NCBI GenBank assembly: GCA_042570305.1 | Contig: JBHPGP010000002.1 | Span: 4,024 to 68,023 of the forward strand | Origin: Candidatus Omnitrophota bacterium | GTDB taxonomy: Bacteria; Omnitrophota; Gorgyraeia; Gygaellales; JAHJCI01 | Direction of reading: 5' to 3' | Length of the DNA: 64,000 bases | Part shown: positions 1 to 64,000 of the stretch, in pieces | Position numbering within the stretch: the first letter of the stretch is position 1 | Layout of the letters: every line of letters starts with the position of its first letter | Made by a program: the position numbers and the translations under genes | Notes under the pieces: generated by a model | The model's database searches: none | What the model was told of the DNA's origin: nothing | What the model saw: the letters and a program-made list of their open reading frames with translations, nothing else

Positions 1-91
1 TCAGCGTAAGGACCGGTCCTCGAACAGATCAAGAACCGGTCCTAACTCAAATATGAATTGCGGGGGTCTGATTTTGGTGTATAATTAGCTT

Positions 92-1036
92 ATGTTCGGG
101 CAGTCATTTGCGCTGGTTTCGGGAGCAGTGGGTCAGATTTTTATCCTGGGAGCAATCGGTTACTTTCTGGTAAAGAAGGAAATTCTCACCAGAGAGGGGA
201 TGGATATACTCAGCCGCCTGGTTATTACGGTTACTTTGCCGGCAATGATTTTCTCGCAGTTAATCCAGGGCTTCAGCTTTGACCTTGAACCTGCCTGGTG
301 GGTTTTTACGTTAGCCAGTTTTGCGGTTACTCTTCTGGGATTTTTGGCAGGTGGTATTTTTGTCAGCCTGCTTGAGGCAGGGGAAGGCAGGCGACAGTTC
401 TTAAGTCTGACTGCCTTTCAGAATTCAGGATATCTTCCGCTTGCCCTGGCAGCCGCCCTCTTAAAGCCAGATGATAAACACCTGATGTTTATCTACATTT
501 TTTTGTTTCTGCTCGGATTTAATCTTGTGATCTGGTCTTTGGGGGTATATTTTTTGTCCCGTAAACAAGAGAAAAAACTTGAATTAACCAGTTTTTTCAG
601 CCCTCCGGTATTGGCTACGTTGATTACCATGGTTCTGGTTTGGATTGGTTTGAATAGGTTTATTCCGGAAGTTATCATAAAGCCGCTGCGCATGGTGGGA
701 GATTCGACTTTGCCTTTGGCAATGCTTGTGGTCGGCGGCAGCCTTGGCTTAATTAAAGTCAGCAGACTGCAACTGAAGCCGATTCTTTTATTAATCCTGG
801 CCAAGCTTTTTATTCTGCCCTTTCTGGGCTTGTTGTTGATCTGGAGATTCTCTCCTCCGCGCCTGTTCGGCTTATTGATGATCATGCAATTGGCTATGCC
901 TTCTGCTACATCGCTTTCATTGATTATTACGCATTATAAAAGGGAAGATTTATTAATCAGCCAGGGAGTGTTGTTTACCCACCTGTTCAGCCTGATCAGC
1001 ATACCCTTGTTTTTAAGTCTGGCATGGATAAGGTAA
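92..1036 (+). CDS. AEC-family membrane transporter (auxin efflux carrier / malate permease-like), ~10 TM
   Basis: 314-aa highly hydrophobic ORF; N-terminal GAIGYFLVK and PAMIFSQLI-type motifs resemble the AEC transporter family. No recognisable enzyme motif. Confidence 0.55.
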   Translation: MFGQSFALVSGAVGQIFILGAIGYFLVKKEILTREGMDILSRLVITVTLPAMIFSQLIQGFSFDLEPAWWVFTLASFAVTLLGFLAGGIFVSLLEAGEGRRQFLSLTAFQNSGYLPLALAAALLKPDDKHLMFIYIFLFLLGFNLVIWSLGVYFLSRKQEKKLELTSFFSPPVLATLITMVLVWIGLNRFIPEVIIKPLRMVGDSTLPLAMLVVGGSLGLIKVSRLQLKPILLLILAKLFILPFLGLLLIWRFSPPRLFGLLMIMQLAMPSATSLSLIITHYKREDLLISQGVLFTHLFSLISIPLFLSLAWIR

Positions 1037-1479
1037 CCGTAACCAATCGCAAGGCCCGCCGGGACTATTCAGTGCTTAAGGCCTGGGAGGCAGGGATTGA
1101 ACTTAAGGGCAGCGAGGTTAAGTCAATCCGAGAGGGCAGGGTAACCCTGGATGATAGCTTTGCGCGGGTTGAAAATGGCCGGGTTTTGCTGTATAATATG
1201 CATGTCAGCCCTTATTTCCAGGCAAGCATCTTTAATGTAGAGCCAAAGCGGCTGCGGCTACTCTTGTTGCATAAGAATCAAATCGCCAAGATAAGCCAGG
1301 AGGTTTTTCAGCGGGGGCTTACCTTAATTCCGTTAAGGCTTTATTTTAACAAGCGGGGATTTGTCAAGATTGAATTGGCATTATGCCGCGGCAAAAAATT
1401 ATACGACCGGCGCAGGGACATCAGGAGCAAGCAGGCGGCTCTGGAGATAAAAAGAGCGATAAAGAGCAGAAGAAGGTAG
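1024..1479 (+). CDS. smpB: SsrA-binding protein SmpB
   Basis: 151 aa with KTVATNRKARRDY...GIELKGSEVKSIR...LLLHKNQI, typical SmpB. Immediately followed by a tmRNA. Confidence 0.9.
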   Translation: MDKVTVTNRKARRDYSVLKAWEAGIELKGSEVKSIREGRVTLDDSFARVENGRVLLYNMHVSPYFQASIFNVEPKRLRLLLLHKNQIAKISQEVFQRGLTLIPLRLYFNKRGFVKIELALCRGKKLYDRRRDIRSKQAALEIKRAIKSRRR

Positions 1480-1528
1480 TTGCTACATTCGGCAGGACGA
1501 TTTTGCAACACGTAATAGATAGAAAATC

Positions 1529-1940
1529 GGGGGTGAAAGGGCTCGACCTAGGTAAGTCGGGTAAAAGCAGCATGCCGAGGTGGCAAGGAGGCCTCGTAAA
1601 ACACCTTGCAAAACATAAACGCAAACACACAAGTTGTGTCACGTTTAGGAATGCCTGTTTCGTCACTAGCAATGGTGACTGGACCAGCGTTCTTACCAGC
1701 CTTCGGGCTTAATTAAGCCCGAAGCCTCTATTCATCCAGCCTACGGGATGCAATAGGGCGATTAGTAGGCTGGCTCCGGTGCATTAGCCTTTATTGCTGG
1801 GGCAAGACTCTTAAAGGCTGCGTCCTGAAAAATCCTGTCTTTCGGAGTTTTCTGGATCAAGTCTAAAAGATAGACTAAGCATGTAGCGGTTTTTATCTGG
1901 TTGCTTAGGGACCGGGGTTCGAATCCCCGCACCTCCACCA
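1529..1940 (+). ncRNA. ssrA: tmRNA (ssrA), one-piece
   Basis: 5' GGGGGUG pairs with 3' CACCUCC, giving a tRNA-Ala-like acceptor stem with a G3-U wobble. T-arm GGTTCGAATCC and encoded CCA at the 3' end (1938-1940). Located directly downstream of smpB. A stop-containing palindrome cttcgggcttaattaagcccgaag (about 1700-1725) probably holds the tag stop codon in its loop. Confidence 0.8.
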
Positions 1941-2071
1941 AATCAGCGACGCACATTCCCGAGCCGGGTGCAAAACCCGTTGGAGCTGTCGTTTCGGCAA
2001 CCCGGTGTGGTTCTTTTTTAAGAATCACTGCATCCGGCCCGGGAATGAGCGTTTCTTATCTGTTAAACCCA

Positions 2072-2878
2072 ATGAAACCAATCGGTGTTTTTGATTCAGG
2101 ATTAGGCGGGCTCACTGTGGTTAAGGAATTGAAACGGCAGCTGCCCGCCGAAGACATAATTTATTTAGGCGATACTGCCCGGCTTCCTTACGGAACGAAA
2201 TCACCGGGCACGGTAATCAGATTCACGCTGAATAATATCCTCTTTCTGCTGAAACAAAATACCAAGCTGATTATTATTGCCTGTAATACTGCTTCCAGCC
2301 TCGCACTGGAGGTTATCCGAAAGCATTTTCGTATTCCCATAATCGGTGTCATCCAGCCGGGAGCGCAGGAGGCAGCAAGGATCACGAAGACAAAATGCGT
2401 AGGCGTAATCGGTACCCGCGCCACCATAAAAAGCAGGGCTTACGAGAGCCAGATACGAAAAATAGACCCGGAAGTCAGGGTAGTCAGCCAGGCATGTCCG
2501 TTATTCGTACCCCTGGTTGAAGAGGGTTGGCTTAACCGCGCGGAAACAATCTCTGTTGCTGAAGAATATCTTAAACCGTTCATCAAAAAAAACCATAAAC
2601 TGGATGCATTGATTCTCGGGTGTACACACTATCCTTTACTTAAGCCGGTGATTAGGAAAGTCTTAGGCAGTGAAGTCAGGCTGATTGATTCTGCAAGGCA
2701 GGTGGTAAGTCAGGTTGAGCAGATTCTGCGTGATTCTCAAGGCGCAAGGAGAACCGATACCGCAGGAAGAGGCAGATGCAGGTTTTACGTTACCGATGAC
2801 GCCGAAGGGTTTTCCCGCCAGGCAGTGCGCTTCCTGGGGCATCGCATCTCCAAAGTCAAGAGGATAACGGATGTTTGA
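2072..2878 (+). CDS. murI: Glutamate racemase MurI
   Basis: MKPIGVFDSGLGGLTVVKEL...IACNTAS...LGCTHYPLL, classic MurI motifs. The ORF-track start at 1901 overlaps the tmRNA, so the true start is the ATG at 2072 (alternative 2045). Confidence 0.85.
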   Translation: MKPIGVFDSGLGGLTVVKELKRQLPAEDIIYLGDTARLPYGTKSPGTVIRFTLNNILFLLKQNTKLIIIACNTASSLALEVIRKHFRIPIIGVIQPGAQEAARITKTKCVGVIGTRATIKSRAYESQIRKIDPEVRVVSQACPLFVPLVEEGWLNRAETISVAEEYLKPFIKKNHKLDALILGCTHYPLLKPVIRKVLGSEVRLIDSARQVVSQVEQILRDSQGARRTDTAGRGRCRFYVTDDAEGFSRQAVRFLGHRISKVKRITDV

Positions 2879-3230
2879 GATTAAGGTAAGCGGTGAATTT
2901 AGCGCAGCGCATAACCTAAGGGGATACCGCGGGCGCTGCGAAGAGCTTCACGGCCACAACTGGAAGGTTGAGGTTATCGTTTGCGGAGAAAAACTGGATA
3001 AAACAGGGATGCTTATGGATTTCAAAAAACTAAAGATGCGCTTGCACAGGGTTTTGGATAAGCTGGATCATAAGTATATTTCCCGCCTTCAATTTTTTCG
3101 TAAGGTAAACCCCACCTCAGAGAATATTGCCAGGTATATATACAATAGACTCAAAACTCAGACTCCGGGAGTTAAGTCGGTAACGGTTTGGGAATCGGAT
3201 AATTCCTCAGCCTGCTACTATGGCGCTTAA
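2871..3230 (+). CDS. queD: 6-carboxy-5,6,7,8-tetrahydropterin synthase QueD
   Basis: SGEFSAAHNLRGY...CEELHGHNWKVEV motif (Cys/His zinc site) of the QueD/PTPS family. 119 aa. Confidence 0.85.
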   Translation: MFEIKVSGEFSAAHNLRGYRGRCEELHGHNWKVEVIVCGEKLDKTGMLMDFKKLKMRLHRVLDKLDHKYISRLQFFRKVNPTSENIARYIYNRLKTQTPGVKSVTVWESDNSSACYYGA

Positions 3231-3903
3231 AAAGGGAATTGTTCTTTTATCCGGCGGCTTGGATTCGGCAGTCACCCTTTATTATGCCAGGCAACAGGGG
3301 CTTGATTGTCAATGCCTTATTTTCGATTACGGCCAGCGCCATAAGAAAGAAATCAGCTCGGCAAAAAAGATTGCCAAGAGTGCGGGATGCCCGTATAAAA
3401 TTTTAAATATTCAATTTCCCTGGAAAGGCTCAAGCCTTTTAGATAAGAGTATCAGGATACCGCAGGCGAAAAGGCAGGCAGGGAGGCGGTCCGGGAATAA
3501 AATCCCCGGCACTTATGTACCCGGCCGAAACATTATTTTTTTAAGTTTTGCCCTTTCCTTTTCCGAGGTAGCCGGAGCCAGTGCAATATTTATTGGCGCG
3601 CATACCCAGGATTATTCAGGGTACCCGGATTGCCGCAGGGAATTTTTTCAGGCATTCGATAGGGTAATCAAAAGCGGGACAAGGTCCGGAACAAGCAGGA
3701 AGGGAATAAGGATTTTTACTCCCCTGATTGGCAAGAAAAAGTCGGAGATCATCAAATTGGGAATGAGTCTTGGGGTTCCGTTTCAATTGACCTGGTCTTG
3801 TTATAAAGGGGGAAGTAGGCCTTGTGCCAGTTGCGAAAGTTGTCATTTTCGCGCCTTAGGCTTTGCCGAGGCAGGCTTTCTCGACCCCCTAATGGAGAGA
3901 TGA
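3220..3903 (+). CDS. queC: 7-cyano-7-deazaguanine synthase QueC
   Basis: N-terminal LLSGGLDS PP-loop and C-terminal CxxC...C zinc motif (CASCESCHFR). Confidence 0.9.
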   Translation: MALKKGIVLLSGGLDSAVTLYYARQQGLDCQCLIFDYGQRHKKEISSAKKIAKSAGCPYKILNIQFPWKGSSLLDKSIRIPQAKRQAGRRSGNKIPGTYVPGRNIIFLSFALSFSEVAGASAIFIGAHTQDYSGYPDCRREFFQAFDRVIKSGTRSGTSRKGIRIFTPLIGKKKSEIIKLGMSLGVPFQLTWSCYKGGSRPCASCESCHFRALGFAEAGFLDPLMER

Positions 3904-4574
3904 AGGCAAGGATTGCTGAGGTTTTTCAGAGCATCCAGGGTGAAGGTATTCATCTGGGCAAGGAGCAGGTCTTTATCCGCTTCTTTGGCTGCAATCTGGA
4001 GCGCTGCGCATTCTGCGATACCAGATTAAGCGCATTCAAGGAATACGCGCCAGCTGATTTATGCGATTATTTAAAATCCGGCTTTAGCAGACTCAATTCA
4101 GTCGCTCTAACCGGAGGAGAGCCTTTAGTGCAAAAAGAATTCTTAAGCCGGTTCCTGCCCTTGCTTAAGCAGGCAGGCTTAGAAATATATCTGGAAACCA
4201 ATGCTACCCTGCCAGGCGCCTTGAGAGCGGTCATCGATTATATCGATATTATTGCCATTGATTTTAAATTTCCATCTTCAACCGGGCTCAGGCGTTTTTG
4301 GCAGGAGCACGAGGAGTTTTTAAAACTGGCTACTCAAAAAGAGGTATTGATTAAGGCAGTGATTTGCCACTCTACAGTCTATAGTGATTTAGAGCAGGCA
4401 GTTAAAGTTATATCCAGAGTCAACCGGGCTGTCCCGTTTATCCTGCAGCCGAATTCATTCGAGTCCGGTTCGTCGCTTACGAATAAAATCCTGGAGTTTA
4501 AGAGATTTTCACTTCAATCTTTATCAGACGTAAGAATTGTGCCTCAGTTGCATAAAATGATCGGAGTAAGATGA
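3900..4574 (+). CDS. queE: 7-carboxy-7-deazaguanine synthase QueE (radical SAM)
   Basis: MKARIAEVFQSIQGEGIHLGKEQVFIRFFGCNLERCAFCDT, the QueE signature. ATG overlaps the queC stop (ATGA). Confidence 0.85.
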   Translation: MKARIAEVFQSIQGEGIHLGKEQVFIRFFGCNLERCAFCDTRLSAFKEYAPADLCDYLKSGFSRLNSVALTGGEPLVQKEFLSRFLPLLKQAGLEIYLETNATLPGALRAVIDYIDIIAIDFKFPSSTGLRRFWQEHEEFLKLATQKEVLIKAVICHSTVYSDLEQAVKVISRVNRAVPFILQPNSFESGSSLTNKILEFKRFSLQSLSDVRIVPQLHKMIGVR

Positions 4575-5023
4575 GCCCCATTAGACCTAATCGTCCAACA
4601 GGTAGAAAGAAAGAGAGGTCTAGCGGGGTGAACGAACGCAATTCTCGTTACGAAGGTTTACAGAAAGATATCAGGAAGCTTAAGACTCCGGTAATCGAAG
4701 TATGGCAGAATAAATATCCAGACAAGCGGTATGCGATAAGCTTAGAGGTCCTTGAGTTTACCTGTATCTGTCCCAAGACCGGACTGCCTGATTTTGCCGT
4801 TATCAAAATAGAGTATTCGCCTGATAAATATTGTATCGAGCTGAAATCATTCAAGCTCTACACAATATTCTATCGCAATCTCGGCATATTCCACGAACAC
4901 GTAATAAACAGGATGCTTGGGGATTTGGCAGCAGCCTGCAACCCACGCTGGTTGCGGATTACCGGAGAATTTAATGTGCGCGGGGGGATTAAAACAACGG
5001 TTTCAGCCGAATATAAAAGATGA
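4571..5023 (+). CDS. queF: NADPH-dependent 7-cyano-7-deazaguanine reductase QueF (type I)
   Basis: Catalytic Cys in CICPKTGLPDFA and the QueF motif ELKSFKLY. 150 aa. Confidence 0.8.
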   Translation: MSPIRPNRPTGRKKERSSGVNERNSRYEGLQKDIRKLKTPVIEVWQNKYPDKRYAISLEVLEFTCICPKTGLPDFAVIKIEYSPDKYCIELKSFKLYTIFYRNLGIFHEHVINRMLGDLAAACNPRWLRITGEFNVRGGIKTTVSAEYKR

Positions 5024-5865
5024 AAAAATTAAATTTTTCAGTTGTTCAAAAGGCAGTAGCAAAACTTTGCATTGAGGCAAATACCAAATTGCGGCCGGAT
5101 GTGCTGAGGGCATTGGAGTCAGCCTATAAAAGAGAAAGAAGGCTGAGGGCAAGGCATATGTTAGGGGCAATTATCCGTAACGCACGCATTGCCCAAAGAA
5201 GTAATTTAGCTATCTGTCAGGATACGGGCCTGCCAGTTGTTTTTGCCGAGTTGGGCAATAATTTAAAGGTAGCCTGCGATTTGAAGGCGGCAATTAACAG
5301 TGGAGTCCAGCTTGGTTATCAAAAAGGATATTTAAGGAATTCAATTGTGAATCAACCATTAGTCAGGACAAGGCCTGGATATAAACCTGCAATTATCCAT
5401 CTGGATTTGGTGAAAGGCAAAAATTTAAAGTTAGCGGTCCTGCCGAAGGGCTTTGGTTGCGAGAATAAAAGCAGCCTGAAGATGTTCCTGCCTACCGCAG
5501 ATATCCGGCAGCTGAAGCAGTTTATTATCGGGAGCGTCAAGGATGCCGGGCCAGATGCCTGTCCGCCCTATGTTCTGGGAATAGGCATAGGCGGCACAGC
5601 TGATTATGCGGCATTTTTAGCAAAGAAAGCCTTGTTGAAAAGAGTGAGTGGCTTGCAGGGTCAGAAGGCCAAAAGCTATATTGCTAAGCTGGAGCATGAT
5701 TTATTAAAAGAGATAAATAAGCTCGGCATCGGGCCCATGGGCCTGGGGGGTGAGGCTACCTGTTTAGGTGTAAATATCCTGACGCACCCTACGCATATTG
5801 CCGGTTTGCCTGTGGCAATAAACATTAGCTGTCATGCCCTGAGGAGCGCAACCGGGAAATTATAA
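5020..5865 (+). CDS. Fe-S hydro-lyase alpha subunit (class I fumarate hydratase / L(+)-tartrate dehydratase alpha)
   Basis: CQDTGLPVVF...GIGIGGT motifs of the FumA N-terminal / TtdA family. Followed by the matching beta subunit. Confidence 0.8.
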   Translation: MKKLNFSVVQKAVAKLCIEANTKLRPDVLRALESAYKRERRLRARHMLGAIIRNARIAQRSNLAICQDTGLPVVFAELGNNLKVACDLKAAINSGVQLGYQKGYLRNSIVNQPLVRTRPGYKPAIIHLDLVKGKNLKLAVLPKGFGCENKSSLKMFLPTADIRQLKQFIIGSVKDAGPDACPPYVLGIGIGGTADYAAFLAKKALLKRVSGLQGQKAKSYIAKLEHDLLKEINKLGIGPMGLGGEATCLGVNILTHPTHIAGLPVAINISCHALRSATGKL

Positions 5866-6386
5866 TGAAAAAAATAAGCACTCCTTTAGAAAAAAAACAA
5901 ATCGCAAAATTAAAGGCAGGTGAGGAGGTTTTCTTATCCGGAGTCATCTATACCGCCCGCGATCAGGCACACAAAAAAATATATGAGCGTATCAGCAGAA
6001 AAAAGAGTCTGCCGTTAGCTTTGCATGGCCAGGTTATTTATTATTGCGGACCGACTCCTGCTGCAAAGGGCAGGATTATCGGCTCCTGCGGACCGACTAC
6101 AAGTTCGCGTATGGATAAATTCACTCCCGCACTGCTTAAGGCAGGCCTAGCCGCTATGATTGGCAAAGGAAGGCGCTCAAAAGAAGTAATTCAGGCGATA
6201 AAGAAAAACCGCGCAGTCTATTTCCTCACCCTTGCCGGCTGCGGCGCTTTATTGTCTGAATATGTGACAGCAATGAAGCCGGTTGCTTATAAGGATTTGG
6301 GGCCGGAGGCAATATACTGTTTAGCGGTGAAGGATTTTCCTTTAGTTGTGGCAGTTGACAGCAAGGGCAGAAGCATTATAACGTGA
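5865..6386 (+). CDS. Fe-S hydro-lyase beta subunit (class I fumarate hydratase / tartrate dehydratase beta)
   Basis: LSGVIYTARDQAHKK...YYCGPTP...GSCGPTTS...MIGKGRRS, the FumA C-terminal / TtdB family. Confidence 0.8.
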   Translation: MKKISTPLEKKQIAKLKAGEEVFLSGVIYTARDQAHKKIYERISRKKSLPLALHGQVIYYCGPTPAAKGRIIGSCGPTTSSRMDKFTPALLKAGLAAMIGKGRRSKEVIQAIKKNRAVYFLTLAGCGALLSEYVTAMKPVAYKDLGPEAIYCLAVKDFPLVVAVDSKGRSIIT

Positions 6387-6403
6387 GGAAGGAGTAACCG
6401 GTA

Positions 6404-7114
6404 ATGAGAGTTGACAAACGTAAGCCCGACGAGATTCGCAAGGTAGCGATTCAGCGCAATTATATTAATTTTGCCGAGGGCTCATGCCTTATCGAATTAG
6501 GCAATACGCGGGTTATCTGCACTGCCTCGATAGAAGAGTCTGTGCCTTCTTTTTTAAAGGGGAGTGGCGCAGGCTGGGTTACTGCTGAATACGGCATGCT
6601 TCCGCGGTCCTGCCAGGCGAGGGTTTCCCGTAACAAGAATTCCGGAAGGACTTATGAGATACAAAGATTAATCGGCAGGTCTTTGCGTGCGGTAACCAGG
6701 ATGGAGGATTTGGGAGAGCGCACAATCTGGATTGACTGCGATGTAATTCAGGCAGACGGGGGAACGAGAACAGCCAGCATTACCGGAAGCTTTCTTGCAT
6801 TAGCCGACAGCCTGGTTAAATTAAGGGCAAGGGGCCTGATTCAATCGCTACCGCTTAATGATTTTGTAGCTGCTATCAGTGTGGGAATAGTTGATAAACA
6901 GCTCCGCCTGGATTTAAGCTATGAGGAGGATTCCCGCGCAGAGGTGGATATGAATGTGGTAATGACCGGGGCAGGCGAGTTTATTGAAATCCAGGGTACG
7001 GCAGAAAGGAATCCCTTTAGCAAGGAGCAGATGGATCAGCTGCTGGAATTATCCAAGGCTGGCATTCTGGATTTAGTCAAAGTCCAGCGCAATTTACTAA
7101 AAGGCATACTGTGA
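6404..7114 (+). CDS. rph: Ribonuclease PH
   Basis: RxDxR...CTAS...[13 protein letters not shown]...[18 protein letters not shown], typical RNase PH. Confidence 0.9.
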
Positions 7115-7749
7115 GCGGAAAACAAAAACGTATTGAGCTGGTGGTAGCCAGCAGGAATTACAAGAAGTTCAAGGAGATAAAGGAAATACTCCGGGAGTTC
7201 AAACTTAAAATAACCTCTTTGCGCGATTATCCCCAAGCGCCCCGTATTGTCGAGAATGGAAGGACCTTTGAAGAGAACGCTATAAAAAAGGCACGCCTGA
7301 TTGCGCGCTTTACCGGAAAGCTAACACTGGGAGAGGACTCCGGTCTTGAAGTCGCCGCCTTAGGAGGGAAGCCGGGAATTTATTCTTCGCGTTTTTCCGG
7401 CAGGGATAAAAATGATGTGAAGAATAATCTGAAGTTGCTCAGGTTGTTGGCAGACCTGCCGATCAAAGAAAGAAAGGCGCGCTATGTCTGTAGCGTTGCG
7501 CTATTTGATAAACACGGCTTGCTTGGGGTAACCGAAGGTTATTGCCAGGGGATAATCGCCTTCCAGTTGCGCGGTTCATCCGGTTTTGGCTACGACCCTT
7601 TATTTATCATTCCTAAATATAAGAAGACCTTTGCTCAGTTGGGTCCGCGGATTAAACACAAGATTAGTCATCGCTTTCGCGCTCTTTCCATGGCAAGGCA
7701 GATAATAAAGAAATATTCCGGCATTCCGAATGGGTTGACAAAGATATAG
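7111..7749 (+). CDS. rdgB: dITP/XTP pyrophosphatase (Ham1/RdgB)
   Basis: [18 protein letters not shown]...GEDSGLEV...SSRFSG...FGYDPLF. Follows the conserved rph-rdgB gene order. Confidence 0.85.
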
Positions 7750-7786
7750 TCGATGTTATACTTAATCAAACAAAATCAAAAATAAA

Positions 7787-8812
7787 ATGGAAAAACAGAA
7801 TAGAAACCATGCCCTGGTTGACTTGCTATTAGAAATAGACGCCCAGATGCATGCCTTTCAAGACATCGATCAATTAATCGCTTTTTTTGTCAATAAGATA
7901 GCTGAGATATTCAGGGCGGGAAGGGTCTCCTTTATGCTGCTGGATGAAACAAGGGGGGAGTTGTTTATTAAGGCTTCTCATGGGTTAGACTTTTCAGACG
8001 GTAAATCAATAATCAGATTGGGTGAGATGTTTGGTGGCTGGGTAGCCAAACAAGGCAAGCCTTTGCTGGTCAAAGACGTGGAAGCAGAATTCCCTGATTT
8101 AATCAAGAACAGGGTATTGCGTTGTAAGACTAAATCATTTATTATCGTTCCCGTAAAGGTACAAAAGGGAATATTCGGTATATTAAATATGACTGATAAA
8201 AAGGATTTAAGCATATTTACTGAAGAAGAATTAAATACGATTAATCTCTTTTGTCATTACTTTGCTCTGCATGTAGAGAACATCAGATTGTTGGAAAATA
8301 ACGCGAAAAACTCGACGATTGATGCCTTAACCGGGTTATTCAATCATCGCTATTTTCAGGACCAGCTGTTGGAAGAGATTTATCGCGCAGAGCGTTATCG
8401 GTGCCATTTGAGCCTGGCGATGTTAGATATTGATAATTTCTGTTGGTATAATCAGACCTACGGTTATTCTGCGGGAGATAGCGCCTTAAGTAAAATAGGA
8501 AAATTAATAAAAGAAAACACGCGCCGGGTGGATACATCTGTCCGTTATGGGCCGGAGGAATTTATGCTGATCTTGCCGAATACCCGGTTAAAACAGGCTA
8601 TTTTTGTCGGAGAGAAGATCAGGGAGACAGTCGGCTATTCTGTATTTGCCGAAGACAGGAGTACCTCGTTGGGAATGGCCAGGCTTACGGTAAGCATTGG
8701 CGTCGTCGAACATAAAGTTGGCGTAGATAAAGAAGAGTTGACTCGTAGAGTTGTAAGTGCCTTGCTGGAAGCAAAGCAAAAGGGCAAAAATCGCGTCTGC
8801 GTATTTAAATAA
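7787..8812 (+). CDS. GAF-domain diguanylate cyclase-like protein (GGDEF with GPEEF variant motif)
   Basis: N-terminal GAF-like region, then a GGDEF domain (ALTGLFNHRYF...DIDNF...GD...RYGPEEF). The signature reads GPEEF instead of GG(D/E)EF. Confidence 0.75.
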   Translation: MEKQNRNHALVDLLLEIDAQMHAFQDIDQLIAFFVNKIAEIFRAGRVSFMLLDETRGELFIKASHGLDFSDGKSIIRLGEMFGGWVAKQGKPLLVKDVEAEFPDLIKNRVLRCKTKSFIIVPVKVQKGIFGILNMTDKKDLSIFTEEELNTINLFCHYFALHVENIRLLENNAKNSTIDALTGLFNHRYFQDQLLEEIYRAERYRCHLSLAMLDIDNFCWYNQTYGYSAGDSALSKIGKLIKENTRRVDTSVRYGPEEFMLILPNTRLKQAIFVGEKIRETVGYSVFAEDRSTSLGMARLTVSIGVVEHKVGVDKEELTRRVVSALLEAKQKGKNRVCVFK

Positions 8813-8887
8813 CGGGGCGTGGCTCAGTTTGGCTAGAGCGCTTGGTTTGGGACCAAGAGGTCACAGGTTCAAGTCCTGTCGCCCCGA
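8813..8887 (+). tRNA. tRNA-Pro (anticodon TGG)
   Basis: Cloverleaf derived by hand: acceptor CGGGGCG/CGCCCCG, anticodon stem CTTGG/CCAAG with loop TTTGGGA, T-arm ACAGG-TTCAAGT-CCTGT, discriminator A. Confidence 0.8.
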
Positions 8888-8915
8888 AGTGCTTAATCTT
8901 ACACTAGCTAGTGAC

Positions 8916-8992
8916 GCGCCTGTAGCTCAGATGGATAGAGCATCTGCCTTCTAAGCAGAGGGTCGCGTGTTCGAATCACGCCAGGCGCACCA
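8916..8992 (+). tRNA. tRNA-Arg (anticodon TCT), CCA encoded
   Basis: Acceptor GCGCCTG/CAGGCGC, anticodon stem TCTGC/GCAGA with loop CTTCTAA, T-arm GCGTG-TTCGAAT-CACGC, then A-CCA. Confidence 0.8.
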
Positions 8993-9001
8993 AAATCAAA
9001 G

Positions 9002-10249
9002 ATGAGAATCTTAAAGATCATATTAACTTCCCTATTGGCGATTCTGATTATACTGCTGAGCACGGCATATATCTTTGTTTCGCTTAAGGGCAGGGTACTG
9101 CTCACGCAGCAATTGGAGAAAGCGCTTAATAAGCGCGTAAACATCGGCTATTTGGGGCTTAAGATGCCCCTGGGGGCGGAAATACGCGATTTGAGGATTG
9201 AGGGCCTGACAGATATCGATTATATTTACGTCTCCCCTCATTTATTCGGATTGCTTAGCGGCAAGATTATTCTCGACAGACTCATAATCTCAGGTCCGAA
9301 GTTTGATTGGGTAATTGAATCACCTGAAAACAAGACAGCAAAAATCAACAGCCAGGTAAGGGATAAGCGCGAAATCTTAGTTAAGGCTAAAGCAGCACCG
9401 GTTTCACCGGCAGCAGAGACCCATACTCTGCCACCGGTAATTATAAAATACCTGAGAATAAAAGACGGTGTTATAAACCTGATTGACCGTACTGTTCCTC
9501 AGCCAGGACTTACAATAAGCTTAAAGGATATTTTGCTGGATGTGGATAATTTATGCCTGGCTTCTCAATCGGCGATTAGTAATTTTCAGTTGATGACAAA
9601 GATACCCTGGCAGGAGGGTTCGGCCGAAGGTTCGATTTATGCATCCGGTTGGTTAAACCTTTACAAAAGGGATATGCAGGCCAGAATCGAGATCGAGAAT
9701 ATAGACGGCGTTTACCTGCACCCGTATTATTCACAATGGGTGGATTTGGAAGGCGCACGCATAGATAAGGCAAGCCTGAATTTTACAAGCGATATCCAAG
9801 GTCGGGATAATGAGGTTGTCGCTCAATGCCGGCTGGAATTGGCAGATATTCAATTCAAACCGCGGCCGCCTGAACAGCCTGAGCAAAAAGCAGAAAAGAT
9901 TACCACTGTGATTCTGGGGATGTTCCGCTCATTAAATCAGGGTAAGGTCGTGTTGAATTTTACCGTACGCACAAAGATGGATAAGCCGGAATTCGGGGTT
10001 AGCGATATTAACCAGGCAGTCGAAGATACGCTTAACCGGGCAATGAAATCCGATAAGGTGAGTATTGAGGATGTGGCAGCACTACCTGCTAAACTGGTGG
10101 GGGGCGTGGCAAGGGGAACAACCGGGGCAACCAAGGCCATTGTCGGGGGAGCGTTTTCCGTAGGCAAGAGCCTGCTGGATGTTTTTACGCTTGAGCAACC
10201 AGAAGATGAGGAATCGCAGCCTGCACAGGAAGACCTACTCAAAAATTAA
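9002..10249 (+). CDS. AsmA-family / DUF748-like envelope protein
   Basis: N-terminal TM anchor, then LxxxLxxxxGxxVxIGxL...LxGxIxLDxLxIxGPKF, a pattern typical of AsmA-like N-termini. Paralogous N-terminus at 32330. Confidence 0.45.
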   Translation: MRILKIILTSLLAILIILLSTAYIFVSLKGRVLLTQQLEKALNKRVNIGYLGLKMPLGAEIRDLRIEGLTDIDYIYVSPHLFGLLSGKIILDRLIISGPKFDWVIESPENKTAKINSQVRDKREILVKAKAAPVSPAAETHTLPPVIIKYLRIKDGVINLIDRTVPQPGLTISLKDILLDVDNLCLASQSAISNFQLMTKIPWQEGSAEGSIYASGWLNLYKRDMQARIEIENIDGVYLHPYYSQWVDLEGARIDKASLNFTSDIQGRDNEVVAQCRLELADIQFKPRPPEQPEQKAEKITTVILGMFRSLNQGKVVLNFTVRTKMDKPEFGVSDINQAVEDTLNRAMKSDKVSIEDVAALPAKLVGGVARGTTGATKAIVGGAFSVGKSLLDVFTLEQPEDEESQPAQEDLLKN

Positions 10250-10272
10250 TTTCTGCTTCAACCAACCACCTA

Positions 10273-11775
10273 TTATACTACGGGCAAGGTGAAGAAGAAT
10301 GTTGTTCCTTGCCCCTTTTCACTCTCCACCCAGATCCTTCCGTGATGCAGTTCTACTATTTCTTTTGCAATCGATAGGCCCAGCCCTGTACCGCCTATAT
10401 CAGTCCAGGTTCTTTCTCCTACCTGCTGAAACTTATCAAAGACTTTAGGCAAGTCTTCTTTATCTATACCGACTCCGGTATCAGTTACGCTGATTAAAAT
10501 CTCCTGATTATTCCCTGCCGTTTGAGCCTTGATGGTTATCTTGCCATTACGAGGAGTAAATTTGATGGCATTCCCGACGATATTGTTGAAAATCTGAATT
10601 ATCCTTAACTGGTCTATCTGTGCTTGCGGGAGGTTGTTTTGAACCAGCTTTTCTATCCCGATAGCCTTAGTTTTTGCCCAGGCACTCATACTTTCGCAGA
10701 CGTCTTCGATAATCTTATCCATTGAGCAGGGCTCGGGCTTTAAAACCATTTTCCTTTCCTCAAGCTTTGAGAGGTCGAGAACGTCGTTAATTAATTTATG
10801 CAGCCTTTCCAGATTGCGTTTAATAATGGTAAGGAACTTTTCCTGGATTTCGCTGAGAGAACCGCCAGTCTGTTCCAGCATCACAGCCAGAGAATTCTGG
10901 ATTATTGCAATGGGGGTACGCAATTCATGAGAGACCTTTGAGACAAAATCAGACTTTAACTTTTCCAGTTCTCTCTGTTTGGTGACATCGCTTAACATGG
11001 CAACCATCCCTACGGTCTTGCCGTCTTCATCCTCGATTACCGCACTGCTTGACCTGAGTATTCTCTTGGTTTCGGCATTTTGACTAGTGAGTTCAATTTC
11101 CCTGTTGCCCTTGGCAGTATCTTTTACTAAGGAAATAAGCTGTTCATCTTTGATGTTCTCCATGAGAGGCTTTCCGATTTTCTTTTTCCTTTGAACTCCC
11201 AGCAGTTTTTCGGCAGCCGGATTCATCAGGAGGACATTGCCTTTAGCGTCGACTACTACCAGCCCCTCTGCAATGCTGCGCACAACCGATTCCGTCTGCT
11301 GTTTTTCCTTAACGACATTCTTATATTTTTTCTGGACAGTGATTATGGTCTGTTTCTTTTCCTCGACAATCTCTTCATATTTTTGACTTAACTCTGCCTT
11401 AACCTCTTCTGTTCTTTTCTTTAACTCGGTATTGACAATATTTACGATGGTACCGGTTATTTTCTGCCGGTCTCCCCCGGAGGAGGGGAGTTGCTCTATC
11501 TGCGAAGAAATTTCTTCTGAAATTACCTTTGCAATCGGTCGCTTGTCTCCGCTTGGGCCTACAGTGATGCTCCTTTTTAACGCAAGGTCCTTGGCGCTTT
11601 CCTTTCTTGCGAAATGGAAAAGAAGCAAAGCAAGCACGACGGCAACAATTACAGTAACTATAAACACTATGCTGACAGACGGTTCAGAGCTTGTTTCAGG
11701 AGGCGTTGCGCAGGCATTAGCCTCCCAGACAGCGAGCAGTAGTCCGATTAAAAAAATTCTTGCAGCTTTCAACAT
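10273..11775 (-). CDS. Sensor histidine kinase (signal peptide/TM, PAS, HisKA, HATPase_c)
   Basis: H-box SHELRTPIAIIQN. N/G boxes NAIKFTP...DTGVGI...GGTGLGLSIAKEIVELHHGRIWVESEKGQGTTFFFTLP. N-terminal hydrophobic segments. Confidence 0.85.
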   Translation of the reverse strand: MLKAARIFLIGLLLAVWEANACATPPETSSEPSVSIVFIVTVIVAVVLALLLFHFARKESAKDLALKRSITVGPSGDKRPIAKVISEEISSQIEQLPSSGGDRQKITGTIVNIVNTELKKRTEEVKAELSQKYEEIVEEKKQTIITVQKKYKNVVKEKQQTESVVRSIAEGLVVVDAKGNVLLMNPAAEKLLGVQRKKKIGKPLMENIKDEQLISLVKDTAKGNREIELTSQNAETKRILRSSSAVIEDEDGKTVGMVAMLSDVTKQRELEKLKSDFVSKVSHELRTPIAIIQNSLAVMLEQTGGSLSEIQEKFLTIIKRNLERLHKLINDVLDLSKLEERKMVLKPEPCSMDKIIEDVCESMSAWAKTKAIGIEKLVQNNLPQAQIDQLRIIQIFNNIVGNAIKFTPRNGKITIKAQTAGNNQEILISVTDTGVGIDKEDLPKVFDKFQQVGERTWTDIGGTGLGLSIAKEIVELHHGRIWVESEKGQGTTFFFTLPVV

Positions 11776-11943
11776 TCAAAACCCCTTTCTTATGGCAACC
11801 GTACTTAAGGAATTTCCTTAGTTAACTATATACTAATCTTAAATGCAAATTTTAATTTTTCAAGGAAAATTTGTATAGTCTTGCTTAAAGAAAATGGTTT
11901 ACAGCAATAGGAGTATAGGTATAATATATGCTTACCGTAAATT

Positions 11944-12018
11944 GGTGGGTGTAGCTCAGCTTGGCAGAGCACTTGACTGTGGCTCAAGTTGTCGCGGGTT
12001 CAAATCCCGTCACCCACC
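11944..12018 (+). tRNA. tRNA-His (anticodon GTG) with encoded G-1
   Basis: Extra 5' G (G-1) opposite discriminator C73. Acceptor GTGGGTG/CACCCAC, anticodon stem CTTGA/TCAAG with loop CTGTGGC, T-arm GCGGG-TTCAAAT-CCCGT. Confidence 0.85.
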
Positions 12019-12021
12019 CTT

Positions 12022-12150
12022 GAAATTTTTGCTGCACAAAAATTTCACTTCTCATCCTAGCCCGATAAATTTCGAAAATTTGCCTACCTATAAAAAACAA
12101 TTTAGGTCGCAAATTTGAAGGAATTTATGGGCTGATTAGGATGAGAAGTG
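12022..12150. repeat. Nested inverted repeats / structured region immediately 3' of tRNA-His
   Basis: Perfect palindrome gaaatttttg-ctgca-caaaaatttc (12022-12046). 18-bp inverted repeat cacttctcatcctagccc (12046-12063) versus gggct[gatt]aggatgagaagtg (12129-12150) with a ~65-bp loop containing a further aaatttgc/gcaaattt inversion. Confidence 0.6.
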
Positions 12151-12534
12151 GAGTTGGTTAAAAATTTAGTGCCCAAGCCTGCCCAGAAATTATCAAAGAG
12201 AATTTTGTGGCGATTAGGCGAGGGGCAAATATTGGAAGAATCTAAGGCTATGAAGCAATACCGATCATAGCCCTTTTTTGTCTCTTTAGTCTGTGCCTAG
12301 GGCGTCCTCTTGTCGAATATTACTGCCCGGCCAGAACGAGAATACCCTTGCCGTTTGCGCTGGAAACTTAAAGGTTCTCGTATAAGTTTCATTGACGAAA
12401 TAAAACATACTGCTCAAAGATTTTGTATAGTTGAAATATCGTTTTATAGTGTATAATAACCATTGCAGGATTCCTCATTCTAATAGTTTTATCTTTCGAG
12501 CGACTCACTTGCGGAAAAGGAGTAGGAGCGTGCA

Positions 12535-15500
12535 TTGTCTCTAAAGTTTCTTCAAGACTATATTTTACCCCTTAAAATGCGTCTCGGCGCCTTTCTGCAT
12601 TGGAACAGGATCACCGAGGAAGAGCCTCTTCGTGCCGAGCTTTTTAGCATAGAGCAGTTCAAGGCGCATGCGAAAAAACTGGCCCAAGGGCATATGGTCA
12701 GTTACAAAAAGGGGCACAACAAATTATTGCTGCGGCTGAAGCAAAATGAAAATGTCCTTGTTGAGATCTATAAACTCCTCAACGAGACCGGTAAATCCAA
12801 ACGAAAGATCTCGCCGGCCGGAGAATGGCTTCTCGATAACTACTATCTTATTGAGGAGCAGATAAGGCTTGCCCAGAAATGCCTTCCGGAACATTACATC
12901 CGTGAATTACCCCACCTTTTTCAGGGGCCGCTTGCCGGCTATCCGCGTGTGTATGAGCTTGCTATGGAGCTTGTCTCGCACGGCGACGGACGGCTGGATA
13001 GCCAGGGGCTTACGGAGTTTGTCACGGCCTATCAAACCGTTAACCACTTGAAGCTTGGTGAACTGTGGGCTATTCCTATCATGTTGCGGCTGGCGCTTAT
13101 TGAGAATTTAAGGCGCGTGTCCTCCCGGATGATCGTGGCACAAACGGAAAGAGATAAAGCGAATTATTGGGCGACGCGAATCCTCAAAGTTTCGGCCAAA
13201 GATACCGATGGGGTGGTCTTTGAGATTGTGGCGATGTCCAGGGCTAACCCTCTGCTTTCTGATGCTTTTGTCGCGGAATTCATGCGGCGTTTGCATGGTC
13301 AAATCCAGGTGTTCAATCTTCCCTTTGCCTGGTTGGAAAAGAAACTCGCGGAGCAGGGAGACACCCTTGAGAGGATAATTCGGGCGACCAGCCAAAAACA
13401 GGCGTCTGACCAGGTTTCGATCGCGAACACGATCGGGAGCCTGCGTCTTCTGGAGATCACAGATTGGCATGATTTTGTCGAAGCGCTCAGCGTTGTGGAA
13501 AAGCTTTTGGGCCAGGACCCATCTGGGGATTATCGCAGGATGTCTTTCGCTACCCGTGATCGCTACCGGCATGTCGTTGAGCAATTTTCCTTGAGAAGCA
13601 AAATCACAGAAGAAGAGATCGCGGCGCGCGCGATCCGGCTCGCCAAGACCGGGGAAAAAAAATTCGGCCCCGGTCACGTCAAGGCGCATGTAGGTTTTTA
13701 CCTGATCGACCGGGGATTGGAGCTTTTTTGCCGCGAATTAGGCCTGCGCTTACCTCTGCGCCAGTACCTGCAGGCCAAGAAAACGTTTTGGCCGTCTGTT
13801 TTGTTTTTCGGCGCTATTACTTTTATAACTCTTGCTCTGACCGTCGGTATTTTGTATTGGGTGCAGCCTGCGGGGCTATTGAGTTGGCGGCGGCTTGTTT
13901 TATTCTGGGTGTCGCTTTTCCTTGTGACAAGCCAGACGGCGGTCTCGATGGTGAACTGGTCTTTCATGATGCTCGTAAGACCCAAAAACCTTCCCCGGAT
14001 GGACTTTTCAGAAGGAATTCCCGCCTATGCCCATACCTTGGTCGTGGTCCCTTGTATAATTAGTGATGCGCGGACAGTCGACTCTCTACTCGAAGGGTTG
14101 GAGGTTCGGTATTTGGCGAATATTGACGCGAATACGGATTTCGCACTCTTAACTGATTTTTGCGATGCCAAGCAGGAGACGATGCCTGAAGACGAAGTGC
14201 TTCTGGCGCAGGTTAAGGATGGCGTCGCAAAGTTGAATTACAAATACCGAAGGAAAAAAGAATATGTTTTTTGTCTTCTGCATAGGCCTCGCAGGTGGAA
14301 TGAAAGAGAAAAGCTGTGGATGGGGTATGAACGCAAGCGGGGCAAGCTCGGGGATTTGAACGCGCTCCTGCGCGGAAAAGGAGATGGCCGCTTCAGTGTG
14401 ATTCTCGGGGACACTCAGAGGCTTCAGGATGTGCAATATGTTATTACGCTGGATGCGGATACTCGGACCTCCCGCAATGCCGCGCGAGAGCTCGTGGGGG
14501 TTATCGCGCATCCCCTGAACCGGCCGGTCTATGATGAAAAAAAACAACGGGTTGTTTCTGGATACGGGATTCTCCAGCCCCGGGTCGAACCCAGTTATCC
14601 CGGGAAAACTCCTTCGTTGTTCGCGAAGATTTTCGGAGGCGATACGGGAATCGATCCGTATACCAAAACGGTTTCCGATGTTTACCAAGATGTTTTCTTC
14701 GAAGGGTCATTTATCGGGAAAGGGCTTTATGACGTGGATTCCTTCGAAAGATCCATGGAAGGCCGTTTTCCGGAAAATGCCATATTGAGCCATGATCTTT
14801 TGGAGGGGTGTTACGCCCGGTCCGGGCTTGTGACCGATGTCCAATTTTACGAAGGATATCCCCAGGGGTATCTTAAGGATGTTAGCCGCAGGCACCGTTG
14901 GATCTGCGGGGACTGGCAGATTCTTTCCTGGCTGTTTGCCTCGGTCCGCGTTCACAGTGGCGCAAAAGTCAAAAATCCGATTTCCTTCCTGTCGCAATGG
15001 AAGATCATGGATAATCTGAGGCGAAGCCTCGTTCCTTTCGCAACCGTTCTTTTGTTTTTATCAGGATGGATCTGTTTTCAGCCGTCTTGGATATGGTCGG
15101 TTTTGGTCCTCGCTCTCATGGGTTTTCCCCTTGTGCCGATGTCCTTGGCGGAGGCGGTGAGGAAATCCGAGCTTTTGACCTTCAAGACCCATGTTGGCCT
15201 GGTGGTATCCTCATGCAGGAAGAACCTGCTCAGGTTATTCTTCTCATTCGTTTTTTTGCTGCACGAGGCGGTCTATTGTTTGGACGCGATCGCGCGGACT
15301 TTGTGGCGAATGCTGGTGTCACGCAGACGGTTGCTGCAATGGAAGACTTTTCTTGAAGCAGAAGCCTCCTTATCGGAACGTATTTCTGGCTACTACCAAA
15401 GCATGTGGTTGGCACCGCTTGCCGCCGCTGTGCTGCTGGTCTTTTTTTTGGCGGTATTCCAGCGTTTCGATGGATTAACTTTGTTTTTTGTAAGTCTGTG

Positions 15501-18500
15501 GTTCGTTTCTCCCGCGGTGGCGTACGGCATCAGCCAGCCCGCATCTCCCCGTAAGATCATGCTTTCCAAAGCCCAGACCATTTTTCTCAGAAAGCTTGCC
15601 CGGAGGAACTGGGCGTTCTTTGAGAATTTCGTTACCGAGAAGGATCACTGGCTGCCCCCGGACAATTTTCAGGAAGTACCTGTTAGCGGTCTGGCTCATA
15701 GGACGTCTCCAACGAATATCGGCCTGTCGCTTCTTGCGAATTTGACGGCTTATGATTTTGGCTATGTTTCAATGGGGATGATGTTCCAGCGGACGGAAAA
15801 AACATTCGTCACCTTGAACCTTATGGAACGGTTCAGGGGGAATTTTTACAACTGGTACAATACGGAGACGCTGAAGCCTCTGGCACCTCTCTATATCTCA
15901 TCGGTGGATAGCGGAAACCTGGCCGGCCATTTGCTGGTCCTGCGTGCGGGGCTTAGGGAAATGAGTTCTCGGAAGATCATCTCCGCGAAGATGTTTGACG
16001 GGCTGGGAGATACCCTGGAGATCCTTTATCAAAGTGTGGCGGAGTTTGAGAAAAGCCGAAAGAGCACTGTCGTCGAACCCCTTCGGGGAGTTTCCCAAAG
16101 AGTCGAGCAATTTCAGGAAAAGTGTAAGTCTTCTCCCGCGCGTCTTTCGGAAATCTATACGTTTTTGCGCCAGCTTTCAACGGATATTTCCAAGGTTCTC
16201 ACGGGCTTGGATCAGAAACACTATGACCAATCTAAAAAATGGGCCCGCGCCTTGGAACGGCAGTGTTACGATTTTCTGGAGGATATGTCTTTTATCGCTC
16301 CCTGGATTTTGCTTGCGCCGGAAATACCGGGTATGTGGGAGGCAGGGGATGAAAAACAGCAGCAGCGACTCGGTCAGCTCCGGGAGGCTCTTCGGTCTTT
16401 GGACGAGATCCCCGCGCTTGGGGAAGTGGCCAGGCTTGAGCAGAAGCTAGTTCCGCTTATCGAGGAGATCACCGGGGCCATGCTGGTCGCGGATGATGAG
16501 TCAAAAAGGGCCCACGAATGGTTTTTAAAACTCCGCGAGACGATCAAGGATGCCGGAACACGGTCCGCCGAACGGATTAAAGCCATCGATTATATCGTGC
16601 TGCGGTGTAACGAGATATCTGGCATCGAATATGAATTCCTGTATGATAAGGGTACACACCTTCTTTCCATCGGATACAATGTCAGCGAGCATAAGGTGGA
16701 TCGGGGTTGTTATGATTTACTGGCGTCCGAGGCCCGGTTTTGCAGCTTTGTCGCGGTCGCTCAAGGGAAAATGCCTCAGGATCATTGGTTCAAGCTTGGT
16801 CGGATGATTGCAAAACTCGAAGGGGATCCTGTTCTGATCTCCTGGGGCGGGTCGATGTTTGAATATCTCATGCCTCTCTTGGTGATGCCGACCTATGCCG
16901 GGAGTCTGCTGGAACAGACCTACAAGGCCGCGGTTAGCGGTCAGATCCGGTATGCGGCCAATAACAATATTCCCTGGGGGATCTCAGAGTCCTGTTACAA
17001 TAAGTTCGATGCGAATATGGTTTACCAGTATCACTCTTTCGGAGTCCCGAATATGGGTTTCAAACCGGGACTCGCGGAGGATCTGGTCGTGGCCCCCTAT
17101 GCTTCGATGCTGGCCCTGATGGTTGAGCCGGAGAAGGCCTGTGAGAATCTCGAGCGCTTATCCTCGGAAGGGGTCGCAGGGATATATGGTTTCTATGAAG
17201 CGGTCGATTACACGCCTGCGCGTCTTGCTCCGGATCAAAACCGGGCGATCGTGAAATCCTACATGGCGCATCATCAGGGTATGAGTTTCTTGTCTCTGGC
17301 CTATGTGCTTCTGGACCAACCTATGCAAAGGCGTTTTCTTTCCGAGCCGATGTTTCAAGCAGCCGAGCTGCTTCTGCAAGAGCGCATCCCGGTCAGCGAA
17401 CCGTTCCTCTACGATTTTGAAGTAACCGGAATGCTGAGAAAATTCGGAGACCGGGAAACCCTTTTGCGGGTGTTTACGACTCCTCAAACTCCGGTGCCTG
17501 AAGTCCACCCGCTCTCCAACGGCCGCTACCACGTGATGGTAACCAACTCCGGAGGAGGCTATAGCCGCTGGCAAAATGTCTCCCTGACGCGCTGGTGTGA
17601 AGATGCGGCTCTGGACAATGACGGGACATTTGTTTATCTGCGGGATGTGGAGTCTGGTCAGTTCTGGTCTTCGGCATATCAGCCGACACGAAAAAATCCA
17701 AAGAGCTATGAAGCCTTGTTTTCTCAGGCTTGGGCGGAGTTCAAGCGCAGGGATCAGCAGATCGAAACGCATACCGAGATTGCGGTTTCTCCGGAAGATG
17801 ACATAGAACTACGCCGGGTGACGATCACCAACCGTTCACGTAATAGGCGTGTCATTGAAGTGACCAGTTACGCGGAAGTTGTGTTGAATGATCTCTCAAG
17901 CGATCAGGCCCACCGGACATTCAGTAATCTGTTCGTCCAGACCGAAATTATCAGGTCTCACCAGGCGATCCTTTGCAAGCGGCGTCCGCGCTCCGATAAA
18001 GAAACATTCCCCTGGATGCTGCACCTGATGGCAGTCCACGGGAATGCGCTCGTGGGTGCTACTTATGAAACTGACCGCAACAAGTTCATCGGACGAGGCC
18101 GCACGCTGGCGGATCCCGCAGCGATGGAGGGGCAGGACAATCTTTCGGACAGTGAGGGTTCTGTGCTTGACCCGATCGTTTCGATACGCAGCCGGATCGA
18201 ACTGCTGCCAGAGGAATCAGCCACGATCGATTATGTGACCGGAATATGCGAGAGCCGGGAATCCGCGCAGGCGCTTATGGAAAAATACAGGGACCGGAAT
18301 CTGGCCGACCGCGTTTTTAACCTGGCGTGGACTCACGGGCAGGTTGCCTTGCAGCAGATCAATACGACGGAGGCTTCCGCTCAGCTTTACGGCCGTCTGG
18401 CCAGCGCCATTTTGTACGCGAATCCCGCCTGGCGGTCGAGCGCGAGTATTTTGCGGCGGAATAACCGGGGCCAGTCTGATCTTTGGGGGTACAGTATTTC

Positions 18501-21324
18501 TGGGGATCTGCCGATCGTTCTCGTCCGCATCGAAAGCCAGGACAATATTAATCTCGTCGTGCAGATGCTGCAGGCGCATGCCTATTGGCGGATGAAAGGT
18601 CTGGCGGTTGATCTGCTGATATGGAATGAAGATAGTTCCATTTATCGCGATAGCCTGGGAGAGAGGATCATCGGGTTGATCGCCGCGAATGCCAAGGAGA
18701 TAGCGGGCCAGAATGGCGGTATTTTTTTAAGGCGCGCCGATCAGATATCCGAAGAGGACCGGATTCTCATACAAACGGTCTCCCGGATTATTATTTCGGA
18801 TCGCGGGGGGACGCTGGCGGAGCAGTTGGAGGATATGGTCCAGCCAAAGGTGAATTTCCTGCCGTTCGTTGCAACCAGGCAGGATGATCCGCAAGAAGAG
18901 GCCGAGGGTCCGGCGGAGCGTTCCGATCTTGTTTATTTTAATGGTGTAGGAGGATTTACCGGGGATGGGAGGGAATATGTGATCAAGACCTCGAGCTCGA
19001 ATACCACTCCCGCTCCGTGGGTCAATGTGCTGGCAAACCGGAATTTCGGTACGGTGATTTCCGAAAGCGGGAGCGCCTACACCTGGAGCGAGAACGCGCA
19101 TGAATTTCGCTTAACGCCCTGGAAAAACGATCCTGTTTCGGACGCTTCGGGAGAGGCGCTCTATATTCGCGATGAGGAGAGCGGAAGGTTCTGGTCTGCG
19201 ACCCCTCTTCCCGCGACGGGGAAGACCGGTTATATCTCGCGCCATGGATTCGGGTACAGCATTTTTGAGCACACCGAAAACGGGATAGTTTCGGAATTAA
19301 CGGTTTTCGTTTCCCTGGAGGATCGGGTCAAGTTCTCTGCCCTGAAGATCAGGAATATCTCTGGGCGCCGTAGGCGTCTTTGCGCGACGGCGTTTGCTGA
19401 ACTGGTCATGGGGACGTTCCGGGATAAATACCACATGCATATCCTGACCGAGATCGATCCCAAAAGCGGAGCTCTGTTTGCCCGCAATCCTTATAACAAG
19501 GAATTTCCCGACCGGGCTGTTTTTTTGGATGTGAGTGAACCGACGCGATTTGTGACCGGGGACCGGGTCGAATTTATCGGAAGGAACGGAACGCTGGCAT
19601 CGCCTTCCGTGATGCGAAGGGATAGGCTTTCCGGAAGAGTGGGCGCGGGGTTTGATCCGTGCGTTGCCACGCAGGTAAAATTTGAGCTTGATGACGGCCA
19701 GCAGAAAGAGATCGTTTTTACCTTGGGCTCCGGAAAAACTCCGGATGACGCCAGGGATCTCATCCGGCGTTTTGGCGGTATCGATGCGGCGCGTGATGAA
19801 CTTGAAAGGGTGTGGGAATATTGGAAACGGACCCTTGGTGTTGTGTATGTGGAAACGCCCGATGCCTCGATCAATATTCTCGTCAACGGTTGGCTGCAAT
19901 ATCAGGTTATAAGCTGTCGTCTCATGGGGCGAAGCGGTTTTTATCAATCCGGCGGGGCTTTCGGCTTTCGGGATCAGCTCCAAGATGTGATGGCGTTGAT
20001 CCATTCGAAACCGGAAATGGTCCGGGAGCAACTGCTGGACTTTGCCGCGCACCAGTTTGCGGAAGGAGATGTGCAGCACTGGTGGCATCCGCCATCCGGC
20101 CGAGGAGTCCGTAGCCGGTGTTCGGATGATTATTTATGGCTCCCCTTCGTGACCTGTCTGTATGTCGAGAATATCGGGGATACGGGGATTCTTGATGAAA
20201 CGGTCGGGTTTCTGGAAGGGCCCCTGGTTAATCAGGAAGAAGAATCTTACTACGATATGCCCAGAGTCTCCGTCCGTTCGGGGACACTGTACGAGCATTG
20301 TGTTTTAAGCGTGAAAAGGGGGTTGCAGTTCGGCGCGCATGGCCTTCCTCTCATGGGAAGCGGGGATTGGAATGATGCAATGAATCTGGTTGGGCGCGAA
20401 GGGAAAGGCGAAAGCGTCTGGCTTGCTTTTTTTCTCTTCGATGTTCTTCAGTCGATGGCGGTCTTGGCCGCTCAGCGTGGGGATAAGGTCATCTTGGAGC
20501 TCTGCGCTGAGGAGGCAAGGAAACTATCTAGGAATATTGAAGAGCATGCCTGGGACGGCGAGTGGTATCTCCGGGCCTATTTTGACAATGGGGATCCTCT
20601 GGGATCTTCCCTGAACAGCGAATGCCGGATCGATTCGATCCCCCAATCCTGGGCGGTGCTTTCAGGCGCGGCTCAGCGGGAAAGGGCCAGTCGGGCCATG
20701 GGTCAGGTGGATCGGCAGCTTGTCGACAGGAAGCACGCGCTGGTGAGATTGTTCGACCCTCCTTTTGATAAGGCTTCCCCTAACCCGGGATACATCAAAG
20801 GCTATGTTCCCGGCGTGAGGGAGAACGGGGGACAGTACACGCATGCTGCGGTCTGGGTGGCGATCGCGTTCGCGGTCTTAGGGGATACAAAGCGGGCTTG
20901 GGAGTTGTTTCATATGATCAACCCGGTGCATCATTCTGATGACGCGGATAAGTGTGCCGTTTACAAAGTGGAGCCGTTCGTGATGGCCGCAGATGTGTAT
21001 GCCTCTCAGGGCCTTGCCGGACGCGGGGGATGGACCTGGTACACCGGGTCCGCGGGTTGGATGTATCAGCTTATAGTGAAGCATTTGCTGGGGGTTCGGT
21101 TGAAAGTGGACCGGATCTATTTCGAGCCCTGCCTTCCAGCGGGTTGGCCCTCTTGGAGGCTGCATTACCGCTACCGGGAGACCTTCTATCATATTACTTT
21201 TGCGTGTTCAGGATCGTCAAATCATATAACGTCTATTGCGGTGGATGGTGTCGCGCAGGAGGAAAAGGTTGTCCGGCTCATTGATGATCGAGTAGAGCAT
21301 TCAGTGGAAGTGCAGATTGAATGA
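12535..21324 (+). CDS. cgs: Cyclic beta-1,2-glucan synthase (Cgs/NdvB/ChvB-like; N-terminal region with TMs and GT84 glycosyltransferase, C-terminal GH94 glucan phosphorylase-like domain)
   Basis: Single 2929-aa ORF with a TTG start preceded by AGGAG. TM helices around aa 430-470 and 830-900 flank a DxD-containing GT region (LDADTRTS...GYGILQPRV). The C-terminal third has cellobiose-phosphorylase/GH94-like blocks (YFNGVGGFTGDGREYVI, APWVNVLAN, TPWKNDPVSD). Size and order match Brucella/Agrobacterium Cgs (~2.8-2.9 kaa). Confidence 0.8.
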   Translation: MSLKFLQDYILPLKMRLGAFLHWNRITEEEPLRAELFSIEQFKAHAKKLAQGHMVSYKKGHNKLLLRLKQNENVLVEIYKLLNETGKSKRKISPAGEWLLDNYYLIEEQIRLAQKCLPEHYIRELPHLFQGPLAGYPRVYELAMELVSHGDGRLDSQGLTEFVTAYQTVNHLKLGELWAIPIMLRLALIENLRRVSSRMIVAQTERDKANYWATRILKVSAKDTDGVVFEIVAMSRANPLLSDAFVAEFMRRLHGQIQVFNLPFAWLEKKLAEQGDTLERIIRATSQKQASDQVSIANTIGSLRLLEITDWHDFVEALSVVEKLLGQDPSGDYRRMSFATRDRYRHVVEQFSLRSKITEEEIAARAIRLAKTGEKKFGPGHVKAHVGFYLIDRGLELFCRELGLRLPLRQYLQAKKTFWPSVLFFGAITFITLALTVGILYWVQPAGLLSWRRLVLFWVSLFLVTSQTAVSMVNWSFMMLVRPKNLPRMDFSEGIPAYAHTLVVVPCIISDARTVDSLLEGLEVRYLANIDANTDFALLTDFCDAKQETMPEDEVLLAQVKDGVAKLNYKYRRKKEYVFCLLHRPRRWNEREKLWMGYERKRGKLGDLNALLRGKGDGRFSVILGDTQRLQDVQYVITLDADTRTSRNAARELVGVIAHPLNRPVYDEKKQRVVSGYGILQPRVEPSYPGKTPSLFAKIFGGDTGIDPYTKTVSDVYQDVFFEGSFIGKGLYDVDSFERSMEGRFPENAILSHDLLEGCYARSGLVTDVQFYEGYPQGYLKDVSRRHRWICGDWQILSWLFASVRVHSGAKVKNPISFLSQWKIMDNLRRSLVPFATVLLFLSGWICFQPSWIWSVLVLALMGFPLVPMSLAEAVRKSELLTFKTHVGLVVSSCRKNLLRLFFSFVFLLHEAVYCLDAIARTLWRMLVSRRRLLQWKTFLEAEASLSERISGYYQSMWLAPLAAAVLLVFFLAVFQRFDGLTLFFVSLWFVSPAVAYGISQPASPRKIMLSKAQTIFLRKLARRNWAFFENFVTEKDHWLPPDNFQEVPVSGLAHRTSPTNIGLSLLANLTAYDFGYVSMGMMFQRTEKTFVTLNLMERFRGNFYNWYNTETLKPLAPLYISSVDSGNLAGHLLVLRAGLREMSSRKIISAKMFDGLGDTLEILYQSVAEFEKSRKSTVVEPLRGVSQRVEQFQEKCKSSPARLSEIYTFLRQLSTDISKVLTGLDQKHYDQSKKWARALERQCYDFLEDMSFIAPWILLAPEIPGMWEAGDEKQQQRLGQLREALRSLDEIPALGEVARLEQKLVPLIEEITGAMLVADDESKRAHEWFLKLRETIKDAGTRSAERIKAIDYIVLRCNEISGIEYEFLYDKGTHLLSIGYNVSEHKVDRGCYDLLASEARFCSFVAVAQGKMPQDHWFKLGRMIAKLEGDPVLISWGGSMFEYLMPLLVMPTYAGSLLEQTYKAAVSGQIRYAANNNIPWGISESCYNKFDANMVYQYHSFGVPNMGFKPGLAEDLVVAPYASMLALMVEPEKACENLERLSSEGVAGIYGFYEAVDYTPARLAPDQNRAIVKSYMAHHQGMSFLSLAYVLLDQPMQRRFLSEPMFQAAELLLQERIPVSEPFLYDFEVTGMLRKFGDRETLLRVFTTPQTPVPEVHPLSNGRYHVMVTNSGGGYSRWQNVSLTRWCEDAALDNDGTFVYLRDVESGQFWSSAYQPTRKNPKSYEALFSQAWAEFKRRDQQIETHTEIAVSPEDDIELRRVTITNRSRNRRVIEVTSYAEVVLNDLSSDQAHRTFSNLFVQTEIIRSHQAILCKRRPRSDKETFPWMLHLMAVHGNALVGATYETDRNKFIGRGRTLADPAAMEGQDNLSDSEGSVLDPIVSIRSRIELLPEESATIDYVTGICESRESAQALMEKYRDRNLADRVFNLAWTHGQVALQQINTTEASAQLYGRLASAILYANPAWRSSASILRRNNRGQSDLWGYSISGDLPIVLVRIESQDNINLVVQMLQAHAYWRMKGLAVDLLIWNEDSSIYRDSLGERIIGLIAANAKEIAGQNGGIFLRRADQISEEDRILIQTVSRIIISDRGGTLAEQLEDMVQPKVNFLPFVATRQDDPQEEAEGPAERSDLVYFNGVGGFTGDGREYVIKTSSSNTTPAPWVNVLANRNFGTVISESGSAYTWSENAHEFRLTPWKNDPVSDASGEALYIRDEESGRFWSATPLPATGKTGYISRHGFGYSIFEHTENGIVSELTVFVSLEDRVKFSALKIRNISGRRRRLCATAFAELVMGTFRDKYHMHILTEIDPKSGALFARNPYNKEFPDRAVFLDVSEPTRFVTGDRVEFIGRNGTLASPSVMRRDRLSGRVGAGFDPCVATQVKFELDDGQQKEIVFTLGSGKTPDDARDLIRRFGGIDAARDELERVWEYWKRTLGVVYVETPDASINILVNGWLQYQVISCRLMGRSGFYQSGGAFGFRDQLQDVMALIHSKPEMVREQLLDFAAHQFAEGDVQHWWHPPSGRGVRSRCSDDYLWLPFVTCLYVENIGDTGILDETVGFLEGPLVNQEEESYYDMPRVSVRSGTLYEHCVLSVKRGLQFGAHGLPLMGSGDWNDAMNLVGREGKGESVWLAFFLFDVLQSMAVLAAQRGDKVILELCAEEARKLSRNIEEHAWDGEWYLRAYFDNGDPLGSSLNSECRIDSIPQSWAVLSGAAQRERASRAMGQVDRQLVDRKHALVRLFDPPFDKASPNPGYIKGYVPGVRENGGQYTHAAVWVAIAFAVLGDTKRAWELFHMINPVHHSDDADKCAVYKVEPFVMAADVYASQGLAGRGGWTWYTGSAGWMYQLIVKHLLGVRLKVDRIYFEPCLPAGWPSWRLHYRYRETFYHITFACSGSSNHITSIAVDGVAQEEKVVRLIDDRVEHSVEVQIE

Positions 21325-21737
21325 TCGCGGGATGGCCTGAAGAAATTTGTTGAGCCTGTTTTTAAATGAACACAGAAAATAAATCTGATCTCCACCCGTA
21401 TATAGACCAGTAAAGATAGTAATTCTTTAAAAAACATAATTATATGGTATAATAACATACATAAGCGGGATTAACGCCCAAACCTATCGGATGGTTTGGT
21501 GTAAGCTTGTGCTTAAGGAGGAGATATTGGCGAGAGATAATTATTCATATAAAAAGTATCAGAAAGAATTGGCCAGGAAAAAGAAGGCAGAGGCAAAGAG
21601 ACAAAGAAAACTGGATAAAAAAGCGATTGAGGCTACTCCTGAGTCTGTACAGGTCAACTCAAACTTAAATCTTTAGCAGAACTAATACCCGGCCATATCG
21701 GATTGGCCGGTATGCACTTACTGTGCAAGGAGGGAGC

Positions 21738-21902
21738 ATGGCATATCAGGGTGGTGGTGGGTTCGGCGGGTCACGGGAGATGCACAAGGCAGTTTGCTCG
21801 GAGTGCAAAAAAGAGTGCGAAGTCCCGTTTAAACCCAGAGACGATCGTCCGATATACTGCAGGGATTGCTATATAAAGCGCAAGAACGAAGGCCGCAGGT
21901 AA
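21738..21902 (+). CDS. Small zinc-ribbon protein (CxxC...PF.P...RP.YCxxC)
   Basis: 54-aa ORF absent from the track because it is under 60 aa: MAYQGGGGFGGSREMHKAVCSECKKECEVPFKPRDDRPIYCRDCYIKRKNEGRR. RBS agggag 7 nt upstream. Matches the small Zn-ribbon motif family. Confidence 0.5.
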   Translation: MAYQGGGGFGGSREMHKAVCSECKKECEVPFKPRDDRPIYCRDCYIKRKNEGRR

Positions 21903-21956
21903 CCATAGATTCCGCAGACGCAATACTTAATTGGCGCACAGCCTGATACCTAGAAT

Positions 21957-22310
21957 ATGAAAGGTATTACCGATCCCAATCTTATTTATTCTACTGACAG
22001 TGGCTCAATCTGTCCTGATTGTTCTAAGTCGCTCAAGGAGTGTATCTGCCGTGAAATAAAAAGGAACGCTTTACCCGAAACCAGCGGCAAGGTGAGGATA
22101 CGGCATGAGACTGCTGGTAGAAAAAATAAAGGTGTAACCATAATTTATGGTTTGTCTTTAAACCAGGAGCAGCTTGAGAAGTTGACTAAGAAATTAAAGA
22201 GCACCTTTGGCACAGGCGGAACTGTAAAAGATTACACAATTGAGCTGCAGGGTGACCAGCGAGGAAGAGTCAGAGTTGAATTATGCAGGCTGGGTTATAG
22301 AGATCTCTGA
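21957..22310 (+). CDS. yciH: Translation initiation factor SUI1/YciH family
   Basis: RKNKGVTIIYGLSL...LEKLTKKLKSTFGTGGTVKD..IELQGDQRGRVRVELCRLGY, the eIF1/SUI1 fold signature. Confidence 0.8.
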   Translation: MKGITDPNLIYSTDSGSICPDCSKSLKECICREIKRNALPETSGKVRIRHETAGRKNKGVTIIYGLSLNQEQLEKLTKKLKSTFGTGGTVKDYTIELQGDQRGRVRVELCRLGYRDL

Positions 22311-22513
22311 ATAGCGAGAGGTTTTCATACGAGAGGGAACACATTTTCAACTAATAAATATGTTGACAAATTCCGAAAATGATGTTATAGTAACCACGTA
22401 GTAAATAGAGGAGAAAATGTCTAAGCCGTCAGGCCGAAAAGTATTCGCCTTGCGGTTTTTTTTGTTTCTGCTGTTATTTGCTATAATTTAGCAAGAAGGA
22501 GGTGTAGTAAATA

Positions 22514-22714
22514 ATGGTAAAAGGAACAGTTAAGTGGTTCAGTAACCAGAAGGGTTACGGTTTTGTTACCCCTGAGTCAGGAGAAGATGTATTCGTGCAT
22601 CATAGCGTAATCCAGGGTGATGGCTATAAGTCTTTAGATGAGGGTCAAGAGGTCGAACTTGAAATCGAAACAGGCCCTAAGGGCAAACAAGCCACAAAGG
22701 TAGTAAAGTTGTAA
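22514..22714 (+). CDS. cspA: Cold-shock protein (CspA family)
   Basis: [33 protein letters not shown], with RNP1/RNP2 motifs. 66 aa. RBS aaggagg. Long 5' UTR. Confidence 0.9.
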
Positions 22715-22820
22715 TTCGTATCAGGTACAGGTCCGGCAATTATGCCGGGCCTTATTTTTAATCCTTCGACTTCGCTCAGGATTGATGGCGAGCAGAGTCG
22801 AAGCATCAAGGAGGTTGGAT

Positions 22821-23027
22821 ATGCATAAAGGACAAATAAAGAAGCTTATGCGCGAGAGGGGCTTTGGGTTTATCAGCGACACAGACGGAAGGGAAGTATT
22901 TTTTCATCAGAGTGGCCTGGTAGAGACTAAATTCGATACTTTGAATGAAGGCCAAGAGGTTGAGTTTGAAGTTGAAAATTCTCAAAAAGGCCCTCGGGCG
23001 ATTAATATAAGTATTCTCAAATCCTAA
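22821..23027 (+). CDS. Cold-shock domain protein (second Csp paralog)
   Basis: MHKGQIKKLMRERGFGFISDTDGREVFFHQSGL. RBS aaggagg. The track start at 22782 is upstream, but the ATG at 22821 is the better start. Confidence 0.8.
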   Translation: MHKGQIKKLMRERGFGFISDTDGREVFFHQSGLVETKFDTLNEGQEVEFEVENSQKGPRAINISILKS

Positions 23028-23053
23028 AAGCAGGCAAGGCTGTCTGCTTTAAT

Positions 23054-23090
23054 ATCCCAAGCAAGATTTTGCTTGGGATATTTTATTTTT
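23054..23090 (+). terminator. Rho-independent terminator after the csp genes
   Basis: Perfect hairpin atcccaagcaa-gatt-ttgcttgggat followed by attttattttt. Confidence 0.7.
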
Positions 23091-23094
23091 AGTA

Positions 23095-23116
23095 GTATAA
23101 TCTGACTATAGAAATT
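23095..23116 (+). promoter_or_regulatory. Conserved promoter/leader module copy A (gTATAAT -10 + TGACTATAGAAATT)
   Basis: gtataatctgactatagaaatt matches 26309-26330 at 21/22 positions. The upstream attttgcttg block is also shared. Confidence 0.5.
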
Positions 23117-23154
23117 TAAGTCTGCCTTTAGTCCTGCCTTGCGGAAGACAAAAT

Positions 23155-24801
23155 ATGCTTGATGCGGCCCAAAAAAGATACAGATTTAGGGTTGTTATTC
23201 CCGCCTATTCGGCATTTAACATTTATTCTGATATTGCCAAGCGGACTACGGCCTTGGGGCCGGTGTGTGTTGCCAGCAGCGTAAACGAAATGCAAGGCTG
23301 GGATGTTGAGGTTATTGATGAGAATAACCTCCGTAGATACGGACCAAGAAGCGATTCAAGAGGGGCTGACCATGAATTCTTACAACGGCAGAGACCTGCG
23401 GATGTCATCGGCTTATACGGGGGATTGACCAGTACTATACCCAGGCTTTATAAAGTAGCCTGCTTTTATAAAGAGAAGGGTGCTGTGACTATTGCCGGAG
23501 GCCAGCATTTTGTGGGAGATAATATTGTTGAGGCCTTAAATTCTTGCATTGACTATGTAGTTATTGGCGAGGCAGAAGAAACGATTAAAGAGCTTCTCTT
23601 GGCGATACAAGGTAAGGCAGATGTAGGCAAAATCAAAGGTATTGCCTATTTAAAAAATGGTCAGGTTTTCTTGACTCCCGAAAGGGAGCCCCTGAATGAT
23701 TTCGACAAGTTGCCCCTGCCGGATTTTTCCTTAGTGCGTTACGCCAAGATTAAGCTTTATCCTGTTGAAAGGATACGCGGTTGTGGCATGGATTGCGAGT
23801 TTTGTACGGTTAAGGGCAAGCCAAGATTTGCTTCTCCCGAACGGCTGCTTGAGCGCATCAGCTTCCTTTTGGAAACAAAGGATGCCAGGCACTTTTTTAT
23901 TGTCGATGACCTTTTTGGGCAACAACGTGATGAAACAATCAGGTTCTGCAGAATGCTTGCGGATTATCAGAAGGGCATAGGCAGAAGGCTGGATACGACT
24001 GTCCAGATAAGATTGGATAAAGCCAAAGACACTGAGTTACTTTCTGCTATGCGGCAGGCGGGAATTAACACAGTAGCCATCGGATTTGAGTCACCCATTG
24101 AGGAAGAATTAAGGGCTATGAACAAACATATCAGACCCGAGGATATGCTATCCCTTACAAAGATATTTCATAGATTTGGATTTTTGGTACACGGCATGTT
24201 TATCTTTGGCTATCCGGTAAAAGAAGGAGTGAATTTTAAAATGTCCGCACCTGAACGAGTAAAGCGTTTTAAAGATTTTATTAGGAAAGCTAAAATTGAC
24301 ACTATACAGGTTTTACTGCCCGGTCCTTTACCAGGGACAGAATTAAGACATAGGCTTCAAACACAAAACAGGATTTACCCGGTTCAGGACGTGGGCTGGG
24401 AATATTATGATGGTAATTTTCCCCTATTTGAGCCTGATCAGCCCATGAGCTCTGAAGAGATGCAGGCTTCTATCAGGCAGATTATGGGCAAGTTTTATCA
24501 GTTTAAATATATGTTTATGATAGTCTTAAATATATTTTCTTTTTCCAGTTTAATCTTCTTTTTACACAATATTCAGGCAGGATGGAGGAGATGGTATCGC
24601 CCTTGGCGTAATCATTTAGTTCGTTTTGGCGGTTGGATCCTTATCAGGAAGTGGTCTTCAGCGTTAAAAAGGGATATGTTCTCGCAAAAATTGCAAAAGG
24701 CAAAAGAGCACCTAAATGAATGTAACTTAAGGAGAGGGCATTCGGCAAGGACAGGGCATGGCTGTATAAGCCAGCCCTTTAACAAGAGAGGTCAAGATTA
24801 A
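23155..24801 (+). CDS. B12-binding (class B) radical SAM protein with C-terminal hydrophobic tail
   Basis: N-terminal cobalamin-binding-like region. Radical SAM cluster motif CGMDCEFC (CxxxCxxC). 548 aa. C-terminal membrane-like segment MFMIVLNIFSFSSLIFFL. Confidence 0.7.
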   Translation: MLDAAQKRYRFRVVIPAYSAFNIYSDIAKRTTALGPVCVASSVNEMQGWDVEVIDENNLRRYGPRSDSRGADHEFLQRQRPADVIGLYGGLTSTIPRLYKVACFYKEKGAVTIAGGQHFVGDNIVEALNSCIDYVVIGEAEETIKELLLAIQGKADVGKIKGIAYLKNGQVFLTPEREPLNDFDKLPLPDFSLVRYAKIKLYPVERIRGCGMDCEFCTVKGKPRFASPERLLERISFLLETKDARHFFIVDDLFGQQRDETIRFCRMLADYQKGIGRRLDTTVQIRLDKAKDTELLSAMRQAGINTVAIGFESPIEEELRAMNKHIRPEDMLSLTKIFHRFGFLVHGMFIFGYPVKEGVNFKMSAPERVKRFKDFIRKAKIDTIQVLLPGPLPGTELRHRLQTQNRIYPVQDVGWEYYDGNFPLFEPDQPMSSEEMQASIRQIMGKFYQFKYMFMIVLNIFSFSSLIFFLHNIQAGWRRWYRPWRNHLVRFGGWILIRKWSSALKRDMFSQKLQKAKEHLNECNLRRGHSARTGHGCISQPFNKRGQD

Positions 24802-24856
24802 ATATAATCACGCCTTATTCCTTAATCCGTATATTGCAGGAAGCGCTACGGATACG

Positions 24857-26242
24857 ATGTTGCTTTTTCCGCCCATAGGGCTGGAATATATAGCTACGAG
24901 CGCTAAGGGCCTGGTCGGTAAAATCACGCTTTTGGATCTGAGGTATGAAAATGATTTTGCCGAAGATACGGATAAGCTTCTTAAGTTTATATCCGAATCG
25001 GTTGATATTATCTGTGTCACTATCGGCTGGGACAGGCATTTTGAAGAAATCTGCCAGCTGCTTAACCGCTTGCCGGCTGGGATACCCTTAGTCATAGGCG
25101 GTTATAAAGCTACGGAAAAGGTAGAAGAACTTTTTAAAATTTGCCCTGCCATAGATATCATAGTCAGGGGCGAAGGCGAAGAGACAATACAGGAAATATT
25201 AAAGGGCATAGCGCCAAAAAATATCCTGGGTATTTCTTACAGGCGGGGGGAGCGGGTTATACATAATGCTAACCGTCCGCTTCCGGATGTTGATAAGCTA
25301 CCGGTGCCTGACCGAGCCCTCAGGCACAACGAATACATGATGGCAATAAACGGCATCAAATTAGGGAATCTTACTTTTGATTCGGTATTAAGCGCCAGGG
25401 GGTGCCCCTTTAATTGTAAATTCTGCACATTCAGTTTAAATCCCCTGGGTCAGAAAAGAAGCTATGCCGCGCGCCGCGTAAGCGACGTGGTTGAGGAAAT
25501 CCAAAGCTTGAAGGCAGACGTAGTGCTCTTCAGCGATGATAACCTTTTCGTCGATCCCAAGAGGGCAGAGGAAATTTGCGACCAAATCATTGAACGCAAG
25601 ATAAAAAAGCGCTTCATTGCTCAGGCACGTATTGAAATTGGCAGGCATCCAAGGCTGCTGGAGAAAATGGTGAAAGCCGGATTCAAGGCATTGTTGATCG
25701 GGATAGAATCTCCTCACGACTGGATACTGGAGCAGCTGAATAAAGGCTTCAATCAAGCAGCGATAAGAGAATATTTTGCGGTACTCAGGAAATATCCGAT
25801 TTTATACAGCGGTTATTTTATATACGGTAACATAGGGGAGAGCAAAGAGGAGATGCTTTATATCGCACAATTCGCCAAGGAGATAGGAGTCGATATTATT
25901 GCTACCAATAAATTAAGGATCGAGAAATTTTCCCCTTTAAAGGAGCTTGCCGAAAAAACACCGGGTTATCATGTAACCGCAAAGGGAGAACTGTATTCCG
26001 ATACGTATAGCCACGCGGCCTTGAAGAAAATAGGCAAAAAGATAAAATTCTCTTTTTATACCCCCTCCAGATATCTAAAGATAGCCTGGAAGAATGTTTT
26101 CGTAACAAGGTTCTATACCTTTAATGAGGTACTGCTGATTTTAATTGCCGCGCCCCGTCTCATTACGAGCATCATTGCCAGGGAAAGGCGTAGAGGAAAG
26201 CTTAAGGATTCCTTAAGGCGCACCTTTATTAGGAATAGCTGA
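24857..26242 (+). CDS. B12-binding (class B) radical SAM protein, paralog
   Basis: GCPFNCKFCTF radical SAM motif. B12-binding-like N-terminal region (LVIGGYKATE...VRGEGEE). 461 aa. Adjacent to its paralog at 23155. Confidence 0.7.
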   Translation: MLLFPPIGLEYIATSAKGLVGKITLLDLRYENDFAEDTDKLLKFISESVDIICVTIGWDRHFEEICQLLNRLPAGIPLVIGGYKATEKVEELFKICPAIDIIVRGEGEETIQEILKGIAPKNILGISYRRGERVIHNANRPLPDVDKLPVPDRALRHNEYMMAINGIKLGNLTFDSVLSARGCPFNCKFCTFSLNPLGQKRSYAARRVSDVVEEIQSLKADVVLFSDDNLFVDPKRAEEICDQIIERKIKKRFIAQARIEIGRHPRLLEKMVKAGFKALLIGIESPHDWILEQLNKGFNQAAIREYFAVLRKYPILYSGYFIYGNIGESKEEMLYIAQFAKEIGVDIIATNKLRIEKFSPLKELAEKTPGYHVTAKGELYSDTYSHAALKKIGKKIKFSFYTPSRYLKIAWKNVFVTRFYTFNEVLLILIAAPRLITSIIARERRRGKLKDSLRRTFIRNS

Positions 26243-26308
26243 AAAGCGCATTCAATTTCGCACAAGTCCGCTTTCCAGGAAAATTTTGCTTGCGGGGTTT
26301 TATTAAGG

Positions 26309-26330
26309 GTATAATTTGACTATAGAAATT
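26309..26330 (+). promoter_or_regulatory. Conserved promoter/leader module copy B
   Basis: gtataatttgactatagaaatt. See copy A (23095-23116). Confidence 0.5.
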
Positions 26331-26426
26331 CAATTTTTTTGACTGAACCTGACTTTAGAAGGGCTTAATATGCCCTGTGCAACTAAAAAAGCTAAAGACA
26401 AATTCTTGGCTTGAGGGAAGAATTGG

Positions 26427-28343
26427 ATGGATAGGCAAGAGGCAGCGGAAGAATTTCTCAATAGTTTAATCAGAACCTTGAATAAGGCTTCTTTTTATGC
26501 AAATGACCACCCGGCATTTTTAAAAGCTGTTGATGATTTTAGAAATACAGTAGATTCAACCCACCGTTTTATAGACCCCATCGTAATCGGCACTACCATC
26601 AATTCTATATTCGTCGACCAAAGAGAATTTTCTGGTCAGCATTACGAGGATTTAGCCAAAAGGCTTCATCAGCGCAGAATCAAAATCATGCAGATTAGAA
26701 AAGGCACAACACTTGAAGAATTATCGCTTTTCTTAAATAAAATATCAGCTCCTCTTAAAGATATCATTAAAAGCGGAGGCATAGCCCACATTTTAAATAA
26801 AGAAAATATGCCCCATCTGTCCATAGAAGAGCTGGACTATTCCGAATTATTAAAAACAGATACAGGCGAATATAAAGATATATGGGTATATTTATTAGGC
26901 GACGCCCTGGAGAAACAGGATCACTCTAAAGTTATCCAGCTGTCAGATATTTTTGAGAAAATGACGAGATATTACACAATCAAGGAGCTTTTAGAAAATG
27001 ACGAGCTTAGAGAAACCCTGCAAAAGTTTTTTAACTACATCAAGGATAGGGATAAGGAAAGATTTTCGCAATGCTCCCTGAAAATAGCAGAGCATATATT
27101 CGTTATCAAGGATGACGCTTTTCAGGTAGAGCTGGAGAAAATGAGAGCATTATTCAATAGTTTTACCGAAAGTGATTTTGCCGAAATGTTAACCAATGAG
27201 GTTTTGAATGTAGATGCATTTGATAGCTCCGGCCTGGACCTATTCTCTAAAATTACCAGTGCAGAGATACACCCCGCTATTGCTTCTTTAACGGCAAAGT
27301 CGCTTAATCAGAGGGTTCTTGGTGATAAGCAGAAGATAAGAAATAAAATAGAAAGCCTCCTGCGCGATAGCGATAAATCCTCCTGCTCCCAGGTATATCT
27401 AGATACCCTTTCTTCATTCTTAAAGAGTATCTCCGGTGCAAGAGGCTTTTCCTTTGACCACGATTTGGCATATGCCAATTATCGCTTAATTCTGCTTGAT
27501 CTGCTTCTTCGATGGCAAAGCAAAGACAGGTTAGAGGCAATTATAGAAGAAGCCTCAAAGATATTGAAAAATAAAGACCAGGGTGTGGACGTTACATATA
27601 TTAAGCTTCTTGCGGACATTATAAAGAAGAAAAAAACGGAGGCTCCCCAGATGTCGTTACTATTGGACGGGCTGGATAAACAGATAACCCATTTTGTAGA
27701 AAACAATATCTGGGACGAAGAGCCTTCTGCGGATTTTCAATATCTCTCAGATTATTTAGAGTCCAGCACGTTGGGGGTTGATTTATACCTCAATAGGATA
27801 TTCGATGAAAATAAAGTGAATGCCGCAGTATTGAAATTATTTTTAAAATTTTTTCCGGACAGCCTGCATCTTTTTAACATGAATTTAAAGAAGAGAATTT
27901 CTGATATAGACTTCATCAGTAATCTTATCAAGAGCTTGAAAGCAGTGGATAGCCCTTTGGGCTTGAATATATTAGAGCAAATATATTTATTCTCTGAAAA
28001 TTACATTAAGATAGAGGTTTTAAGGGCGATGCAGGACATGGGTGCATTCGACAAAGAGTTCTTATTATCAATTCTACAAAAAGATAATGCCTTTTTGAAA
28101 AAAGAAGCCCTGCTGGCGTTAATGAAAGATGAAAAGGCCAAGGGACAGGCTCTGGAAGTTCTTTTCTCCACCAAAGGTTCCCGGAGAACCGTAAATAGAG
28201 CCTTACTGGAAAATATAATACTGGTTGAGGAGATGGGGTTAAAAGAGGCAAAAGATTATTTGAAGGCTGTTAGCAAAAATCTCTTTTTCTGGAATTGGGG
28301 CATAAAAAGAAGAATCAGGGAGATTCTCAGTAAATGGAAATAA
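26427..28343 (+). CDS. Hypothetical protein (638 aa) sharing an N-terminal module with the downstream HD protein
   Basis: No catalytic motif recognised. N-terminal ~110 aa align by eye with the N-terminus of ORF 28334 (FY..HP.F...IG....F....EF...LA..L..R.I.I.......EEL..F). Overlaps the next gene, so operonic. Confidence 0.5.
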   Translation: MDRQEAAEEFLNSLIRTLNKASFYANDHPAFLKAVDDFRNTVDSTHRFIDPIVIGTTINSIFVDQREFSGQHYEDLAKRLHQRRIKIMQIRKGTTLEELSLFLNKISAPLKDIIKSGGIAHILNKENMPHLSIEELDYSELLKTDTGEYKDIWVYLLGDALEKQDHSKVIQLSDIFEKMTRYYTIKELLENDELRETLQKFFNYIKDRDKERFSQCSLKIAEHIFVIKDDAFQVELEKMRALFNSFTESDFAEMLTNEVLNVDAFDSSGLDLFSKITSAEIHPAIASLTAKSLNQRVLGDKQKIRNKIESLLRDSDKSSCSQVYLDTLSSFLKSISGARGFSFDHDLAYANYRLILLDLLLRWQSKDRLEAIIEEASKILKNKDQGVDVTYIKLLADIIKKKKTEAPQMSLLLDGLDKQITHFVENNIWDEEPSADFQYLSDYLESSTLGVDLYLNRIFDENKVNAAVLKLFLKFFPDSLHLFNMNLKKRISDIDFISNLIKSLKAVDSPLGLNILEQIYLFSENYIKIEVLRAMQDMGAFDKEFLLSILQKDNAFLKKEALLALMKDEKAKGQALEVLFSTKGSRRTVNRALLENIILVEEMGLKEAKDYLKAVSKNLFFWNWGIKRRIREILSKWK

Positions 28344-29698
28344 TAGAGAAGGTTAAAGAACTGATTGTCGATTTGATTGCCTGCACGCAAATGATTAAGC
28401 TTTATTCCGGCAGGCATAAGATATTTGAGGACTCTATTGATAAGTTATATGAGAGTGCGCAAGAAACTTTAAAAGAAAGGGATGAGCTGGTTATAGGGAT
28501 TGTTGGCGATGAGTTCGTCTTTGAAAAAGAGATTTTCTTCGAGCTGAGTAAAACATCTCTCGCCGGGATACTAATCGCCTCTCTCAGGGCAAGGGGTATA
28601 GAGAGAATTATTTTTTATCCGCAGCTGCATAAAGAGGAGCTGGAAATGTTCATTACTTTTGTAGTCAATCCCCTAAAAGAACAAATTGAAGGCAATTCAC
28701 AGAAATACCTGGCTGCCCTAGGGATTCGCAACATAGCCGTAGATAAGATTAGGACACCTAATGCCCCTGCGGAAACCGTGATAAAGAAAAAGTTACAAGA
28801 GGCAACAGAAAGTTTTGGAATATATGAAGATTATTCTAATAAAGCCTCTGAATATTTGGAAGCGCCGTTAAATAATGCTGTCATAGACCACCTTGCTTTA
28901 AGGATTGTCCTGCTCAAGATTATTGAGAATTTATCTGTCCGGAAGGAGTTTTTGAAATTTTCCGTAATAAAAAGGGACGAGGCAGCAAGATTTTTGCATT
29001 TCGTAAATGTTTCGATTTTGGCAATGTATTTATCTTCTAAACTGGGATTTTCTCAGAATGATACCCTGGATATAGGCATCGCAGCATTATTCCATGATAT
29101 CGGCAAGATTTATATTTCCAGGGAGTTGCGCAGCAGTAATAATAGATTAACAAAGGAGGAATCAGCCGATATTAAAAGCCACACCCAATTGGGGCCAGCG
29201 CTGCTTTTAAAATATGTTGATACTTTGGGCATTTTGCCGGTGGTAGTTTCGTTTGAGCATCATTTAAGATACGATTTAAAGGCTTATTCTGAATTATTGT
29301 CTGGATATAAACCTCACATTGCCTCTTTGATTATTTCTATATGCGATGTGTACGACGCTCTTTGCCAAAGGCGAAGTTATAAATACGGCTATCCCCCGGA
29401 TGCCATCTATAACCTGATGATGAAGGGAAGGGGCAGCGCCTTTGAGCCGGATCTTTTGGATACCTTTTTTAGAGTAACAGGAGTATGGCCTATAGGCACA
29501 GTCGTATTATTAAGTGACAACAGAGTTGCCATAGTGCGCCAGGAAAATGAAGACGACATATTCAGGCCTAAAGTGGAAATTGCAGAATCTCAGGACAAAA
29601 ATGAACTTATTGATTTAAAGGATAAGAAAGCTGAGCTCAAGATAGAGCGCGCCCTCAATCCTTTAACAGAAGGCAAAGTTTATCTCCGCTTAATTTAA
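28334..29698 (+). CDS. HD-domain phosphohydrolase, degenerate HD-GYP type
   Basis: HDIGK...HHLRYDLKAY...D..DAL: HD metal-binding residues are present, but the HHExxDGxGYP signature is degenerate (GYP lost). Confidence 0.7.
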   Translation: MEIIEKVKELIVDLIACTQMIKLYSGRHKIFEDSIDKLYESAQETLKERDELVIGIVGDEFVFEKEIFFELSKTSLAGILIASLRARGIERIIFYPQLHKEELEMFITFVVNPLKEQIEGNSQKYLAALGIRNIAVDKIRTPNAPAETVIKKKLQEATESFGIYEDYSNKASEYLEAPLNNAVIDHLALRIVLLKIIENLSVRKEFLKFSVIKRDEAARFLHFVNVSILAMYLSSKLGFSQNDTLDIGIAALFHDIGKIYISRELRSSNNRLTKEESADIKSHTQLGPALLLKYVDTLGILPVVVSFEHHLRYDLKAYSELLSGYKPHIASLIISICDVYDALCQRRSYKYGYPPDAIYNLMMKGRGSAFEPDLLDTFFRVTGVWPIGTVVLLSDNRVAIVRQENEDDIFRPKVEIAESQDKNELIDLKDKKAELKIERALNPLTEGKVYLRLI

Positions 29699-29783
29699 AA
29701 CCTGGTCGCGAGGCGCCGGGAAAGTTTTTGAAATTAAGAAACATAAGGCCAGGCAAACAATCAGTGGCCTAAGAGGCGTTCAG

Positions 29784-30221
29784 ATGAAAAGAAATTATAC
29801 GATATTAGCCTTAATTTTGATAATTTCCATAGTATTTTCTTATCGCGCAGGGAGCAATACAAGGCAGGCAATAGCCAAAATTCATAATAAAATATACAGA
29901 TTTGAATTAGCAGAGACCACTGAGGAAAGATCTAAGGGGCTGATGCATAGAGAGCAGCTTGATGATGACGGCGGGATGCTGTTCATTTTTAACAAGAGCG
30001 ATTATTTAACCTTTTATATGAAGAATACCTTTATTCCCCTTGAAGTCGCCTTTATTGACGAAAATTTTACGATAGTCGATTTCCGGGCATTAAAGCCTTT
30101 GGATTTAACTTATATCACCTCCAGGGCTAAGGCGCTTTATGCGCTTGAAGTAAATAAGGGATTTTTTGAGAGGGTAGGCTTAGGGGTCGGGGATAGGCTT
30201 GAGTTTGTGATTGCTGAATAA
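29784..30221 (+). CDS. DUF192 (COG1430) family protein with signal anchor
   Basis: GLMHRE...GMLFIF....FYMKNTFIPLEVAFID....VD, typical DUF192 blocks. Confidence 0.55.
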   Translation: MKRNYTILALILIISIVFSYRAGSNTRQAIAKIHNKIYRFELAETTEERSKGLMHREQLDDDGGMLFIFNKSDYLTFYMKNTFIPLEVAFIDENFTIVDFRALKPLDLTYITSRAKALYALEVNKGFFERVGLGVGDRLEFVIAE

Positions 30222-30360
30222 TTCCGCCCCCGAATTATTCCATTGCTTTTTTGATTATTTCACGGTAAAATAAATCTGCACAAATGAGTAAAGTTACGCA
30301 GGCAAAAAAATAGGTCAAATTGACAATGGCAACCCTTTAAAGGGAGAGAGAGTTGCCATT

Positions 30361-30726
30361 ATGTTTAGAAAGGGGGGTGTTGTCGTGAAAGGGTTATCAT
30401 TCTTGGCAATAGCGCTGGTTTTTTCTTTCAGCGTGCTTTTGAGCGGTTGCGCGCAAGAGAAGGCTGCGTCGAGCAGAGAGGCAATAGAAGCCGCTAAAGC
30501 AATGGAAACCATGGAGCAAAAGGCAGCATATTTAATACAGCAAGCCAAAGCCTTTTATAACTCGCAAGATTTCAAGAATGCAGTTAATACAGCTCAATAC
30601 ATCTTAAGTTACGTAGACAAAGATTCACAGGCGGCAAAAGACCTGTTGGAGAAAGCCAAGCAGGCATTGGCTTCTGCGGCCAAGGGCGCCATGGAAGACG
30701 TAAAGAAGGTAATGCCCGGCATGTAG
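30361..30726 (+). CDS. Small lipoprotein (lipobox LLSGC), alanine/lysine-rich
   Basis: Signal peptide plus LSGC lipobox. Low-complexity helical remainder. Confidence 0.45.
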   Translation: MFRKGGVVVKGLSFLAIALVFSFSVLLSGCAQEKAASSREAIEAAKAMETMEQKAAYLIQQAKAFYNSQDFKNAVNTAQYILSYVDKDSQAAKDLLEKAKQALASAAKGAMEDVKKVMPGM

Positions 30727-30764
30727 GCAAGCTAGATAAACCCAAAAACTAGAAGGGGGTGGAA

Positions 30765-30932
30765 ATGAACGGATTGATAGGCCTCGTAGTTTTGGTGCTG
30801 GATATTATTGCCATAGTTGATGCCGTAAAGAGCAAAATGACATCGGGCAAGAAAATCCTTTGGATTATCCTGGTGCTGATTATACCTGTCGTCGGTATGA
30901 TTCTCTATTTCCTGGTAGGCAAAAAGAAATAG
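30765..30932 (+). CDS. PLDc_N-type small membrane protein (55 aa)
   Basis: Not in the ORF track (<60 aa): MNGLIGLVVLVLDIIAIVDAVKSKMTSGKKILWIILVLIIPVVGMILYFLVGKKK. Matches the PLD-nuclease N-terminal small-protein pattern (IxDxxKS...KxLW...PxxGxxxYxxxG). RBS gggggtgg. Confidence 0.5.
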   Translation: MNGLIGLVVLVLDIIAIVDAVKSKMTSGKKILWIILVLIIPVVGMILYFLVGKKK

Positions 30933-30994
30933 CGCGTAAAGCAGGTTTCCAGCCGGCAAGAAAGACAGATTACACAAGAGAGCAAGGGAGTGCT

Positions 30995-32314
30995 ATGCCA
31001 ACAAAGATTATTAATTTTATTAAGCACGATATCTGGAGAATCCGTTCAAAAGACCTGCCGCGAAGAAAATCATTTTTGATTAAGCAGTTGAGAGTGCTTC
31101 TTCGGGCTTTGCACGGTTTTAATGAGGACAAATGTCAGCTAAGGGCCTCGGCCCTGACATTTTATTCCCTGCTCTCTATTGTGCCTGTACTTGCTATGGC
31201 TTTTGGTGTAGCTAAAGGGTTTGGTTTTGAGAAGCTTCTGGAAAAACAGCTCGTGGAAAAGTTTGCCGGTCAGGGAGAAGTGATCGCGCAGGCTGTTAAC
31301 TTCGCCCATACGCTACTGGAAAATACCAAAGGGGGCATGGTTGCCGGCATAGGAGTGGCCGTGCTTTTCTGGACCGTGATAAAAGTCTTGGGTAATATCG
31401 AGCGTTCGTTTAATGACATCTGGGGAATAAAAGAGGCGCGTAAATTAGGTCGCAAGTTAAGCGATTATCTTTCCGTGATGCTGATTTGTCCTTTTCTAGT
31501 AATTGTTTCAAGCGGAATTACCGTATTCGTTGCCACTCAGGTACAGCTGATTACCGAAAGAATTGCTTTATTAGGTGCCTTAAGCCCTGTTATCTTCCTT
31601 GCCTTGAAATTGCTTCCTTACTGTATAATCTGGGCGCTATTTACGTTTATTTACATCTTTATGCCTAATACCAAGGTTAATTTCAAATCCGGCTTATTTG
31701 CAGGCATACTGGCAGGCTCAATCTACGTGGTTGTCCAGTGGGCATATGTTGTTTTCCAGGTAGGGGCAGGCAAGTTCAATGCTATCTACGGAAGCTTTGC
31801 TGCGCTGCCTTTATTTCTGGTCTGGCTTCAGATGAGCTGGCTGATAGTGCTTTTTGGGGCGGAGGTTTCTTTTGCCCACCAGAATGTAGAGATGTACGAG
31901 TTTGAGCCGGACTCTCAGCGGGTGAGCTACTCTTTTAAAAGATTGCTTACCCTAAGGGTAGCGCATTTACTGATCAGAAACTTTCAAGAAGCAGCCAAGC
32001 CCTTTACCTCTACCGAGGTTTCCCGTCTCCTGGAAATTCCCATTCGCCTGGTGCGCCAGATACTTTTTGAATTGGTGGAAAGCGGAATCGCTTCAGAGGT
32101 AAAGACCGAGGATTACAAAGAAACGGCTTATCAACCTGCCCGCGATACGCAACTGTTTACCATAAAACGCATTATCGATATGCTGGAACAGAAGGGCATT
32201 GATGATATTCCGGTTGCCCAAAGCCAAGAATTGAAGTCAATTTCGGAGAGCCTGCAAAGGTTTGCCGATACCCTCGAGAAATCCCCCGCTAATAAGCTTC
32301 TCAAGGACATATAA
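30995..32314 (+). CDS. YihY/BrkB-family inner membrane protein with C-terminal soluble extension
   Basis: LRASALTFYSLLSIVPVLAMAFGV...FN.IWG, with 6 TM segments typical of the YihY (formerly ribonuclease BN) family. The true start is probably the ATG at 30995 (RBS agggag), not the 30860 of the track. Confidence 0.75.
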   Translation: MPTKIINFIKHDIWRIRSKDLPRRKSFLIKQLRVLLRALHGFNEDKCQLRASALTFYSLLSIVPVLAMAFGVAKGFGFEKLLEKQLVEKFAGQGEVIAQAVNFAHTLLENTKGGMVAGIGVAVLFWTVIKVLGNIERSFNDIWGIKEARKLGRKLSDYLSVMLICPFLVIVSSGITVFVATQVQLITERIALLGALSPVIFLALKLLPYCIIWALFTFIYIFMPNTKVNFKSGLFAGILAGSIYVVVQWAYVVFQVGAGKFNAIYGSFAALPLFLVWLQMSWLIVLFGAEVSFAHQNVEMYEFEPDSQRVSYSFKRLLTLRVAHLLIRNFQEAAKPFTSTEVSRLLEIPIRLVRQILFELVESGIASEVKTEDYKETAYQPARDTQLFTIKRIIDMLEQKGIDDIPVAQSQELKSISESLQRFADTLEKSPANKLLKDI

Positions 32315-32329
32315 TACAAGGAGGCAGGA

Positions 32330-33289
32330 ATGAAGAAGATATTAATTATCCTTGCGGTAATAATCGTTATTCTGGCGGTTGCCAAGGATCAGATAATAAA
32401 GTCTACGGTGACGGTTGTAGGCAGCAAGGTGCTCGGAACACAAGTTAAGCTCGGCGGTTTTTCTTTGGGCGTAGTCAAGCGGGCAATCAGGATAAAGGAC
32501 TTTAAAATATATAACCCCGAAGGGTTTCCCAAAGGCGCAATCATAGATATCCCAGAGATAAGCGTTGATTATAGCCTGCTGGCTTTATTAACGGGGAAGC
32601 TGCATGCCAGGAGCGTTGTCTTTGAATTAAAAGAAGTGAACGTGGTTAAGAATAAAGAGGGGAAATTAAACGTAGATTCATTAAGGGTTGCGCAAGCAGG
32701 GAAGGAGCCTGCTGCCGGCAGCGAGAAAAAGCCAGGGCCCTCCAAGGCAATGCCGATTCAGATAGATACGCTCAACTTGAATATGGGCAAGGTGGTATAT
32801 ACGGATATGACCGCCGGAGAAAAGCCCTCTGTTCAGGTTTTTGAAATAGGCATTAATAAGACATATAATAACATCAACAGCGTCCAGCAGTTGGCCGCGC
32901 TTATATTAACAGAGCCGATGAAGCAGACAGCGATAAAAGGGGCTAAAATTTACGGAGCCGCTACCCTGCTCGGAGCAGGCTTTCTGCCCGTAGGCATTGC
33001 TGCCACGCTAACCGGCAAAGACAGCTCCCAGGCGGATTTTGATGTTGCCTACGACACTGTTTACCAGGCGAGTATTGAAGTCACCAGGCAAATGGGCGAG
33101 ATAACCAGCGAGGATAAAAGCTCAGGCATCATAAAAGGCGATGTGGATGGTAGTAGTGTAACCATTAGGATAACAAAGACAAGCGAGAAGTCTACTCAGG
33201 TTATTGTGGCAGCAAGAAAAATTATGCTGCCTAAGCCGCAGATAGCAGGAGGAGTTTTGCATCAGATTTCCGGAAAATTGGGAAAGTAA
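32330..33289 (+). CDS. AsmA/DUF748-like protein (paralogous N-terminus to ORF 9002)
   Basis: N-terminal TM, then GTQVKLGGFSLG...VDYSLLALLTGKLHARSVVFELKEVNVV, which parallels 9002..10249. Confidence 0.4.
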   Translation: MKKILIILAVIIVILAVAKDQIIKSTVTVVGSKVLGTQVKLGGFSLGVVKRAIRIKDFKIYNPEGFPKGAIIDIPEISVDYSLLALLTGKLHARSVVFELKEVNVVKNKEGKLNVDSLRVAQAGKEPAAGSEKKPGPSKAMPIQIDTLNLNMGKVVYTDMTAGEKPSVQVFEIGINKTYNNINSVQQLAALILTEPMKQTAIKGAKIYGAATLLGAGFLPVGIAATLTGKDSSQADFDVAYDTVYQASIEVTRQMGEITSEDKSSGIIKGDVDGSSVTIRITKTSEKSTQVIVAARKIMLPKPQIAGGVLHQISGKLGK

Positions 33290-33428
33290 ATTAAGCCGTA
33301 ATTATTTGCCCTCTGCAAATCACAGCTTGCAGAGGGCTTTTTTCGATGTATAATAAAAGCGAAAGGGGGTGATGGGCGGATTAGTCGCGCAGGAAAGAGA
33401 AGAATTCACAAACCATGGAGGTGATATA

Positions 33429-34100
33429 ATGGATTGGGAGATTCTAATTATTGAACCGGTCAAGGAGATGCTCACGAAAATAGCTAATTTTATTCCTACC
33501 CTGATCGGCGCTTTGGTTATTTTAGTAGTAGGCTGGATTGTAGCGAAAATATTCAAAGGCCTGGTGAACCGCATACTTGTAGTGATACGTTTTGACATAG
33601 TGGCCGATAAAGCGAACGTTTCCGAAATCTTAAGCAAGGGCGGCATAAAGATTAGCGCGCGCCAGATGATTTGCAACCTCGCTTACTGGCTGGTAATGAT
33701 TATGGTTCTGGTGATGGTAGTTAATGCCATCGGTTTAACAGTAGCCTCTCAGCTTTTGGACGGCCTGCTTGCCTATATCCCCAAGGTTATTGCGGCAATA
33801 TTCGTTCTCATCCTAGGTATGTTCCTGGGTAACGTGATCTCCGGGGTAGTGCGCACAGCAGCCAGTAATGCCAATCTGCCCAGAGCGCAGATGCTCGGCA
33901 GTATAAGCCATTGGGCAATCGTGATCTTTGCGGCTACTATTTCATTGGGGCAGCTGGGCATTGCTCCTCTGTTGGTAACCTCCACCTTTAATATTCTTTT
34001 CGGCGGGATTTGCCTTGCCCTGGCCTTGGCCTTTGGATTGGGAGGCAAGGATGCTGCTGCGAAGTATATTGAAGAATTAAAGAGAAAACAGTCTAGGTAA
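33429..34100 (+). CDS. Conserved-TM-helix repeat membrane protein (MscS-associated TM_helix type)
   Basis: Three similar TM repeats (IGALVILVVGWIVAKIFKGLV / IAAIFVLILGMFLGNVISGVV / IVIFAATISLGQLGIAPLLV). Start at the ATG at 33429 with RBS ggaggtga. Confidence 0.45.
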   Translation: MDWEILIIEPVKEMLTKIANFIPTLIGALVILVVGWIVAKIFKGLVNRILVVIRFDIVADKANVSEILSKGGIKISARQMICNLAYWLVMIMVLVMVVNAIGLTVASQLLDGLLAYIPKVIAAIFVLILGMFLGNVISGVVRTAASNANLPRAQMLGSISHWAIVIFAATISLGQLGIAPLLVTSTFNILFGGICLALALAFGLGGKDAAAKYIEELKRKQSR

Positions 34101-34136
34101 AATATTAGTTTAATCAGCAAGTTTCAGGAAATACCG

Positions 34137-34181
34137 GGCTCCGCTTTGTTGCTTGGAGCAGCAAGCGGAGCCTTTATTGTT
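34137..34181 (+). terminator. Rho-independent terminator
   Basis: ggctccgctttgttgct-tgg-agcagcaagcggagcc followed by tttattgtt. Confidence 0.6.
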
Positions 34182-34203
34182 CGTTTCGCTAACAGGGTTG
34201 ATT

Positions 34204-34968
34204 ATGGATAATAAAGAATGGAAGAAATTTTCACTCGTTTTTAAAGAACTCTTGGATTTGGAATTAAGCCCCGTAGCGGTAGCCCGTTTTAAAAAGCCGC
34301 TTTTGGAATCTTTTGATCAGAAGGTGCGCATCTGCCGGGCAATTCTGGAAGCCGGCAGAGGACAGACGCTGCAGGTGTCGCGTAAGAATAATGCCTGTTT
34401 TGGAGCGGCCTGGCACCTCGGTTTTCATCAACTAGATGACCCGAAGACCGTCAGTATGATAAAAAAATTCGTAGTTGAAGGCGAGAAGCTCTTTAGTTCC
34501 TATCGGGCCCTGGATAACCTTATGCCGCAAATGGGCGAGGTCGCTGATAACGCAGACTCCTTTTTTTTATTGTCTCCTATGGAGAAGTGCGAATTTAAGC
34601 CGGAGTTGGTAATCTTTATTTCTGACGCGCAGGCAACCTGCCGCTTACTTACTCTGGCGACATTTATTGACGGCTCAATGCCAGAAATTAAAATCGGCGG
34701 CCCTACTTGCAGAATGGCGGTGATGTATCCCTTGATGCAAGATAAACTCAACATATCCTTCTATGATTATACCGCAAGAAAGATGTGCAATGTGCCAAAA
34801 GACAAGCTATTGGTAAGCATCCCTTATAAAAGAGTTACAGAGATGATTAAGGCAATCGATAAATGTTCCGCAGGAAAAGCAAAGATAGAATATCCTCAGG
34901 AATTCAGGGAATTTCTGCAGCGTACGGCGCAATGTCAGGATAAAAATCCCGCTGATTCACATATCTAA
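34204..34968 (+). CDS. Hypothetical protein, possibly DUF169 family
   Basis: ~254 aa soluble protein. Weak resemblance to DUF169/COG2043. Start at the ATG at 34204 rather than 34153. Confidence 0.35.
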   Translation: MDNKEWKKFSLVFKELLDLELSPVAVARFKKPLLESFDQKVRICRAILEAGRGQTLQVSRKNNACFGAAWHLGFHQLDDPKTVSMIKKFVVEGEKLFSSYRALDNLMPQMGEVADNADSFFLLSPMEKCEFKPELVIFISDAQATCRLLTLATFIDGSMPEIKIGGPTCRMAVMYPLMQDKLNISFYDYTARKMCNVPKDKLLVSIPYKRVTEMIKAIDKCSAGKAKIEYPQEFREFLQRTAQCQDKNPADSHI

Positions 34969-35104
34969 CTTACTGTAAAATATGAAGTTATAAAAGAAGA
35001 ACCCCGGTTTTGTTCTCCCTAAGAGAATTATTTTTATAACCCTCTTATGGTGCTTTAGTTAGATTCAGGAGAGCTGAAAAATAAAATTTTTTTTGGAAAA
35101 TTTT

Positions 35105-35133
35105 TTGAAAAGGCATTGCTGAAGTGTTATACT
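35105..35133 (+). promoter_or_regulatory. Sigma70-type promoter (TTGAAA-17-TATACT)
   Basis: ttgaaa aggcattgctgaagtgt tatact, with an exact 17-bp spacer. Confidence 0.55.
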
Positions 35134-35182
35134 TTAACTGGTTATGAGTATTTACATTACTTGATAAAATTTAAGAAGGCAA

Positions 35183-35240
35183 GGCAACCCTCGGAGGTTT
35201 GAGGGTTGCCTTTTATTTTCGGCTGTTAGCCGTTTTTTTT
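35183..35240 (+). terminator. Two tandem intrinsic terminators
   Basis: ggcaaccctc-ggaggttt-gagggttgcc + ttttatttt (35183-35220), then cggct-gtt-agccg + tttttttt (35220-35240). Both lie ~50-100 nt downstream of the promoter at 35105. Confidence 0.65.
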
Positions 35241-35332
35241 AAAAAGGTTTTGAAAGCGTTTTCTTTTTTGTTGGTGTAGCCATTGAAAACAGCCTAACTG
35301 AGTCTTATATTTTAAGTAAGGGAAATTATAAA

Positions 35333-38158
35333 ATGGATGAAAGGACAAGACAAGAGCTTCTTCAGGAATTAAAGTCCCTGCAGGCGAGGATAGAAGAACT
35401 GGAAAGGGTCAGGAGCGATTCACTGGAGACAGAGGAATTGCTGCATCACGTAGAAGAGAAATGGGGTTTTCTCTTTGAAAACATACCCGATATCGTCATG
35501 AATGTATCCCGTGACGGAACTATCCTGGCAATAAATCACGCAGTCGGAGACTTCACCGTAGAAGAGATAGTTGGCAGCAGTATATATAAATTCGTAGCTC
35601 CCCAATATTGTAGCCCGCTAAGGGAATGCCTGGAGAGTGTTTTTAGAGCAGGTATCCCAGATAGTTATGAGATTATGGGAACCGGACCCGCAGGCCCCGG
35701 AAGCGCCTGGTATGAAACCCGCCTTATGCCTATTCGGCTGAACCAGCAGATTCACTCCGTTACCTTAATCAGCGCGGACATAACCGAGCGCAAGCATGCT
35801 GAAGAGGCCATGAAGGAGAGCGAGGAGAAATACCGCACCCTGGTTGAGAATATCAATATTGGCGCATACCGCAATACCGGAGATTTCCCCGGCCGTTTTC
35901 TTCACGCAAATCCCGCTATCGTAAAGATGTTTGGTTACGGTTCGGTTGAGGAATTTATGCAGATTTCCGTTTGCGAGCTTTATCAGAATCCGCACGAAAG
36001 AAAGCTTTTTCTGGAAGACCTCTTAAAAAACGGTTTTGTCAAAGGCAAGGAACTGCGCCTGCGAAAAAAAGACGGTACGCCAATCTGGGCTTCCTGTACC
36101 GCAAAGGTTCAATATGACGAAAATAAGAGGATCAAGTGGATAGACGGCGTGGTAGAAGATGTCACCGAACGCAAAAAGGCAGAGGAGGCGCTGCAGGAAT
36201 CCGAAGGTAAATACTCTTCATTGGTAGAGCAGGCGCAGGAGGGGGTAGTTATTCTGCAAGACGGCGTTTTTAAGTTCTGCAATAAAGCCATGTCCGATAT
36301 TACGGGATACTCAACTGATGAATTAATCGGCATGGATTTCCTGCCCGCGATTCTTCCCAAATACAAAGAGCTGATTAAAAAAAGATATGAAGCCGATATA
36401 GCAGGAAAAACAACGCCCCAGACGTTTATAATCAAGACCCGCAGGAAGGACGGCAAAATAATAGATATCGAAGCGACCGGTTCGACGATTTATTTTCATG
36501 ACCGGCCGGCTGCTATGTGCGTTCTGCGCGATATTACAGAGCGCATTAAAGCAGAAGGGGCGTTGCGCGAGAGCGAACATAAATACAGGACGCTGCTTAA
36601 GAATATTCCCCACGGCATATTTTATAAGGATTTAAACTCAGTATATATGCTATGTAATGAAAGCTATGCCAGTGATTTAAACATAGGTCCGGCTGAAATA
36701 AAGGGCAAGACGGATTATGATTTTTATCCCAAAGAATTGGCAGACAAATACAGGGCTGACGATAAAAGGATTATTGAATCTGGAAGGTCAGAGGAGCTGG
36801 AGGAGGAGTATCTCCGGGGCGGGCAGAGGGTTGCCGTACAGACCTTAAAATCTCCGGTAAGGGACGAACAGGGCAATATCATCGGCATATTCGGCATCTT
36901 TTGGGATATTACCGAGCGCAAGAAGAATAAGAGGAGGCTGGAACTATTGAACCGGGAACTTGTCAGGACGAATAAAAGGCTGAAGAGTATCTCGGTCAGG
37001 GATATGCAAACCGGACTTTATAACCACCGTTACCTTGAAGAGGTTCTGGACGCTGAATTTTACCGCGCAAAGAGGTATGGGCATCCTCTTTCAGTGATAA
37101 TGCTGGATGTTGATTATTTCAAATCCATAAACGACGTCTACGGCCATAAATTCGGAGACCTGGTGCTCAAGCAGCTTGCCAGGCTGTTAAAGAGGATGGT
37201 ACGCCGCTATGACGTGGTAATACGTTTCGGGGGAGAGGAATTTCTGATTATCTGCCCGGGCATAGATTATTCACCGGCCTTAATCCTGGCTCAGAGGATT
37301 TTAGACGCGATTAACCTGTATAGTTTCGGCAATAAAAAGCATATCGTCAAGGCGAGGCTAAGTATGGCAGTGGTTAACTATCCGCAGGACCGTGCAGTGA
37401 ACCAGAGCATGGATTTGCTTGAGCTGGCCGAGCAGGTTCTGGACAAGGCAAAAGAACACGGCGGTAACTGCGTTTATTCCAGCGCGGATATCAATAATAG
37501 AAAGGAATGCGCATCCATAAAGGATGAAGGCTCAAGCGATATCTGTTTTCTTAAAGAGAAGATAACCAAGCTTACCAAGCGTTCCAACCAGAGCCTGGTC
37601 GAGGCGGTTTTTGCTTTTGCAAAAACAATAAAATTAAAGGATAGTTATACCGGAGTACATGTGGAAAGGATAGTCGGCTATGCAACCGAGATTGCCCAGA
37701 CCTTAAATTTGTCCAAGGATGATATAGAGCTTATCAGGCAGGCTGCCATCCTGCACGATTTAGGCAAAATCGGGATAAGCGACAGAATTTTACTTAAAGC
37801 GGGACCGCTTAGCAAGAGGGAGTTCAATAAGATTAAGCATCATCCGCAGATCGGCGTGGATATTATCAGGCCGATTCAGTTTCTGCACAGCATAATCCCC
37901 TTTATCCTTTATCACCATGAGAGATGGGACGGCAATGGTTATCCTAAGGGTTTAAAGGGAGAAGAGATTCCTGTTGGAGCGCGCATTGTTGCGATTGCCG
38001 ACGTTTATCAGGCACTGATATCCGACCGCCCTTACCGCAGGGCGTTCTCCAAAGACAAGGCAGTAAAAATAATTCAGGGCGGTTCAGGCACTCAGTTTGA
38101 CCCCCACATAGTCAGCGCCTTTCTGAAAATTATCAAACATAATAAACATACCACCTAA
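35333..38158 (+). CDS. Multi-PAS / GGDEF / HD-GYP signalling protein
   Basis: Coiled-coil N-terminus, about 4 PAS/PAC modules, intact GGDEF (RFGGEEF) and canonical HD-GYP (HHERWDGNGYPKGL). Confidence 0.85.
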   Translation: MDERTRQELLQELKSLQARIEELERVRSDSLETEELLHHVEEKWGFLFENIPDIVMNVSRDGTILAINHAVGDFTVEEIVGSSIYKFVAPQYCSPLRECLESVFRAGIPDSYEIMGTGPAGPGSAWYETRLMPIRLNQQIHSVTLISADITERKHAEEAMKESEEKYRTLVENINIGAYRNTGDFPGRFLHANPAIVKMFGYGSVEEFMQISVCELYQNPHERKLFLEDLLKNGFVKGKELRLRKKDGTPIWASCTAKVQYDENKRIKWIDGVVEDVTERKKAEEALQESEGKYSSLVEQAQEGVVILQDGVFKFCNKAMSDITGYSTDELIGMDFLPAILPKYKELIKKRYEADIAGKTTPQTFIIKTRRKDGKIIDIEATGSTIYFHDRPAAMCVLRDITERIKAEGALRESEHKYRTLLKNIPHGIFYKDLNSVYMLCNESYASDLNIGPAEIKGKTDYDFYPKELADKYRADDKRIIESGRSEELEEEYLRGGQRVAVQTLKSPVRDEQGNIIGIFGIFWDITERKKNKRRLELLNRELVRTNKRLKSISVRDMQTGLYNHRYLEEVLDAEFYRAKRYGHPLSVIMLDVDYFKSINDVYGHKFGDLVLKQLARLLKRMVRRYDVVIRFGGEEFLIICPGIDYSPALILAQRILDAINLYSFGNKKHIVKARLSMAVVNYPQDRAVNQSMDLLELAEQVLDKAKEHGGNCVYSSADINNRKECASIKDEGSSDICFLKEKITKLTKRSNQSLVEAVFAFAKTIKLKDSYTGVHVERIVGYATEIAQTLNLSKDDIELIRQAAILHDLGKIGISDRILLKAGPLSKREFNKIKHHPQIGVDIIRPIQFLHSIIPFILYHHERWDGNGYPKGLKGEEIPVGARIVAIADVYQALISDRPYRRAFSKDKAVKIIQGGSGTQFDPHIVSAFLKIIKHNKHTT

Positions 38159-38300
38159 GCAATTTCGCGAATTACTGGTTTCCCGCCTTTAGATTTTCCT
38201 TTACAGATTTATCCCGACAGAGTAATATATTAAGTCATAAAGGCATTGCCATTACAACTCTTTGCCGTTATTGGGGTTATTTGCAATTGACCCGCGTTCA

Positions 38301-39788
38301 ATGAATAGAAAGCCATACATTTCAATCATTATTCCAGCCTTTAATGAGGTTAAGCGACTGCCGGCCTTTCTCCAGCTTGTCATTTCCTTCTGTAATAGCA
38401 GCCAAAGGGCATACGAAATCATTGTAGTGGACGACGGAAGCAGCGATAATACGTTCGAGGTTGCTCAATCGTATAAAACCCGCTTTGCCAATCTGCATAT
38501 AATCAGACTCAGAAAAAATATGGGTAAGGGCTACGCAGTTAAAAGAGGGCTCTTGGAGTCCAGCGGGGAGGTATCAGTATTTCTTGACGCTGATGGTTCT
38601 GTTGCCCCCCAGGAAATAGAGAAAAACCTGCATTATATTACACAGGAGGGTTATGATATTGTTGCCGGTTCAAGGGTTTTAAGGAATAAGAGCCAGATTT
38701 TGCAAGTTAAGTGGCATAGAAAGCTTATCGGCACAGTATTTAATTTCCTTGTGCAGACCTTACTGTTTAAAAATATTAAAGACACTCAATGCGGCTTTAA
38801 GATGTTTAAAAGAGAAGTGGTAAAGCCTTTGTTTTCCAGAAGTTATTTAGCAGACTTTGGTTTTGATGTCGAGATTTTATACCTTGCCCATAAAATGGGT
38901 TACAATGTTAAAGAAGAGCCTGTTTCCTGGAGTCACGTTAAAGGCTCAAAGGTGAATCTGTTCATCGATTCGCTCAGGATGTTCTTTAATATATTACAGG
39001 TGAGGAATTGGCATTGTACGCCGATTAATCCCGGTTCCCAGTATATGGGTCCGGATGAATACAGATATATGTATGATTTGGAATGCTACCACTGGTGGTT
39101 TACGAGCCGCAGGAAGCTGCTGGCAGGATTGATGAAGTCATTAAAGATCGCTTCTCCCAAAATTCTGGATGTTGGTTGTGGCACAGGTGCTAATATATTG
39201 TCGTTTAAAAAGTTAGGCGATGCATTCGGCATTGATGCCTCCAGGCAGGCAATTGAATTCTGCAGGAAGAGGGGGATTGAGAATACGACCCAATGTCCGA
39301 TTGAGAAGCTCGGGTTTGCTGATAAAACCTTCGATATTATTACCTGTATTGATGTTTTAGAACATGTGTCCAATCCGTCAGAGGCATTGTTAGAGATTAA
39401 ACGGGTCTTAAAAGATGAAGGCAAGCTGATTATCACTGTTCCTGCTTTCAGGATTCTCTGGAGCCAGCACGATGAGGCATTATGCCATCTAAGGAGATAC
39501 GAAAAGAGCTCGCTTTTATCTGAACTATACGAGGCAGGATTAAAGGCAAAGAAGACCGGCTACTTATTTTTTATCTCTTTTTTTGCGGTTGCCCCGATAA
39601 GAATAATCAGGAGATTCCTCATCCTTAAGCAAGAAAATGTCCATAGCGACACTACTACATTGCCGCCCAAAATCTTAAACGAGTTTTTAAAATTCCTCTT
39701 TAATATAGAAGCCCAATTATCGCTTTGTTTCGGGCTTCCCTTTGGTACGACTCTTTACGCGGTTGCCTGTAAAGAGGCAAATGCATAG
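38301..39788 (+). CDS. Glycosyltransferase family 2 fused to a class I SAM-dependent methyltransferase
   Basis: ISIIIPAFNE...VVDDGSSD (GT2, DPM1-like) N-terminal. C-terminal ILDVGCGTGAN...FDIITCIDVLEHV methyltransferase motifs I-III. Confidence 0.75.
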   Translation: MNRKPYISIIIPAFNEVKRLPAFLQLVISFCNSSQRAYEIIVVDDGSSDNTFEVAQSYKTRFANLHIIRLRKNMGKGYAVKRGLLESSGEVSVFLDADGSVAPQEIEKNLHYITQEGYDIVAGSRVLRNKSQILQVKWHRKLIGTVFNFLVQTLLFKNIKDTQCGFKMFKREVVKPLFSRSYLADFGFDVEILYLAHKMGYNVKEEPVSWSHVKGSKVNLFIDSLRMFFNILQVRNWHCTPINPGSQYMGPDEYRYMYDLECYHWWFTSRRKLLAGLMKSLKIASPKILDVGCGTGANILSFKKLGDAFGIDASRQAIEFCRKRGIENTTQCPIEKLGFADKTFDIITCIDVLEHVSNPSEALLEIKRVLKDEGKLIITVPAFRILWSQHDEALCHLRRYEKSSLLSELYEAGLKAKKTGYLFFISFFAVAPIRIIRRFLILKQENVHSDTTTLPPKILNEFLKFLFNIEAQLSLCFGLPFGTTLYAVACKEANA

Positions 39789-39817
39789 GCGCAAGCCGGA
39801 TACCTTCGGGTTAGATT

Positions 39818-41548
39818 ATGAAACATAAACAGAGAAGATATATTTACATTTACCTGTTGATTTTTTTGGTTGCCTTCTTTGTGCTTACGCCTATGATTGT
39901 TCCCCGCACCTGGCCAGTCAGCCATGAAGGCACACGCTATATTATCTTGCTTGACTATTTCAAGGATGCAGTCAGCAAAGGTGTCTTATATCCCAGGTGG
40001 CTCCCGGACGCATATGGCGGATACGGCTATCCGCTGTTTCTTTTTTATCAGCCTGGATTATTCTTTGCCGCGCTGCCCTTTTATTTCCTGCCCGGTTGTC
40101 CTCTATATAGTATGTATATTTTTTTGATTTTCTTGTTTTTCGCAGGCGGTGTAGGAGCCTATAAATTATGCAAAGAACTTTCCGGCCATCTTACAGGATT
40201 AGTCTGTTCGATTCTATTTCTGCTGACGCCGTATTTATACGTCAACCTGTATGTCAGGGGGGATTTAAGTGAATTAATGGCCATGCTGCTTTGCCCGTGG
40301 CCTGTATTTTTCCTGGTTATGCTCAAGAAGCGCATACAGCAAGGCTCTCAATTATTATGGTCAACCTTCGGAATTGCTTTCTCTGTCGTAATGATAATTA
40401 TTTCCCATCCGGCAGTCTCAATGTTCTTCCTGGTTATTTTCTCTATTATTGCCATTTACTTCAGCCTTGATATGGGCGGGTTAAGAATAGCTTTTTTGTC
40501 CAGGGCAGCTGTTTCTGTTATGTTGGGGGCTATTTTGAGTTCACCCTATTGGTTTACCATTTTTCAGATGAAGAACTATGTAAACCTGGAACCCGCATTC
40601 AGCGGCTCTTATTATTCGGCAGAGCTTCATACTGTTTACCCTCTTCAGCTCTTTTCGCGCTTTTGGGGATTTGGACCGTCTAATATAAATACCCCCGCCG
40701 ACGGAATGTCTTTTCAGCTGGGTTTACCGCATTTCATTCTGGCGACGGCGGGATTTTTCTTCGGTAGGAAGAAGCGGATAATTCAGGTATCCTATGCCTT
40801 ATATATTGCATTTATCTTCTTAATGACGCAAGCCGCTTCAGCATTATGGAAGGAGTTTCTTTTCCTGCGCTACGTGCAGTTTCCCTGGAGGATTTTATCG
40901 GTAACCGCTCTCTTACAGGTTATCTGCATCAGCGGCCTTAAAAAAATTATACCCGCAGGGATGCCTATTCGCAGGGCGGTAATCATTATATCGGCTTTGC
41001 TGGGCGTGGTTGCCTTATGGCACTCTAATCAGTTCCAAATCAGTAAAGGCATTGATGCCTGCCGGGAATTAAGGCTTGATAGGGAGCATAGGCTGGAAAG
41101 ATTTCAGACCTATTCAGTACTTAGTGAGTTTATCCCCAAGACAGCATTAGGCAAGCGCATCGCCCTGCCCAGAGGCGATAATCCCATGTTGGTGCTTAAC
41201 CCTCCCGGTGAAATCAAGGAAATAAAGGGCAATAGCAAATACCGCATACGTTATCAGATTAACTGCGAAGTTCCTACTGATGTTTTGATTAACCAGGTTT
41301 ATATGCCAGGATGGAGGGTAATAGTTGACGGGGAAGACATCCCTGCTTCAGAGCTCGAAAGGCATTTAACTATAGACGGGAGAATGCAATTCTCGCTATT
41401 GCCTCGGGAAGAGATTATTGTCCAGGCGTTTTATGACGGCCCTCCCGGGTGGCGTGTGCGCAATCTTCTGATTGGGGTTATATTTTTGGGCTTCGCAGTC
41501 TTTTGTTGCTATGATAGGAGGCAAGGAAAAACCACGGCAAGCAGGTAG
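39818..41548 (+). CDS. Polytopic membrane protein, GT-C-like (PTPS-related/YfhO-like predicted glycosyltransferase)
   Basis: About 13 TM helices. N-terminal loop motif YPRWLPDAYGGYGYPLFLFYQPG, as in predicted membrane glycosyltransferases. Confidence 0.4.
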   Translation: MKHKQRRYIYIYLLIFLVAFFVLTPMIVPRTWPVSHEGTRYIILLDYFKDAVSKGVLYPRWLPDAYGGYGYPLFLFYQPGLFFAALPFYFLPGCPLYSMYIFLIFLFFAGGVGAYKLCKELSGHLTGLVCSILFLLTPYLYVNLYVRGDLSELMAMLLCPWPVFFLVMLKKRIQQGSQLLWSTFGIAFSVVMIIISHPAVSMFFLVIFSIIAIYFSLDMGGLRIAFLSRAAVSVMLGAILSSPYWFTIFQMKNYVNLEPAFSGSYYSAELHTVYPLQLFSRFWGFGPSNINTPADGMSFQLGLPHFILATAGFFFGRKKRIIQVSYALYIAFIFLMTQAASALWKEFLFLRYVQFPWRILSVTALLQVICISGLKKIIPAGMPIRRAVIIISALLGVVALWHSNQFQISKGIDACRELRLDREHRLERFQTYSVLSEFIPKTALGKRIALPRGDNPMLVLNPPGEIKEIKGNSKYRIRYQINCEVPTDVLINQVYMPGWRVIVDGEDIPASELERHLTIDGRMQFSLLPREEIIVQAFYDGPPGWRVRNLLIGVIFLGFAVFCCYDRRQGKTTASR

Positions 41549-41556
41549 GCAATTGA

Positions 41557-43941
41557 TTAATCACTGCCTTCTTCGGTTTGCAGCATCATATAGATTAATT
41601 GGTGAATCTGCTGCTCTATCATTTTAGATTCTTCGCTGTCAGGATTAAGTCCGACAAATTTCTGCAGGTATTCTACTGCCAGACGGTAATCCCCTTTTAT
41701 GTTTGTATATATGGCACCCAGATTAAGGTATGCTATGCTGCTTTCAATTCCGGGATTAATCTGAATCGCTTTCTTATACATAGCAATCCCTTCTTCCGTG
41801 GAGCCTTGATTCATGTAGGCATTCCCCAGGTTGACATATGCCAGGGAGTACTCAGGGTCTAGCCTTAAGGCTTTCTTGAATTCGCCTATGGCCTTATCAT
41901 GTTCCCCGGTCATCCCGTAATTAATCCCCCGTTGAATGTGGTATTGGGCTGTTTCTTCTCCTCCTGTAATATCCGGGAGAATAACCGCATATTTATCTGT
42001 CTGGCTTGCCATTTCTTTTGCCGGGCCGCTGAGAAAAAAATCAGGGTTGAGTTTTCTTGCCTTATCCAGGACAATCCGTGCCTTCTGATTATCCTGTTTT
42101 TGCAGGTATAGCTGCCCCAGGTTAAACAGGCTGGCAAAATTCTCAGGATTGAATTTTAGCGACTCTATGTATTCTCCAATCGCATCGTCAATCCGCCCGT
42201 GGTTGCTGTAATAGAGACCCAGATTATTATGACCTTTACTGTAGGCCCGGACTATCTCCTTTACCATATAATCCTTATGTATGCCCCTATCAAGAAGCCC
42301 CCTTTGGCTGTAGCCTTTCCAGAGCGAAGCGTTGGCCTGCGCGACATCCTCAAAATCAGAAACGGATTTTAAGGGGGCGATTTTGTAAACCAGGCCGTAG
42401 GGAATATTTTCATAATCCCCCAGCATTAAAAATGTCGAGAATACCGGGGTCTGGAGAATATTGGAATCGATGAAATGATGGAGCCGTTCCTGGCGCGGCA
42501 CTGAAAGAATGTCCTCAGGCATGATGTTGCCGCGGTGTTTAAGCAGGCTTTCGCAGCCCCAGTCCCAGGTGATTAATTCCCTGTCGACAATGGTTACATC
42601 CCCGCGTAGTCCTTTGGATGCCTGCAGATATAAAAGCGGACCGAAAACAGCATCTCCCGTGGACAATAAAATTGAGCCTTTGGGGACAGTATTTAGAACG
42701 TCAGTCGCGTAATCCGATATAATAAAATTTTTACTCCTGTCATTTTTATGATAGTTTGCAACAAAACAGGCCAGGGGTAGCAGAATCAGGGGCAACCAGG
42801 CAGCCAGGCGTAAGCGGGCCCTGGTTTTTAAATAAATATAAAAATAGTTGAGCCCGCAGCCAATCCAGATAGTTATGATTATGTAGCTCGGTAAAAGGTA
42901 GCGGAATAAAGTGAAAAGGTCTTCCTCGTTGCCGTAATAAATCATCAGTAAGAGATTACCGATTACCAGAAGGCAAGATAAAAGAAATATCCTTTTATGC
43001 CTTCTCCAGTGTCCGATTAATCCCAGAATAAACACCAGCCCCAAGGGGGTAAAATCCAGGATAAATAACTTCATAGCCGTAAGCAGGACCCTCAATGAGC
43101 CTGCGGTACTGCGTACCCCCATCTTAAAGGCGTATTCCCTTTGAGTTATATAGTTGAAGAAGCTGACCAGATTAGTGGGGTTGCCCCAGTTAACCACAGG
43201 GTCCCTGGAGGCGGCTATCGGTAAATAAAAATATTGCAAACCGCTCAAGGCAAGCGCTATGAATACCGCCAGAACAAAGGCCGGCCTTAAGAATGTCCTT
43301 GGTTTGGTTACGGCTATAGCGGCTATCGCCATAGGAATAACCAGGATTACCATTGCATGGGTAGCTAAGGCTAATCCCAGCATCACCGCAAATAAGAAAA
43401 GATACTTGTCTTTTTGCTTTATGTTCCATAAAAATATTATCCAGACTAACAGGGCTATAAAAAACCCTGCCAGCGTATATACCCTGGCAGCTGTAGCATG
43501 AGACCAGAGGGTGGCAGAGAAGGCAAAGGATAAGGCAGACGCAAAGCATACAGGCCTGTTAATTGCCAATGTGCGTAACGCCAGGTATATTACTCCCGTA
43601 GATAATGAAGCAAAGAAGGCAGAGAGGATGTTAACCCTATAGGCAATATCGCCGAAAGGGATGATTATAGTAAACAACCTGCTTAAAAGTATATAGAGAG
43701 GAAAACCCGTAGGATGCGCAACCCCTAAAGTAGCTACCGCTGCCAGGAGTTCTCCGCTGTCCCCTTCGTATACAGTAGGGCAGAGGGTTTTAATATAGGT
43801 CAGAAAAGAGGCCAAAAGCAGTACGGCTATTAACAGGCAGTCATTAATTTGGATTAATGATGCCGGTTTCTGGGCTCGGGTTTTATCAGAGGGCTTTATC
43901 ATAATCAGAGGACTTGCCGATAAGATGCAGAGTCCGGGCAA
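41557..43941 (-). CDS. Membrane protein with GT-C/PMT-like N-terminal domain (DUF2723-like) and C-terminal TPR repeats
   Basis: N-terminal ~11 TM helices, with an acidic EGDSGE motif in the first loop. The C-terminal 300 aa hold multiple TPR repeats (GLYYSNHGRIDDAIGEYIESLKFNP, LGQLYLQKQDNQKARIVLDKARKLNP etc.). Confidence 0.55.
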   Translation of the reverse strand: MPGLCILSASPLIMIKPSDKTRAQKPASLIQINDCLLIAVLLLASFLTYIKTLCPTVYEGDSGELLAAVATLGVAHPTGFPLYILLSRLFTIIIPFGDIAYRVNILSAFFASLSTGVIYLALRTLAINRPVCFASALSFAFSATLWSHATAARVYTLAGFFIALLVWIIFLWNIKQKDKYLFLFAVMLGLALATHAMVILVIPMAIAAIAVTKPRTFLRPAFVLAVFIALALSGLQYFYLPIAASRDPVVNWGNPTNLVSFFNYITQREYAFKMGVRSTAGSLRVLLTAMKLFILDFTPLGLVFILGLIGHWRRHKRIFLLSCLLVIGNLLLMIYYGNEEDLFTLFRYLLPSYIIITIWIGCGLNYFYIYLKTRARLRLAAWLPLILLPLACFVANYHKNDRSKNFIISDYATDVLNTVPKGSILLSTGDAVFGPLLYLQASKGLRGDVTIVDRELITWDWGCESLLKHRGNIMPEDILSVPRQERLHHFIDSNILQTPVFSTFLMLGDYENIPYGLVYKIAPLKSVSDFEDVAQANASLWKGYSQRGLLDRGIHKDYMVKEIVRAYSKGHNNLGLYYSNHGRIDDAIGEYIESLKFNPENFASLFNLGQLYLQKQDNQKARIVLDKARKLNPDFFLSGPAKEMASQTDKYAVILPDITGGEETAQYHIQRGINYGMTGEHDKAIGEFKKALRLDPEYSLAYVNLGNAYMNQGSTEEGIAMYKKAIQINPGIESSIAYLNLGAIYTNIKGDYRLAVEYLQKFVGLNPDSEESKMIEQQIHQLIYMMLQTEEGSD

Positions 43942-44046
43942 GCCTGAAAGAATAATATCACTTATTCAATTATTGTCAAGAATATCAAGCCCGATTAACG
44001 TCAGTTTTTCCTTTACAGTTTTGTCCCGAAAGAGTAATATAAGTCT

Positions 44047-44517
44047 ATGCAAGCCGAATTCTTCTCAAGGCTTAAGGAATGCCTGGGCAGCAGAACTGCG
44101 ATAGTCGGCATAGGCAATACGCTCAAGGCAGACGACGGTTTAGGGCCCCTGTTGGTTCAGGGCCTGAGAGGAAAAACCCCTGCCTGCCTCTTTGACTGCG
44201 GTGAGGTACCGGAGAACTATACCCGTCCGATTATCAGGTCCAATCCAGAAACAATTATTATCGTTGACGCTGCTGACTGGTCAGCTGCAGCCGGAGAATT
44301 AAGGTTCATAAAAGCCGAGGAAATAAGGAATTTCAGCCTTTCCACTCACAACGCATCGCTTTCGATTTTCCTGGATTATTTAAAGGGTGAACTTCCCCGG
44401 GCAGAGATAATTATTGTAGGGGTGCAAACGGGAAACAGGCAGTTGATGCAGTCACTTAGTCCAGGAGTGGAAGCTACGCTTAATCAATTACTGGATTTTT
44501 TTAAAGGCTGCGGGTGA
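44047..44517 (+). CDS. Hydrogenase maturation endopeptidase family (HycI/HyaD-like)
   Basis: AIVGIGNTLKADDGLGPLL...IIIVDAADW...SLSTH, the conserved blocks of the hydrogenase maturation protease family. No hydrogenase genes in the window. Confidence 0.55.
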   Translation: MQAEFFSRLKECLGSRTAIVGIGNTLKADDGLGPLLVQGLRGKTPACLFDCGEVPENYTRPIIRSNPETIIIVDAADWSAAAGELRFIKAEEIRNFSLSTHNASLSIFLDYLKGELPRAEIIIVGVQTGNRQLMQSLSPGVEATLNQLLDFFKGCG

Positions 44518-44526
44518 GATTTTAGT

Positions 44527-44555
44527 TTGATAATCAGTATCTTCTGTGATAGAAT
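44527..44555 (+). promoter_or_regulatory. Sigma70-type promoter (TTGATA-17-TAGAAT) upstream of hflK
   Basis: ttgata atcagtatcttctgtga tagaat. Confidence 0.5.
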
Positions 44556-44603
44556 GAGCAAAACACAGGTTGATACGTAAAGAGAAAAGGAGGGTAGTAC
44601 GTT

Positions 44604-45602
44604 ATGGATTGGGATAAGATTCGTAAGCCAGAAGACATTATTGACGCAGGAAAGGCTAAATTCGGAGATTCAGGCAGATTTCTTCCCTGGATTATGATTG
44701 GCTTGATAGTCCTAGTCAGCCTGAAGGGGCTGCTTTATTCTATCGGTCCGGAAGAGGTGGGCGTGATTCAGAGATTCGGAAAATATATGCGCCTGAGCTC
44801 TCCGGGTTTGCACGTAAAGATTCCGTTCGGCATCGAGAAGGTTACTCCTGTGCCGGTAAAGAGGGTATTAAAAGAGGAATTCGGGGTAAGGACAGTGCGC
44901 CCCGGAGTGCGCACGCAATATTCTCCCCGCGAATACCTTGAGGAATCACTGATGCTCACCGGAGATTTAAATATACTCGACGTTCGCTGGATTGTGCAGT
45001 TTAAGGTCAATGACCCGGTAAAACTGCTTTTCAGTGTCCGCGACCCCCTGGAAAATATCAGGGATGTTTCCGAGGCAGTGATGAGGCGTTTTGTGGGAGA
45101 CTACCGGGTGGATGAGGTGTTGACTACCAAGAGAGAAGAGGTAGATGATTTGGTCCAGCAGGAGATGCAGGCAATATTAGATACATACCAGACCGGTGTT
45201 CATATCGTTACGGTTAAGTTGCTGGATGTGAACCCGCCAGAGAAGGTAAAGCCGGCATTCAATGAGGTAAATGAAGCAAAGCAGGAAAGGGAAAAGCTGA
45301 TTAACCAGGCCTGGGAAGCGTATAATAAGGTTATCCCCAAGGCAAAGGGCGAGGCAGAAAAGACAATCAGCGTAGCAGAGGGATACAGCCTGGACAAGGT
45401 TAACCGGGCAAAGGGAGAAGCGGAAAGGTTCCTGGCTGTACTTGCCGAATATAAAAAAGAGCCGATGATAACTGAAAAGAGGTTATATTTAGAGACCTTA
45501 TCGCAGATTTTGCCTAAGGCAAAGGCAAAGTATGTGATTGACCCGCAGCAGTCTTCGATTCTACCGCTGCTTAAGATTGGTCAGGAAGGAGGCGGACAAT
45601 AA
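44604..45602 (+). CDS. hflK: FtsH protease modulator HflK (SPFH/band-7)
   Basis: N-terminal TM then SPFH domain (GPEEVGVIQRFGKY...SPGLHVKIPF). Followed by hflC. Confidence 0.85.
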   Translation: MDWDKIRKPEDIIDAGKAKFGDSGRFLPWIMIGLIVLVSLKGLLYSIGPEEVGVIQRFGKYMRLSSPGLHVKIPFGIEKVTPVPVKRVLKEEFGVRTVRPGVRTQYSPREYLEESLMLTGDLNILDVRWIVQFKVNDPVKLLFSVRDPLENIRDVSEAVMRRFVGDYRVDEVLTTKREEVDDLVQQEMQAILDTYQTGVHIVTVKLLDVNPPEKVKPAFNEVNEAKQEREKLINQAWEAYNKVIPKAKGEAEKTISVAEGYSLDKVNRAKGEAERFLAVLAEYKKEPMITEKRLYLETLSQILPKAKAKYVIDPQQSSILPLLKIGQEGGGQ

Positions 45603-46555
45603 TGAACAACGCCCTAAAGAATATTTTTGGTATTTTCGTTGTCCTGGCCATTTTAGCGATTCTTGCATTTATGAGCGGCCTTGTCTTTACCATCGATGAA
45701 ACTAAGCAGGTGGTGATTACCCAGTTTGGCAGGCCTGTTGGAAAACCGATTACTGAGACAGGGCTGCACTTTAAAACACCCTTAATCCAGGTGGCAAATT
45801 ATTTCGAGAAGCGCATTCTGCAGTGGGACGGCGACCCCAATCAAATTCCTACCAGGGACAAAAAGTATATCTGGGTGGATGCTTACGCTCGTTGGAAGAT
45901 TTCCGACGCATTGGTATTTTTGCAGTCAGTCGGCACTGAGTTTAATGCCCATGCCAGGCTCGATGACATTATCAATTCCGCGACCCGCGATGTAATTACC
46001 GCGCATTTGCTGGTTGAGACAATCAGGGATACCAACCGGATACTGGAAATAGAAGAAACAGATATCGATGTTTCGCTTGCCGAAGAAGCGCTGGAGCGTA
46101 TTGAGGTAGGGCGTAATACATTAGAAAGTTTGATATTGGAGAAGGCAAGTAAGCTCGCTCCCCAATACGGAATCGAGCTGGTTGACGTGCGCATCAAGCG
46201 TATCAATTATGTCAGGGATGTCAGGGATAAAGTCTATGACCGGATGATTGCCGAAAGAAAGCGCGCTGCTGAGAGATACCGCTCGGAAGGCCAGGGAAAG
46301 TCAGCGGAAATTTCCGGGCAGTTAGCCAAGGAATTGAAACTGATTACCTCCGATGCTTACCGTAAGGCGCAGGTAATTATGGGAGAGGCAGACGCCGAGG
46401 CGGTCACCATTTACGGACAGGCTTACAAGCAGGACCCTGATTTTTATTCATTTGTCAAGACGCTGGAAACATATCAAGGCACAATTGACGAGAATTCCAC
46501 GATAATCCTGACCACTGACGCAGACTATTATAAGTATCTTAAGGGCATCAAATAG
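45602..46555 (+). CDS. hflC: FtsH protease modulator HflC (SPFH/band-7)
   Basis: TM + SPFH domain (TIDETKQVVITQFGRPVG...GLHFKTPLIQ). Start overlaps the hflK stop. Confidence 0.85.
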   Translation: MNNALKNIFGIFVVLAILAILAFMSGLVFTIDETKQVVITQFGRPVGKPITETGLHFKTPLIQVANYFEKRILQWDGDPNQIPTRDKKYIWVDAYARWKISDALVFLQSVGTEFNAHARLDDIINSATRDVITAHLLVETIRDTNRILEIEETDIDVSLAEEALERIEVGRNTLESLILEKASKLAPQYGIELVDVRIKRINYVRDVRDKVYDRMIAERKRAAERYRSEGQGKSAEISGQLAKELKLITSDAYRKAQVIMGEADAEAVTIYGQAYKQDPDFYSFVKTLETYQGTIDENSTIILTTDADYYKYLKGIK

Positions 46556-46585
46556 CCTGCCCTGTGAGATAAGGTAGCGAGGCAG

Positions 46586-47149
46586 ATGGCAAAGGGATAC
46601 CGGTTTTTAATTGTTTTTTTGGCGACGGCCGCCATATTCAGCACTGCAAAGTATATCCAGTTAGCCTGGGAGAAGCGGCAGCTGCTAAGCAATGTAGAGC
46701 AGATATGGAACAAGATATCATTCCTGGAACAGGAAAGAGACGGCTTAAATCAGGAATTGAAAGAAAAGGGTCTGCTTGAGGTTTATTTAGCCACGGCAGA
46801 GGATCAAGTTACTCAGATTAATAGCAAGCTGATTGAAGCGAAAAATACGATTATTGAGCTTCAGCTTGGTATGGCCGAATTAAAAGGGGAAAAGGAAAAA
46901 ATCAGTCAGGAAGCGGCCATGCTGCGCAGCGAAAAGGCGTGGCTGGAAAGAAGATTTCATTCGGTCAGGGAATTAAAGAAAGCAATCAAGGAAATAAAAA
47001 GAGAGATGCATTTTGTAAAAAGCGATGTGCGTAGCAGGATAGAGTCACTCGCTACGCTTGGAGGAAACCGCGGCTATCTGGTCAAAGACGGGAAATCCAC
47101 TTATAAAAAGAAGGTTAATATAAGGGTATTGCCGGTTACTCAAGAGTAG
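46586..47149 (+). CDS. Hypothetical coiled-coil protein with N-terminal TM anchor
   Basis: N-terminal hydrophobic segment followed by heptad-rich sequence. No motif recognised. Confidence 0.4.
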   Translation: MAKGYRFLIVFLATAAIFSTAKYIQLAWEKRQLLSNVEQIWNKISFLEQERDGLNQELKEKGLLEVYLATAEDQVTQINSKLIEAKNTIIELQLGMAELKGEKEKISQEAAMLRSEKAWLERRFHSVRELKKAIKEIKREMHFVKSDVRSRIESLATLGGNRGYLVKDGKSTYKKKVNIRVLPVTQE

Positions 47150-47211
47150 CCGCCAGTCCGCAAGTCACTCTCCCTGAAACCTAAGCTCACAACTTAAAAA
47201 ACGGAGGATAA

Positions 47212-49314
47212 ATGCCAGGTTTTGATCTTTTACTGCTTGTCCCTTTGGGTGCTGTTTTGGCGCTTTGTTTTGCTGGCCTGTTGGTCTTAAGCATATTAAG
47301 GTTTGATGAAGGCACAGAGAAGATGAAGGAGATTGCCCTGGCAGTAAAGGTTGGGGCAAGGGCCTATCTTAAGAGGCAGAACAGCATTGTCGCAATATTC
47401 TTCGGCATTGTATTCCTGGTTCTCTTGTTTATGGCTTTGCGCGGCTACCTTGTAATGTTCGTGCCTTTTGCTTTTCTGTCGGGTGGCTTTTTTTCCGGGC
47501 TTGCCGGCTTTGTCGGCATGACCGTGGCTACCAATTCTTCCAGTCGCACGGCCAATGCGGCAAGAAACAGCCTGAATTCCGGACTGCGCGTGGCTTTTTC
47601 CAGTGGAGCGGTGATGGGTCTGGTAGTAGTAGGCTGCGGCCTGCTGCATTTATCTATCTGGTACTATCTGCTTGACTGGTATTATTCAACGCATGCCTTG
47701 CCAATGGGAATGGAGAAGCTGATGGTGATTACGAATACATTACTTTGTTCTGGAATGGGGGCAAGTTTTGTTGCCTTGTTTGCCAGGGTTGGCGGAGGGA
47801 TTTTTACCAAAGCAGCTGATGTGGGAGCTGATTTGGTTGGAAAGATTGAGGCAGGGATTCCCGAAGATGATCCGCGTAATCCCGCGGTAATCGCGGATAA
47901 CGTCGGAGATAATGTCGGAGACGTGGCAGGCATGGGCGCTGACCTTTACGAATCATACATCGGCTCGATTGTGGCTACGGCTGCCTTAGGGGTGGCTAGC
48001 GGCTTTGGGGTGAAGGGCGTGTGGCTGCCGATGCTGATTGCAGCTTCAGGAGTGCTGGCAGCGATTATCGGCAGTTTTTTTGTGCGTAGTAAAGAAGATG
48101 CCAAACAGAGTGTTTTGCTGGCTGCTTTACGCAGGGGCATATTCATAAGCTCAGGACTGGTTGCTTTGCTTTCATATTTTTGTGTCCGTTTCCTGTTTGG
48201 CGATGGGGGTATGGGGATTTATTTTTCTGTGCTTTTGGGTTTAGGCTCAGGTTTGCTCATCGGGCTGTCTACCGAATATTTTACCTCAAGCAGTTTTCGG
48301 CCTACGCGCCTGATTGCCGATGCATCTCAGACCGGACCCGCCACAGTGATTATCGCAGGAATAGCCACAGGGATGTTCTCTACTTTTTTCCCTGTATTTG
48401 TCGTGGGCCTGGTTGTCCTGGCGAGTTATTTCTTAAGCGGCGGTGCGAGTAATTTTGACAGCGGGCTTTACGGAGTGGGAATTGCCGCAGTAGGAATGCT
48501 TTCTACTTTGGGAATTACCCTGGCTACTGACGCTTACGGCCCGGTAGCGGATAATGCAGGGGGTAACGCGGAAATGGCAGGGTTGGGACCGGAAATACGC
48601 AGGAGAACCGATGCCTTGGATACCCTTGGCAATACCACCGCTGCTACCGGCAAGGGTTTTGCTATTGGCTCGGCAGCCTTGACTGCCTTGGCATTAATCG
48701 CTGCTTACCGGCAGCAGATTGCAAGTCTGGGAGCTGAACTTAATCTCAGCCTGCTTAATCCCAATGTACTGGTAGGTTTGTTTTTTGGTGCAATGCTGCC
48801 TTTTCTTTTCAGCTCTATGACCCTGCAGGCAGTAGGCAGGGCAGCCGGCTCAATCATTAAGGAAGTAAGAAGGCAATTTGCGGAAATCACCGGCATTATG
48901 GAAGGCAAGGCAAAGCCGGATTATGCCCGTTGCGTGAGCATAGTCACCGGCGCCGCACAAAAAGAGATGATTCTGCCTTCTTTAACCGCAATCATTGCCC
49001 CGATTCTGGTTGGCTTGTTAATCGGGGTAGAGGCAGTGGTTGGGTTGCTGGCCGGAGCAACGGTTTCCGGATTTGTGTTGGCAGTAATGATGGCCAATTC
49101 AGGCGGCTCCTGGGACAATGCCAAGAAATTCATCGAAGAAGGCAATCTAGGAGGCAAGGGCTCGCCTGCGCATAAAGCATCAGTGGTCGGAGATACCGTA
49201 GGAGACCCTTTTAAGGATACATCAGGCCCCAGCCTGAATATTCTGATTAAGCTGATGTCCATGGTTTCCATAGTCTTTGCCGCCTTTATCCTCACCTACA
49301 CCCTCTTCAAATAA
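47212..49314 (+). CDS. hppA: Membrane-bound proton/sodium-translocating pyrophosphatase
   Basis: [41 protein letters not shown] and C-terminal [15 protein letters not shown] signatures. 700 aa, about 16 TM helices. Confidence 0.9.
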
Positions 49315-49315
49315 A

Positions 49316-49400
49316 TACCCCTTCTTAAGGGACACCCTTTTTGCTGTTCGAGGGACACCCTTTTAGCTAATCGGCAGGGTGTCCCTTGTAGGGTTTAATA
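49316..49400. repeat. REP-like palindromic elements (GGGACACCC core), three copies
   Basis: aagggacaccctt, gagggacacccttttagctaa and the inverted agggtgtccctt. The last two form a hairpin. Confidence 0.65.
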
Positions 49401-49931
49401 TATAACTTCAGGTTGGCTTAAAATACTAAAAGCATTATCTGAAAACATTCTCTCTTGCCAGCTACTCCATGAATAACCTCCAGGGGAAGAGGCCAAACTT
49501 GCCCTGACTGGATTTAATTCTATATATTTCAGGCAATCTATAAGATATTTGTCTTTCTGGATTACCATACTTTTGAATCTACCTTGCCATAAACGCCCCA
49601 CCTTATTATATTTATTGTTGAACCAGGAAGTATAAGTTTGAGTTAAGCCCTGCATTATTTTAGCAAGGTCATTAGTTTTTTTAATATCAATAATTAAATG
49701 GATATGATTAGGCATTAGGCAGTAAGCGTACAATTTAAATTTGTATCTGTTTTTGTAATGTTTACATATTTCCAAGTATTTTTCAAAATCTGCGCCTTCT
49801 ATAAAGATTTTTTGTTTTTGGTTACCACGATTGATAATATGGTAACAGGCATTTTCTAAAAGCATTCTTTTGGTTCTCGGCATATTTATCACCTCCTGCT
49901 TAAATAGACGAAGAAGAGCAGAATTTCTCAC
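49395..49931 (-). mobile_element. IS200/IS605-like Y1 (HuH) transposase, REP-associated tyrosine transposase (RAYT) type
   Basis: 178 aa with HuH motif (PNHIHLII) and a conserved N-terminal YHIINRGN block. Flanked on both sides by inverted GGGACACCC REP elements. The downstream copy ttagctaaaagggtgtccc is the exact reverse complement of the upstream gggacacccttttagctaa. Confidence 0.75.
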
Positions 49932-49944
49932 AAAATTTTTGCAA

Positions 49945-50015
49945 TTGGGGACACCCTTGTATTCAGCTAAAAGGGTGTCCCTGCTTTGGGTGAAAGGGTG
50001 TCCCTAAAATTTTGG
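49945..50015. repeat. REP-like elements (three copies, inverted relative to 49316-49400)
   Basis: ggggacaccctt, aaaagggtgtccc, aagggtgtccct. Confidence 0.65.
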
Positions 50016-50062
50016 AAAAAAGGTTGGATTCCCTGCATTATTTCATGGTATAATTATTCGCT

Positions 50063-50674
50063 ATGAGTGAACGAGCATTTATCCAAAGGTGCCTTAAGCA
50101 TGAGAAGGCGGCCTGGGATGAATTCGTGGATAAGTATTCCCGCCTGATTTACAATTATATCTACAGCGTGTTTAAGATTAAGGGCTTGCGTTTTTCTGCC
50201 GATACGGTAAACGATCTTTTCCAAGAGATCTTCCTTAATTTGACCAAAGATAATTTCAAGAAATTACGTCAGTACAAAGGCAAAAACAACGCCAGTCTTG
50301 CCAGCTGGCTAAGGATCATTACCATAAATTTTTGCCTGGATTATGTAAAGAAAGAAGGAAAGCCAAACCTGTCTCTGGAAGAGAAGCTAAATGAGGAGGG
50401 TTTTTCTTTAAAGGATATCCTGGCTGACAATAACATGCAAGCCAGGGAATTGCTCAACAACCAGGAAAAGATACAGCTTCTTTCCGAGTGCATCGAAAGG
50501 CTAAGTAATGACGACAAATATTTTCTAGAAATGCATATTTATCAGGGGGTGAACCTAAGGGATTTACGGGTTAATCTGGGTATTTCCCGCAGTGCGGTGG
50601 ATATGCGCAAACTGCGACTGATTGAGAAGCTCAGGGATTGTTTCAGGGATAAGGGATTTCAGTTAGAATCTTAA
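50063..50674 (+). CDS. ECF-type RNA polymerase sigma factor (sigma-70 regions 2 and 4)
   Basis: Region 2 DLFQEIFLNLTKD...SWLRIITINFCLDY. Region 4 HTH LRDLRVNLGISRSAVDMRKLRLIEKLR. Confidence 0.8.
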   Translation: MSERAFIQRCLKHEKAAWDEFVDKYSRLIYNYIYSVFKIKGLRFSADTVNDLFQEIFLNLTKDNFKKLRQYKGKNNASLASWLRIITINFCLDYVKKEGKPNLSLEEKLNEEGFSLKDILADNNMQARELLNNQEKIQLLSECIERLSNDDKYFLEMHIYQGVNLRDLRVNLGISRSAVDMRKLRLIEKLRDCFRDKGFQLES

Positions 50675-50704
50675 GGTTCGCTCGTCTATTGTTATTGGGG
50701 AGTT

Positions 50705-51400
50705 ATGAGAAAAATTAAAGAGGTAATCAGGATGGTTTACGGATTCTATCGCAAAAGGCAAGACCGCGGGGACTCTCCCTGCCCGGACGAAGAAATGCTG
50801 GCTTGTTTTTCTGAGGGCAAGCTCTCAAAGAGCGAATCAAAAGAGATACAAGGACACCTTCTTTCCTGCAGCCGTTGCGCAGAAGTCGTTTCTTTATTGT
50901 ATCATCGACTTGGAGAGGAAAAGACCGTACCCGAATTTCTTATTCAGAATGCAAAGGGGCTGTTGGCCGGCAGTTCTCCTCCTAATATCCTTAAGGTTAT
51001 TTTGGCCTTGAAAGAAAAGGCGATACAGATTCTGAAAACTAGCGGGGATATTATTCTTGATAACGAGATAATGCCTTTGCCGGTTCTGCGCAGCCGAAAG
51101 ATAAGCGATTTTACCGAGGATGTAAAGCTGATTAAGAAATCAGGAGATTTAGAAATCAGCATGCTTATCCAAAAACAAGATAAGGATAGAGTAAGGCTCA
51201 ATTTGAACCTGCTGGATAAAGCGAGCCTTTTGCCTGCAGAAGGGTTGCGCCTCACGCTATTTAGAAACGGGGAGGAAACCGAATCCTATGAGGCTGTATT
51301 CGGTAAGGCAATGTTTGATAATCTCGGTATCGGCAGATATGTCATTGAAATATCGCGCCAACAAGATAAATTAGGGACGGTTGATTTGGAGATTAGATAA
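50705..51400 (+). CDS. Putative cytoplasmic anti-sigma factor (zf-HC2 zinc finger N-terminus)
   Basis: CPDEEMLACFSEGKLS...EIQGHLLSCSRCAEV matches the anti-sigma zinc-finger pattern (H..C..C). Immediately follows the ECF sigma gene. No TM helix. Confidence 0.55.
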   Translation: MRKIKEVIRMVYGFYRKRQDRGDSPCPDEEMLACFSEGKLSKSESKEIQGHLLSCSRCAEVVSLLYHRLGEEKTVPEFLIQNAKGLLAGSSPPNILKVILALKEKAIQILKTSGDIILDNEIMPLPVLRSRKISDFTEDVKLIKKSGDLEISMLIQKQDKDRVRLNLNLLDKASLLPAEGLRLTLFRNGEETESYEAVFGKAMFDNLGIGRYVIEISRQQDKLGTVDLEIR

Positions 51401-51402
51401 AC

Positions 51403-53601
51403 ATGCAAGCGCAGAATACCTGGATTCTGGAAATTACCTGCCAGAATAAGCAGCTGAGTATGAGCCTGTACGAAAAAGAGCAGGTTTCCACACTTAAAAC
51501 GATAAGTACCCTCTCTGTGGATTTTGCGAGGATAGGGCGTATAAATAATGAGATAATCGCAATTATAAATAAGGCCAATCAGAGAAGGCTGCCTGATGAT
51601 AATTCCATAGTCGAACTTCAAAAGAATACAAGGCTTCTTTATGAGCTTTTGCTTACGCGTCAGGTTAAGAACAGATTGTCTTCTCTGGGTTCAATAAATT
51701 TACTGCTTTCTCTTGATGAAAGGTTGATTACTCTTCCCTGGGAGCTGCTTTTTGACGGAAAAGATTTCCTCTGTCTCAAGTTTGATCTTGGGCGCAGCAT
51801 CCGTACACAGGCTTTCCCGCTTCAGCCGCAACGGCCTATTATTACAGGCAAGCCGAAGATGCTGATTCTGGTTAATCCTACTGGAGACTTGAGGTCTGCT
51901 TACCGTGAGGGTTTATATATTAAGGAACATTTGAGCAGAAATGATAATATCAGTGTAGATTTTAAATCTCAGGAAATCGATAGCGCTTATTTGTGCAAGA
52001 ACTTACATATTTACGATATCGTTCATTTTGCAGGGCATTGTGAATATGACACCCGTAATCCCGAAGAATCCGGCTGGGTATTGAGTGACGGAATTATCTG
52101 CGCCCGGGATTTTCTTGCTTTGGGTGAAAGCACAGGTTTGCCCAGCATAGTTTTTGTTAACGCCTGCGAATCAGCGCGCACAGCCAGTAATCTTATAAAT
52201 ACAGACATGCAGAACAATATCTACGGATTAGGACAGGCATTTTTATTTGTCGGCGCAAGGCATTATATAGGCAGTTACTGGAATATTGAAGACGGTGCAA
52301 GCCAAGAATTTGCCGAAGAGTTCTATAATCAAATTGCGTCTGGTTGTTCAGTTGGTCAGGCAATAAGGTTAGCACGGCTAAGGCTGTTTAAGCGTAAAGG
52401 CATCTCAACGATTGCCTGGGCAGGGTACGTGCTTTATGGAGACCCCGCGTTTGTTATGTTGTCTAGCGTTTCCAAATCAGCGTTGGCGAAGATGCGATTT
52501 GAGCCACGCATTCCAAAGATTACTAAAAGAAGGGCGGCTATACTTGGTTTGGTTTTGGCGGCCATTGCCTTTAGCTTTGCCCTGGTTAAGATTTTACCAG
52601 CATTTAATCCGCAAGCATCTTTCTTATACTCTCAGGCAGAAGAGCTCTATGCACAGGGGAAGAACTCTAAGGTAATTAGCTTGCTTAGCAGGATTATCTC
52701 TGGAGATTCTCAATACTTGCCTGCATGGAAGTTGCGAGGAGATATGTATTTCCGGTTAGGCAGGTTTTCTGACGCTTTGGCTGATTATTTTGATTATGCC
52801 CGTATTAGCGAGAAAAGCGGCCAGTATAAACATTTAGCTTCTGCTTACATCAAGATCGGCTGGATCTATCATATGTGCGGAGATTACCAAAAGAGCCAAG
52901 AATTTTATCAAAAAGCCTTCAATCTCAGCCGCAAGCATGAGGATAAACTCAATGAGGCTGATGCTATGGCGCGCCTGGCTGTCTGGCATATCGATAAGGG
53001 CGATAATGAAGCCGCCTTTTCTTTATTGATGAAGAGTTCCGAAATCAACCGGCAGAGAAGTAGCGATATCGAACACAGGTTTAATTTAGCCTGCGACTAT
53101 TTCAATATCGGTTTTCTTTATACAGAGAGAGACGATTATGCCGCTGCCAAGGAATTCTACAGGAAGAGTGAAGATATTTTTCAAGGTCTGGGCGAAATTC
53201 CCGAATTAAGCGACTACTACTTTAACATGGGAGAGATAGCGTTATTTGAAAAAAGATATGACTCAGCGTTGGAATTTTATCAAAAGGGTTTGGCTTTGGA
53301 CGAACAACTCGGACACAAATTTAATCTGAGTTCAGACTATTGGATGCTGGGTGAATTCTACTGGGAAACAGGCAAATTGAATCGCGCAGAGAGTTACTTT
53401 AAACAAGGCATCCTCGCCTGCCAGGAGATTAATAATTATCCGGTCTTAGCCGGGATTTACTATGACTTAGGTCTAATGTATAAAGAGATTGGTCAGAGTC
53501 AAAAGGCAAAGAATTTTCTCTCGCTTGCCCTTAAGCTCTACAAGAATATAGACACGCCGGATTACCAGGAAGTCCAGAAGGAATACCTTGCCTTGGAATA
53601 A
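51403..53601 (+). CDS. CHAT-domain (caspase-like) peptidase with one TM helix and C-terminal TPR repeats
   Basis: Caspase-like His/Cys dyad context: HFAGHCEYD...IVFVNACESAR. TM at RRAAILGLVLAAIAFSFALVKIL. At least 6 TPR-like repeats C-terminal. A 3-nt gap from the anti-sigma stop suggests an operon. Confidence 0.75.
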   Translation: MQAQNTWILEITCQNKQLSMSLYEKEQVSTLKTISTLSVDFARIGRINNEIIAIINKANQRRLPDDNSIVELQKNTRLLYELLLTRQVKNRLSSLGSINLLLSLDERLITLPWELLFDGKDFLCLKFDLGRSIRTQAFPLQPQRPIITGKPKMLILVNPTGDLRSAYREGLYIKEHLSRNDNISVDFKSQEIDSAYLCKNLHIYDIVHFAGHCEYDTRNPEESGWVLSDGIICARDFLALGESTGLPSIVFVNACESARTASNLINTDMQNNIYGLGQAFLFVGARHYIGSYWNIEDGASQEFAEEFYNQIASGCSVGQAIRLARLRLFKRKGISTIAWAGYVLYGDPAFVMLSSVSKSALAKMRFEPRIPKITKRRAAILGLVLAAIAFSFALVKILPAFNPQASFLYSQAEELYAQGKNSKVISLLSRIISGDSQYLPAWKLRGDMYFRLGRFSDALADYFDYARISEKSGQYKHLASAYIKIGWIYHMCGDYQKSQEFYQKAFNLSRKHEDKLNEADAMARLAVWHIDKGDNEAAFSLLMKSSEINRQRSSDIEHRFNLACDYFNIGFLYTERDDYAAAKEFYRKSEDIFQGLGEIPELSDYYFNMGEIALFEKRYDSALEFYQKGLALDEQLGHKFNLSSDYWMLGEFYWETGKLNRAESYFKQGILACQEINNYPVLAGIYYDLGLMYKEIGQSQKAKNFLSLALKLYKNIDTPDYQEVQKEYLALE

Positions 53602-53644
53602 AAGGCTTACCTCCAGCATTACTAACTTTAAATTACCTATAGGC

Positions 53645-53730
53645 TTGCGGTTTCCGTTGGGGACACCTTACCGATTGGCTCTGTACCAGGCTTCCGATTG
53701 GCAAAAAGGATGTCCCTTAAGAAGGGGTTG
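53645..53730. repeat. Degenerate REP-like pair (ggggacacc / ggatgtccc) plus ccgattggc direct repeat
   Basis: Imperfect inverted pair related to the GGGACACCC REP core, 50 bp apart. Directly followed by a TTGACA-16-TAGAAT promoter (53728-53755). Confidence 0.35.
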
Positions 53731-53755
53731 ACAGGGATTTTTTATTGCGTAGAAT
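53728..53755 (+). promoter_or_regulatory. Sigma70-type promoter upstream of secreted paralog A
   Basis: ttgaca gggattttttattgcg tagaat. Confidence 0.45.
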
Positions 53756-53818
53756 AATGGTAATAATAAGGTTGAGCAGTCAGTTTAAATAAAGGATTTT
53801 TTAAACGGAGGTGCACAG

Positions 53819-54379
53819 ATGCGTAATGTTCTTATTTTTACAGGGCTGTTTTTAGTCCTGGCAGCAGGTATCTGTCTTGCCCAGGAGGAAGTTACCATCA
53901 CTACCTATTATCCCTCGCCTCACGGCGTGTATGATGAGCTGGAATCAAACAAGGCAGCGGTAGGTGATACCAATGGAGACGGGCAGTTAACTTCTGCTGA
54001 CCTGCCTCCTGAGGACGGACAGCTGCATACTGCAAGGAGCGTTATCTTTGAGCCGCAAACTAGCTTGGCTACAATACAGGCCATGCTTAACCCACAGCAA
54101 GGCGAGTTGGCTTATGCCGCCTCAGAAGACGAGTGGTACTACTACAACGGTGCCGGCTGGACAACACAAGCAGGGGGAGGCAAGGCAGTGATTTCTGTAA
54201 AATGCGGATGGTATACCGTGGGTGGTGCGCATAGTTGTGTTCCTCCCACTTGTCCAGCTGGTTGGACTCCATTGGCACCAGGAGCTACTAGTTGTGCAGA
54301 TATGGGCTCGGCTTATAATTCAAGTGCTAACCAACTGTGGTATGTTGGTTATTGCGAGCGCTGGTGTCAGGAACCGTAA
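53819..54379 (+). CDS. Secreted protein, paralog A: conserved N-terminal domain with EF-hand/dockerin-like loop plus Cys-rich variable C-terminus
   Basis: Signal peptide, then QEEVTITTYYPSPHGVYDELESNKAAVGDTNGDGQLTSADLPPEDGQ..., then a 7-Cys C-terminal region. RBS acggaggtg identical to that of paralog B. Confidence 0.6.
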   Translation: MRNVLIFTGLFLVLAAGICLAQEEVTITTYYPSPHGVYDELESNKAAVGDTNGDGQLTSADLPPEDGQLHTARSVIFEPQTSLATIQAMLNPQQGELAYAASEDEWYYYNGAGWTTQAGGGKAVISVKCGWYTVGGAHSCVPPTCPAGWTPLAPGATSCADMGSAYNSSANQLWYVGYCERWCQEP

Positions 54380-54409
54380 ATTTTTTAGTTGACTAACGGA
54401 GGTGCACAG

Positions 54410-54988
54410 ATGCGTAAGGTTTTTGTTTTTACTGGCCTGTTTCTATTACTGGGAGTAAGTATTGCTTTTGCCCAGGAGGAAGTCACTATTACCACCTATT
54501 ACCCTTCACCCCATGGAGTATATGATGAACTGGAGTCCAACAAGGCAGCGGTAGGTGATACCAATGGCGATGGGCAGCTGACTCAAGCTGATCTGCCTCC
54601 TGAGGATGGACAAATGCACACAGCAAGGAGCGTTATCTTTGAGCCACACGCAGATAAGGCAACTATAGATGCTCTACTTAATCCACAATCAGGCGAGTTA
54701 GCATATGCTGCTGCAGAAGACCAATGGTACTACTATAATGGCGCTCTCTGGACAACACAGGCAGGAGGGGGGAGTTCTTACTATTATACCTATTGTCAGT
54801 GGTTTTGGGCATGTACGGTTGCTGGTGGTTGTGGTGGTAATTTAACGTGTACGCCTCCAAATTGTGATGCTGCAGATACCCCTATTAGCACGGGGTGCGT
54901 ATTTAATGGAGGGTACATTGGTAGTTACGGGGGTACAGAGCGTATGGGCTATGGCGGTCATTGCGTAAGAACCTGCCGCGGAAGTTGA
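54410..54988 (+). CDS. Secreted protein, paralog B (tandem duplicate; divergent 10-Cys C-terminus)
   Basis: N-terminal ~125 aa are about 85% identical to paralog A, then unrelated Gly/Cys/Tyr-rich C-terminus. True start is the ATG at 54410. Confidence 0.6.
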   Translation: MRKVFVFTGLFLLLGVSIAFAQEEVTITTYYPSPHGVYDELESNKAAVGDTNGDGQLTQADLPPEDGQMHTARSVIFEPHADKATIDALLNPQSGELAYAAAEDQWYYYNGALWTTQAGGGSSYYYTYCQWFWACTVAGGCGGNLTCTPPNCDAADTPISTGCVFNGGYIGSYGGTERMGYGGHCVRTCRGS

Positions 54989-55044
54989 TTATTATAAAAA
55001 AAGATTTCCAGACTTTTTCATTAATATTGGATATTGGTTCTCAT

Positions 55045-55821
55045 ATGCGGCTGCTGATTTTTGTTTTTTTCTTTCTCAGTTCTACTCTTAGTTGTTTTGC
55101 CTATGATATTCAACCTTATTCAGAAGAGCAGCTTGATAAAACTAAAGCTGCTCTTAATCTTGTCTTCTATGCTTTGAATTATCCGGAAGAACAGGATTCC
55201 TCCGAAGACATTGATGTCATTTTAGAGAGCCTGAAGAAAACCAAGCCATTTGACGAATTCAATAATTTTGCCATCTGGTATGCAAATCTACCCAAAGAAG
55301 AAAAAAACAGCATCTTTAAGTCGACCCCAGGGTTTCCTCCCCTTAAGGTTCGCCAGGATTTTTTAGACTACATTTCCGAACGCCTTAAGTCAAACTACAA
55401 ACTAATCATCATTGATTATTCTGGTTCTCTTTCCTGCGCTGAGTTATCCTCGATAGACAAGCTGTCTTTAATTATCTTAGGCAGGAAGAGGTACACAAGC
55501 AGCGGTAGTTTTGCCAAGGGCTTTTTACATGAATTAGGTCATTCGCTCGGCCTTAGAGAAGAATGTGTTCGTTGTAATCAACTCTGTGCTCCCGGACCGC
55601 CGAATTGCGCTACCACACAAGAAGACGCTCAAGAGTGGTGGGGCGATTTAGCCAAAAATTACTCGCGGGTAAGATTTATTAACGGCTGTTGCGGAAACAA
55701 AGATTATATCCGTCCTACCATTGCTTCGCTGATGAATAATACTGACAAGGCAGGAGATTTTGGCCCGGTAAATGAGAGATTCTTAAGAGAAGAATTAGGA
55801 TTGTCAACTCCCGATAAGTAA
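55045..55821 (+). CDS. Secreted HExxH zinc-metallopeptidase-like protein with Cys-rich C-terminal region
   Basis: Signal peptide MRLLIFVFFFLSSTLSCFA. HELGHSLGL zincin-type motif. CVRCNQLC...NGCCGN cysteine cluster. Confidence 0.45.
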   Translation: MRLLIFVFFFLSSTLSCFAYDIQPYSEEQLDKTKAALNLVFYALNYPEEQDSSEDIDVILESLKKTKPFDEFNNFAIWYANLPKEEKNSIFKSTPGFPPLKVRQDFLDYISERLKSNYKLIIIDYSGSLSCAELSSIDKLSLIILGRKRYTSSGSFAKGFLHELGHSLGLREECVRCNQLCAPGPPNCATTQEDAQEWWGDLAKNYSRVRFINGCCGNKDYIRPTIASLMNNTDKAGDFGPVNERFLREELGLSTPDK

Positions 55822-56005
55822 CCTCGCTTTTTCTATCAGTTCTTTTTGTCCCCGCCTTTTCTTTAAAACAATCAACTCCGAGAATCCCAAAAAATCCTAG
55901 TGAGATTTTGCCTTTCCTTTCGTCTATTTAAGCGAGGACATAAGTTATGGAGCATAAGCGAACATAACTTATTTGTCGGGGCTCATTGTAGAAAGGAGGG
56001 GCGAA

Positions 56006-57553
56006 ATGAAAAACTTATTAATCATAATCATGGCGGCAGGGCTATGTTTTCTGGGTGGGGTATTTTTTCCCGAAGCATACGGGGAAAATTCTCAGGAGAT
56101 GTTTTGGGATAACATCGGCAAGGAGATAGTTGAAGTAAATACTGTTTGGGTGGATAGCCAGAATCCTAAAGTAATTATAATAGGGGCTAATCGGGGAGTA
56201 TTTAAGACCAAAGATGGAGGCGATTCCTGGCAGGTAGTATTAATCGGCACTAACAAAAGGGTAAATTTTTTATACGCGGACAGACAGAACAACAATTTAA
56301 TCTACGTCGGCACAAGCAGCGGATTGTTTCTCAGCCGCAATCAGTGTAAAACCTGGAAGCGAATCTATCAGAATAACTCTGAAGAGGAAGTTAACTGTTT
56401 AGGTATAATAGAACCGGAAAAGAGAATAGTTTATTTAGGCACACAGGCAGGTTTAATAATCAGCCAAGACAATGGCAGGACCTGGAGCAGATTCAGCGGA
56501 AGTTTGGGCAAGTTGCCTATCCTGGCAATTACAGAAGACAGAATAGGCAGATTTATTTATCTGGTTACTTCTGCTGGGGCCTATCAAATTGACCAGCTGG
56601 GAGGAGCAAAGAGGATTTTTGCCACTCCGTTTGCTGATTCGCAGGATAATGATTCTTACTCGAATACAGGCCAAGACACAGAGTCAGAGGAAACCGATTC
56701 CGATGACGGAGGATTATCCAGGATAAATTATATTAGCATTGATCCAGTTAATCCCCAAAATGTATATTTAGCCACTGACCAGGGTGTGTTTATGAGCAGT
56801 AATAAGGGTATTTCTTGGAGCAAACTTTCGTGTTCCGGATTGCTGAAGAAAGAGGTAGACTTTATTGCTATTACAGCAAATTCGCTTGTATTGGCAGGGA
56901 CCAGGTCAGGCATATTTGCTTATAATCAGGAAGTATGGCAGGAGGTGTCTTTAAGATTAACTATGCGGGATATTCGCTTTCTTGCGCTTGATAATTCGGG
57001 CACAATCTATGCTGCGGGGGATAAGGGCCTGTTTAAAGGCAGGCAGTTACTTAAGAGCAATGCTTGTTTTCCAAAGGAGGCTGACCAAGAGCCTCCGATT
57101 CAGAGAATCCAGCAGGCGGCGATAGAATACGCTCAGGTAATTGCTCCTCGGCAGATTGCCGCTCACCGAAGATTAGCCCGCCTTAAGGCAATATTGCCAG
57201 ACCTAAGCTTAGATTACGATAAGAGTATTACTTCGTATAATAATTCTACTTGCACGAGGTTTTCTGTTGGCCCGCTGGATTGGGGAGTTTCCCTTAAATG
57301 GAGTCTGGGCGATTTAATCTGGAGCGAGCAGCAGAGGCTGATCGATTCCCAGGTCAGGTTGATGGTTAAGCTGCGGCAGGATATTCTGGATGAAGTAACG
57401 CGTTTGTACTTCCAACGTCAGAGGCTCAAGGCAGAGCTCAATTCTGCGGAATTAGCATTTAACAAAAGGCAGGAAAAGGAGTTGAGGTTCAAGGAGCTTA
57501 CTGCCTTGCTTGATGGCCTTACAGGGGGATTGTTTTCAGAAGGGATTAAATAG
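56006..57553 (+). CDS. BNR/Asp-box repeat beta-propeller protein (secreted) with C-terminal coiled coil
   Basis: Signal peptide. Repeated SxDxGxTW-type Asp boxes (TKDGGDSWQ, SQDNGRTWS, SNKGISWSK, RNQCKTWKR). Confidence 0.6.
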   Translation: MKNLLIIIMAAGLCFLGGVFFPEAYGENSQEMFWDNIGKEIVEVNTVWVDSQNPKVIIIGANRGVFKTKDGGDSWQVVLIGTNKRVNFLYADRQNNNLIYVGTSSGLFLSRNQCKTWKRIYQNNSEEEVNCLGIIEPEKRIVYLGTQAGLIISQDNGRTWSRFSGSLGKLPILAITEDRIGRFIYLVTSAGAYQIDQLGGAKRIFATPFADSQDNDSYSNTGQDTESEETDSDDGGLSRINYISIDPVNPQNVYLATDQGVFMSSNKGISWSKLSCSGLLKKEVDFIAITANSLVLAGTRSGIFAYNQEVWQEVSLRLTMRDIRFLALDNSGTIYAAGDKGLFKGRQLLKSNACFPKEADQEPPIQRIQQAAIEYAQVIAPRQIAAHRRLARLKAILPDLSLDYDKSITSYNNSTCTRFSVGPLDWGVSLKWSLGDLIWSEQQRLIDSQVRLMVKLRQDILDEVTRLYFQRQRLKAELNSAELAFNKRQEKELRFKELTALLDGLTGGLFSEGIK

Positions 57554-57670
57554 AAATCGGTATTTGTTCTCTTATGGCGAACAGCGACGGATTATTTTTT
57601 CTGTTGCAGAGAGGAAAAGATGTCCATTAATTTAAACCCTCTTCTTCTCCGGGGGTTTAGAAAAATAGAC

Positions 57671-57699
57671 TTGACAGAATAAATATTTGTTTTTATACT
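57671..57699 (+). promoter_or_regulatory. Sigma70-type promoter (TTGACA-17-TATACT)
   Basis: ttgaca gaataaatatttgtttt tatact, upstream of the wHTH gene. Confidence 0.55.
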
Positions 57700-57726
57700 A
57701 AAAAAGAAAAGAAAGAGAGGTGAGAG

Positions 57727-57936
57727 TTGATAACCAAAATTGGAATTGTTGCGGGAGAGATTTGGCATTTCCTTGACCAGCGTAACCAAGTGTCCCTGTC
57801 TGAATTACTGAAGAACATAGAGCAACCCCGGGATATGATTCTGATGAGCCTGGGTTGGCTGGCTCGCGAAGGCCACGTGGTTCTGCGTGTCCTTGAAGAT
57901 GACCATATAATATCGCTAAGAAGAGGGAACCGTTAA
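57727..57936 (+). CDS. Winged helix-turn-helix protein (DUF2582-like)
   Basis: IGIVAGEIWHFLDQRNQVSLSELLKNI......LGWLAREGHVVL matches the DUF2582 wHTH pattern (AG.VW..L...G..S..EL......AIGWLAREGKI). TTG start with RBS agagaggtgagag. Confidence 0.5.
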   Translation: MITKIGIVAGEIWHFLDQRNQVSLSELLKNIEQPRDMILMSLGWLAREGHVVLRVLEDDHIISLRRGNR

Positions 57937-57939
57937 GAT

Positions 57940-58317
57940 ATGAATTCCAGGGGCATAACTTTGGTTATACTAATATCGTTTATTATGGCTGTGGTAGTAA
58001 TTGCCAATATTGCTTTAGTTCTCATGTCCAACCAAGGTCGGTTTGGCCATCTTCAGGTCAGCCGTATCCAGGCTCATTATGCAGCTCTGGCAGGTATAAA
58101 TTACGCGCTGGAGAGGTTAAGGGTGAATGATGCTAACTGGCCCATACCGGATTCCAGTTCTCCGTACTCTCACGATCTCTGCAGGGGGTGTATTTCTCCT
58201 GATATTAATGAGCCTGATCTTCCCGATTCAATTGTTGATGTTACAATTTCGGTTTCTGATTCTGATGACGACGGCATTGTGGAAATCAGCGCCACGGCTG
58301 ACTACACCTATAATTAA
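57940..58317 (+). CDS. Pseudopilin-like protein (GspK/PilX-like N-terminal hydrophobic segment, lacks E5)
   Basis: MNSRGITLVILISFIMAVVVIANIALVL resembles minor pseudopilin N-termini. Upstream of the pil cluster. Confidence 0.35.
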   Translation: MNSRGITLVILISFIMAVVVIANIALVLMSNQGRFGHLQVSRIQAHYAALAGINYALERLRVNDANWPIPDSSSPYSHDLCRGCISPDINEPDLPDSIVDVTISVSDSDDDGIVEISATADYTYN

Positions 58318-58478
58318 ATCCAACCCGCGTTTCCTTCCAAATAGCCCAAATTACAAACAGTTATAAAATTTTATCATCTGAGTAAAAATAAGTAATTGTA
58401 AGTAAATCTGCTTGATTAAGCATATCGACGAGATTCTCGCCTTTCTTTAAGCTATAGCAATCCGTATGTAAAAAATGC

Positions 58479-58516
58479 TTGACAAATCTAAAAAAGATGT
58501 TTTACTGGTATATAAT
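58479..58516 (+). promoter_or_regulatory. Promoter with extended -10 (TGgTATATAAT) and an upstream TTGACA
   Basis: TTGACA at 58479. The TATAAT at 58511 lies 26 nt downstream of the TTGACA, which is too far for a -35, so the extended -10 probably drives the promoter. Confidence 0.4.
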
Positions 58517-58554
58517 ATGAAATAAGGTAATCCAAGTAAATCTAAGTAAATACA

Positions 58555-58740
58555 ATGTCATTGAACAGGTTAATGGATGTTGATGAACTGGCCGATTATT
58601 TAAGGCTCAAGCGCCAGACTATCTATAACTGGCTTAACCAGAATAAGATCTCCGGCATAAAGATTGGCGGGGTCTGGCGGTTTAACAAGCGGGATATCGA
58701 CAAGTGGTTAAAAAGCAAGCAGAGAAAAAACACAGGTTAA
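58555..58740 (+). CDS. HTH DNA-binding protein (excisionase/MerR-like HTH_17 family), copy 1
   Basis: MDVDELADYLRLKRQTIYNWLNQNKISGIKIGGVWRFNKRDIDKWL, a typical helix-turn-helix_17 pattern. 61 aa. Confidence 0.55.
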   Translation: MSLNRLMDVDELADYLRLKRQTIYNWLNQNKISGIKIGGVWRFNKRDIDKWLKSKQRKNTG

Positions 58741-58889
58741 TGGATGTTGATGAACTGGCCGATTATTTAAGGCTCAAGCGCCAGACTATCTATAACTGGC
58801 TTAACCAGAATAAGATCTCCGGCATAAAGATTGGCGGGGTCTGGCGGTTTAACAAGCGGGATATCGACAAGTGGTTAAAAAGCAAGCAG
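58565..58889 (+). repeat. Perfect tandem duplication (2 x ~158 bp, period 167 bp) covering the HTH gene
   Basis: 58565-58722 is identical to 58732-58889 as read by eye. The 9-bp junction agaaaaaac separates the copies. Confidence 0.8.
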
Positions 58890-58895
58890 CGTTAG
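58740..58895 (+). CDS. HTH DNA-binding protein, copy 2 (identical core, different C-terminal 2 aa)
   Basis: The ATG overlaps the copy-1 stop (TAATG). Encodes MDVDELADY...KSKQR. The track ORF at 58704 is the same frame read from an upstream in-frame ATG (58704) that lies inside copy 1. Confidence 0.5.
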   Translation: MDVDELADYLRLKRQTIYNWLNQNKISGIKIGGVWRFNKRDIDKWLKSKQR

Positions 58896-58904
58896 GAGAA
58901 ACGG

Positions 58905-60425
58905 ATGTCTGAATTTGGCATATATTTTGGTACCGAAGTCATCAGTATAGCAGAATTCAAAGGAAGGAAAGAGGCTGCGCGCTTTTTCTCCGTGCCAAAG
59001 ACAGGGCTCCTCAAGTCTACGCCGGAAGAGAAAGAGGCCAAAGGATCAAAATTGGCATCTATCTTAAAAGAGGCGTTTGCGAAAAACAGCATTGCCCCAA
59101 ATAATGTCAATATTGCACTTTCCGGAGAAAACCTGATTATACGCACCTTTGATTTGCCGGTCTTCTTATCCAGGCAGGAGTTGGAATATCCTGCCATTGC
59201 CTTTGAAGCCAAGAAATACATCCCCTTTAAAATAGAAGAGATTGTATTTGATTTCCGTCTTCTTCCTGACAAAAAAAATAAGAAAATCCTGGTATTGTTC
59301 GCCGGCATAAAAAACGAAACCCTGCGCAGGTACTTTGCCCTTTTTGAAGAACTGGGGATTAAGATAAGGTTGATCGAATACTCCGGCTTTAGCATCTTAC
59401 GGCTTTTAGACTTGAGCAGATTTAAATATAAGGGCGTCCTCGGATTGCTCAGTCTGGACTTTCAGGAAGAGACGAACTTCATAGTTTGCCAGGACGGCTT
59501 CCCGCTGTTTACACGCGATATAACCTTAACCTCAAAATCTCAAGGAGAGGATAAGGCAGACCTGATAAAAGGATTAAAAAGCGAAATCCGAATTTCCCTG
59601 GATTACTTCCGGCGTAAATTCCCCACCAAGTCCCTGCAGAATCTAGTTATTCTCAGTCCGCCAGAATTTCACGCAGAGATAGGCACACTGACCAAAGATT
59701 TAGGTTTATCGGCAGCGCCTTTAGAAATATCCAAGTTTTTAGGCAATCAGATAAAGTTTAGCAGTGCGTTGTTGAGGTCCTACTCCACAGCCGTAAGCCG
59801 TACTCAGAAACTCCGTTTTCCAATTAACCTCCTGAAACCGGCAATGAAAAAAGAGGAAGTCAAAGGGTTATCGATTCAGGCAATCCCGGCATTAATGAAA
59901 ATGATAAAGATAAACCCGAAAGTAGCGCTAATTGCGTTTTTGATTATAGCTGTCACGGCGGGATGGGGATTCAGCAGGATACTGCCCTTGGAAAACACCT
60001 TAAAGATTGCCAGGTCTAACCAGCCGGTAATACAAGGAATTTCCGCAGGGGGTAATTTGAAGTTTCTTGAGCAAACCGAGGCTGAATATACCGGCAAGAT
60101 GAAGGTTATGAAAGAGATACTGGGCAGCAGGTTTTATTTGACCGAAGCCTTCGATATTATTCCTTATCTTATGCCGCAAGGCGCCTGGTTGGATGCAATC
60201 TCTTTTAAGGCCCAGGAGAATGCTCTCGAATTAAAGCTTGAGGGAGTGGTTTTTCTCCGAAATTCAAATAAAGAATTTGAAGCGGTTAATGATTTTATCC
60301 TGGCATTAAAGAAAGATTCCAAGTTTAGCCGGAATTTCAGAGAAATAAATGTGTTTTCCATGGAGAGGGTCGCGTTTAAAAAATTAGATTCAGAAGTTAC
60401 TAAATTTAAGCTCTTATGTCGTTAA
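58905..60425 (+). CDS. pilM: Type IV pilus assembly PilM-like ATPase-fold protein fused to a PilN-like TM/periplasmic domain
   Basis: N-terminal actin-like/PilM region (~340 aa). TM VALIAFLIIAVTAGWGF, then a ~150-aa PilN-like periplasmic domain. Sits upstream of pilO/pilP/secretin. Confidence 0.5.
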   Translation: MSEFGIYFGTEVISIAEFKGRKEAARFFSVPKTGLLKSTPEEKEAKGSKLASILKEAFAKNSIAPNNVNIALSGENLIIRTFDLPVFLSRQELEYPAIAFEAKKYIPFKIEEIVFDFRLLPDKKNKKILVLFAGIKNETLRRYFALFEELGIKIRLIEYSGFSILRLLDLSRFKYKGVLGLLSLDFQEETNFIVCQDGFPLFTRDITLTSKSQGEDKADLIKGLKSEIRISLDYFRRKFPTKSLQNLVILSPPEFHAEIGTLTKDLGLSAAPLEISKFLGNQIKFSSALLRSYSTAVSRTQKLRFPINLLKPAMKKEEVKGLSIQAIPALMKMIKINPKVALIAFLIIAVTAGWGFSRILPLENTLKIARSNQPVIQGISAGGNLKFLEQTEAEYTGKMKVMKEILGSRFYLTEAFDIIPYLMPQGAWLDAISFKAQENALELKLEGVVFLRNSNKEFEAVNDFILALKKDSKFSRNFREINVFSMERVAFKKLDSEVTKFKLLCR

Positions 60426-60970
60426 CAGAATTAATCAAAGCAAAGAAGGTCGGCCCCAACCAGATTGTGAGCCTTGCGCTCTTGGCCTTGGCTTGTCTGA
60501 TCGCGATAAATATCTATCAGAAGCAGAGTAAGAAAATTACCCAGGTTGAACAGCTTTATCAAGAGCAGAATAAGAAGAACGCGGTATTGCTGCGCATCGG
60601 AGACATAATGGCAGGCATCAAGGTTTATCAGGAGCGTTTACAATCCCAAGACATAAGGCAGATTATTAATAAGATTACGGATATAGCACGTTCCAGCAAA
60701 ATAGATATTACTGCCATAAAGCCTCAAGCGCAGACCAGCCAAAGTAAAAGCAAAATATACGATAAGACCTTTTTTGAAGTTTCCTTAAGCGCCGATGGGT
60801 ATCATGAATTAGGCGAGTTTATCAGCAGGTTGGAAAATGATCCGATTGTATTCGTAGTCGAATCCCTCACCTTAAACAGGGGGACAGATCTCAATCAAAT
60901 TCAATCGGATACAACGGAAGTGAAGTTAAAGGCGAGATTAATTATCAGCCAGCTGTTTTTTATTGATTGA
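60416..60970 (+). CDS. PilO-like pilus assembly protein
   Basis: N-terminal TM, coiled coil, C-terminal ferredoxin-like region. Position between pilM/N and pilP. Confidence 0.4.
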   Translation: MSLTELIKAKKVGPNQIVSLALLALACLIAINIYQKQSKKITQVEQLYQEQNKKNAVLLRIGDIMAGIKVYQERLQSQDIRQIINKITDIARSSKIDITAIKPQAQTSQSKSKIYDKTFFEVSLSADGYHELGEFISRLENDPIVFVVESLTLNRGTDLNQIQSDTTEVKLKARLIISQLFFID

Positions 60971-61527
60971 TGGTTAGAGAGATGAAATACCAGGTTATTG
61001 CTGAATTTCGGCCCGCTATCATCGCATTATCGTGTTTGTCGATACTGCTGGGATTTTCTTTAGCCGGATTTTCGCAGAGCGATGACGGCCTAGTGCCGCA
61101 ACCTCCCGGAAAGCAAAAAGTAAATGCAAGAGGAAAGCCCATAGAGGAAAATAGCGTCGACTACACCGCCTCCGGACTCAGGGACCCCTTTTACTCTCCA
61201 CTCTTTGCTCCTGTGGAGAAAGCAAAGCCTGCGCCTATGTCTATGTCGGAAGGAATGCCAGTAGAAGTAGTAATTCCCCGCAAGATCTCAGAAATGTTTT
61301 CATTTTCAATCCAGGGGATAATCTGGAATTCTAATAATCCAATCGTGATTATCAATAATCAGGTATTAAGAAAAGGAGATACCCTGATAGTGACTACAGG
61401 CAAGGGTGCAACCGAGGAAGTTACCGTTGAAGATATTGTTAAAGACGGTGTGACCATAGGTTATGCCGGGCTGAGCGAAAAATTCGCTCTCTCCGGTATT
61501 GCCCGGATTTCGGGTATTAGAAAATAA
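60967..61527 (+). CDS. PilP-like lipoprotein/periplasmic protein
   Basis: Signal sequence. C-terminal beta-rich domain IQGIIWNSNNPIVIINNQVLRKGDTL typical of PilP/GspC-type secretin-binding domains. Confidence 0.4.
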   Translation: MMVREMKYQVIAEFRPAIIALSCLSILLGFSLAGFSQSDDGLVPQPPGKQKVNARGKPIEENSVDYTASGLRDPFYSPLFAPVEKAKPAPMSMSEGMPVEVVIPRKISEMFSFSIQGIIWNSNNPIVIINNQVLRKGDTLIVTTGKGATEEVTVEDIVKDGVTIGYAGLSEKFALSGIARISGIRK

Positions 61528-61596
61528 AGAATAAGCAAAGACGATGTTTTCATCAGGATAAAAACATACAGGCCTGAATATCCAAAGGAGGAAGAA

Positions 61597-63177
61597 ATGA
61601 AAAATTTTAAAATCCGCATCGCAATCATGAAATTTAATTTTTTAGTTCTGCTTTTTGCTCTTGGGTTTTTTATTTCTTGCGCCTATGCCCAAGAAAGCCA
61701 GGAAGGTGCTCAGGGGCCTTCTGGTTCTCCCCAGTTGATTTCAATGGATTTTAAGGATGCCGGCCTTAAAGACGTGCTTAAGGCGCTTTCCATTCAGTCA
61801 GGGGTAAACTTCATTGCCTCCCAGGAAATTGAGGACCGCACGGTGACCCTATACCTTGACGGGGTTTCTGCAAAGGAAGCCATGGATAAATTATTTAAGG
61901 CCAGTAAGTTAGAATATGAGTATTATGAAGAGGACAAAATCGCCCTTATAAAAAAGGCAGAGCCCATAGTCGAAACAATGACTAAAGTTTTTCCGCTTAA
62001 ATACGCGCATGTTTCCAGTTCATCCATAGAGAAAGACCTGGGAGAGGGGGATCTGGAGGAGCTTACGAAAAAGATCAGCTCAGGGCAAGGCTCAGGAGAG
62101 CAGCTGGCGGGAATAAGCACAGTAGTGCAGGAATTGCTTTCAGCGCAGGGTAAACTAAACGAAGACCCGCGCACCAACAGCCTGATTATTACCGACCTGC
62201 CTAACCGCTTTCCGATAATTGAGAAAACCATAAAAGAATTGGATATTGCCGTGCCCCAGGTTATGTTAGAAGTCGAAATACTGGATGTGAGTAAGGACAT
62301 AGTTGATAAGCTCGGATTTAATTTTGAAAGCGACGGTTTCGGTGAGAATCCCCTTACCGTGATACTGCCCGGAGACTTCGTGCAAAAGGATGCCAGGTTC
62401 TTTATGGGGAACAAGAGCCTGTATGGAGTAAAAAAACTGGCGACGGCAGGAAGCGGTTCGATGATTTTCGGGAATACTTTCGCAGGGGTTTTGGACTTGC
62501 TGCGTACTCAGAAAGATACGAGATATTTAGCCCGCCCGCGCATACTCACCTTGAGCAACGAGATAGCAGAGATCAATATTACTTCCAATATAGTGATGCA
62601 GGTTAAAAAGGAATATCAATACGATGATTCTGGTAACGTTACGGAGGTGACCTGGACTCCTGAGAGAAGCGATGCGGTAGGCAGGAGAAAAGACCCGGGA
62701 ATAACGCTTAAGGTTATACCGGTGATAAACAGCGATAATATGGTGACCATGCGAATAGAGCCGGCGATAAGGACTATTACCTCTTCGACAATAGTGGCAG
62801 ATCTGGAGTCGGAGGTCGGCAGGTATTACGACCTGGATGAACGAACTACCAAAACTACGGTCAAGGTTAGCGACGGAGAGACCGTGATTGTGGGTGGGCT
62901 CATCCATAAAGACAGAAGCGTAGAATTAAACAAAGTGCCCATTTTGGGAGATATTCCGATTATCGGCGCTTTATTCAGGCATAAGAACAAGGACAAAGAT
63001 ATCGAACGGGAATTGCTCGTATTTATTACTCCGCGCATAGTGGAGAATGACTCTGCCAGATGGGCAGGGGATAACGGTATGGATTTATTTTCGGATGCGC
63101 AAGCTTTTGCCCCGGAGGAGGCTCGCTTGTCTGCGATAGAGGATGCTCTCGACAGCTTCAGGGACGAACGCTATTAA
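61597..63177 (+). CDS. pilQ: Secretin (PilQ/GspD family outer-membrane channel)
   Basis: Signal peptide, N-domains, and the conserved C-terminal secretin block VPILGDIPIIGALFRHKNKDKDIERELLVFITPRIV. Confidence 0.8.
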   Translation: MKNFKIRIAIMKFNFLVLLFALGFFISCAYAQESQEGAQGPSGSPQLISMDFKDAGLKDVLKALSIQSGVNFIASQEIEDRTVTLYLDGVSAKEAMDKLFKASKLEYEYYEEDKIALIKKAEPIVETMTKVFPLKYAHVSSSSIEKDLGEGDLEELTKKISSGQGSGEQLAGISTVVQELLSAQGKLNEDPRTNSLIITDLPNRFPIIEKTIKELDIAVPQVMLEVEILDVSKDIVDKLGFNFESDGFGENPLTVILPGDFVQKDARFFMGNKSLYGVKKLATAGSGSMIFGNTFAGVLDLLRTQKDTRYLARPRILTLSNEIAEINITSNIVMQVKKEYQYDDSGNVTEVTWTPERSDAVGRRKDPGITLKVIPVINSDNMVTMRIEPAIRTITSSTIVADLESEVGRYYDLDERTTKTTVKVSDGETVIVGGLIHKDRSVELNKVPILGDIPIIGALFRHKNKDKDIERELLVFITPRIVENDSARWAGDNGMDLFSDAQAFAPEEARLSAIEDALDSFRDERY

Positions 63178-63182
63178 TTCTT

Positions 63183-64000
63183 ATGAAAGACAAATATCTC
63201 AAATTGGGTGAGATTTTATTGCAGGAAGGCGTCATTACGCAGGTTCAGCTTGAAAAGGCAATTGCTGTCCAGAGAAAGGAAGGCGGGCGTTTAGGTGAGG
63301 TATTGCTTAAATTGAAGATAATCAGCGAAGAGCAGCTGGTGATTGCAATTGGCAAACAATTGGGCATTCCCTATTTTTCGATTGGCACGGGCATGCTCAA
63401 GCCTGCGACAGACCAAAACCTGGAGGAATTAATCCCGGTTGATGTGGCAAAGAAAAACCTGGTTTTACCTTTATCGCGGACATTAAATTCATTAACCGTA
63501 GCGATGACCGATCCGCTAGACCTCATTTTAATGGATAACCTGAAGAAGCTTACCGGTTGTAACGTTAATCCGGTTATTTCCACGAGATCAAATATCGCCA
63601 AGGCAATCGAGCAGTATTACGGGAAATCCAGCTTTTTTAAAAAAGCCGTCGAAGATACATACGACACCGAAGAGCCACAGGTTGTTACCTCAGTAGAAGG
63701 GGATAAGGTCAGCGAAGAGGAATTAAGCCTGGATAAACTCATTGCCCGCGCGGAAGAAGCCCCCTTAGTAAAATTAGTTGACCTGATTATCCGTCAGGCA
63801 ATTGATGAGCGCGCTTCCGACATTCATCTGGAGCCGTTTAAAGAAAAGCTCAGCTTGAGGTACCGTATTGACGGAAGGCTTTATGAAATACCTCCCCCGG
63901 CCCAGCACCTGCATCTTCCGATAGTCTCCAGGATCAAGATACTCTCCAAGCTGGATATAGCGGAAAAGCGGCTGCCTCAGGACGGGACATTCACTGTGAA
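63183..64000 (+). CDS. pilB: Type IV pilus / T2SS assembly ATPase (PilB/GspE), 5' partial, continues beyond the window
   Basis: N-terminal T2SSE_N domain (LGEILLQEGVITQVQLEKAI..QRKEGGRLGEVLL). Start of the ATPase core with ...DIAEKRLPQDG at the window edge. Confidence 0.8.
   Translation, partial: MKDKYLKLGEILLQEGVITQVQLEKAIAVQRKEGGRLGEVLLKLKIISEEQLVIAIGKQLGIPYFSIGTGMLKPATDQNLEELIPVDVAKKNLVLPLSRTLNSLTVAMTDPLDLILMDNLKKLTGCNVNPVISTRSNIAKAIEQYYGKSSFFKKAVEDTYDTEEPQVVTSVEGDKVSEEELSLDKLIARAEEAPLVKLVDLIIRQAIDERASDIHLEPFKEKLSLRYRIDGRLYEIPPPAQHLHLPIVSRIKILSKLDIAEKRLPQDGTFTV

Follow-up and report, generated by a model that had tools for sequence, protein, structure and literature searches.

The locus described here raises the question of how one very long gene, richer in GC than anything around it, came to lie downstream of a tRNA-His gene in an Omnitrophota chromosome. 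The DNA analyzed, a stretch of 64,000 nucleotides hereafter called the window, otherwise carries the ordinary housekeeping and signalling genes of such a chromosome, namely SmpB, tmRNA, queuosine genes, fumarase, RNase PH, GGDEF/HD-GYP proteins, tRNA-Pro, tRNA-Arg and tRNA-His, two Band_7 genes, an H+-PPase, type IV pilus genes and, downstream of the long gene, a radical-SAM gene (rSAM). The proteins encoded by the long gene, the PPase gene and the rSAM gene all have a 100% match that is assigned by NCBI to a Candidatus Omnitrophota bacterium. To a first-pass annotation, the long gene, cgs, looked like a recent single-gene island, probably from a higher-GC and perhaps proteobacterial donor, next to a tRNA as a classic integration hotspot; taken further, this becomes a model of site-specific integration at the 3′ end of the tRNA. 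We asked what the gene encodes, whether it has moved laterally and, if so, between which organisms and how long ago.

The 2929-aa open reading frame (ORF) is present exactly as annotated (Table 1), and its TTG start is preceded at a distance of 6 nt by the sequence AGGAG. The proposed GT84-TM-GH94 architecture of the Cgs/NdvB/ChvB type was confirmed by three lines of evidence. First, a Pfam search identified a Glycoamylase/GH144-like domain (PF10091) at residues 1396 to 1591 and two GH94 supersandwich domains and, at residues 2429 to 2853, a GH94 catalytic domain (PF06165 and PF17167), together with a GT2-like match at residues 635 to 864 that was weak and below the cut-off. Second, the best match among solved structures was the full-length Agrobacterium tumefaciens Cgs (cryo-EM chains 8RF0/8RF9; 2022 bits in two stretches), followed by 8WY1, a cyclization domain from Thermoanaerobacter, and then by GH94 phosphorylases. 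Third, hydropathy revealed two hydrophobic segments before the GT domain and about four after it, which is the expected 2 + ~4 pattern. Collectively, Pfam, the 8RF0/8RF9 match and hydropathy place the complete domain order, NTD, TM, GT84, TM, CY and GH94, within a single polypeptide.

To compare individual residues, four segments of the protein were aligned residue by residue to 8RF0/8RF9, with the roles of the A. tumefaciens (Atu) residues taken from PMC10901819 (Sedzicki et al. 2024; 8RF0, 8RF9). All 11 functionally implicated Agrobacterium residues are kept. Within GT84, D541 and D640/D642 (TLDADTR) correspond to Atu D527 and D624/D626, the UDP-binding aspartate and the DxD motif; the catalytic base D754 (SHDLLEG) corresponds to Atu D739, and R788/W789 of the RW motif to Atu R773. 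The primer tyrosine Y709 lies in a GIDPY motif and equals Atu Y694 of the IF1-homology loop, which also reads GIDPY. In the cyclase domain, S1122, D1125 and E1399 match Atu S1101, D1104 and E1300, and the GH94 catalytic residues D2480 (GFRDQLQD) and D2614 (GDWND) match Atu D2393 and D2528.

The likeness to Agrobacterium Cgs/ChvB, and with it to Brucella Cgs and rhizobial NdvB, thus comprises the length class (2929 aa here versus ~2830 aa), the order NTD, 2 TM, GT84, 4 TM, cyclase and GH94, and the retention of all mutated or implicated residues. The window gene differs in that it is just ~41 to 55% identical to proteobacterial cgs genes (among the matches listed) and in that its host is an uncultivated Omnitrophota bacterium whose product is predicted from sequence. 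Two partial counterparts were also found. The cyclization domain of the Thermoanaerobacter italicus enzyme (8WY1), an isolated GH189 domain of a Firmicute enzyme (PMC10834661), aligns with residues ~1040 to 1620 (E = 8e-129) and shares the SPTNIG and VDSGNL motifs, but in the window the domain is embedded in a full synthase. Similarly, the alignment with GH94 cellobiose/chitobiose phosphorylases such as 2CQS and 3QDE runs over the whole length of the C-terminal ~790 aa (E ~1e-91); these phosphorylases are soluble and free-standing, whereas the window counterpart is the length-control module of a membrane synthase. The protein belongs to a well-described and very widespread family (7994 database matches), whose members are called cyclic beta-1,2-glucan synthetase in the source databases, and at the level of sequence its assignment as a cyclic glucan synthase is secure.

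By homology to the Agrobacterium enzyme, the membrane-embedded GT84 domain would glucosylate the protein's own tyrosine, here Y709, and would then lengthen the beta-1,2-glucan chain with UDP-glucose as the donor. The C-terminal GH94 phosphorylase would cut the chain to length, and the central cyclase domain would free it as a ring. An ABC exporter encoded elsewhere would presumably move the ring into the periplasm; a Pfam scan of the ORFs of the 64-kb window revealed none of the Cgt/ChvA/NdvA type.

The relatives of the protein do not support a proteobacterial donor. The best 24 of the 7994 matches come from Omnitrophota wherever the source is named and share 68 to 86% amino acid identity with the window protein. 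Below them follow Elusimicrobia (61 to 66%), Spirochaetia (61%) and NC10 (56%), and in species-representative genomes of other phyla the identity is at most 56%, with Proteobacteria at 55% or less among the matches listed. Wide protein scans of genome and metagenome contigs listed almost only matches of at most 56% identity from other phyla, and these were used as composition controls. In a neighbor-joining tree, the Omnitrophota sequences form a monophyletic clade. It has deep branches as well as a shallow, comb-like crown, to which the window allele belongs, and this Omnitrophota-only clade is sister to sequences from Elusimicrobia and Spirochaetia. It is true that full-length cgs genes are carried on 123 proteobacterial plasmid records, a point in favor of the island model, but the plasmid-borne proteins are at most 46% identical to that of the window. 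Carriage by phages was rejected, as no full-length homologue was found in phage records. The annotation's further suggestion that the genome may not otherwise encode this pathway is likewise at odds with the wide occurrence of cgs in Omnitrophota.

Eight Omnitrophota cgs loci were fetched. The crown cluster comprises seven alleles: that of the window and those of L081 (ERZ27247363), L082 (GCA_043800555.1), L084 (GCA_018812325.1), L085 (ERZ27248961), L087 (GCA_041650675.1) and L170 (GCA_020047475.1). The gene context differs in every fetched locus, so that the seven crown alleles occupy seven contexts. Some elements nevertheless recur. The window and L087 both carry the arrangement tRNA-Arg(TCT)-DUF748-...-tRNA-His-cgs, the tRNA-His of L087 being 93.5% identical to that of the window, and L084 has a tRNA-Ser upstream of cgs. 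A Band_7 gene or pair lies within 3 to 23 kb of cgs in the window, L082 and L085; in the latter two, cgs is a few kilobases from a DUF3192-Band_7 group, and in the window the Band_7 pair is 23 kb away.

The DNA that the window shares with its five closest cgs relatives extends from ~120 to 235 nt upstream of the start codon to 0 to 65 nt past the stop codon, with the blastn block ending between 21324 and 21389 depending on the relative. The shared block includes the cgs promoter (GTGTATAATAA), with TG plus TATAAT at positions 12450 to 12457, and a leader with the AGGAG ribosome-binding site at positions 12524 to 12528. Promoter and leader are kept in L081, L082, L084, L085 and L087 despite differing upstream genes, and the TTG start is kept in the relatives whose sequence was read (L081, L084 and L087). 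The leader yielded neither an Rfam match nor a conserved consensus RNA structure, and a regulatory RNA in this position was therefore rejected.

Table 1. Features of the cgs locus; coordinates are positions in the window.
Feature	Coordinates	Strand	Basis or remark
tRNA-His (GTG)	11945..12019	+	ARAGORN; Rfam 65.5 bits
Long near-perfect hairpin of ~145 nt directly after tRNA-His	12023..12168	+	predicted fold
Terminator-like stem-loop and T tract	12246..12279	+	sequence reading, predicted fold
Conserved cgs promoter and ~75-nt leader	12384..12534	+	~85% identical in L081, L082, L084, L085 and L087
cgs ORF	12535..21324	+	2929 aa, TTG start
TM segments 1-2 of Cgs (aa 422-473)	13798..13953	+	hydropathy scan
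GT84 glycosyltransferase domain of Cgs	13975..15024	+	alignment to 8RF9/8RF0, residue by residue
TM segments 3-6 of Cgs (aa 831-999)	15025..15531	+	hydropathy scan
Cyclase (CY, GH144-like/GH189) domain	15652..17394	+	alignments to 8RF0 and 8WY1; Pfam PF10091
GH94 phosphorylase region, two supersandwich domains and catalytic domain	17491..21093	+	Pfam, alignment
Short 3′ tail alignable to relatives, right edge of shared block	21325..21389	+	blastn, shared k-mers
Promoter of next host-type small gene	21426..21453	+	promoter scan

Since all of these sequences are metagenome-assembled genomes or metagenome contigs, cgs could in principle have been joined to foreign flanks during assembly or binning. 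We consider such an artefact extremely improbable. The pattern recurs in eight independent assemblies, in which cgs lies inside contigs of 23 to 868 kb with continuous flanks; the alleles are ~15% apart in DNA, more than a collapse could account for; and the promoter and leader belong to the same block as the gene.

The tRNA-His gene has a sigma-70-like promoter at positions 11898 to 11925 (promoter scan, 11/12 match) and ends at position 12019, and cgs follows it, as the first-pass annotation stated, starting 516 bp downstream at position 12535. The nested inverted repeats reported behind the tRNA are real as well: the predicted fold of the region from 12020 to 12290 (−92 kcal/mol; z = −7.2) consists of the ~145-nt hairpin and a terminator-like hairpin behind it, and the terminator-like stem-loop listed in Table 1 probably ends the tRNA-His transcript. 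The arms of the long hairpin carry CACTTCTCATCCTA at positions 12046 to 12059 and its reverse complement at positions 12137 to 12150. An 11- to 13-mer of these arms also precedes cgs in L081 and L084, and a 19-mer at positions 12214 to 12232 is found exactly in L081. No Rfam family matched the hairpin, and no further copy of it lies downstream of cgs; a link to the IS200-like/REP element at 49.4 to 50.0 kb was discarded, as the REP motif is unrelated to the hairpin.

This geometry, a tRNA followed by an atypical segment and then by host-type DNA, fits integration at the tRNA-His 3′ end, as does the finding that the motifs common with L081 and L084 begin only 29 nt past the tRNA, at position 12046. 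Moreover, a same-strand tRNA lies upstream of cgs (at about 300 to 500 nt; within 1.2 kb) in three of the seven crown loci, whereas the density of tRNA genes in the fetched flanks as a whole predicts ~0.08; across the family, this is the case at 5 of 165 loci versus about 1.8 expected. However, the hallmarks of site-specific integration did not appear. There is no integrase or recombinase among the flanking genes, which encode a histidine kinase, DUF748, a zinc-finger protein, SUI1 and cold-shock proteins, and between tRNA-His and the host-type small genes no ORF other than cgs occurs. The last 21 nt of tRNA-His have no second copy in the window, even with up to three mismatches. Two candidate att sites were rejected. 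A 17/20 match to the anticodon region of the tRNA at positions 21995 to 22014 lies inside the conserved SUI1 ORF and looks like chance, and a 17-nt repeat that flanks cgs, in which the −10 region at positions 21440 to 21456 resembles positions 12444 to 12460, corresponds to the −10 promoter consensus, with GGTATAATAA found before other genes and in relatives, too. The locus resembles integrase-mediated, tRNA-linked genomic islands in its position just 3′ of a tRNA, its atypical composition and, as shown below, its divergence discordant with host genes; it differs from them by the missing integrase and att direct repeat, by consisting of cgs alone, by its host-type promoter and by block edges that are ragged between relatives.

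No empty tRNA-His site was found among the relatives fetched. L087 has cgs at its tRNA-His; L172, a relative of the downstream flank (rSAM 84%), has an upstream context unrelated to that of the window; and in L088 and L089, which were found via the PPase, the tRNA-His locus lies outside the available sequence. The synteny shared with L087 favors replacement of a resident allele, and the seven differing contexts favor insertion or rearrangement. The context common to the window and L087, together with the Band_7 neighborhood, fits an old chromosomal position, for which replacement is likelier than a new insertion.

The atypical composition itself was borne out by GC, GC3 and codon usage. At 52.8% GC and 60.3% GC3, cgs has the highest GC of all window ORFs, the other 45 averaging 44.6% GC (sd 3.5, maximum 51.2) and 48.1% GC3 (maximum 59.2). 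The GC3 of all nine 300-codon chunks of cgs (0.573 to 0.663) exceeds that of all 28 host chunks (maximum 0.553; Mann-Whitney p = 4e-6), and the reported density of spurious ORFs was reproduced, with eight of at least 120 aa inside the 8.8-kb gene versus six in the remaining 55 kb. The notion of a GC-rich island holds for the ORF only: the compositional island spans roughly 12700 to 21300, and the stretch from 11944 to 12534, which had been included in it, is AT-rich (37 to 40% GC). It should be noted that "GC-rich" is merely relative here, at 53% versus 44%.

Part of the excess is also not a sign of foreign origin. With host codon usage (host coding GC, 44.7%), cgs would be expected at 48.0% GC instead of the observed 52.8%, which splits the excess into 3.3 points due to amino acid composition, in which K, I and N are rarer and R, W, V and H commoner, and 4.8 points of synonymous origin. 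The former, ~40% of the island signal, is a family-wide trait that recurs in most phyla, and GC alone therefore overstates the foreignness of the cgs family. This bears on a second explanation, strictly vertical inheritance, according to which cgs has been resident since the Omnitrophota ancestor. Its GC, GC3 and low synonymous divergence would then be intrinsic to the gene, through amino acid composition and selection on synonymous sites in a very long membrane-protein gene, and the differing contexts would reflect fast genome rearrangement. In its favor, 62 of 67 loci of other phyla (92.5%; mean, +3.6 points) have a cgs gene that exceeds the flanking DNA in GC, and gene-intrinsic bias therefore certainly contributes.

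The synonymous component is less easily explained in this manner. Across a set of 26 low-GC loci from other phyla, the amino acid effect averages +2.4 points and the synonymous effect +1.4 points (sd 2.0); the latter is near zero in many of them, e.g., in Bacteroidota, and reaches 4.8 in only three, which places the window in about the top tenth. The codon-usage distance between cgs and its host is 0.86, against a median of 0.56 in 18 low-GC loci of other phyla, only one of which exceeds the window value. Because cgs genes of native look occur without a synonymous GC excess (L083, L087 and several Bacteroidota loci), such an excess is not obligatory for the gene. The codon bias of cgs is weak (Nc 52.6), which makes selection on synonymous sites improbable as the cause of its low synonymous divergence. 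In addition, the GC of cgs is nearly constant (49.5 to 56% across the cluster) in hosts whose flanks range from 40% to 53%. No host gene set in the sample is a good match for the codon usage of the window gene (distances of 0.71 to 0.84 versus ~0.43 for a native-looking case), which therefore points to no donor lineage. An L087-like lineage was considered as the source and rejected; its GC3 matches, but its full codon-usage distance is no better than that of other hosts.

The clearest discrepancy emerged when the divergence of cgs was compared with that of host genes. Among the seven crown alleles, the dS of cgs is 0.38 to 0.69 and star-like, and divergence is even along the gene, and a mosaic or recombinant structure was rejected for this reason. 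Host genes from the same or closer genome pairs, represented by about 13 gene comparisons from short flanks, range from a dS of ~0.9 to saturation, and a single comparison falls short of about 1.1. L088 (GCA_964592485.1) and L089 (GCA_964588765.1), which are the closest host relatives found, are syntenic with the window and share 86 to 88% amino acid identity in the PPase, and yet the seven syntenic genes compared with L088, five of which were also compared with L089, have a dS of 1.3 to saturated. The rSAM gene gave a dS of 1.08 between the window and L172. For the Band_7 pair of the window and L085, pS is saturated at 0.80 to 0.84, whereas cgs of the same genome pair has a dS of 0.58; likewise, the Mla genes of L081 and L085 differ by a dS of 1.9 to infinity and their cgs genes by 0.65. 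Distances at four-fold sites agree, with 0.28 to 0.34 for cgs and 0.45 to 0.67 for host genes. Although, apart from the 100% matches, the closest database proteins to those of the window are only 88% (PPase) and 86% (rSAM) identical, seven cgs alleles are found at a dS of ~0.5. A more distant allele, L171 (78% amino acid identity), has a dS of 1.4 to 2.2, which is about the level of host genes.

With these values, vertical inheritance alone appears unlikely, even if some observations speak for it. The upstream synteny is partly shared with L087 and the Band_7 neighborhood recurs, synteny is generally poor in the Omnitrophota genomes compared, and the stepwise fall in identity among the Cgs matches, from 86% to 68%, is similar to that among the PPase matches, from 88% to 75%. 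Against it stands a cgs dS that is about half to less than one-third of that of the host genes compared, closer relatives included; the nearest case is DUF3192 of L082 and L085, with a dS of 0.87 versus 0.55 for cgs.

The reading of the first-pass annotation is very improbable in its entirety, and its donor and timing parts are largely refuted: the gene nests in the Omnitrophota clade, the nearest known allele is already at a dS of 0.42 and 86% amino acid identity, which speaks against "recent", and the promoter and TTG start are host-type and conserved. What survives of it is the lateral movement of a single gene. As expected of a horizontally exchanged gene, cgs shows both a divergence out of line with that of the host genes and an unusual codon usage, and the evidence for transfer is carried by the synonymous component and the dS contrast.

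The low dS of cgs relative to host genes, the seven contexts and the common promoter, leader and TTG start therefore argue that cgs moved among Omnitrophota and that it did not do so recently. Collectively, we favor with moderate confidence the reading that the locus encodes a cyclic glucan synthase of an Omnitrophota-only clade, whose crown allele spread laterally among diverged lineages in an old transfer. According to this reading, cgs would have been present in Omnitrophota for a long time, and one allele group would later have spread among lineages that had already diverged, with cgs, its promoter, its leader and its TTG start moving as one unit. Lateral spread would account for the share of the GC excess that stems from codon choice, and the remainder reflects the amino acid composition of Cgs, which raises the GC of cgs above that of its neighbors in almost every phylum. 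The transfer is old, as its dS is at least 0.4.

A more specific proposal is that cgs, its promoter and leader and a short upstream element (the AGGATGAGAAG and TTAGGCGAGGGGCAAATAT motifs, which in the window form the 145-nt hairpin) constitute a recombinase-less cassette that was inserted repeatedly downstream of tRNA genes or other gene ends in different Omnitrophota lineages. We regard this proposal as improbable. If it were true, it would imply an unrecognised targeting or capture mechanism instead of ordinary recombination.

Brucella, Agrobacterium and rhizobia are the organisms in which cyclic beta-1,2-glucans are best known, both as osmoprotectants and for their part in interaction with the host, and many Omnitrophota are described in the literature as tiny and host-dependent. 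Lateral spread of the crown allele being the favored reading, an intact, conserved and laterally shared synthase suggests that periplasmic cyclic glucans matter across Omnitrophota too.

The segment directly downstream of tRNA-His folds into stable structures (see the table), and a search against the Rfam database matched no family to this hairpin and stem-loop region. [quoted passage not shown]

The neighborhoods of cgs in other Omnitrophota are diverse. In the most divergent locus, L083, cgs is followed by genes for an outer-membrane factor, a membrane-fusion protein, a MacB-type ABC transporter, a MATE transporter, and a PilZ protein, and, besides the transporters, by a gene for a free-standing GH94 phosphorylase of 778 aa; this group could represent a putative cluster for glucan export and processing. 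Upstream of cgs in L170 and L171, two further Omnitrophota loci, lie genes for, among others, a ThsB-TIR protein, an rve_3 integrase, DNA methyltransferases, and HATPase_c_3 proteins. This upstream region has a GC content of approximately 42%, compared with 51 to 53% in the downstream flank, and therefore cgs borders on a variable region in these two loci.

Full-length cgs homologues also occur in 123 records of the plasmid collection, including plasmids of Sinorhizobium, Pantoea, Paracoccus, and Serratia, and 58 of the 183 plasmids with any cgs match are predicted to be conjugative. The identity of the plasmid-borne homologues to the Cgs protein of the window does not exceed 46%.

Features in the window and in the Omnitrophota cgs loci used for comparison
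Feature	Location	Details
tmRNA	window 1529-1940	Rfam 186 bits
Near-perfect 145-nt hairpin and terminator-like stem-loop	window 12023-12281	directly 3' of tRNA-His; fold z = -7.2
Very small genes 3' of cgs	window 21491-23027	61-aa basic protein; 54-aa treble-clef zinc-finger protein; 117-aa SUI1/YciH homologue; two cold-shock proteins
AT-rich block	window 26000-30200	638-aa ORF; HD-GYP protein; DUF192 protein
IS200-like Y1 transposase gene	window 49395-49931 (ORF) within 49328-50005 (element)	minus strand; 178 aa
Recurrences of hairpin-region motifs upstream of cgs	L081 9687-9743; L084 9620-9630
Genes after cgs, most divergent Omnitrophota locus	L083 16715-25247
Defence- or mobile-type genes upstream of cgs	L170 2165-6634; L171 1808-6420

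A true insertion was identified elsewhere in the window, between the H+-PPase and sigma-70 genes, where the IS200-like Y1 transposase gene constitutes the GC minimum of the whole window (32.6%). The gene is flanked on each side by the palindromic motif AGGGACACCCT in three copies, which is the arrangement of a REP-associated transposase. As the H+-PPase and sigma-70 genes are separated by only 55 to 56 nt in L088 and L089, the closest host relatives found, these two loci represent empty sites of the element.

Several other features of the window were recorded. The five very small genes after cgs form a run, and several of them are equipped with promoter-like and terminator-like sites of their own. 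The GC content of the AT-rich block is 0.38 to 0.40; a Pfam scan matched nothing for its 638-aa ORF or for the 576-aa ORF at 39818-41548. The tag peptide of the tmRNA, as read by ARAGORN, is unusually long (31 residues), and since the mechanically called ORF 1901-2878 runs over the tmRNA 3' end, its true start probably lies further downstream.

Of the 67 loci from other phyla among the 165 cgs loci fetched (L001 to L171), 62 had a higher GC content in cgs than in the flanking DNA. This excess is mostly an effect of amino acid composition where the genome is low in GC. As a general caution, GC content alone is poor ground for calling cgs foreign.

What the first reader, a model, noticed from the sequence alone, without database searches (positions are those of the whole stretch)
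23060..26372. Duplicated ~50-nt promoter/leader module upstream of a B12-radical-SAM gene and of the hypothetical/HD operon
The regions upstream of 23155 and 26427 share attttgcttg, a 15-20 nt spacer, then gTATAAT(c/t)TGACTATAGAAATT (21/22 identical over the core), although the downstream coding sequences are unrelated.

A conserved block immediately downstream of the -10 (TGACTATAGAAATT) suggests a shared operator or conserved 5' leader. This would mean co-regulation of the B12-rSAM pair with the hypothetical + degenerate HD-GYP operon by a common factor.

In copy A, the -35-like ttgctt also forms the 3' arm of the upstream csp terminator hairpin.
Basis: seen in the sequence. Interest (0 to 1): 0.55.

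Follow-up and report, generated by a model that had tools for sequence, protein, structure and literature searches.

The report
Duplicated promoter and gene start
A roughly 125-base piece holding the promoter, leader and first codons of a radical-SAM gene was copied 3.2 kb downstream in front of another operon in an uncultured Omnitrophota bacterium; this is an ordinary case of promoter capture, not evidence of a new regulatory system.

Summary
GTATAATyTGACTATAGAAATT occurs at 23095-23116 and 26309-26330, 21 of 22 bases identical, with no other copy in the window and none in shuffles. Copy B (26277 to about 26401) is homologous to copy A (23060-23187) from the loop of the csp2 terminator hairpin through the -10 box, the whole 5' leader, the ATG and about 10 codons of the B12-radical-SAM gene. 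So B is a paralogous copy of that gene's 5' end. Its old start codon survives as a 14-codon relic ORF (26370-26414) in front of the hypothetical/HD operon.

Copy A is ancestral. Hairpin plus TATAAT is kept in four related Omnitrophota contigs where synonymous sites are only 46-61% identical. In one relative the leader is deleted and the ATG sits 6 nt after TATAAT, which places the transcription start at A23108 (A26322 in B).

The 22-base core holds only 2 of 51 variable sites in the three-way alignment, so both promoters appear to be under selection. A shared operator is not shown: there is no dyad, no third copy, the block is 10/14 in one relative and lost in another, and it is absent upstream of hyp/HD orthologues. 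The verdict is promoter capture by an old segmental duplication, of modest interest.

The parts
22821..23027 (+). csp2, the second of two cold-shock-domain genes, upstream neighbour of copy A
   Evidence: Pfam CSD E = 5e-22. The csp2-rSAM1 adjacency is kept in L097-L100, L125 and L053.
23051..23090 (+). csp2 intrinsic terminator: perfect 14-bp stem (23051-23064 / 23069-23082), 4-nt loop, T-run 23083-23090. The T-run also serves as the spacer of promoter A.
   Evidence: z = -6.3; I1, 100% complementary. Conserved in L099, L097 and L125.
23060..23187 (+). Copy A, full extent of the segment homologous to copy B: hairpin loop and 3' arm, promoter, 5' leader, ATG and about 10 codons of rSAM1
   Evidence: Local alignments with shuffle controls, three-way alignment A2. 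No similarity beyond these ends.
23073..23078 (+). Copy A -35-like hexamer TTGGGA, 17-nt spacer to the -10
   Evidence: Promoter scan, 10 of 12 matches. The same hexamer and spacing occur in L099.
23096..23101 (+). Copy A -10 hexamer TATAAT
   Evidence: Invariant in all six aligned sequences.
23103..23116 (+). Copy A conserved block TGACTATAGAAATT: discriminator (-6 to -1) plus +1 to +9. The inferred transcription start is A23108.
   Evidence: 14/14 with B, 13/14 with L099, 10/14 with L125. The TSS is inferred from the -10 + 7 nt rule and from L097, where the ATG occupies that position.
23155..24801 (+). rSAM1, a B12-binding radical SAM gene driven by copy A
   Evidence: Pfam PF02310 + PF04055. 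75-86% identical orthologues across Omnitrophota, aligned from residue 1.
24857..26242 (+). rSAM2, a second B12-binding radical SAM gene about 26% identical to rSAM1. It lies between the two copies.
26277..26401 (+). Copy B, full extent of the paralogous copy of the rSAM1 5' end. It has no partner 5' arm, so no terminator hairpin forms.
   Evidence: The fold of 26236-26310 is not better than shuffles (z = 0.54). Flanks are unrelated.
26286..26291 (+). Copy B -35-like TTGCTT (3 of 6 matches), brought to an 18-nt spacing by a 3-nt deletion relative to A
   Evidence: Read from the sequence and alignment A2. It falls below the threshold of the promoter scan.
26310..26315 (+). Copy B -10 hexamer TATAAT
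26317..26330 (+). Copy B conserved block TGACTATAGAAATT. The inferred transcription start is A26322.
26370..26414 (+). 14-codon ORF MPCATKKAKDKFLA*, a relic of the rSAM1 start codon and first codons. Its stop overlaps the Shine-Dalgarno-like GAGGGA of the 638-aa gene.
   Evidence: It aligns with ATGCTCGATGCAGCTAAAAAAAGATACAGA of L099 rSAM1 and with the window rSAM1 start.
26427..28343 (+). 638-aa hypothetical gene, first gene downstream of copy B
   Evidence: No Pfam or NCBIfam family. 19 homologues, all full length. Its N-terminal 120 aa are related to those of the HD protein.
28334..29698 (+). HD_5 / HD-domain protein overlapping the 638-aa gene. It is followed by a terminator-like hairpin at 29701-29720.
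   Evidence: Pfam HD_5 E = 6e-11. The hyp+HD pairing is conserved in L102-L104. Terminator scan.

Best explanation
Copy A is the native promoter of the B12-radical-SAM gene rSAM1.

It is a sigma-70-type promoter (TTGGGA, 17 nt, TATAAT) packed against the csp2 intrinsic terminator, whose T-run serves as the promoter spacer. Transcription starts at about A23108, giving a 47-nt leader.

Copy B arose when a segment of about 125 nt was copied to a point about 35 nt after the rSAM2 stop codon. The segment runs from the loop of that hairpin to about codon 10 of rSAM1. It was copied either directly, or by a 3.2-kb tandem duplication followed by deletion of the second gene copies.

The copy gave the downstream 638-aa/HD operon its own promoter. 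This promoter P' has TTGCTT, an 18-nt spacer and TATAAT, with a start at about A26322 and a 105-nt leader that contains the decayed rSAM1 start as a 14-codon upstream ORF.

Since then the flanks have drifted to near-neutral similarity, while the 22-nt core has been kept in both copies. The core comprises the -10 box, a 6-nt discriminator and the first 9 or so transcribed bases. Both promoters are therefore in use.

Shown: the homology and its extent, the hairpin, orthologous conservation, and excess conservation of the core.

Inferred: the start sites, the direction A to B, the activity of P', and the reason the post -10 block is kept. The most likely reason is start-site and initial-transcribed-sequence function of the promoter itself. 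A bound regulator is not required.
For: - Core: two matches with up to 3 mismatches in the window, none in 100 shuffles.
- Extended homology through the leader, ATG and first codons: score 25.5 against 10.2 +/- 1.5 in shuffles (0/1000) versus L099, and 11/1000 versus window A. Upstream part 1/1000. Alignment A2.
- Ends of homology: no similarity beyond 26277 or about 26401.
- Direction A to B: the hairpin is perfect and conserved at A and its orthologues. B keeps only the loop and 3' arm and does not fold (z = 0.54). B carries a relic of the rSAM1 start, and hyp/HD orthologues L102-L104 lack the module.
- Promoter reality: hairpin, T-run and GTATAAT are kept in L099/L100, L097/L098 and L125, while 4-fold synonymous sites of rSAM1 are only 46-61% identical.
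- Start site: in L097/L098 the sequence is TATAAT-cttatt-ATG, and that ATG aligns with the window start codon. Three window genes show the same leaderless layout.
- Constraint on the core: 91-95% identity in all three pairs against 42-66% in the rest of the leader. Only 2 of 51 variable sites fall in the 22-nt core, where about 9 are expected.
- Parallel cases of promoter duplication in this phylum: 38191-38229 / 44003-44041 in the window, and 59-100 / 3429-3470 in L095.
Against: - No transcription data exist, so both start sites and the activity of P' are inferred.
- The -35 of B matches only 3 of 6 positions and failed the scan threshold.
- The block downstream of the -10 is more conserved (14/14, 13/14, 13/14) than promoter function alone usually demands. 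This leaves room for a bound factor or an RNA-level role.
- The excess conservation was found post hoc and rests on three sequences. Corrected for choosing the window, P is roughly 0.01-0.05.
- The timing is unresolved. Unique changes are winA 18, L099A 7 and winB 22, which fits no strict clock.
- The rest of the genome could not be searched, so further copies cannot be excluded.
Confidence: 0.72

Rival explanations
1. Shared operator. TGACTATAGAAATT, spanning -6 to +9, binds one transcription factor, most simply a repressor that occludes RNA polymerase. The rSAM pair and the hyp/HD operon would then form a small regulon.
For: The block is identical in both copies and 13/14 in L099/L100, while neighbouring leader sequence has drifted to 42-66%. 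Its position over the start site is typical of repressor operators (established knowledge).
Against: - There is no dyad or direct-repeat symmetry beyond CTATAG (sequence).
- There are only two copies in 64 kb. No copy occurs in 609 kb of related loci apart from the orthologous site.
- The block is 10/14 in L125 and completely deleted in L097/L098, which keep the promoter.
- It is absent upstream of hyp/HD orthologues.
- The identity is already explained by descent.
Confidence: 0.15
2. 5'-terminal RNA element. The first bases of both transcripts (AUAGAAAUU) would be recognised at the RNA level. The candidate partner is the adjacent Csp proteins, or the bases could act as a stability tag, in the manner of the cold box at the 5' end of cspA-family mRNAs.
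For: The best-conserved sub-block across winA, winB, L099, L125 and L035 is the transcribed part AWAGAAA. Copy A lies directly after two csp genes. The csp1 leader weakly matches the Rfam cspA thermoregulator (38 bits, E = 2e-7, below gathering). A cold-box element near the 5' end of cspA mRNA is documented (PMC6719143, and PMC1636342 citing Xia et al. 2002).
Against: - No conserved secondary structure is found in the three leaders (consensus -2.6 kcal/mol).
- Single folds are not better than shuffles for A (z = 0.16).
- No Rfam family hits the module.
- L097 dispenses with the leader altogether.
- The resemblance to the E. coli cold-box sequence rests on memory and needs a gap.
Confidence: 0.08
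3. Copy B is an inert relic. It would be a leftover of a tandem duplication with no promoter activity, and hyp/HD would be expressed only by read-through from rSAM1-rSAM2.
For: The -35 of B is weak, 3 of 6. No + strand terminator lies between rSAM1 and the HD gene, so read-through is plausible.
Against: Each copy has about 20 unique substitutions in about 125 nt, yet B has none in its 22-nt core. Its differences from winA and L099A there are unique to those two. An inert copy should have decayed evenly.
Confidence: 0.04
4. Chance or convergent resemblance of two independent strong promoters, or a small mobile element carrying an outward promoter.
For: TATAAT promoters are common in this genome. 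The pattern TATAATNTGACTATAGAAAT also turns up in unrelated phyla and phages at about the rate expected by chance for AT-rich DNA.
Against: Significant similarity continues for about 70 nt beyond any promoter element and into a coding start. No terminal inverted repeats or target duplication are present, and there are only two copies. No other promoter in the window shares the block.
Confidence: 0.01

Closest known systems
Promoter capture by segmental or tandem duplication, for example the rnk-citT module of the E. coli long-term evolution Cit+ lineage (from my own knowledge)
   Same: A duplicated segment places an existing upstream promoter in front of a downstream gene that lacked one. The repeat spacing (3214 nt) equals the would-be duplication unit. 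The junction lies at non-functional points, inside a hairpin loop and inside a coding sequence.
   Different: Only about 125 nt of the second copy remains. The event is old, with about 20 substitutions per copy, and has been maintained, not observed in real time. Whether it was a tandem duplication plus deletion or a direct short copy cannot be told.
Overlapping intrinsic terminator and promoter in compact intergenic regions
   Same: Hairpin plus T-run is followed at once by a -10. The -35-like hexamer lies in the 3' arm and the T-run is the spacer. The arrangement is conserved in four related contigs.
   Different: Nothing unusual in kind. The point of note is that the half-hairpin was carried along to copy B, where it has no partner arm.
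Cold box of cspA-family 5' leaders
   Same: A short conserved block at the extreme 5' end of more than one transcript, next to csp genes.
   Different: No stem-loop is predicted. It is not in the csp leaders themselves. No Rfam match falls on the module. Sequence similarity is weak and recalled from memory. This is a lead only, not membership.
Sigma-70-dependent promoter-proximal pause elements, that is -10-like hexamers in the initial transcribed region as at lambda PR' (from my own knowledge)
   Same: A -10-like TATAGA sits at -1 to +5, 11 nt after the true -10, inside the conserved block.
   Different: It lacks the critical final T of a -10 hexamer. No pause data exist. Untested.

Membership tests
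Sigma-70-type promoter | -10 hexamer close to TATAAT | tested here: met
   Perfect TATAAT at 23096-23101 and 26310-26315. Invariant in orthologues.
Sigma-70-type promoter | -35-like hexamer 16-18 nt upstream | tested here: inconclusive
A has TTGGGA with a 17-nt spacer, 4 of 6. B has TTGCTT with an 18-nt spacer, only 3 of 6, below the scan threshold.
Sigma-70-type promoter | Mapped transcription start about 7 nt after the -10 | not testable with these tools
   Indirect support only. In L097/L098 the conserved ATG sits exactly 6 nt after TATAAT, the leaderless layout. The same layout is found at window genes 92, 44047 and 50063.
Intrinsic (rho-independent) terminator | G+C-containing hairpin followed by a T-run | tested here: met
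   This applies to copy A only: 14-bp perfect stem at 23051-23082 plus TTATTTTT. Copy B does not meet it (z = 0.54).
Segmental duplication (paralogous DNA) | Similarity that continues beyond the functional motifs, with defined ends | tested here: met
   The leader, ATG and about 10 codons align (0/1000 and 11/1000 shuffles). No similarity outside 26277 to about 26401.
Transcription-factor operator or regulon motif | Internal symmetry (dyad or direct repeat) typical of dimeric regulators | tested here: not met
   Only CTATAG is palindromic. AATTT...AAATT arms exist in B and L099 but not in A.
Transcription-factor operator or regulon motif | Recurrence at several unlinked promoters of one genome | tested here: inconclusive
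   Two copies in the 64-kb window, and the third-best site has 2 mismatches in a non-promoter context.
Transcription-factor operator or regulon motif | Conservation upstream of orthologous genes | tested here: inconclusive
   rSAM1: 13/14 in L099/L100, 10/14 in L125, deleted in L097/L098, absent in 80 more distant loci. hyp/HD: absent in L102-L104.
Structured cis-regulatory RNA (riboswitch, thermoregulator, leader) | Match to a curated family, or a conserved secondary structure | tested here: not met
   No Rfam hit on either module at gathering or E <= 10. Consensus fold -2.6 kcal/mol with one compensatory pair.
Miniature mobile element carrying a promoter | Terminal inverted repeats, target-site duplication, multiple dispersed copies | tested here: not met
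   None found around either copy. Two copies only.

The most novel reading that the evidence does not exclude
The 14-nt block that spans the transcription start (consensus TRAYTAWAGAAAWT) is a true cis-regulatory site. It would be either an operator or a 5'-terminal RNA tag read by an uncharacterised Omnitrophota factor, possibly linked to the adjacent cold-shock proteins. The duplication would have been selected because it wired an HD-GYP-like signalling operon into the same control as the highly conserved B12-radical-SAM enzymes.
Probability: 0.2. Interest if true: 0.45.

Novelty: new member of a known kind. Interest (0 to 1): 0.3.

Why it matters
Almost nothing is known about transcription signals in Omnitrophota, an uncultured phylum.

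This locus gives a phylogenetically supported promoter with a start site pinned by a natural leader deletion in a relative. It also gives a clear example of how an operon gains a promoter by copying its neighbour's 5' end, relic start codon included.

It also corrects annotation. The 14-codon ORF before the 638-aa gene is a gene-start fossil, not a leader peptide of independent origin.

It does not by itself reveal a new regulator or mechanism.

Tried and rejected
- **Genome-wide motif search.** TATAATNTGACTATAGAAAT in 185,579 species genomes gave 16 single hits. None was in Omnitrophota. Several lay in coding sequence and all were in unrelated taxa, a number compatible with chance for this AT-rich pattern. 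Two hits that extended the match (Sporomusa; an Ignavibacteria rho leader) were inspected and dismissed.
- **Viral contigs.** There were 18 hits, 12 of them from one phage family with its own terminator-promoter. They are unrelated to this locus.
- **Source MAG.** Exact-protein look-ups found no record, so the rest of the genome could not be scanned.
- **Known RNA families.** Only tmRNA and tRNAs reach the gathering score, and a sub-threshold cspA hit falls on the csp1 leader. Nothing falls on the modules.
- **Conserved leader structure.** None found.
- **Third site at 11868-11881 (minus strand, 2 mismatches).** It has no -10 in front and is a chance match.
- **Module B after rSAM2 in other rSAM1-rSAM2 loci.** Absent in L027. 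L095 has its own, different duplicated promoter.
- **Extension of homology into the csp2 3' end or further into rSAM1.** Not significant.
- **Function of the genes.** NCBIfam gives no equivalog for either rSAM. The 638-aa protein has no family.
- **Phage-type (SP6/T7-like) promoter reading of GACTATAGAA.** Rejected: the spacing differs by 2 nt, and this rests on recall only.
- **Minus-strand promoter (TATAGT).** It has no acceptable -35 and nothing to transcribe.
Full report
**Context**

The window comes from a Candidatus Omnitrophota metagenome-assembled genome. The two proteins next to the modules are 100% identical to NCBI entries from an 80,378-bp contig named that way.

Gene order on the + strand:

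| Gene | Coordinates | Annotation |
|---|---|---|
| SUI1 | 21957-22310 | translation initiation factor SUI1 domain |
| csp1 | 22514-22714 | cold-shock domain |
| csp2 | 22821-23027 | cold-shock domain |
| rSAM1 | 23155-24801 | B12-binding radical SAM |
| rSAM2 | 24857-26242 | B12-binding radical SAM |
| hyp | 26427-28343 | 638 aa, no family |
| HD | 28334-29698 | HD_5/HD protein, overlaps hyp |

A terminator-like hairpin follows at 29701-29720. No + strand terminator is predicted between 24801 and 29700.

Yes. GTATAATyTGACTATAGAAATT lies at 23095-23116 and 26309-26330, 21 of 22 identical. These are the only matches in the window even with 3 mismatches, and no shuffle gave any. ATTTTGCTTG is shared further upstream.

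In copy A this decamer is the loop and 3' arm of a perfect 14-bp hairpin (23051-23082) followed by TTATTTTT. That hairpin is the csp2 terminator.

One detail is wrong. TTGCTT is 21 nt from the -10 in A. The usable -35-like hexamer there is TTGGGA with a 17-nt spacer. In B a 3-nt deletion brings TTGCTT to 18 nt.

**The similarity is much longer than reported**

I aligned only the sequence downstream of the 22-mer, with these results:

| Comparison | Score | Shuffles | Shuffles reaching the score |
|---|---|---|---|
| B downstream vs orthologous A region of L099 | 25.5 | 10.2 +/- 1.5 | 0 of 1000 |
| B downstream vs window A | 14.5 | 9.5 +/- 1.4 | 11 of 1000 |
| B upstream vs window A upstream | 16.0 | 8.3 +/- 1.4 | 1 of 1000 |

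The downstream alignment runs through the entire 5' leader and the ATG. It continues into the coding sequence: ATGCCCTGTGCAACT-AAAAAAGCTAAAGA in B against ATGCTCGATGCAGCTAAAAAAAGATACAGA in rSAM1.

Beyond 26277 on the left and about 26401 on the right nothing is similar. So copy B (26277 to about 26401) is a paralogue of 23060-23187. That segment comprises half the csp2 terminator, the promoter, the leader, the start codon and about 10 codons of rSAM1. The 14-codon ORF at 26370-26414 (MPCATKKAKDKFLA*) is the fossil of the rSAM1 start. Its stop codon overlaps the Shine-Dalgarno-like GAGGGA of the 638-aa gene.

**Which copy is the original?**

Copy A. Four lines of evidence point that way:
- The hairpin is intact and functional-looking at A. 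At B only the loop and 3' arm exist and the region does not fold better than shuffles (z = 0.54).
- B carries rSAM1 codons.
- The csp2-hairpin-TATAAT-rSAM1 arrangement is conserved in related contigs L099/L100 (rSAM1 85% aa), L097/L098 (85%) and L125 (82%), and partly in L035.
- Orthologues of the hyp/HD operon (L102, L103, L104; 45-57% aa) have different upstream neighbours and no module.

**Is it a promoter, and where does transcription start?**

Among the rSAM1 orthologues, 4-fold synonymous sites are only 46-61% identical. The hairpin, T-run and GTATAAT are nevertheless almost invariant. That is a clear phylogenetic footprint.

In L097/L098 the sequence reads TATAAT-cttatt-ATG, and this ATG aligns with the window start codon (MLNVARKRLRLRIVIPAY against MLDAAQKRYRFRVVIPAY). 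A start codon 6 nt after a -10 is the signature of a leaderless mRNA. The same layout occurs at three genes in the window, at 92, 44047 and 50063.

By the usual rule that transcription starts about 7 nt after the -10 (established knowledge), this natural leader deletion places the start at A23108 in A and A26322 in B. The conserved 14-mer therefore covers the discriminator (-6 to -1) and +1 to +9.

**Is the post -10 block under selection?**

Identity by segment in the three-way alignment of winA, L099A and winB:

| Segment | winA-L099A | winA-winB | L099A-winB |
|---|---|---|---|
| Upstream part (hairpin 3' half to spacer) | 78% | 71% | 73% |
| 22-nt core | 91% | 95% | 95% |
| Rest of the leader | 62% | 42% | 66% |
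| ATG and first codons | 82% | 62% | 71% |

Of 51 variable sites in 125 aligned columns, only 2 fall in the 22-nt core, where about 9 are expected. My binomial estimate is P about 1e-3 before correcting for the post-hoc choice of window, and roughly 0.01-0.05 after.

Each window copy carries about 20 unique substitutions (winA 18, winB 22, L099A 7). The duplication is therefore old, and B has not decayed in its core. This argues that P' is a working promoter.

The timing relative to the window/L099 split is unresolved, because the branch lengths fit no clock.

The constraint is not universal. L125 has TTAATTAAAGAAAAT (10/14) and L097 has lost the block. The most stable sub-block is the transcribed AWAGAAA.

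**Is it an operator or a leader element?**

Neither is shown.
- The block has no dyad symmetry beyond CTATAG.
- No other promoter in the window shares it.
- The only third site with 2 mismatches or fewer (11868-11881, minus strand) has no -10 in front.
- 609 kb from 80 related Omnitrophota loci contain no further copy.
- Scans of species genomes and viral contigs returned only scattered hits in unrelated taxa, at about the number expected for an AT-rich 19-mer.
- No Rfam family matches the modules, and the leaders share no structure.

The rest of the source genome could not be reached, so a small regulon cannot be excluded. Because no terminator separates the four genes, hyp/HD may also be expressed by read-through, with P' acting as an internal promoter.

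**Mechanism proposed**

A segment of about 125 nt at the 5' end of rSAM1 was copied to a point about 35 nt after rSAM2. This happened either directly, or by a 3214-nt tandem duplication of the unit [hairpin loop ... rSAM2 + 35 nt] followed by deletion of the second rSAM1'-rSAM2' from codon 10 or so onward. The result is promoter capture for the hyp/HD operon.

The closest well-known analogue is promoter capture by tandem duplication, as in the E. coli Cit+ rnk-citT case (my own knowledge).

Promoter duplication seems recurrent in this phylum:
- The window holds a second family, 38191-38229 and 44003-44041, 35 of 39 identical, with TTTACA-17-TAATAT.
- The distant contig L095 has an unrelated 42-nt promoter (TTGACA-16-TATAAT) repeated upstream of rSAM1 and just after rSAM2, 37 of 42 identical. 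This is the same P-rSAM1-rSAM2-P' layout, arrived at with a different sequence.

**Verdict**

The shared operator and common factor are unproven and are not needed to explain the identity.

This is a new example of a known kind of event, of modest interest. Its value is as one of the few phylogenetically anchored promoters and start sites in Omnitrophota, and as a neat gene-start fossil.

Noticed in passing
window 38191-38229 and 44003-44041: A second duplicated promoter family: AG(A/T)TTTTCCTTTACAG(A/T)TTT(A/G)TCCCGA(C/A)AGAGTAATATA, 35 of 39 identical (score 31 against 10.4 +/- 1.5 in shuffles). It has TTTACA-17-TAATAT. One copy is upstream of a GT2+methyltransferase gene (38262) and the other upstream of a HycI-like protease gene (44047). 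In the second copy the ATG lies 6 nt after the -10, the leaderless layout.
   Followed up: partly
L095 59-100 and 3429-3470: In a distant Omnitrophota contig (rSAM1 71% aa) an unrelated 42-nt promoter, AATTCTnnCGTTGACATTGGnGATAATAAnnATATAATATAC, is repeated upstream of rSAM1 and just after rSAM2, in front of a MoxR/DUF58/BatD operon. The copies are 37 of 42 identical. This is the same P-rSAM1-rSAM2-P' layout as in the window, reached with a different sequence. Two of the three loci with adjacent rSAM1-rSAM2 show it (L027 does not).
   Followed up: partly
L097 445-461 and L098 (same sequence): In this relative the rSAM1 leader is deleted (TATAAT cttatt ATG), so the gene is probably expressed from a leaderless mRNA. 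Window genes at 92, 44047 and 50063 have the same -10 + 6-8 nt + ATG arrangement.
   Followed up: yes
window 22363-22513: csp1 has a strong promoter (TTGACA-17-TATAGT with TG) and a leader of about 120 nt that contains a hairpin plus T-run and a second TATAAT. The region 22475-22757 matches the Rfam cspA thermoregulator below threshold (38 bits against a gathering score of 78, E = 2e-7). The leader is conserved in L099.
   Followed up: no
window 22174-22201: Inside the SUI1 coding sequence, TTGACTAAGAAATTAAAG resembles the block TTGACTATAGAAATT with a 1-nt deletion. It is probably chance.
   Followed up: no
window 26427-26790 and 28334-28700: The 638-aa hypothetical protein and the HD protein share a related N-terminal domain of about 120 residues (26% identity, E = 1e-4) that has no Pfam family. 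In the HD protein the HD motif is present (FHDIGK), but the HHExxDGxGYP region reads HHLRYDLKAY, which agrees with a degenerate HD-GYP.
   Followed up: partly
window 58565-58722 and 58732-58889; 53804-54180 and 54395-54771: A perfect 158-nt direct repeat with 167-nt spacing lies just upstream of the gene at 58905. There are also 76-83% identical repeats spaced 591 nt apart across two adjacent genes of 186 and 199 aa, probably tandem paralogues.
   Followed up: no
window 12535-21324; 1529-1940: A single 2929-aa ORF, not examined, and a tmRNA gene (186 bits). tRNA genes lie at 8813-8887, 8916-8989 and 11945-12018.
   Followed up: no
L106-L122 (IMG/VR contigs): Twelve related phage contigs carry a hairpin plus T-run followed by TATAATATGATTATAGAAAT. 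The layout is the same terminator-then-promoter, and the post -10 sequence is similar by chance. They count as one independent hit.
   Followed up: partly

Follow-up and report, generated by a model that had tools for sequence, protein, structure and literature searches.

What kind of protein begins almost identically in two neighboring genes and ends so differently? Two tandem genes in a 64,000-nucleotide stretch of DNA (the window) from a Candidatus Omnitrophota MAG raise this question. A preliminary description of the pair saw a constant N-terminal domain with swapped, Cys-rich ends and proposed polymorphic toxins, bacteriocin-like peptides, adhesin tips or pilus-tip modules. Its observation was partly confirmed by our analysis and its interpretation partly supported; of the options it listed, the evidence favors the adhesin tip. 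Both genes belong to an Omnitrophota-specific family of small, apparently secreted, fibre-like proteins with a presumed binding function. We consider it reasonably probable, taking the explanation as a whole, that they are fixed members of this family that lack a retroelement.

Both + strand genes are borne out by NCBI, where identical hypothetical proteins are recorded for a Candidatus Omnitrophota MAG (ACFL1D_00705 and ACFL1D_00710). The MAG has a third family member, P0012, on a different contig. The shared ribosome binding site context noted earlier is an identical 18-nt stretch (AACGGAGGTGCACAGATG) at both starts. The N-terminal parts, first put at about 85% identity, agree at 83% of residues 1–121 and at 88% of the mature residues 22–121. 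Their DNA is 79% identical; a dS of about 1.5 and a dN/dS of 0.058 mean that the differences are mostly synonymous, as had been claimed, and that the duplication is old. This part of the protein is under strong purifying selection. Both proteins are probably exported, as already proposed: each starts with a signal-peptide-like segment with a basic n-region, a 12-aa Kyte-Doolittle mean of 2.7–2.9 and C-L-A (paralog 1) or A-F-A (paralog 2) before Q22. The conserved motif of the mature protein begins 4–5 residues past the predicted cleavage point in over 100 relatives.

Table 1. Features of the locus, in window coordinates
Feature	Position	Strand	Basis
Sigma-70-type promoter-like site, TTGACA-16 nt-TAGAAT, upstream of paralog 1	53728..53755	+	consensus scan, 11/12 matches; a pattern match alone
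Paralog 1, "TITTYYPSP" mini-fibre (186 aa), tip subtype A2 (...GYCERWC...)	53819..54379	+	ORF, shared RBS context
Signal-peptide-like segment, paralog 1 (aa 1–21, predicted cleavage CLA/QEE)	53819..53881	+	hydrophobic core, small residues at -3/-1
Conserved N-terminal module QEEVTITTYYPSPHGVYDELESNKAAV (aa 22–48)	53882..53962	+	near-invariant in 110+ Omnitrophota ORFs
EF-hand/dockerin-type calcium-loop motif DTNGDGQLTSAD (aa 50–61)	53966..54001	+	D-x-N-x-D-G-x-L-x-x-x-D pattern
Beta-hairpin unit GELAY..WYYYNGxxW (aa 89–117), putative trimerisation element	54083..54169	+	pLDDT 83–87; Foldseek and Pfam hints
Cys-rich tip, paralog 1 (aa 122–186, 6 Cys)	54182..54376	+	homology to paralog 2 tip and DGR-diversified tips
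Paralog 2 (192 aa), architecture as paralog 1	54410..54988	+	
Cys-rich tip, paralog 2 (aa 122–192, 8 Cys)	54773..54985	+	
Predicted secreted metzincin-type zinc metallopeptidase (258 aa)	55045..55821	+	AF2, Foldseek, HExxH motif, conserved pairing
Zinc-binding motif HELGHSLGLREE (H162, E163, H166, G169, E172, E173)	55528..55563	+	conservation in homologs
Predicted secreted BNR/Asp-box beta-propeller (515 aa), helical C-terminal region	56006..57553	+	Pfam, NCBIfam

The C-terminal parts had been called unrelated, which does not hold. Compared alone by BLASTP, the two tips are homologous (E = 4e-7, 32% identity over 50 aa) and share a Cys framework, in which C8, C24 and C62 (tip numbering) are invariant across the window tips and the wider tip family. 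The earlier count of 7 versus 10 Cys also has to be revised to 6 and 8; a further Cys of paralog 1 sits in the signal peptide. The tip of paralog 1 is modeled by AF2 as all-beta (pLDDT 70–89), and neither a known fold, by structure comparison, nor a C-type lectin signature was detected in it.

A constant base with exchangeable tips is what the wider family displays. The N-terminal module occurs in 4037 protein clusters at E≤1e-3, joined to very different C-termini, and in Omnitrophota loci it is found in more than 110 ORFs of 140–640 aa, often in tandem arrays. The tips sort into several exchangeable types. One could argue that tandem copies with a constant N-terminal and a variable C-terminal part are polymorphic toxins with swapped toxic ends. 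We give this hardly any chance: Pfam, NCBIfam, PADLOC-independent scans and PHROGs revealed no toxin domain, no immunity-like small gene follows either copy, and the tips, 60–80 aa long and rich in disulfides, share one framework and are retroelement targets in relatives.

The module also heads larger Omnitrophota proteins that carry phage tail-fibre domains; their matches include Gp34_trimer (1e-18), Peptidase_S74 (down to 2e-14) and Dockerin_1 (8e-7).

The preliminary description had recognized an EF-hand/dockerin-like loop in the N-terminal part. The stretch D50-T-N-G-D-G-Q-L-T-x-A-D61 indeed agrees with the calcium-loop pattern (D-x-N-x-D-G-x-hydrophobic-x-x-x-D), its D50, L57 and D61 are invariant among relatives, and the homologous loop of larger relatives matches Pfam Dockerin_1 (7.9e-7 in locus L034; 0.0077 in L027, at residues 49–70). 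Judged by its sequence, the loop may well bind calcium. The AF2 model of paralog 1 is weak for the whole chain (pLDDT 71.7, pTM 0.34) and has little confidence in the module (pLDDT below 50 for residues 26–46). The module most likely attaches the protein to a shared partner, on the surface or in an assembly; with the motif unfolded in the monomer model, this role is a guess.

The hairpin unit probably trimerises the chain, as far as models can tell. Local Foldseek comparison of residues ~85–120 returned the collagen XV/XVIII trimerisation domain (prob 0.85, rmsd 2.2–2.3 Å) and, for the hairpin region, the phage CBA120 tailspike (TSP3) structure 5w6f, both at E ~1 and hence not significant by themselves. 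Weak Pfam matches (DUF2793, Tail_spike_N) fall on the same unit, and giant proteins repeat its motif 7–12 times. These hints point to tail-fibre-type trimers and not to pilins, which bears on the idea that the paralogs are pilin-like or pilus-tip subunits. A type IV pilus / type II secretion-like system with PilM, PilO, secretin and pseudopilin-like genes does lie 3 kb downstream (57940–63177), in a few other loci (L031, L059, L060) an N-module gene has secretin genes no more than 10 kb away, and a secretin could export such folded, disulfide-bonded proteins. But the prepilin cleavage motif (G/F or M-x-x-x-E, cut after the G) is absent, the hydrophobic segment resembles an ordinary signal peptide, and pilus genes are missing from almost every one of the 160+ other loci. 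A pilus role is very improbable.

What, then, do the tips do? Diversity-generating retroelements (DGRs) are known to diversify ligand-binding proteins, and what they alter in these stable proteins is the binding surface. Among the related loci, nine distinct ones have a tip that serves as the variable region (VR) of a DGR, paired with a template repeat (TR). The mismatches within the pairs are adenine-specific (11/11 in L001, 13/14 in L033, 15/17 in L099, 14/15 in L156 and 11/12 in L143, among others). Wherever a TITT ORF covers the VR of a pair, that VR coincides with the gene's 3' end; in L143 the VR lies at the start of a contig, with no TITT ORF called there. Three of the nine loci carry type-A tips homologous to those of the window. 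Most of the nine also have Avd (phrog_3206, 1e-30), RT (phrog_1423, 4e-126) or both, and the RTs of L010 and L033 contain the motif IGNLTSQ. Because a retroelement rewrites the tip in related genomes, we suggest by analogy that the tip is a variable ligand-binding module.

The DGR is absent at the window copy. Neither RT, Avd nor a TR-like repeat of either tip was found in the 64 kb, and the gap between paralog 2 and the metallopeptidase gene, the place where relatives hold TR, Avd and RT, is a mere 56 nt or so. The VR-equivalent codons include many NNA and NNG (ATG, TCG, GCA, CAA, CTG, TGG; GTA, GGA, GGG, ACA, GAG). AAY-templated mutagenesis cannot produce these, hence they are not of the templated type; true VRs, that of L001 for one, have NNC codons instead. 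That the window genes are nevertheless active targets, which a retroelement elsewhere in the genome diversifies in trans, seems quite improbable to us. It would fit the nine targeted loci, the third family member on another contig and a tree in which DGR-bearing loci are interspersed with the window metallopeptidase, but it conflicts with the codons, the missing repeat and the short gap. No ACFL1D-tagged RT is among the best 120 RT homologs.

The HExxH protein exists as previously described and is a metzincin-type peptidase whose modeled fold is closest to M64/igalysins. Its AF2 model (pLDDT 81.5, pTM 0.79) matches 3p1v, 9qdi/4df9 (BF3526) and the T. ramosa IgA peptidase in the PDB by Foldseek at prob 1.0, with E-values between 3.6e-6 and 1e-4 and TMq of 0.52–0.61 (0.59 at E 3.6e-6). 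The zinc-binding motif lies in a predicted helix (153–167); across 34 homologs H162, E163, H166, G169 and E173 are invariant, and position 172, E in the window protein, is D in at least 90%. Its homologs number 226 or more at E≤1e-3, with 53–66% identity among the 120 listed.

The small TITTYYPSP protein and the metzincin form a conserved, nearly obligatory Omnitrophota gene pair: of the 24 metzincin-anchored loci that extend 3 kb or more upstream, 23 have a TITT gene adjoining the metzincin. In 19 of 73 loci, roughly a quarter, RT or Avd is also present, with the retroelement between the two genes. This makes it plausible that the pair is functionally linked, perhaps through processing, and to that extent the suggestion of a maturation protease stands. 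For the larger N-module proteins there is no link with the metzincin, so its association with the small-tip subfamily may have a cause beyond this analysis.

One could go further and see a precursor-processing cassette, in which the metzincin cleaves small variable precursors, for example at the Gly linker or within ARSVIFxPQ, a conserved stretch without structure in the model, and frees a disulfide-rich signal, toxin or bacteriocin-like peptide. A small, rapidly diverging protein next to a zincin is a known peptide-processing layout (FxSxx-COOH type, PMC7159879), the pairing is near-obligatory, the tips are small and Cys-rich, and the highly conserved residues 67–76 are unstructured in the AF2 model. 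We still regard such a cassette as unlikely. The N-terminal part is too conserved for a mere leader, is common to large tail-fibre-like proteins and has a probable trimerisation unit; DGRs are known to vary the binding surfaces of proteins that are stable; and no conserved export/processing ABC transporter or immunity gene lies nearby.

The preliminary description had also drawn the BNR propeller into the cluster and proposed regulation by the adjacent sigma/anti-sigma/CHAT operon. The propeller is real (Pfam Sortilin-Vps10 6.8e-12, PSII_BNR 1.1e-7 and BNR; NCBIfam F510_1955-like 3e-23, below cutoff). Neither it nor the operon has homologs in 165 related loci; a link of the pair to either gains no support, and the propeller is a mere neighbor outside the conserved module.

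We therefore favor, with some confidence, short, probably trimeric surface or secreted fibres that bear a calcium loop and swappable ligand-binding tips and are co-secreted with a metzincin. A Sec-type signal peptide would be followed by the N-module (TITTYYPSPxGxY and one calcium loop), which may dock the protein to its common partner, by the trimerising hairpin, a Gly linker and the disulfide-rich tip. The tip would bind the ligand and be the evolvable part, its last ~30 codons rewritten by a DGR in related genomes. Here two diverged tandem copies might supply two specificities instead. Outside the cytoplasm the metzincin would most likely work with the fibre, on a tip-bound target or on the fibre itself.

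How do these proteins compare with known systems? The metzincin resembles M64/igalysins (T. ramosa IgA peptidase, BF3526, BACOVA_00663; PMC12237041) in its best structural matches, in a third zinc ligand that is usually Asp, with an invariant Glu after it, and in Cys placed for a structural metal site. Igalysins are defined by an extra residue in the zinc-binding motif (PMC12237041), whereas the metzincin family keeps the canonical spacing HExxHxxGxxD. The window protein has Glu as third ligand, consists of just one domain of 240 aa, with no lectin, wrapping or beta domain, and did not reach PF09471 in a Pfam scan. FxSxx-COOH-type systems likewise pair a rapidly diverging small protein with a zincin-like metallopeptidase, but in the window it is the C-terminal part that varies, the N-terminal part being highly conserved and fibre-like; both partners carry predicted signal peptides, and the pair has no link to the NTPase conflict systems of PMC7159879.

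DGR variable proteins (Bordetella phage Mtd, Treponema TvpA) share the constant N-terminal part and a ligand-binding C-terminal region whose last ~30–40 codons are the VR, and nine relatives of the window genes have the adenine-specific TR next to the gene. The window copies differ in their lack of TR, Avd and RT, their codons, their all-beta, disulfide-rich tip without C-type lectin signature and their family's conserved metzincin partner, a partner for which we found no description for DGRs in the literature searched. The mosaic adhesive trimer (MAT) fibres of Bdellovibrio are secreted, tail-fibre-like and cellular rather than phage proteins (PMC10769870), as the Omnitrophota family appears to be. 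In both, a conserved domain straight after the signal peptide leads into trimeric fibre elements with tips that can be swapped, an S74 chaperone domain occurs in some members, and the hosts, small bacteria, live as predators of other cells or are suspected of depending on them (PMC10066038). The window proteins are much shorter (~165 aa mature) and without S74, their N-module is set apart by its different sequence, and metzincin pairing and DGR targeting are unreported for MATs. DGR variable proteins and tail-fibre-like adhesins are kinds already known, and the window pair is a variant of these.

The two paralogs that head the four plus-strand genes at 53819-57553 (NCBI tags ACFL1D_00705, _00710, _00715) appear to be members of a cellular tail-fibre-like family, and its shortest ones, composed of an anchor module, a trimerisation unit, a Gly linker and a tip, the tip being the Cys-rich C-terminal domain (residue 122 to the end). 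We arrive at this reading because the distribution of the N-terminal module, the domains of larger members and the local fold matches, taken together, point to it.

Genes and gene clusters of the window that bear on the mini-fibre locus
Feature	Coordinates	Strand	Properties
Paralog 1	53819-54379	+	186 aa, ACFL1D_00705
Paralog 2	54410-54988	+	192 aa, ACFL1D_00710
Metzincin-type HExxH protein	55045-55821	+	predicted M64-like fold, HExxHxxGxxD motif
BNR propeller	56006-57553	+	
Operon of ECF-type sigma factor, zf-HC2 anti-sigma and 732-aa CHAT protease-TPR protein	50063-53601		CHAT 7.5e-34
Type IV pilus/T2SS-like cluster	57727-63177		own 11/12 promoter match at 57671-57699

The preliminary description of the pair was mostly right, but it erred on the relatedness of the tips and on their Cys counts. 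Both genes are preceded by the same 18-nt ribosome-binding context, AACGGAGGTGCACAGATG, and both proteins start with a signal-peptide-like segment, as described. The conserved N-terminal domain is also real: over residues 1-121 the two proteins show 83% identity in a gap-free alignment (88% for mature residues 22-121), while the DNA is only 79% identical, and the differences are mostly synonymous. Because dS is about 1.5 and dN/dS is 0.058 in this part (Nei-Gojobori), we infer that the pair arose by an old duplication and has been held under strong purifying selection, and is neither a recent copy nor a conversion tract. A strong match to a sigma-70-type promoter lies upstream of paralog 1 (53728-53755). 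The putative calcium-binding loop, DTNGDGQLTxAD, fits the EF-hand/dockerin pattern: D50-T-N-G-D-G-Q-L-T-S-A-D61 matches D-x-[DN]-x-[DN]-G-x-[ILV]-x-x-x-[DE], key columns are invariant among relatives, and the homologous loops of larger relatives give Dockerin_1 matches in Pfam (8e-7).

The tips had been described as unrelated, with 7 and 10 Cys. They carry 6 and 8, and they are homologous, since the isolated tips align at E = 4e-7 and share a Cys framework. Across the family the tips fall into types: A1 ('...HPVAVGRSVRVCVK'), A2 ('...GYCERWC..'), to which paralog 1 belongs, B ('...FFRPPGGGC..GEAYVCSQ') and a DUF1566/C-type-lectin-like type. A1 and B are targeted by diversity-generating retroelements (DGRs). 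Invariant Cys positions are common to A1 and A2, and they are also seen when the window tips are aligned with those of three related loci (L001, L120, L121). The tip model from AF2, of moderate quality (pLDDT 70-89), is all-beta, with no CLec match in Pfam or among the listed Foldseek PDB matches.

Searching the paralogs against Pfam, NCBIfam and PHROGs yielded sub-threshold matches only (DUF2793, Tail_spike_N, PBCV1_P7). In the AF2 model of paralog 1 (pLDDT 71.7, pTM 0.34) the N-terminal motif is unfolded, and confidence is reasonable for residues ~81-120 and for the all-beta tip. Foldseek found no significant whole-chain match in PDB or BFVD, and among the PDB matches listed for this model none reached E<=1e-3. 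The matches that did appear are local, at E ~1, and involve the trimerisation domains of collagen XV/XVIII and a structure of the phage CBA120 tailspike TSP3 (5w6f).

How large the family is depends on the search. A word-indexed search returned 14 relatives only and understated the family; an exhaustive profile search returned 4037 clusters at E<=1e-3 and 941 at E<=1e-10. From a genome scan that returned 250 loci we kept 79, nearly all labelled Omnitrophota MAGs. In these, more than 110 ORFs of 140-640 aa open with a signal peptide and the module 'TITTYYPSPxGxYxxL..VGDxNxDG'. Their C-terminal parts differ widely, and tandem arrays are frequent. The window paralogs match the HMM of this N-terminal domain at E 5e-51 and 4e-50, and the L001 protein matches it at 2e-53. 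Larger members carry phage tail-fibre domains, namely Gp34_trimer (1e-18 and 3e-15) and Peptidase_S74 (1e-11 to 2e-14). The putative trimerisation hairpin, GELxY..YxYNGxxW (profile positions ~89-130), is also a repeat unit of giant proteins, because 7-12 copies occur in P0190 (1046 aa), P0247 (1699 aa), P0262 (2484 aa), P0268 (906 aa) and P0275 (5641 aa).

Polymorphic toxins, bacteriocin-like peptides and pilus-tip modules had been offered as readings of the pair. Neither the toxin nor the bacteriocin reading finds backing: there is no toxin family match in Pfam, NCBIfam or PHROGs, and the genes after the two copies are a paralog and the metzincin gene. As for a pilus tip, the paralog N-termini lack a prepilin leader (Gly, then F/M-x-x-x-E and a hydrophobic helix) and match no pilin in NCBIfam or Pfam.

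The gene behind paralog 2 had been described as encoding a secreted HExxH peptidase-like protein. A metzincin-type zinc motif and a predicted M64-like fold bear out the peptidase assignment. The protein has at least 226 homologs at E<=1e-3; identity is 53-66% among the 120 listed, and those with a named source are Omnitrophota. In the motif HELGHSLGLR(D/E)E, which lies within a predicted helix (153-167), H162, E163, H166, G169 and E173 are invariant among homologs; position 172 is Asp in at least 90% of them and Glu in the window protein. A candidate Met-turn, by position only, is the conserved A-S-L-M-N (S228 invariant, M230 in at least 90%). With the AF2 model (pLDDT 81.5, pTM 0.79) as Foldseek query, each of the top 17 matches is an M64 structure (E 3.6e-6 to 1.2e-4, prob 1.0), and the significant fold matches are M64/igalysin only (3p1v, BF3526, T. 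ramosa IgA peptidase). The profile of the protein also finds IgA protease in PDB (E 0.004). A Pfam scan of the window protein gave no match at E<=0.1, PF09471 included, and PF09471 is among the precomputed matches of 6 of the 120 listed homologs. The igalysin family is defined by HExxHxxxGxxD, with an extra residue before the Gly (PMC12237041). In contrast, the Gly of the window protein stands at +7, counted from the first His, where the igalysin motif would have +8, and the spacing is the canonical metzincin one, HExxHxxGxxD. Because the defining extra residue is absent, we call the protein an M64-like metzincin and not a proven M64 member.

The association between fibre and metzincin genes recurs. 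Of the first 85 loci, 13 have a metzincin homolog next to a family gene, and when metagenomes were scanned from the metzincin outwards, a family gene adjoined it in 23 of the 24 loci having at least 3 kb upstream. A gene for a reverse transcriptase (RT) or accessory protein (Avd) is present in 19 of the 73 metzincin-anchored loci, and it sits between the family gene and the metzincin gene wherever the contig has the family gene. RT and metzincin share one ORF in L120 (2691-4487), L118 (1-1257), L121 (6557-7774) and L113 (467-1357), and in proteins P0287, P0288 and P0019; the called proteins, of 596-598 aa and 405 aa, combine RVT_1 with the metzincin. These could be either real fusions or lost stop codons. 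The joining is odd because the metzincin otherwise bears a signal peptide. Another unusual ORF, of 87 aa, occurs in L007 (2699-2962) and L086 (5350-5613): it consists of the middle of the mini-fibre N-terminal domain and the last ~20 metzincin residues (…DKAEDFGPLNERYLRKALQV), and seems to be what a deletion has left of an older fibre-metzincin pair, with an intact pair next to it.

L001 carries a DGR. The last 33 codons of its family gene (2688-2787), the variable region (VR), are repeated 314 nt downstream (3002-3101) as a template repeat (TR). The 11 mismatches all fall at adenines of the downstream copy, in AAC codons. An Avd gene follows the repeat pair (phrog_3206, 1e-30), and sister loci have an RT with the IGNLTSQ motif (phrog_1423, 4e-126). 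TR/VR pairs occur in nine distinct relatives: L001, L033 (=L105), L095, L099, L114, L120, L121, L143 and L156. Those with 3-nt indels were missed by a gap-free scan and recovered by a gapped, adenine-bias scan. The VR is the 3' end of the family gene in every pair whose VR is covered by a family ORF; in L143 it falls at the start of the contig, and the gene calls there include no family ORF. A candidate pair in L031 has 5 mismatches, 4 of them at T, and lies outside any family gene. In the 1448-7598 region of L001 the DGR cassette has a HigB/HigA-like toxin-antitoxin pair on one side and genes for Phage_rep_O, HTH_17 and an integrase on the other, and may ride on a mobile island; its RT is a 110-aa fragment only, though the VR/TR pair looks recently active. 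L016 has a TR/VR pair with 9-nt and 4-nt indels (6902-7060 vs 7810-7956) beside an RT shortened to 232 aa. This DGR seems to be decaying, and it could represent a step on the way to an RT-free state like that of the window.

Phmmer searches of the window with the RTs of L010 and L033 and two Avd proteins gave no match, and neither tip is repeated within the 64 kb. The gap between paralog 2 and the metzincin gene is only ~56 nt. The tip segments equivalent to the VR have many codons ending in A or G, which adenine mutagenesis of AAY codons cannot produce; the VR of L001 has NNC codons. No RT from the window's genome was among the best 120 of 7436 matches in a search for RT homologs. In the metzincin tree, DGR-bearing loci are scattered in the crown clade that holds the window, and deep branches have none; DGR loss in the window lineage and gain elsewhere are both possible. 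Over its 64 kb, judged by these searches, the window holds a retroelement-free, duplicated member of the family.

The remaining neighbours do not appear to be part of the module. The BNR propeller had been counted as a cluster member, and the ECF sigma/anti-sigma/CHAT operon as a possible regulator. We rejected the propeller, the CHAT-TPR protein, the ECF sigma factor and the anti-sigma factor as parts of the system because their homologs are absent from 165 related loci, and the operon is not conserved beside the mini-fibre module in other genomes. Just upstream of the operon lies an IS200-like Y1 transposase (49395-49931, minus strand; Pfam Y1_Tnp 2.6e-20), adjoined by two 23-nt direct repeats, AGGGACACCC..., at 49328-49373. 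The downstream type IV pilus/T2SS-like genes (DUF2582 winged-helix, a pseudopilin-like protein of 125 aa, PilM-like of 506 aa, PilO-like, a 186-aa protein and a GspD/PilQ secretin) are not conserved neighbours of the family either; it is conceivable that the secretin is the export route for the paralogs. Inside these coordinates a perfect 158-nt tandem direct repeat (58565-58722 / 58732-58889, spacing 167 nt) creates two near-identical HTH_17 (excisionase/MerR-like) ORFs (58555-58740 and 58704-58895), which may reflect either a genuine duplication or an error of assembly. Elsewhere in the window, a 2929-aa ORF (12535-21324) with GT2, glucoamylase-like, GH94 supersandwich (6e-170) and GH94 catalytic (3e-124) domains is, from its domain content, a cyclic beta-1,2-glucan synthase-like giant enzyme.

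How might the locus work? The paralogs would be exported by Sec and lose their signal peptides, the tip would fold oxidatively, and the chain would trimerise via the hairpin unit. The invariant N-terminal module would dock the fibre, the tip would bind a ligand, and the metzincin would work next to it, with the bound target or the fibre itself as its substrate. The two diverged tandem copies would then represent two fixed specificities where relatives use a DGR. We think this mechanism as a whole is somewhat favoured. One could also argue that the locus is a processing cassette, an option already raised in the preliminary description; the protease would then liberate a Cys-rich peptide. Systems that combine a small protein with a zincin provide a precedent (PMC7159879), and we regard this main rival as quite improbable here. 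A bolder form of the fibre mechanism holds jointly that the tip is a new minimal, non-C-type-lectin scaffold for retroelement-driven hypervariation, that fibre and metzincin form a 'retargetable protease', and that two specificities are hard-wired here. This combination seems unlikely to us. If it were true, a trimeric binding subunit open to diversification would steer a conserved secreted peptidase to changing targets, for example molecules on the surface of host or prey cells, and the window genome would have its two hard-wired specificities in place of the retroelement.

Omnitrophota are ultra-small, uncultured bacteria that are suspected to live on other cells, and to our knowledge it is not known how they recognise partner cells. 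The mini-fibre locus belongs to a phylum-wide set of secreted fibre-like proteins, a toolkit in which the N-terminal module is common and the tips can be exchanged; one branch is tied to a conserved metzincin and repeatedly coupled to DGRs. If this is confirmed, the phylum would have a concrete, testable candidate for how host or prey cells are recognised, DGR hypervariation might gain a new protein scaffold, and, as far as the literature searched shows, a DGR target family would for the first time have a conserved protease partner. For the window alone the result is more modest, a retroelement-free, duplicated family member; the hypervariation scaffold and the retargetable protease are the more striking possibilities.

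In the literature that we searched, no paper deals with DGRs in Omnitrophota, with the TITTYYPSP motif or with DGR targets that have a metzincin partner. The family's DGR targets probably sit in large DGR surveys as unnamed clusters. The closest known systems are DGR variable proteins, the MAT fibres of Bdellovibrio (PMC10769870) and the M64 metzincins (PMC12237041). The window paralogs are homologous to VR-bearing relatives in both N-terminal domain and tip, yet the window holds no TR, RT or Avd. The likeness to MAT-like trimeric adhesins is one of architecture. Fibre elements of the MAT kind (S74 chaperone, gp34-type trimerisation) are found in larger proteins with the N-terminal module, whereas the window paralogs have the local matches at E ~1. 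In common with these adhesins, the family has one conserved domain right behind the signal peptide, and the many paralogs that have it carry differing tips.
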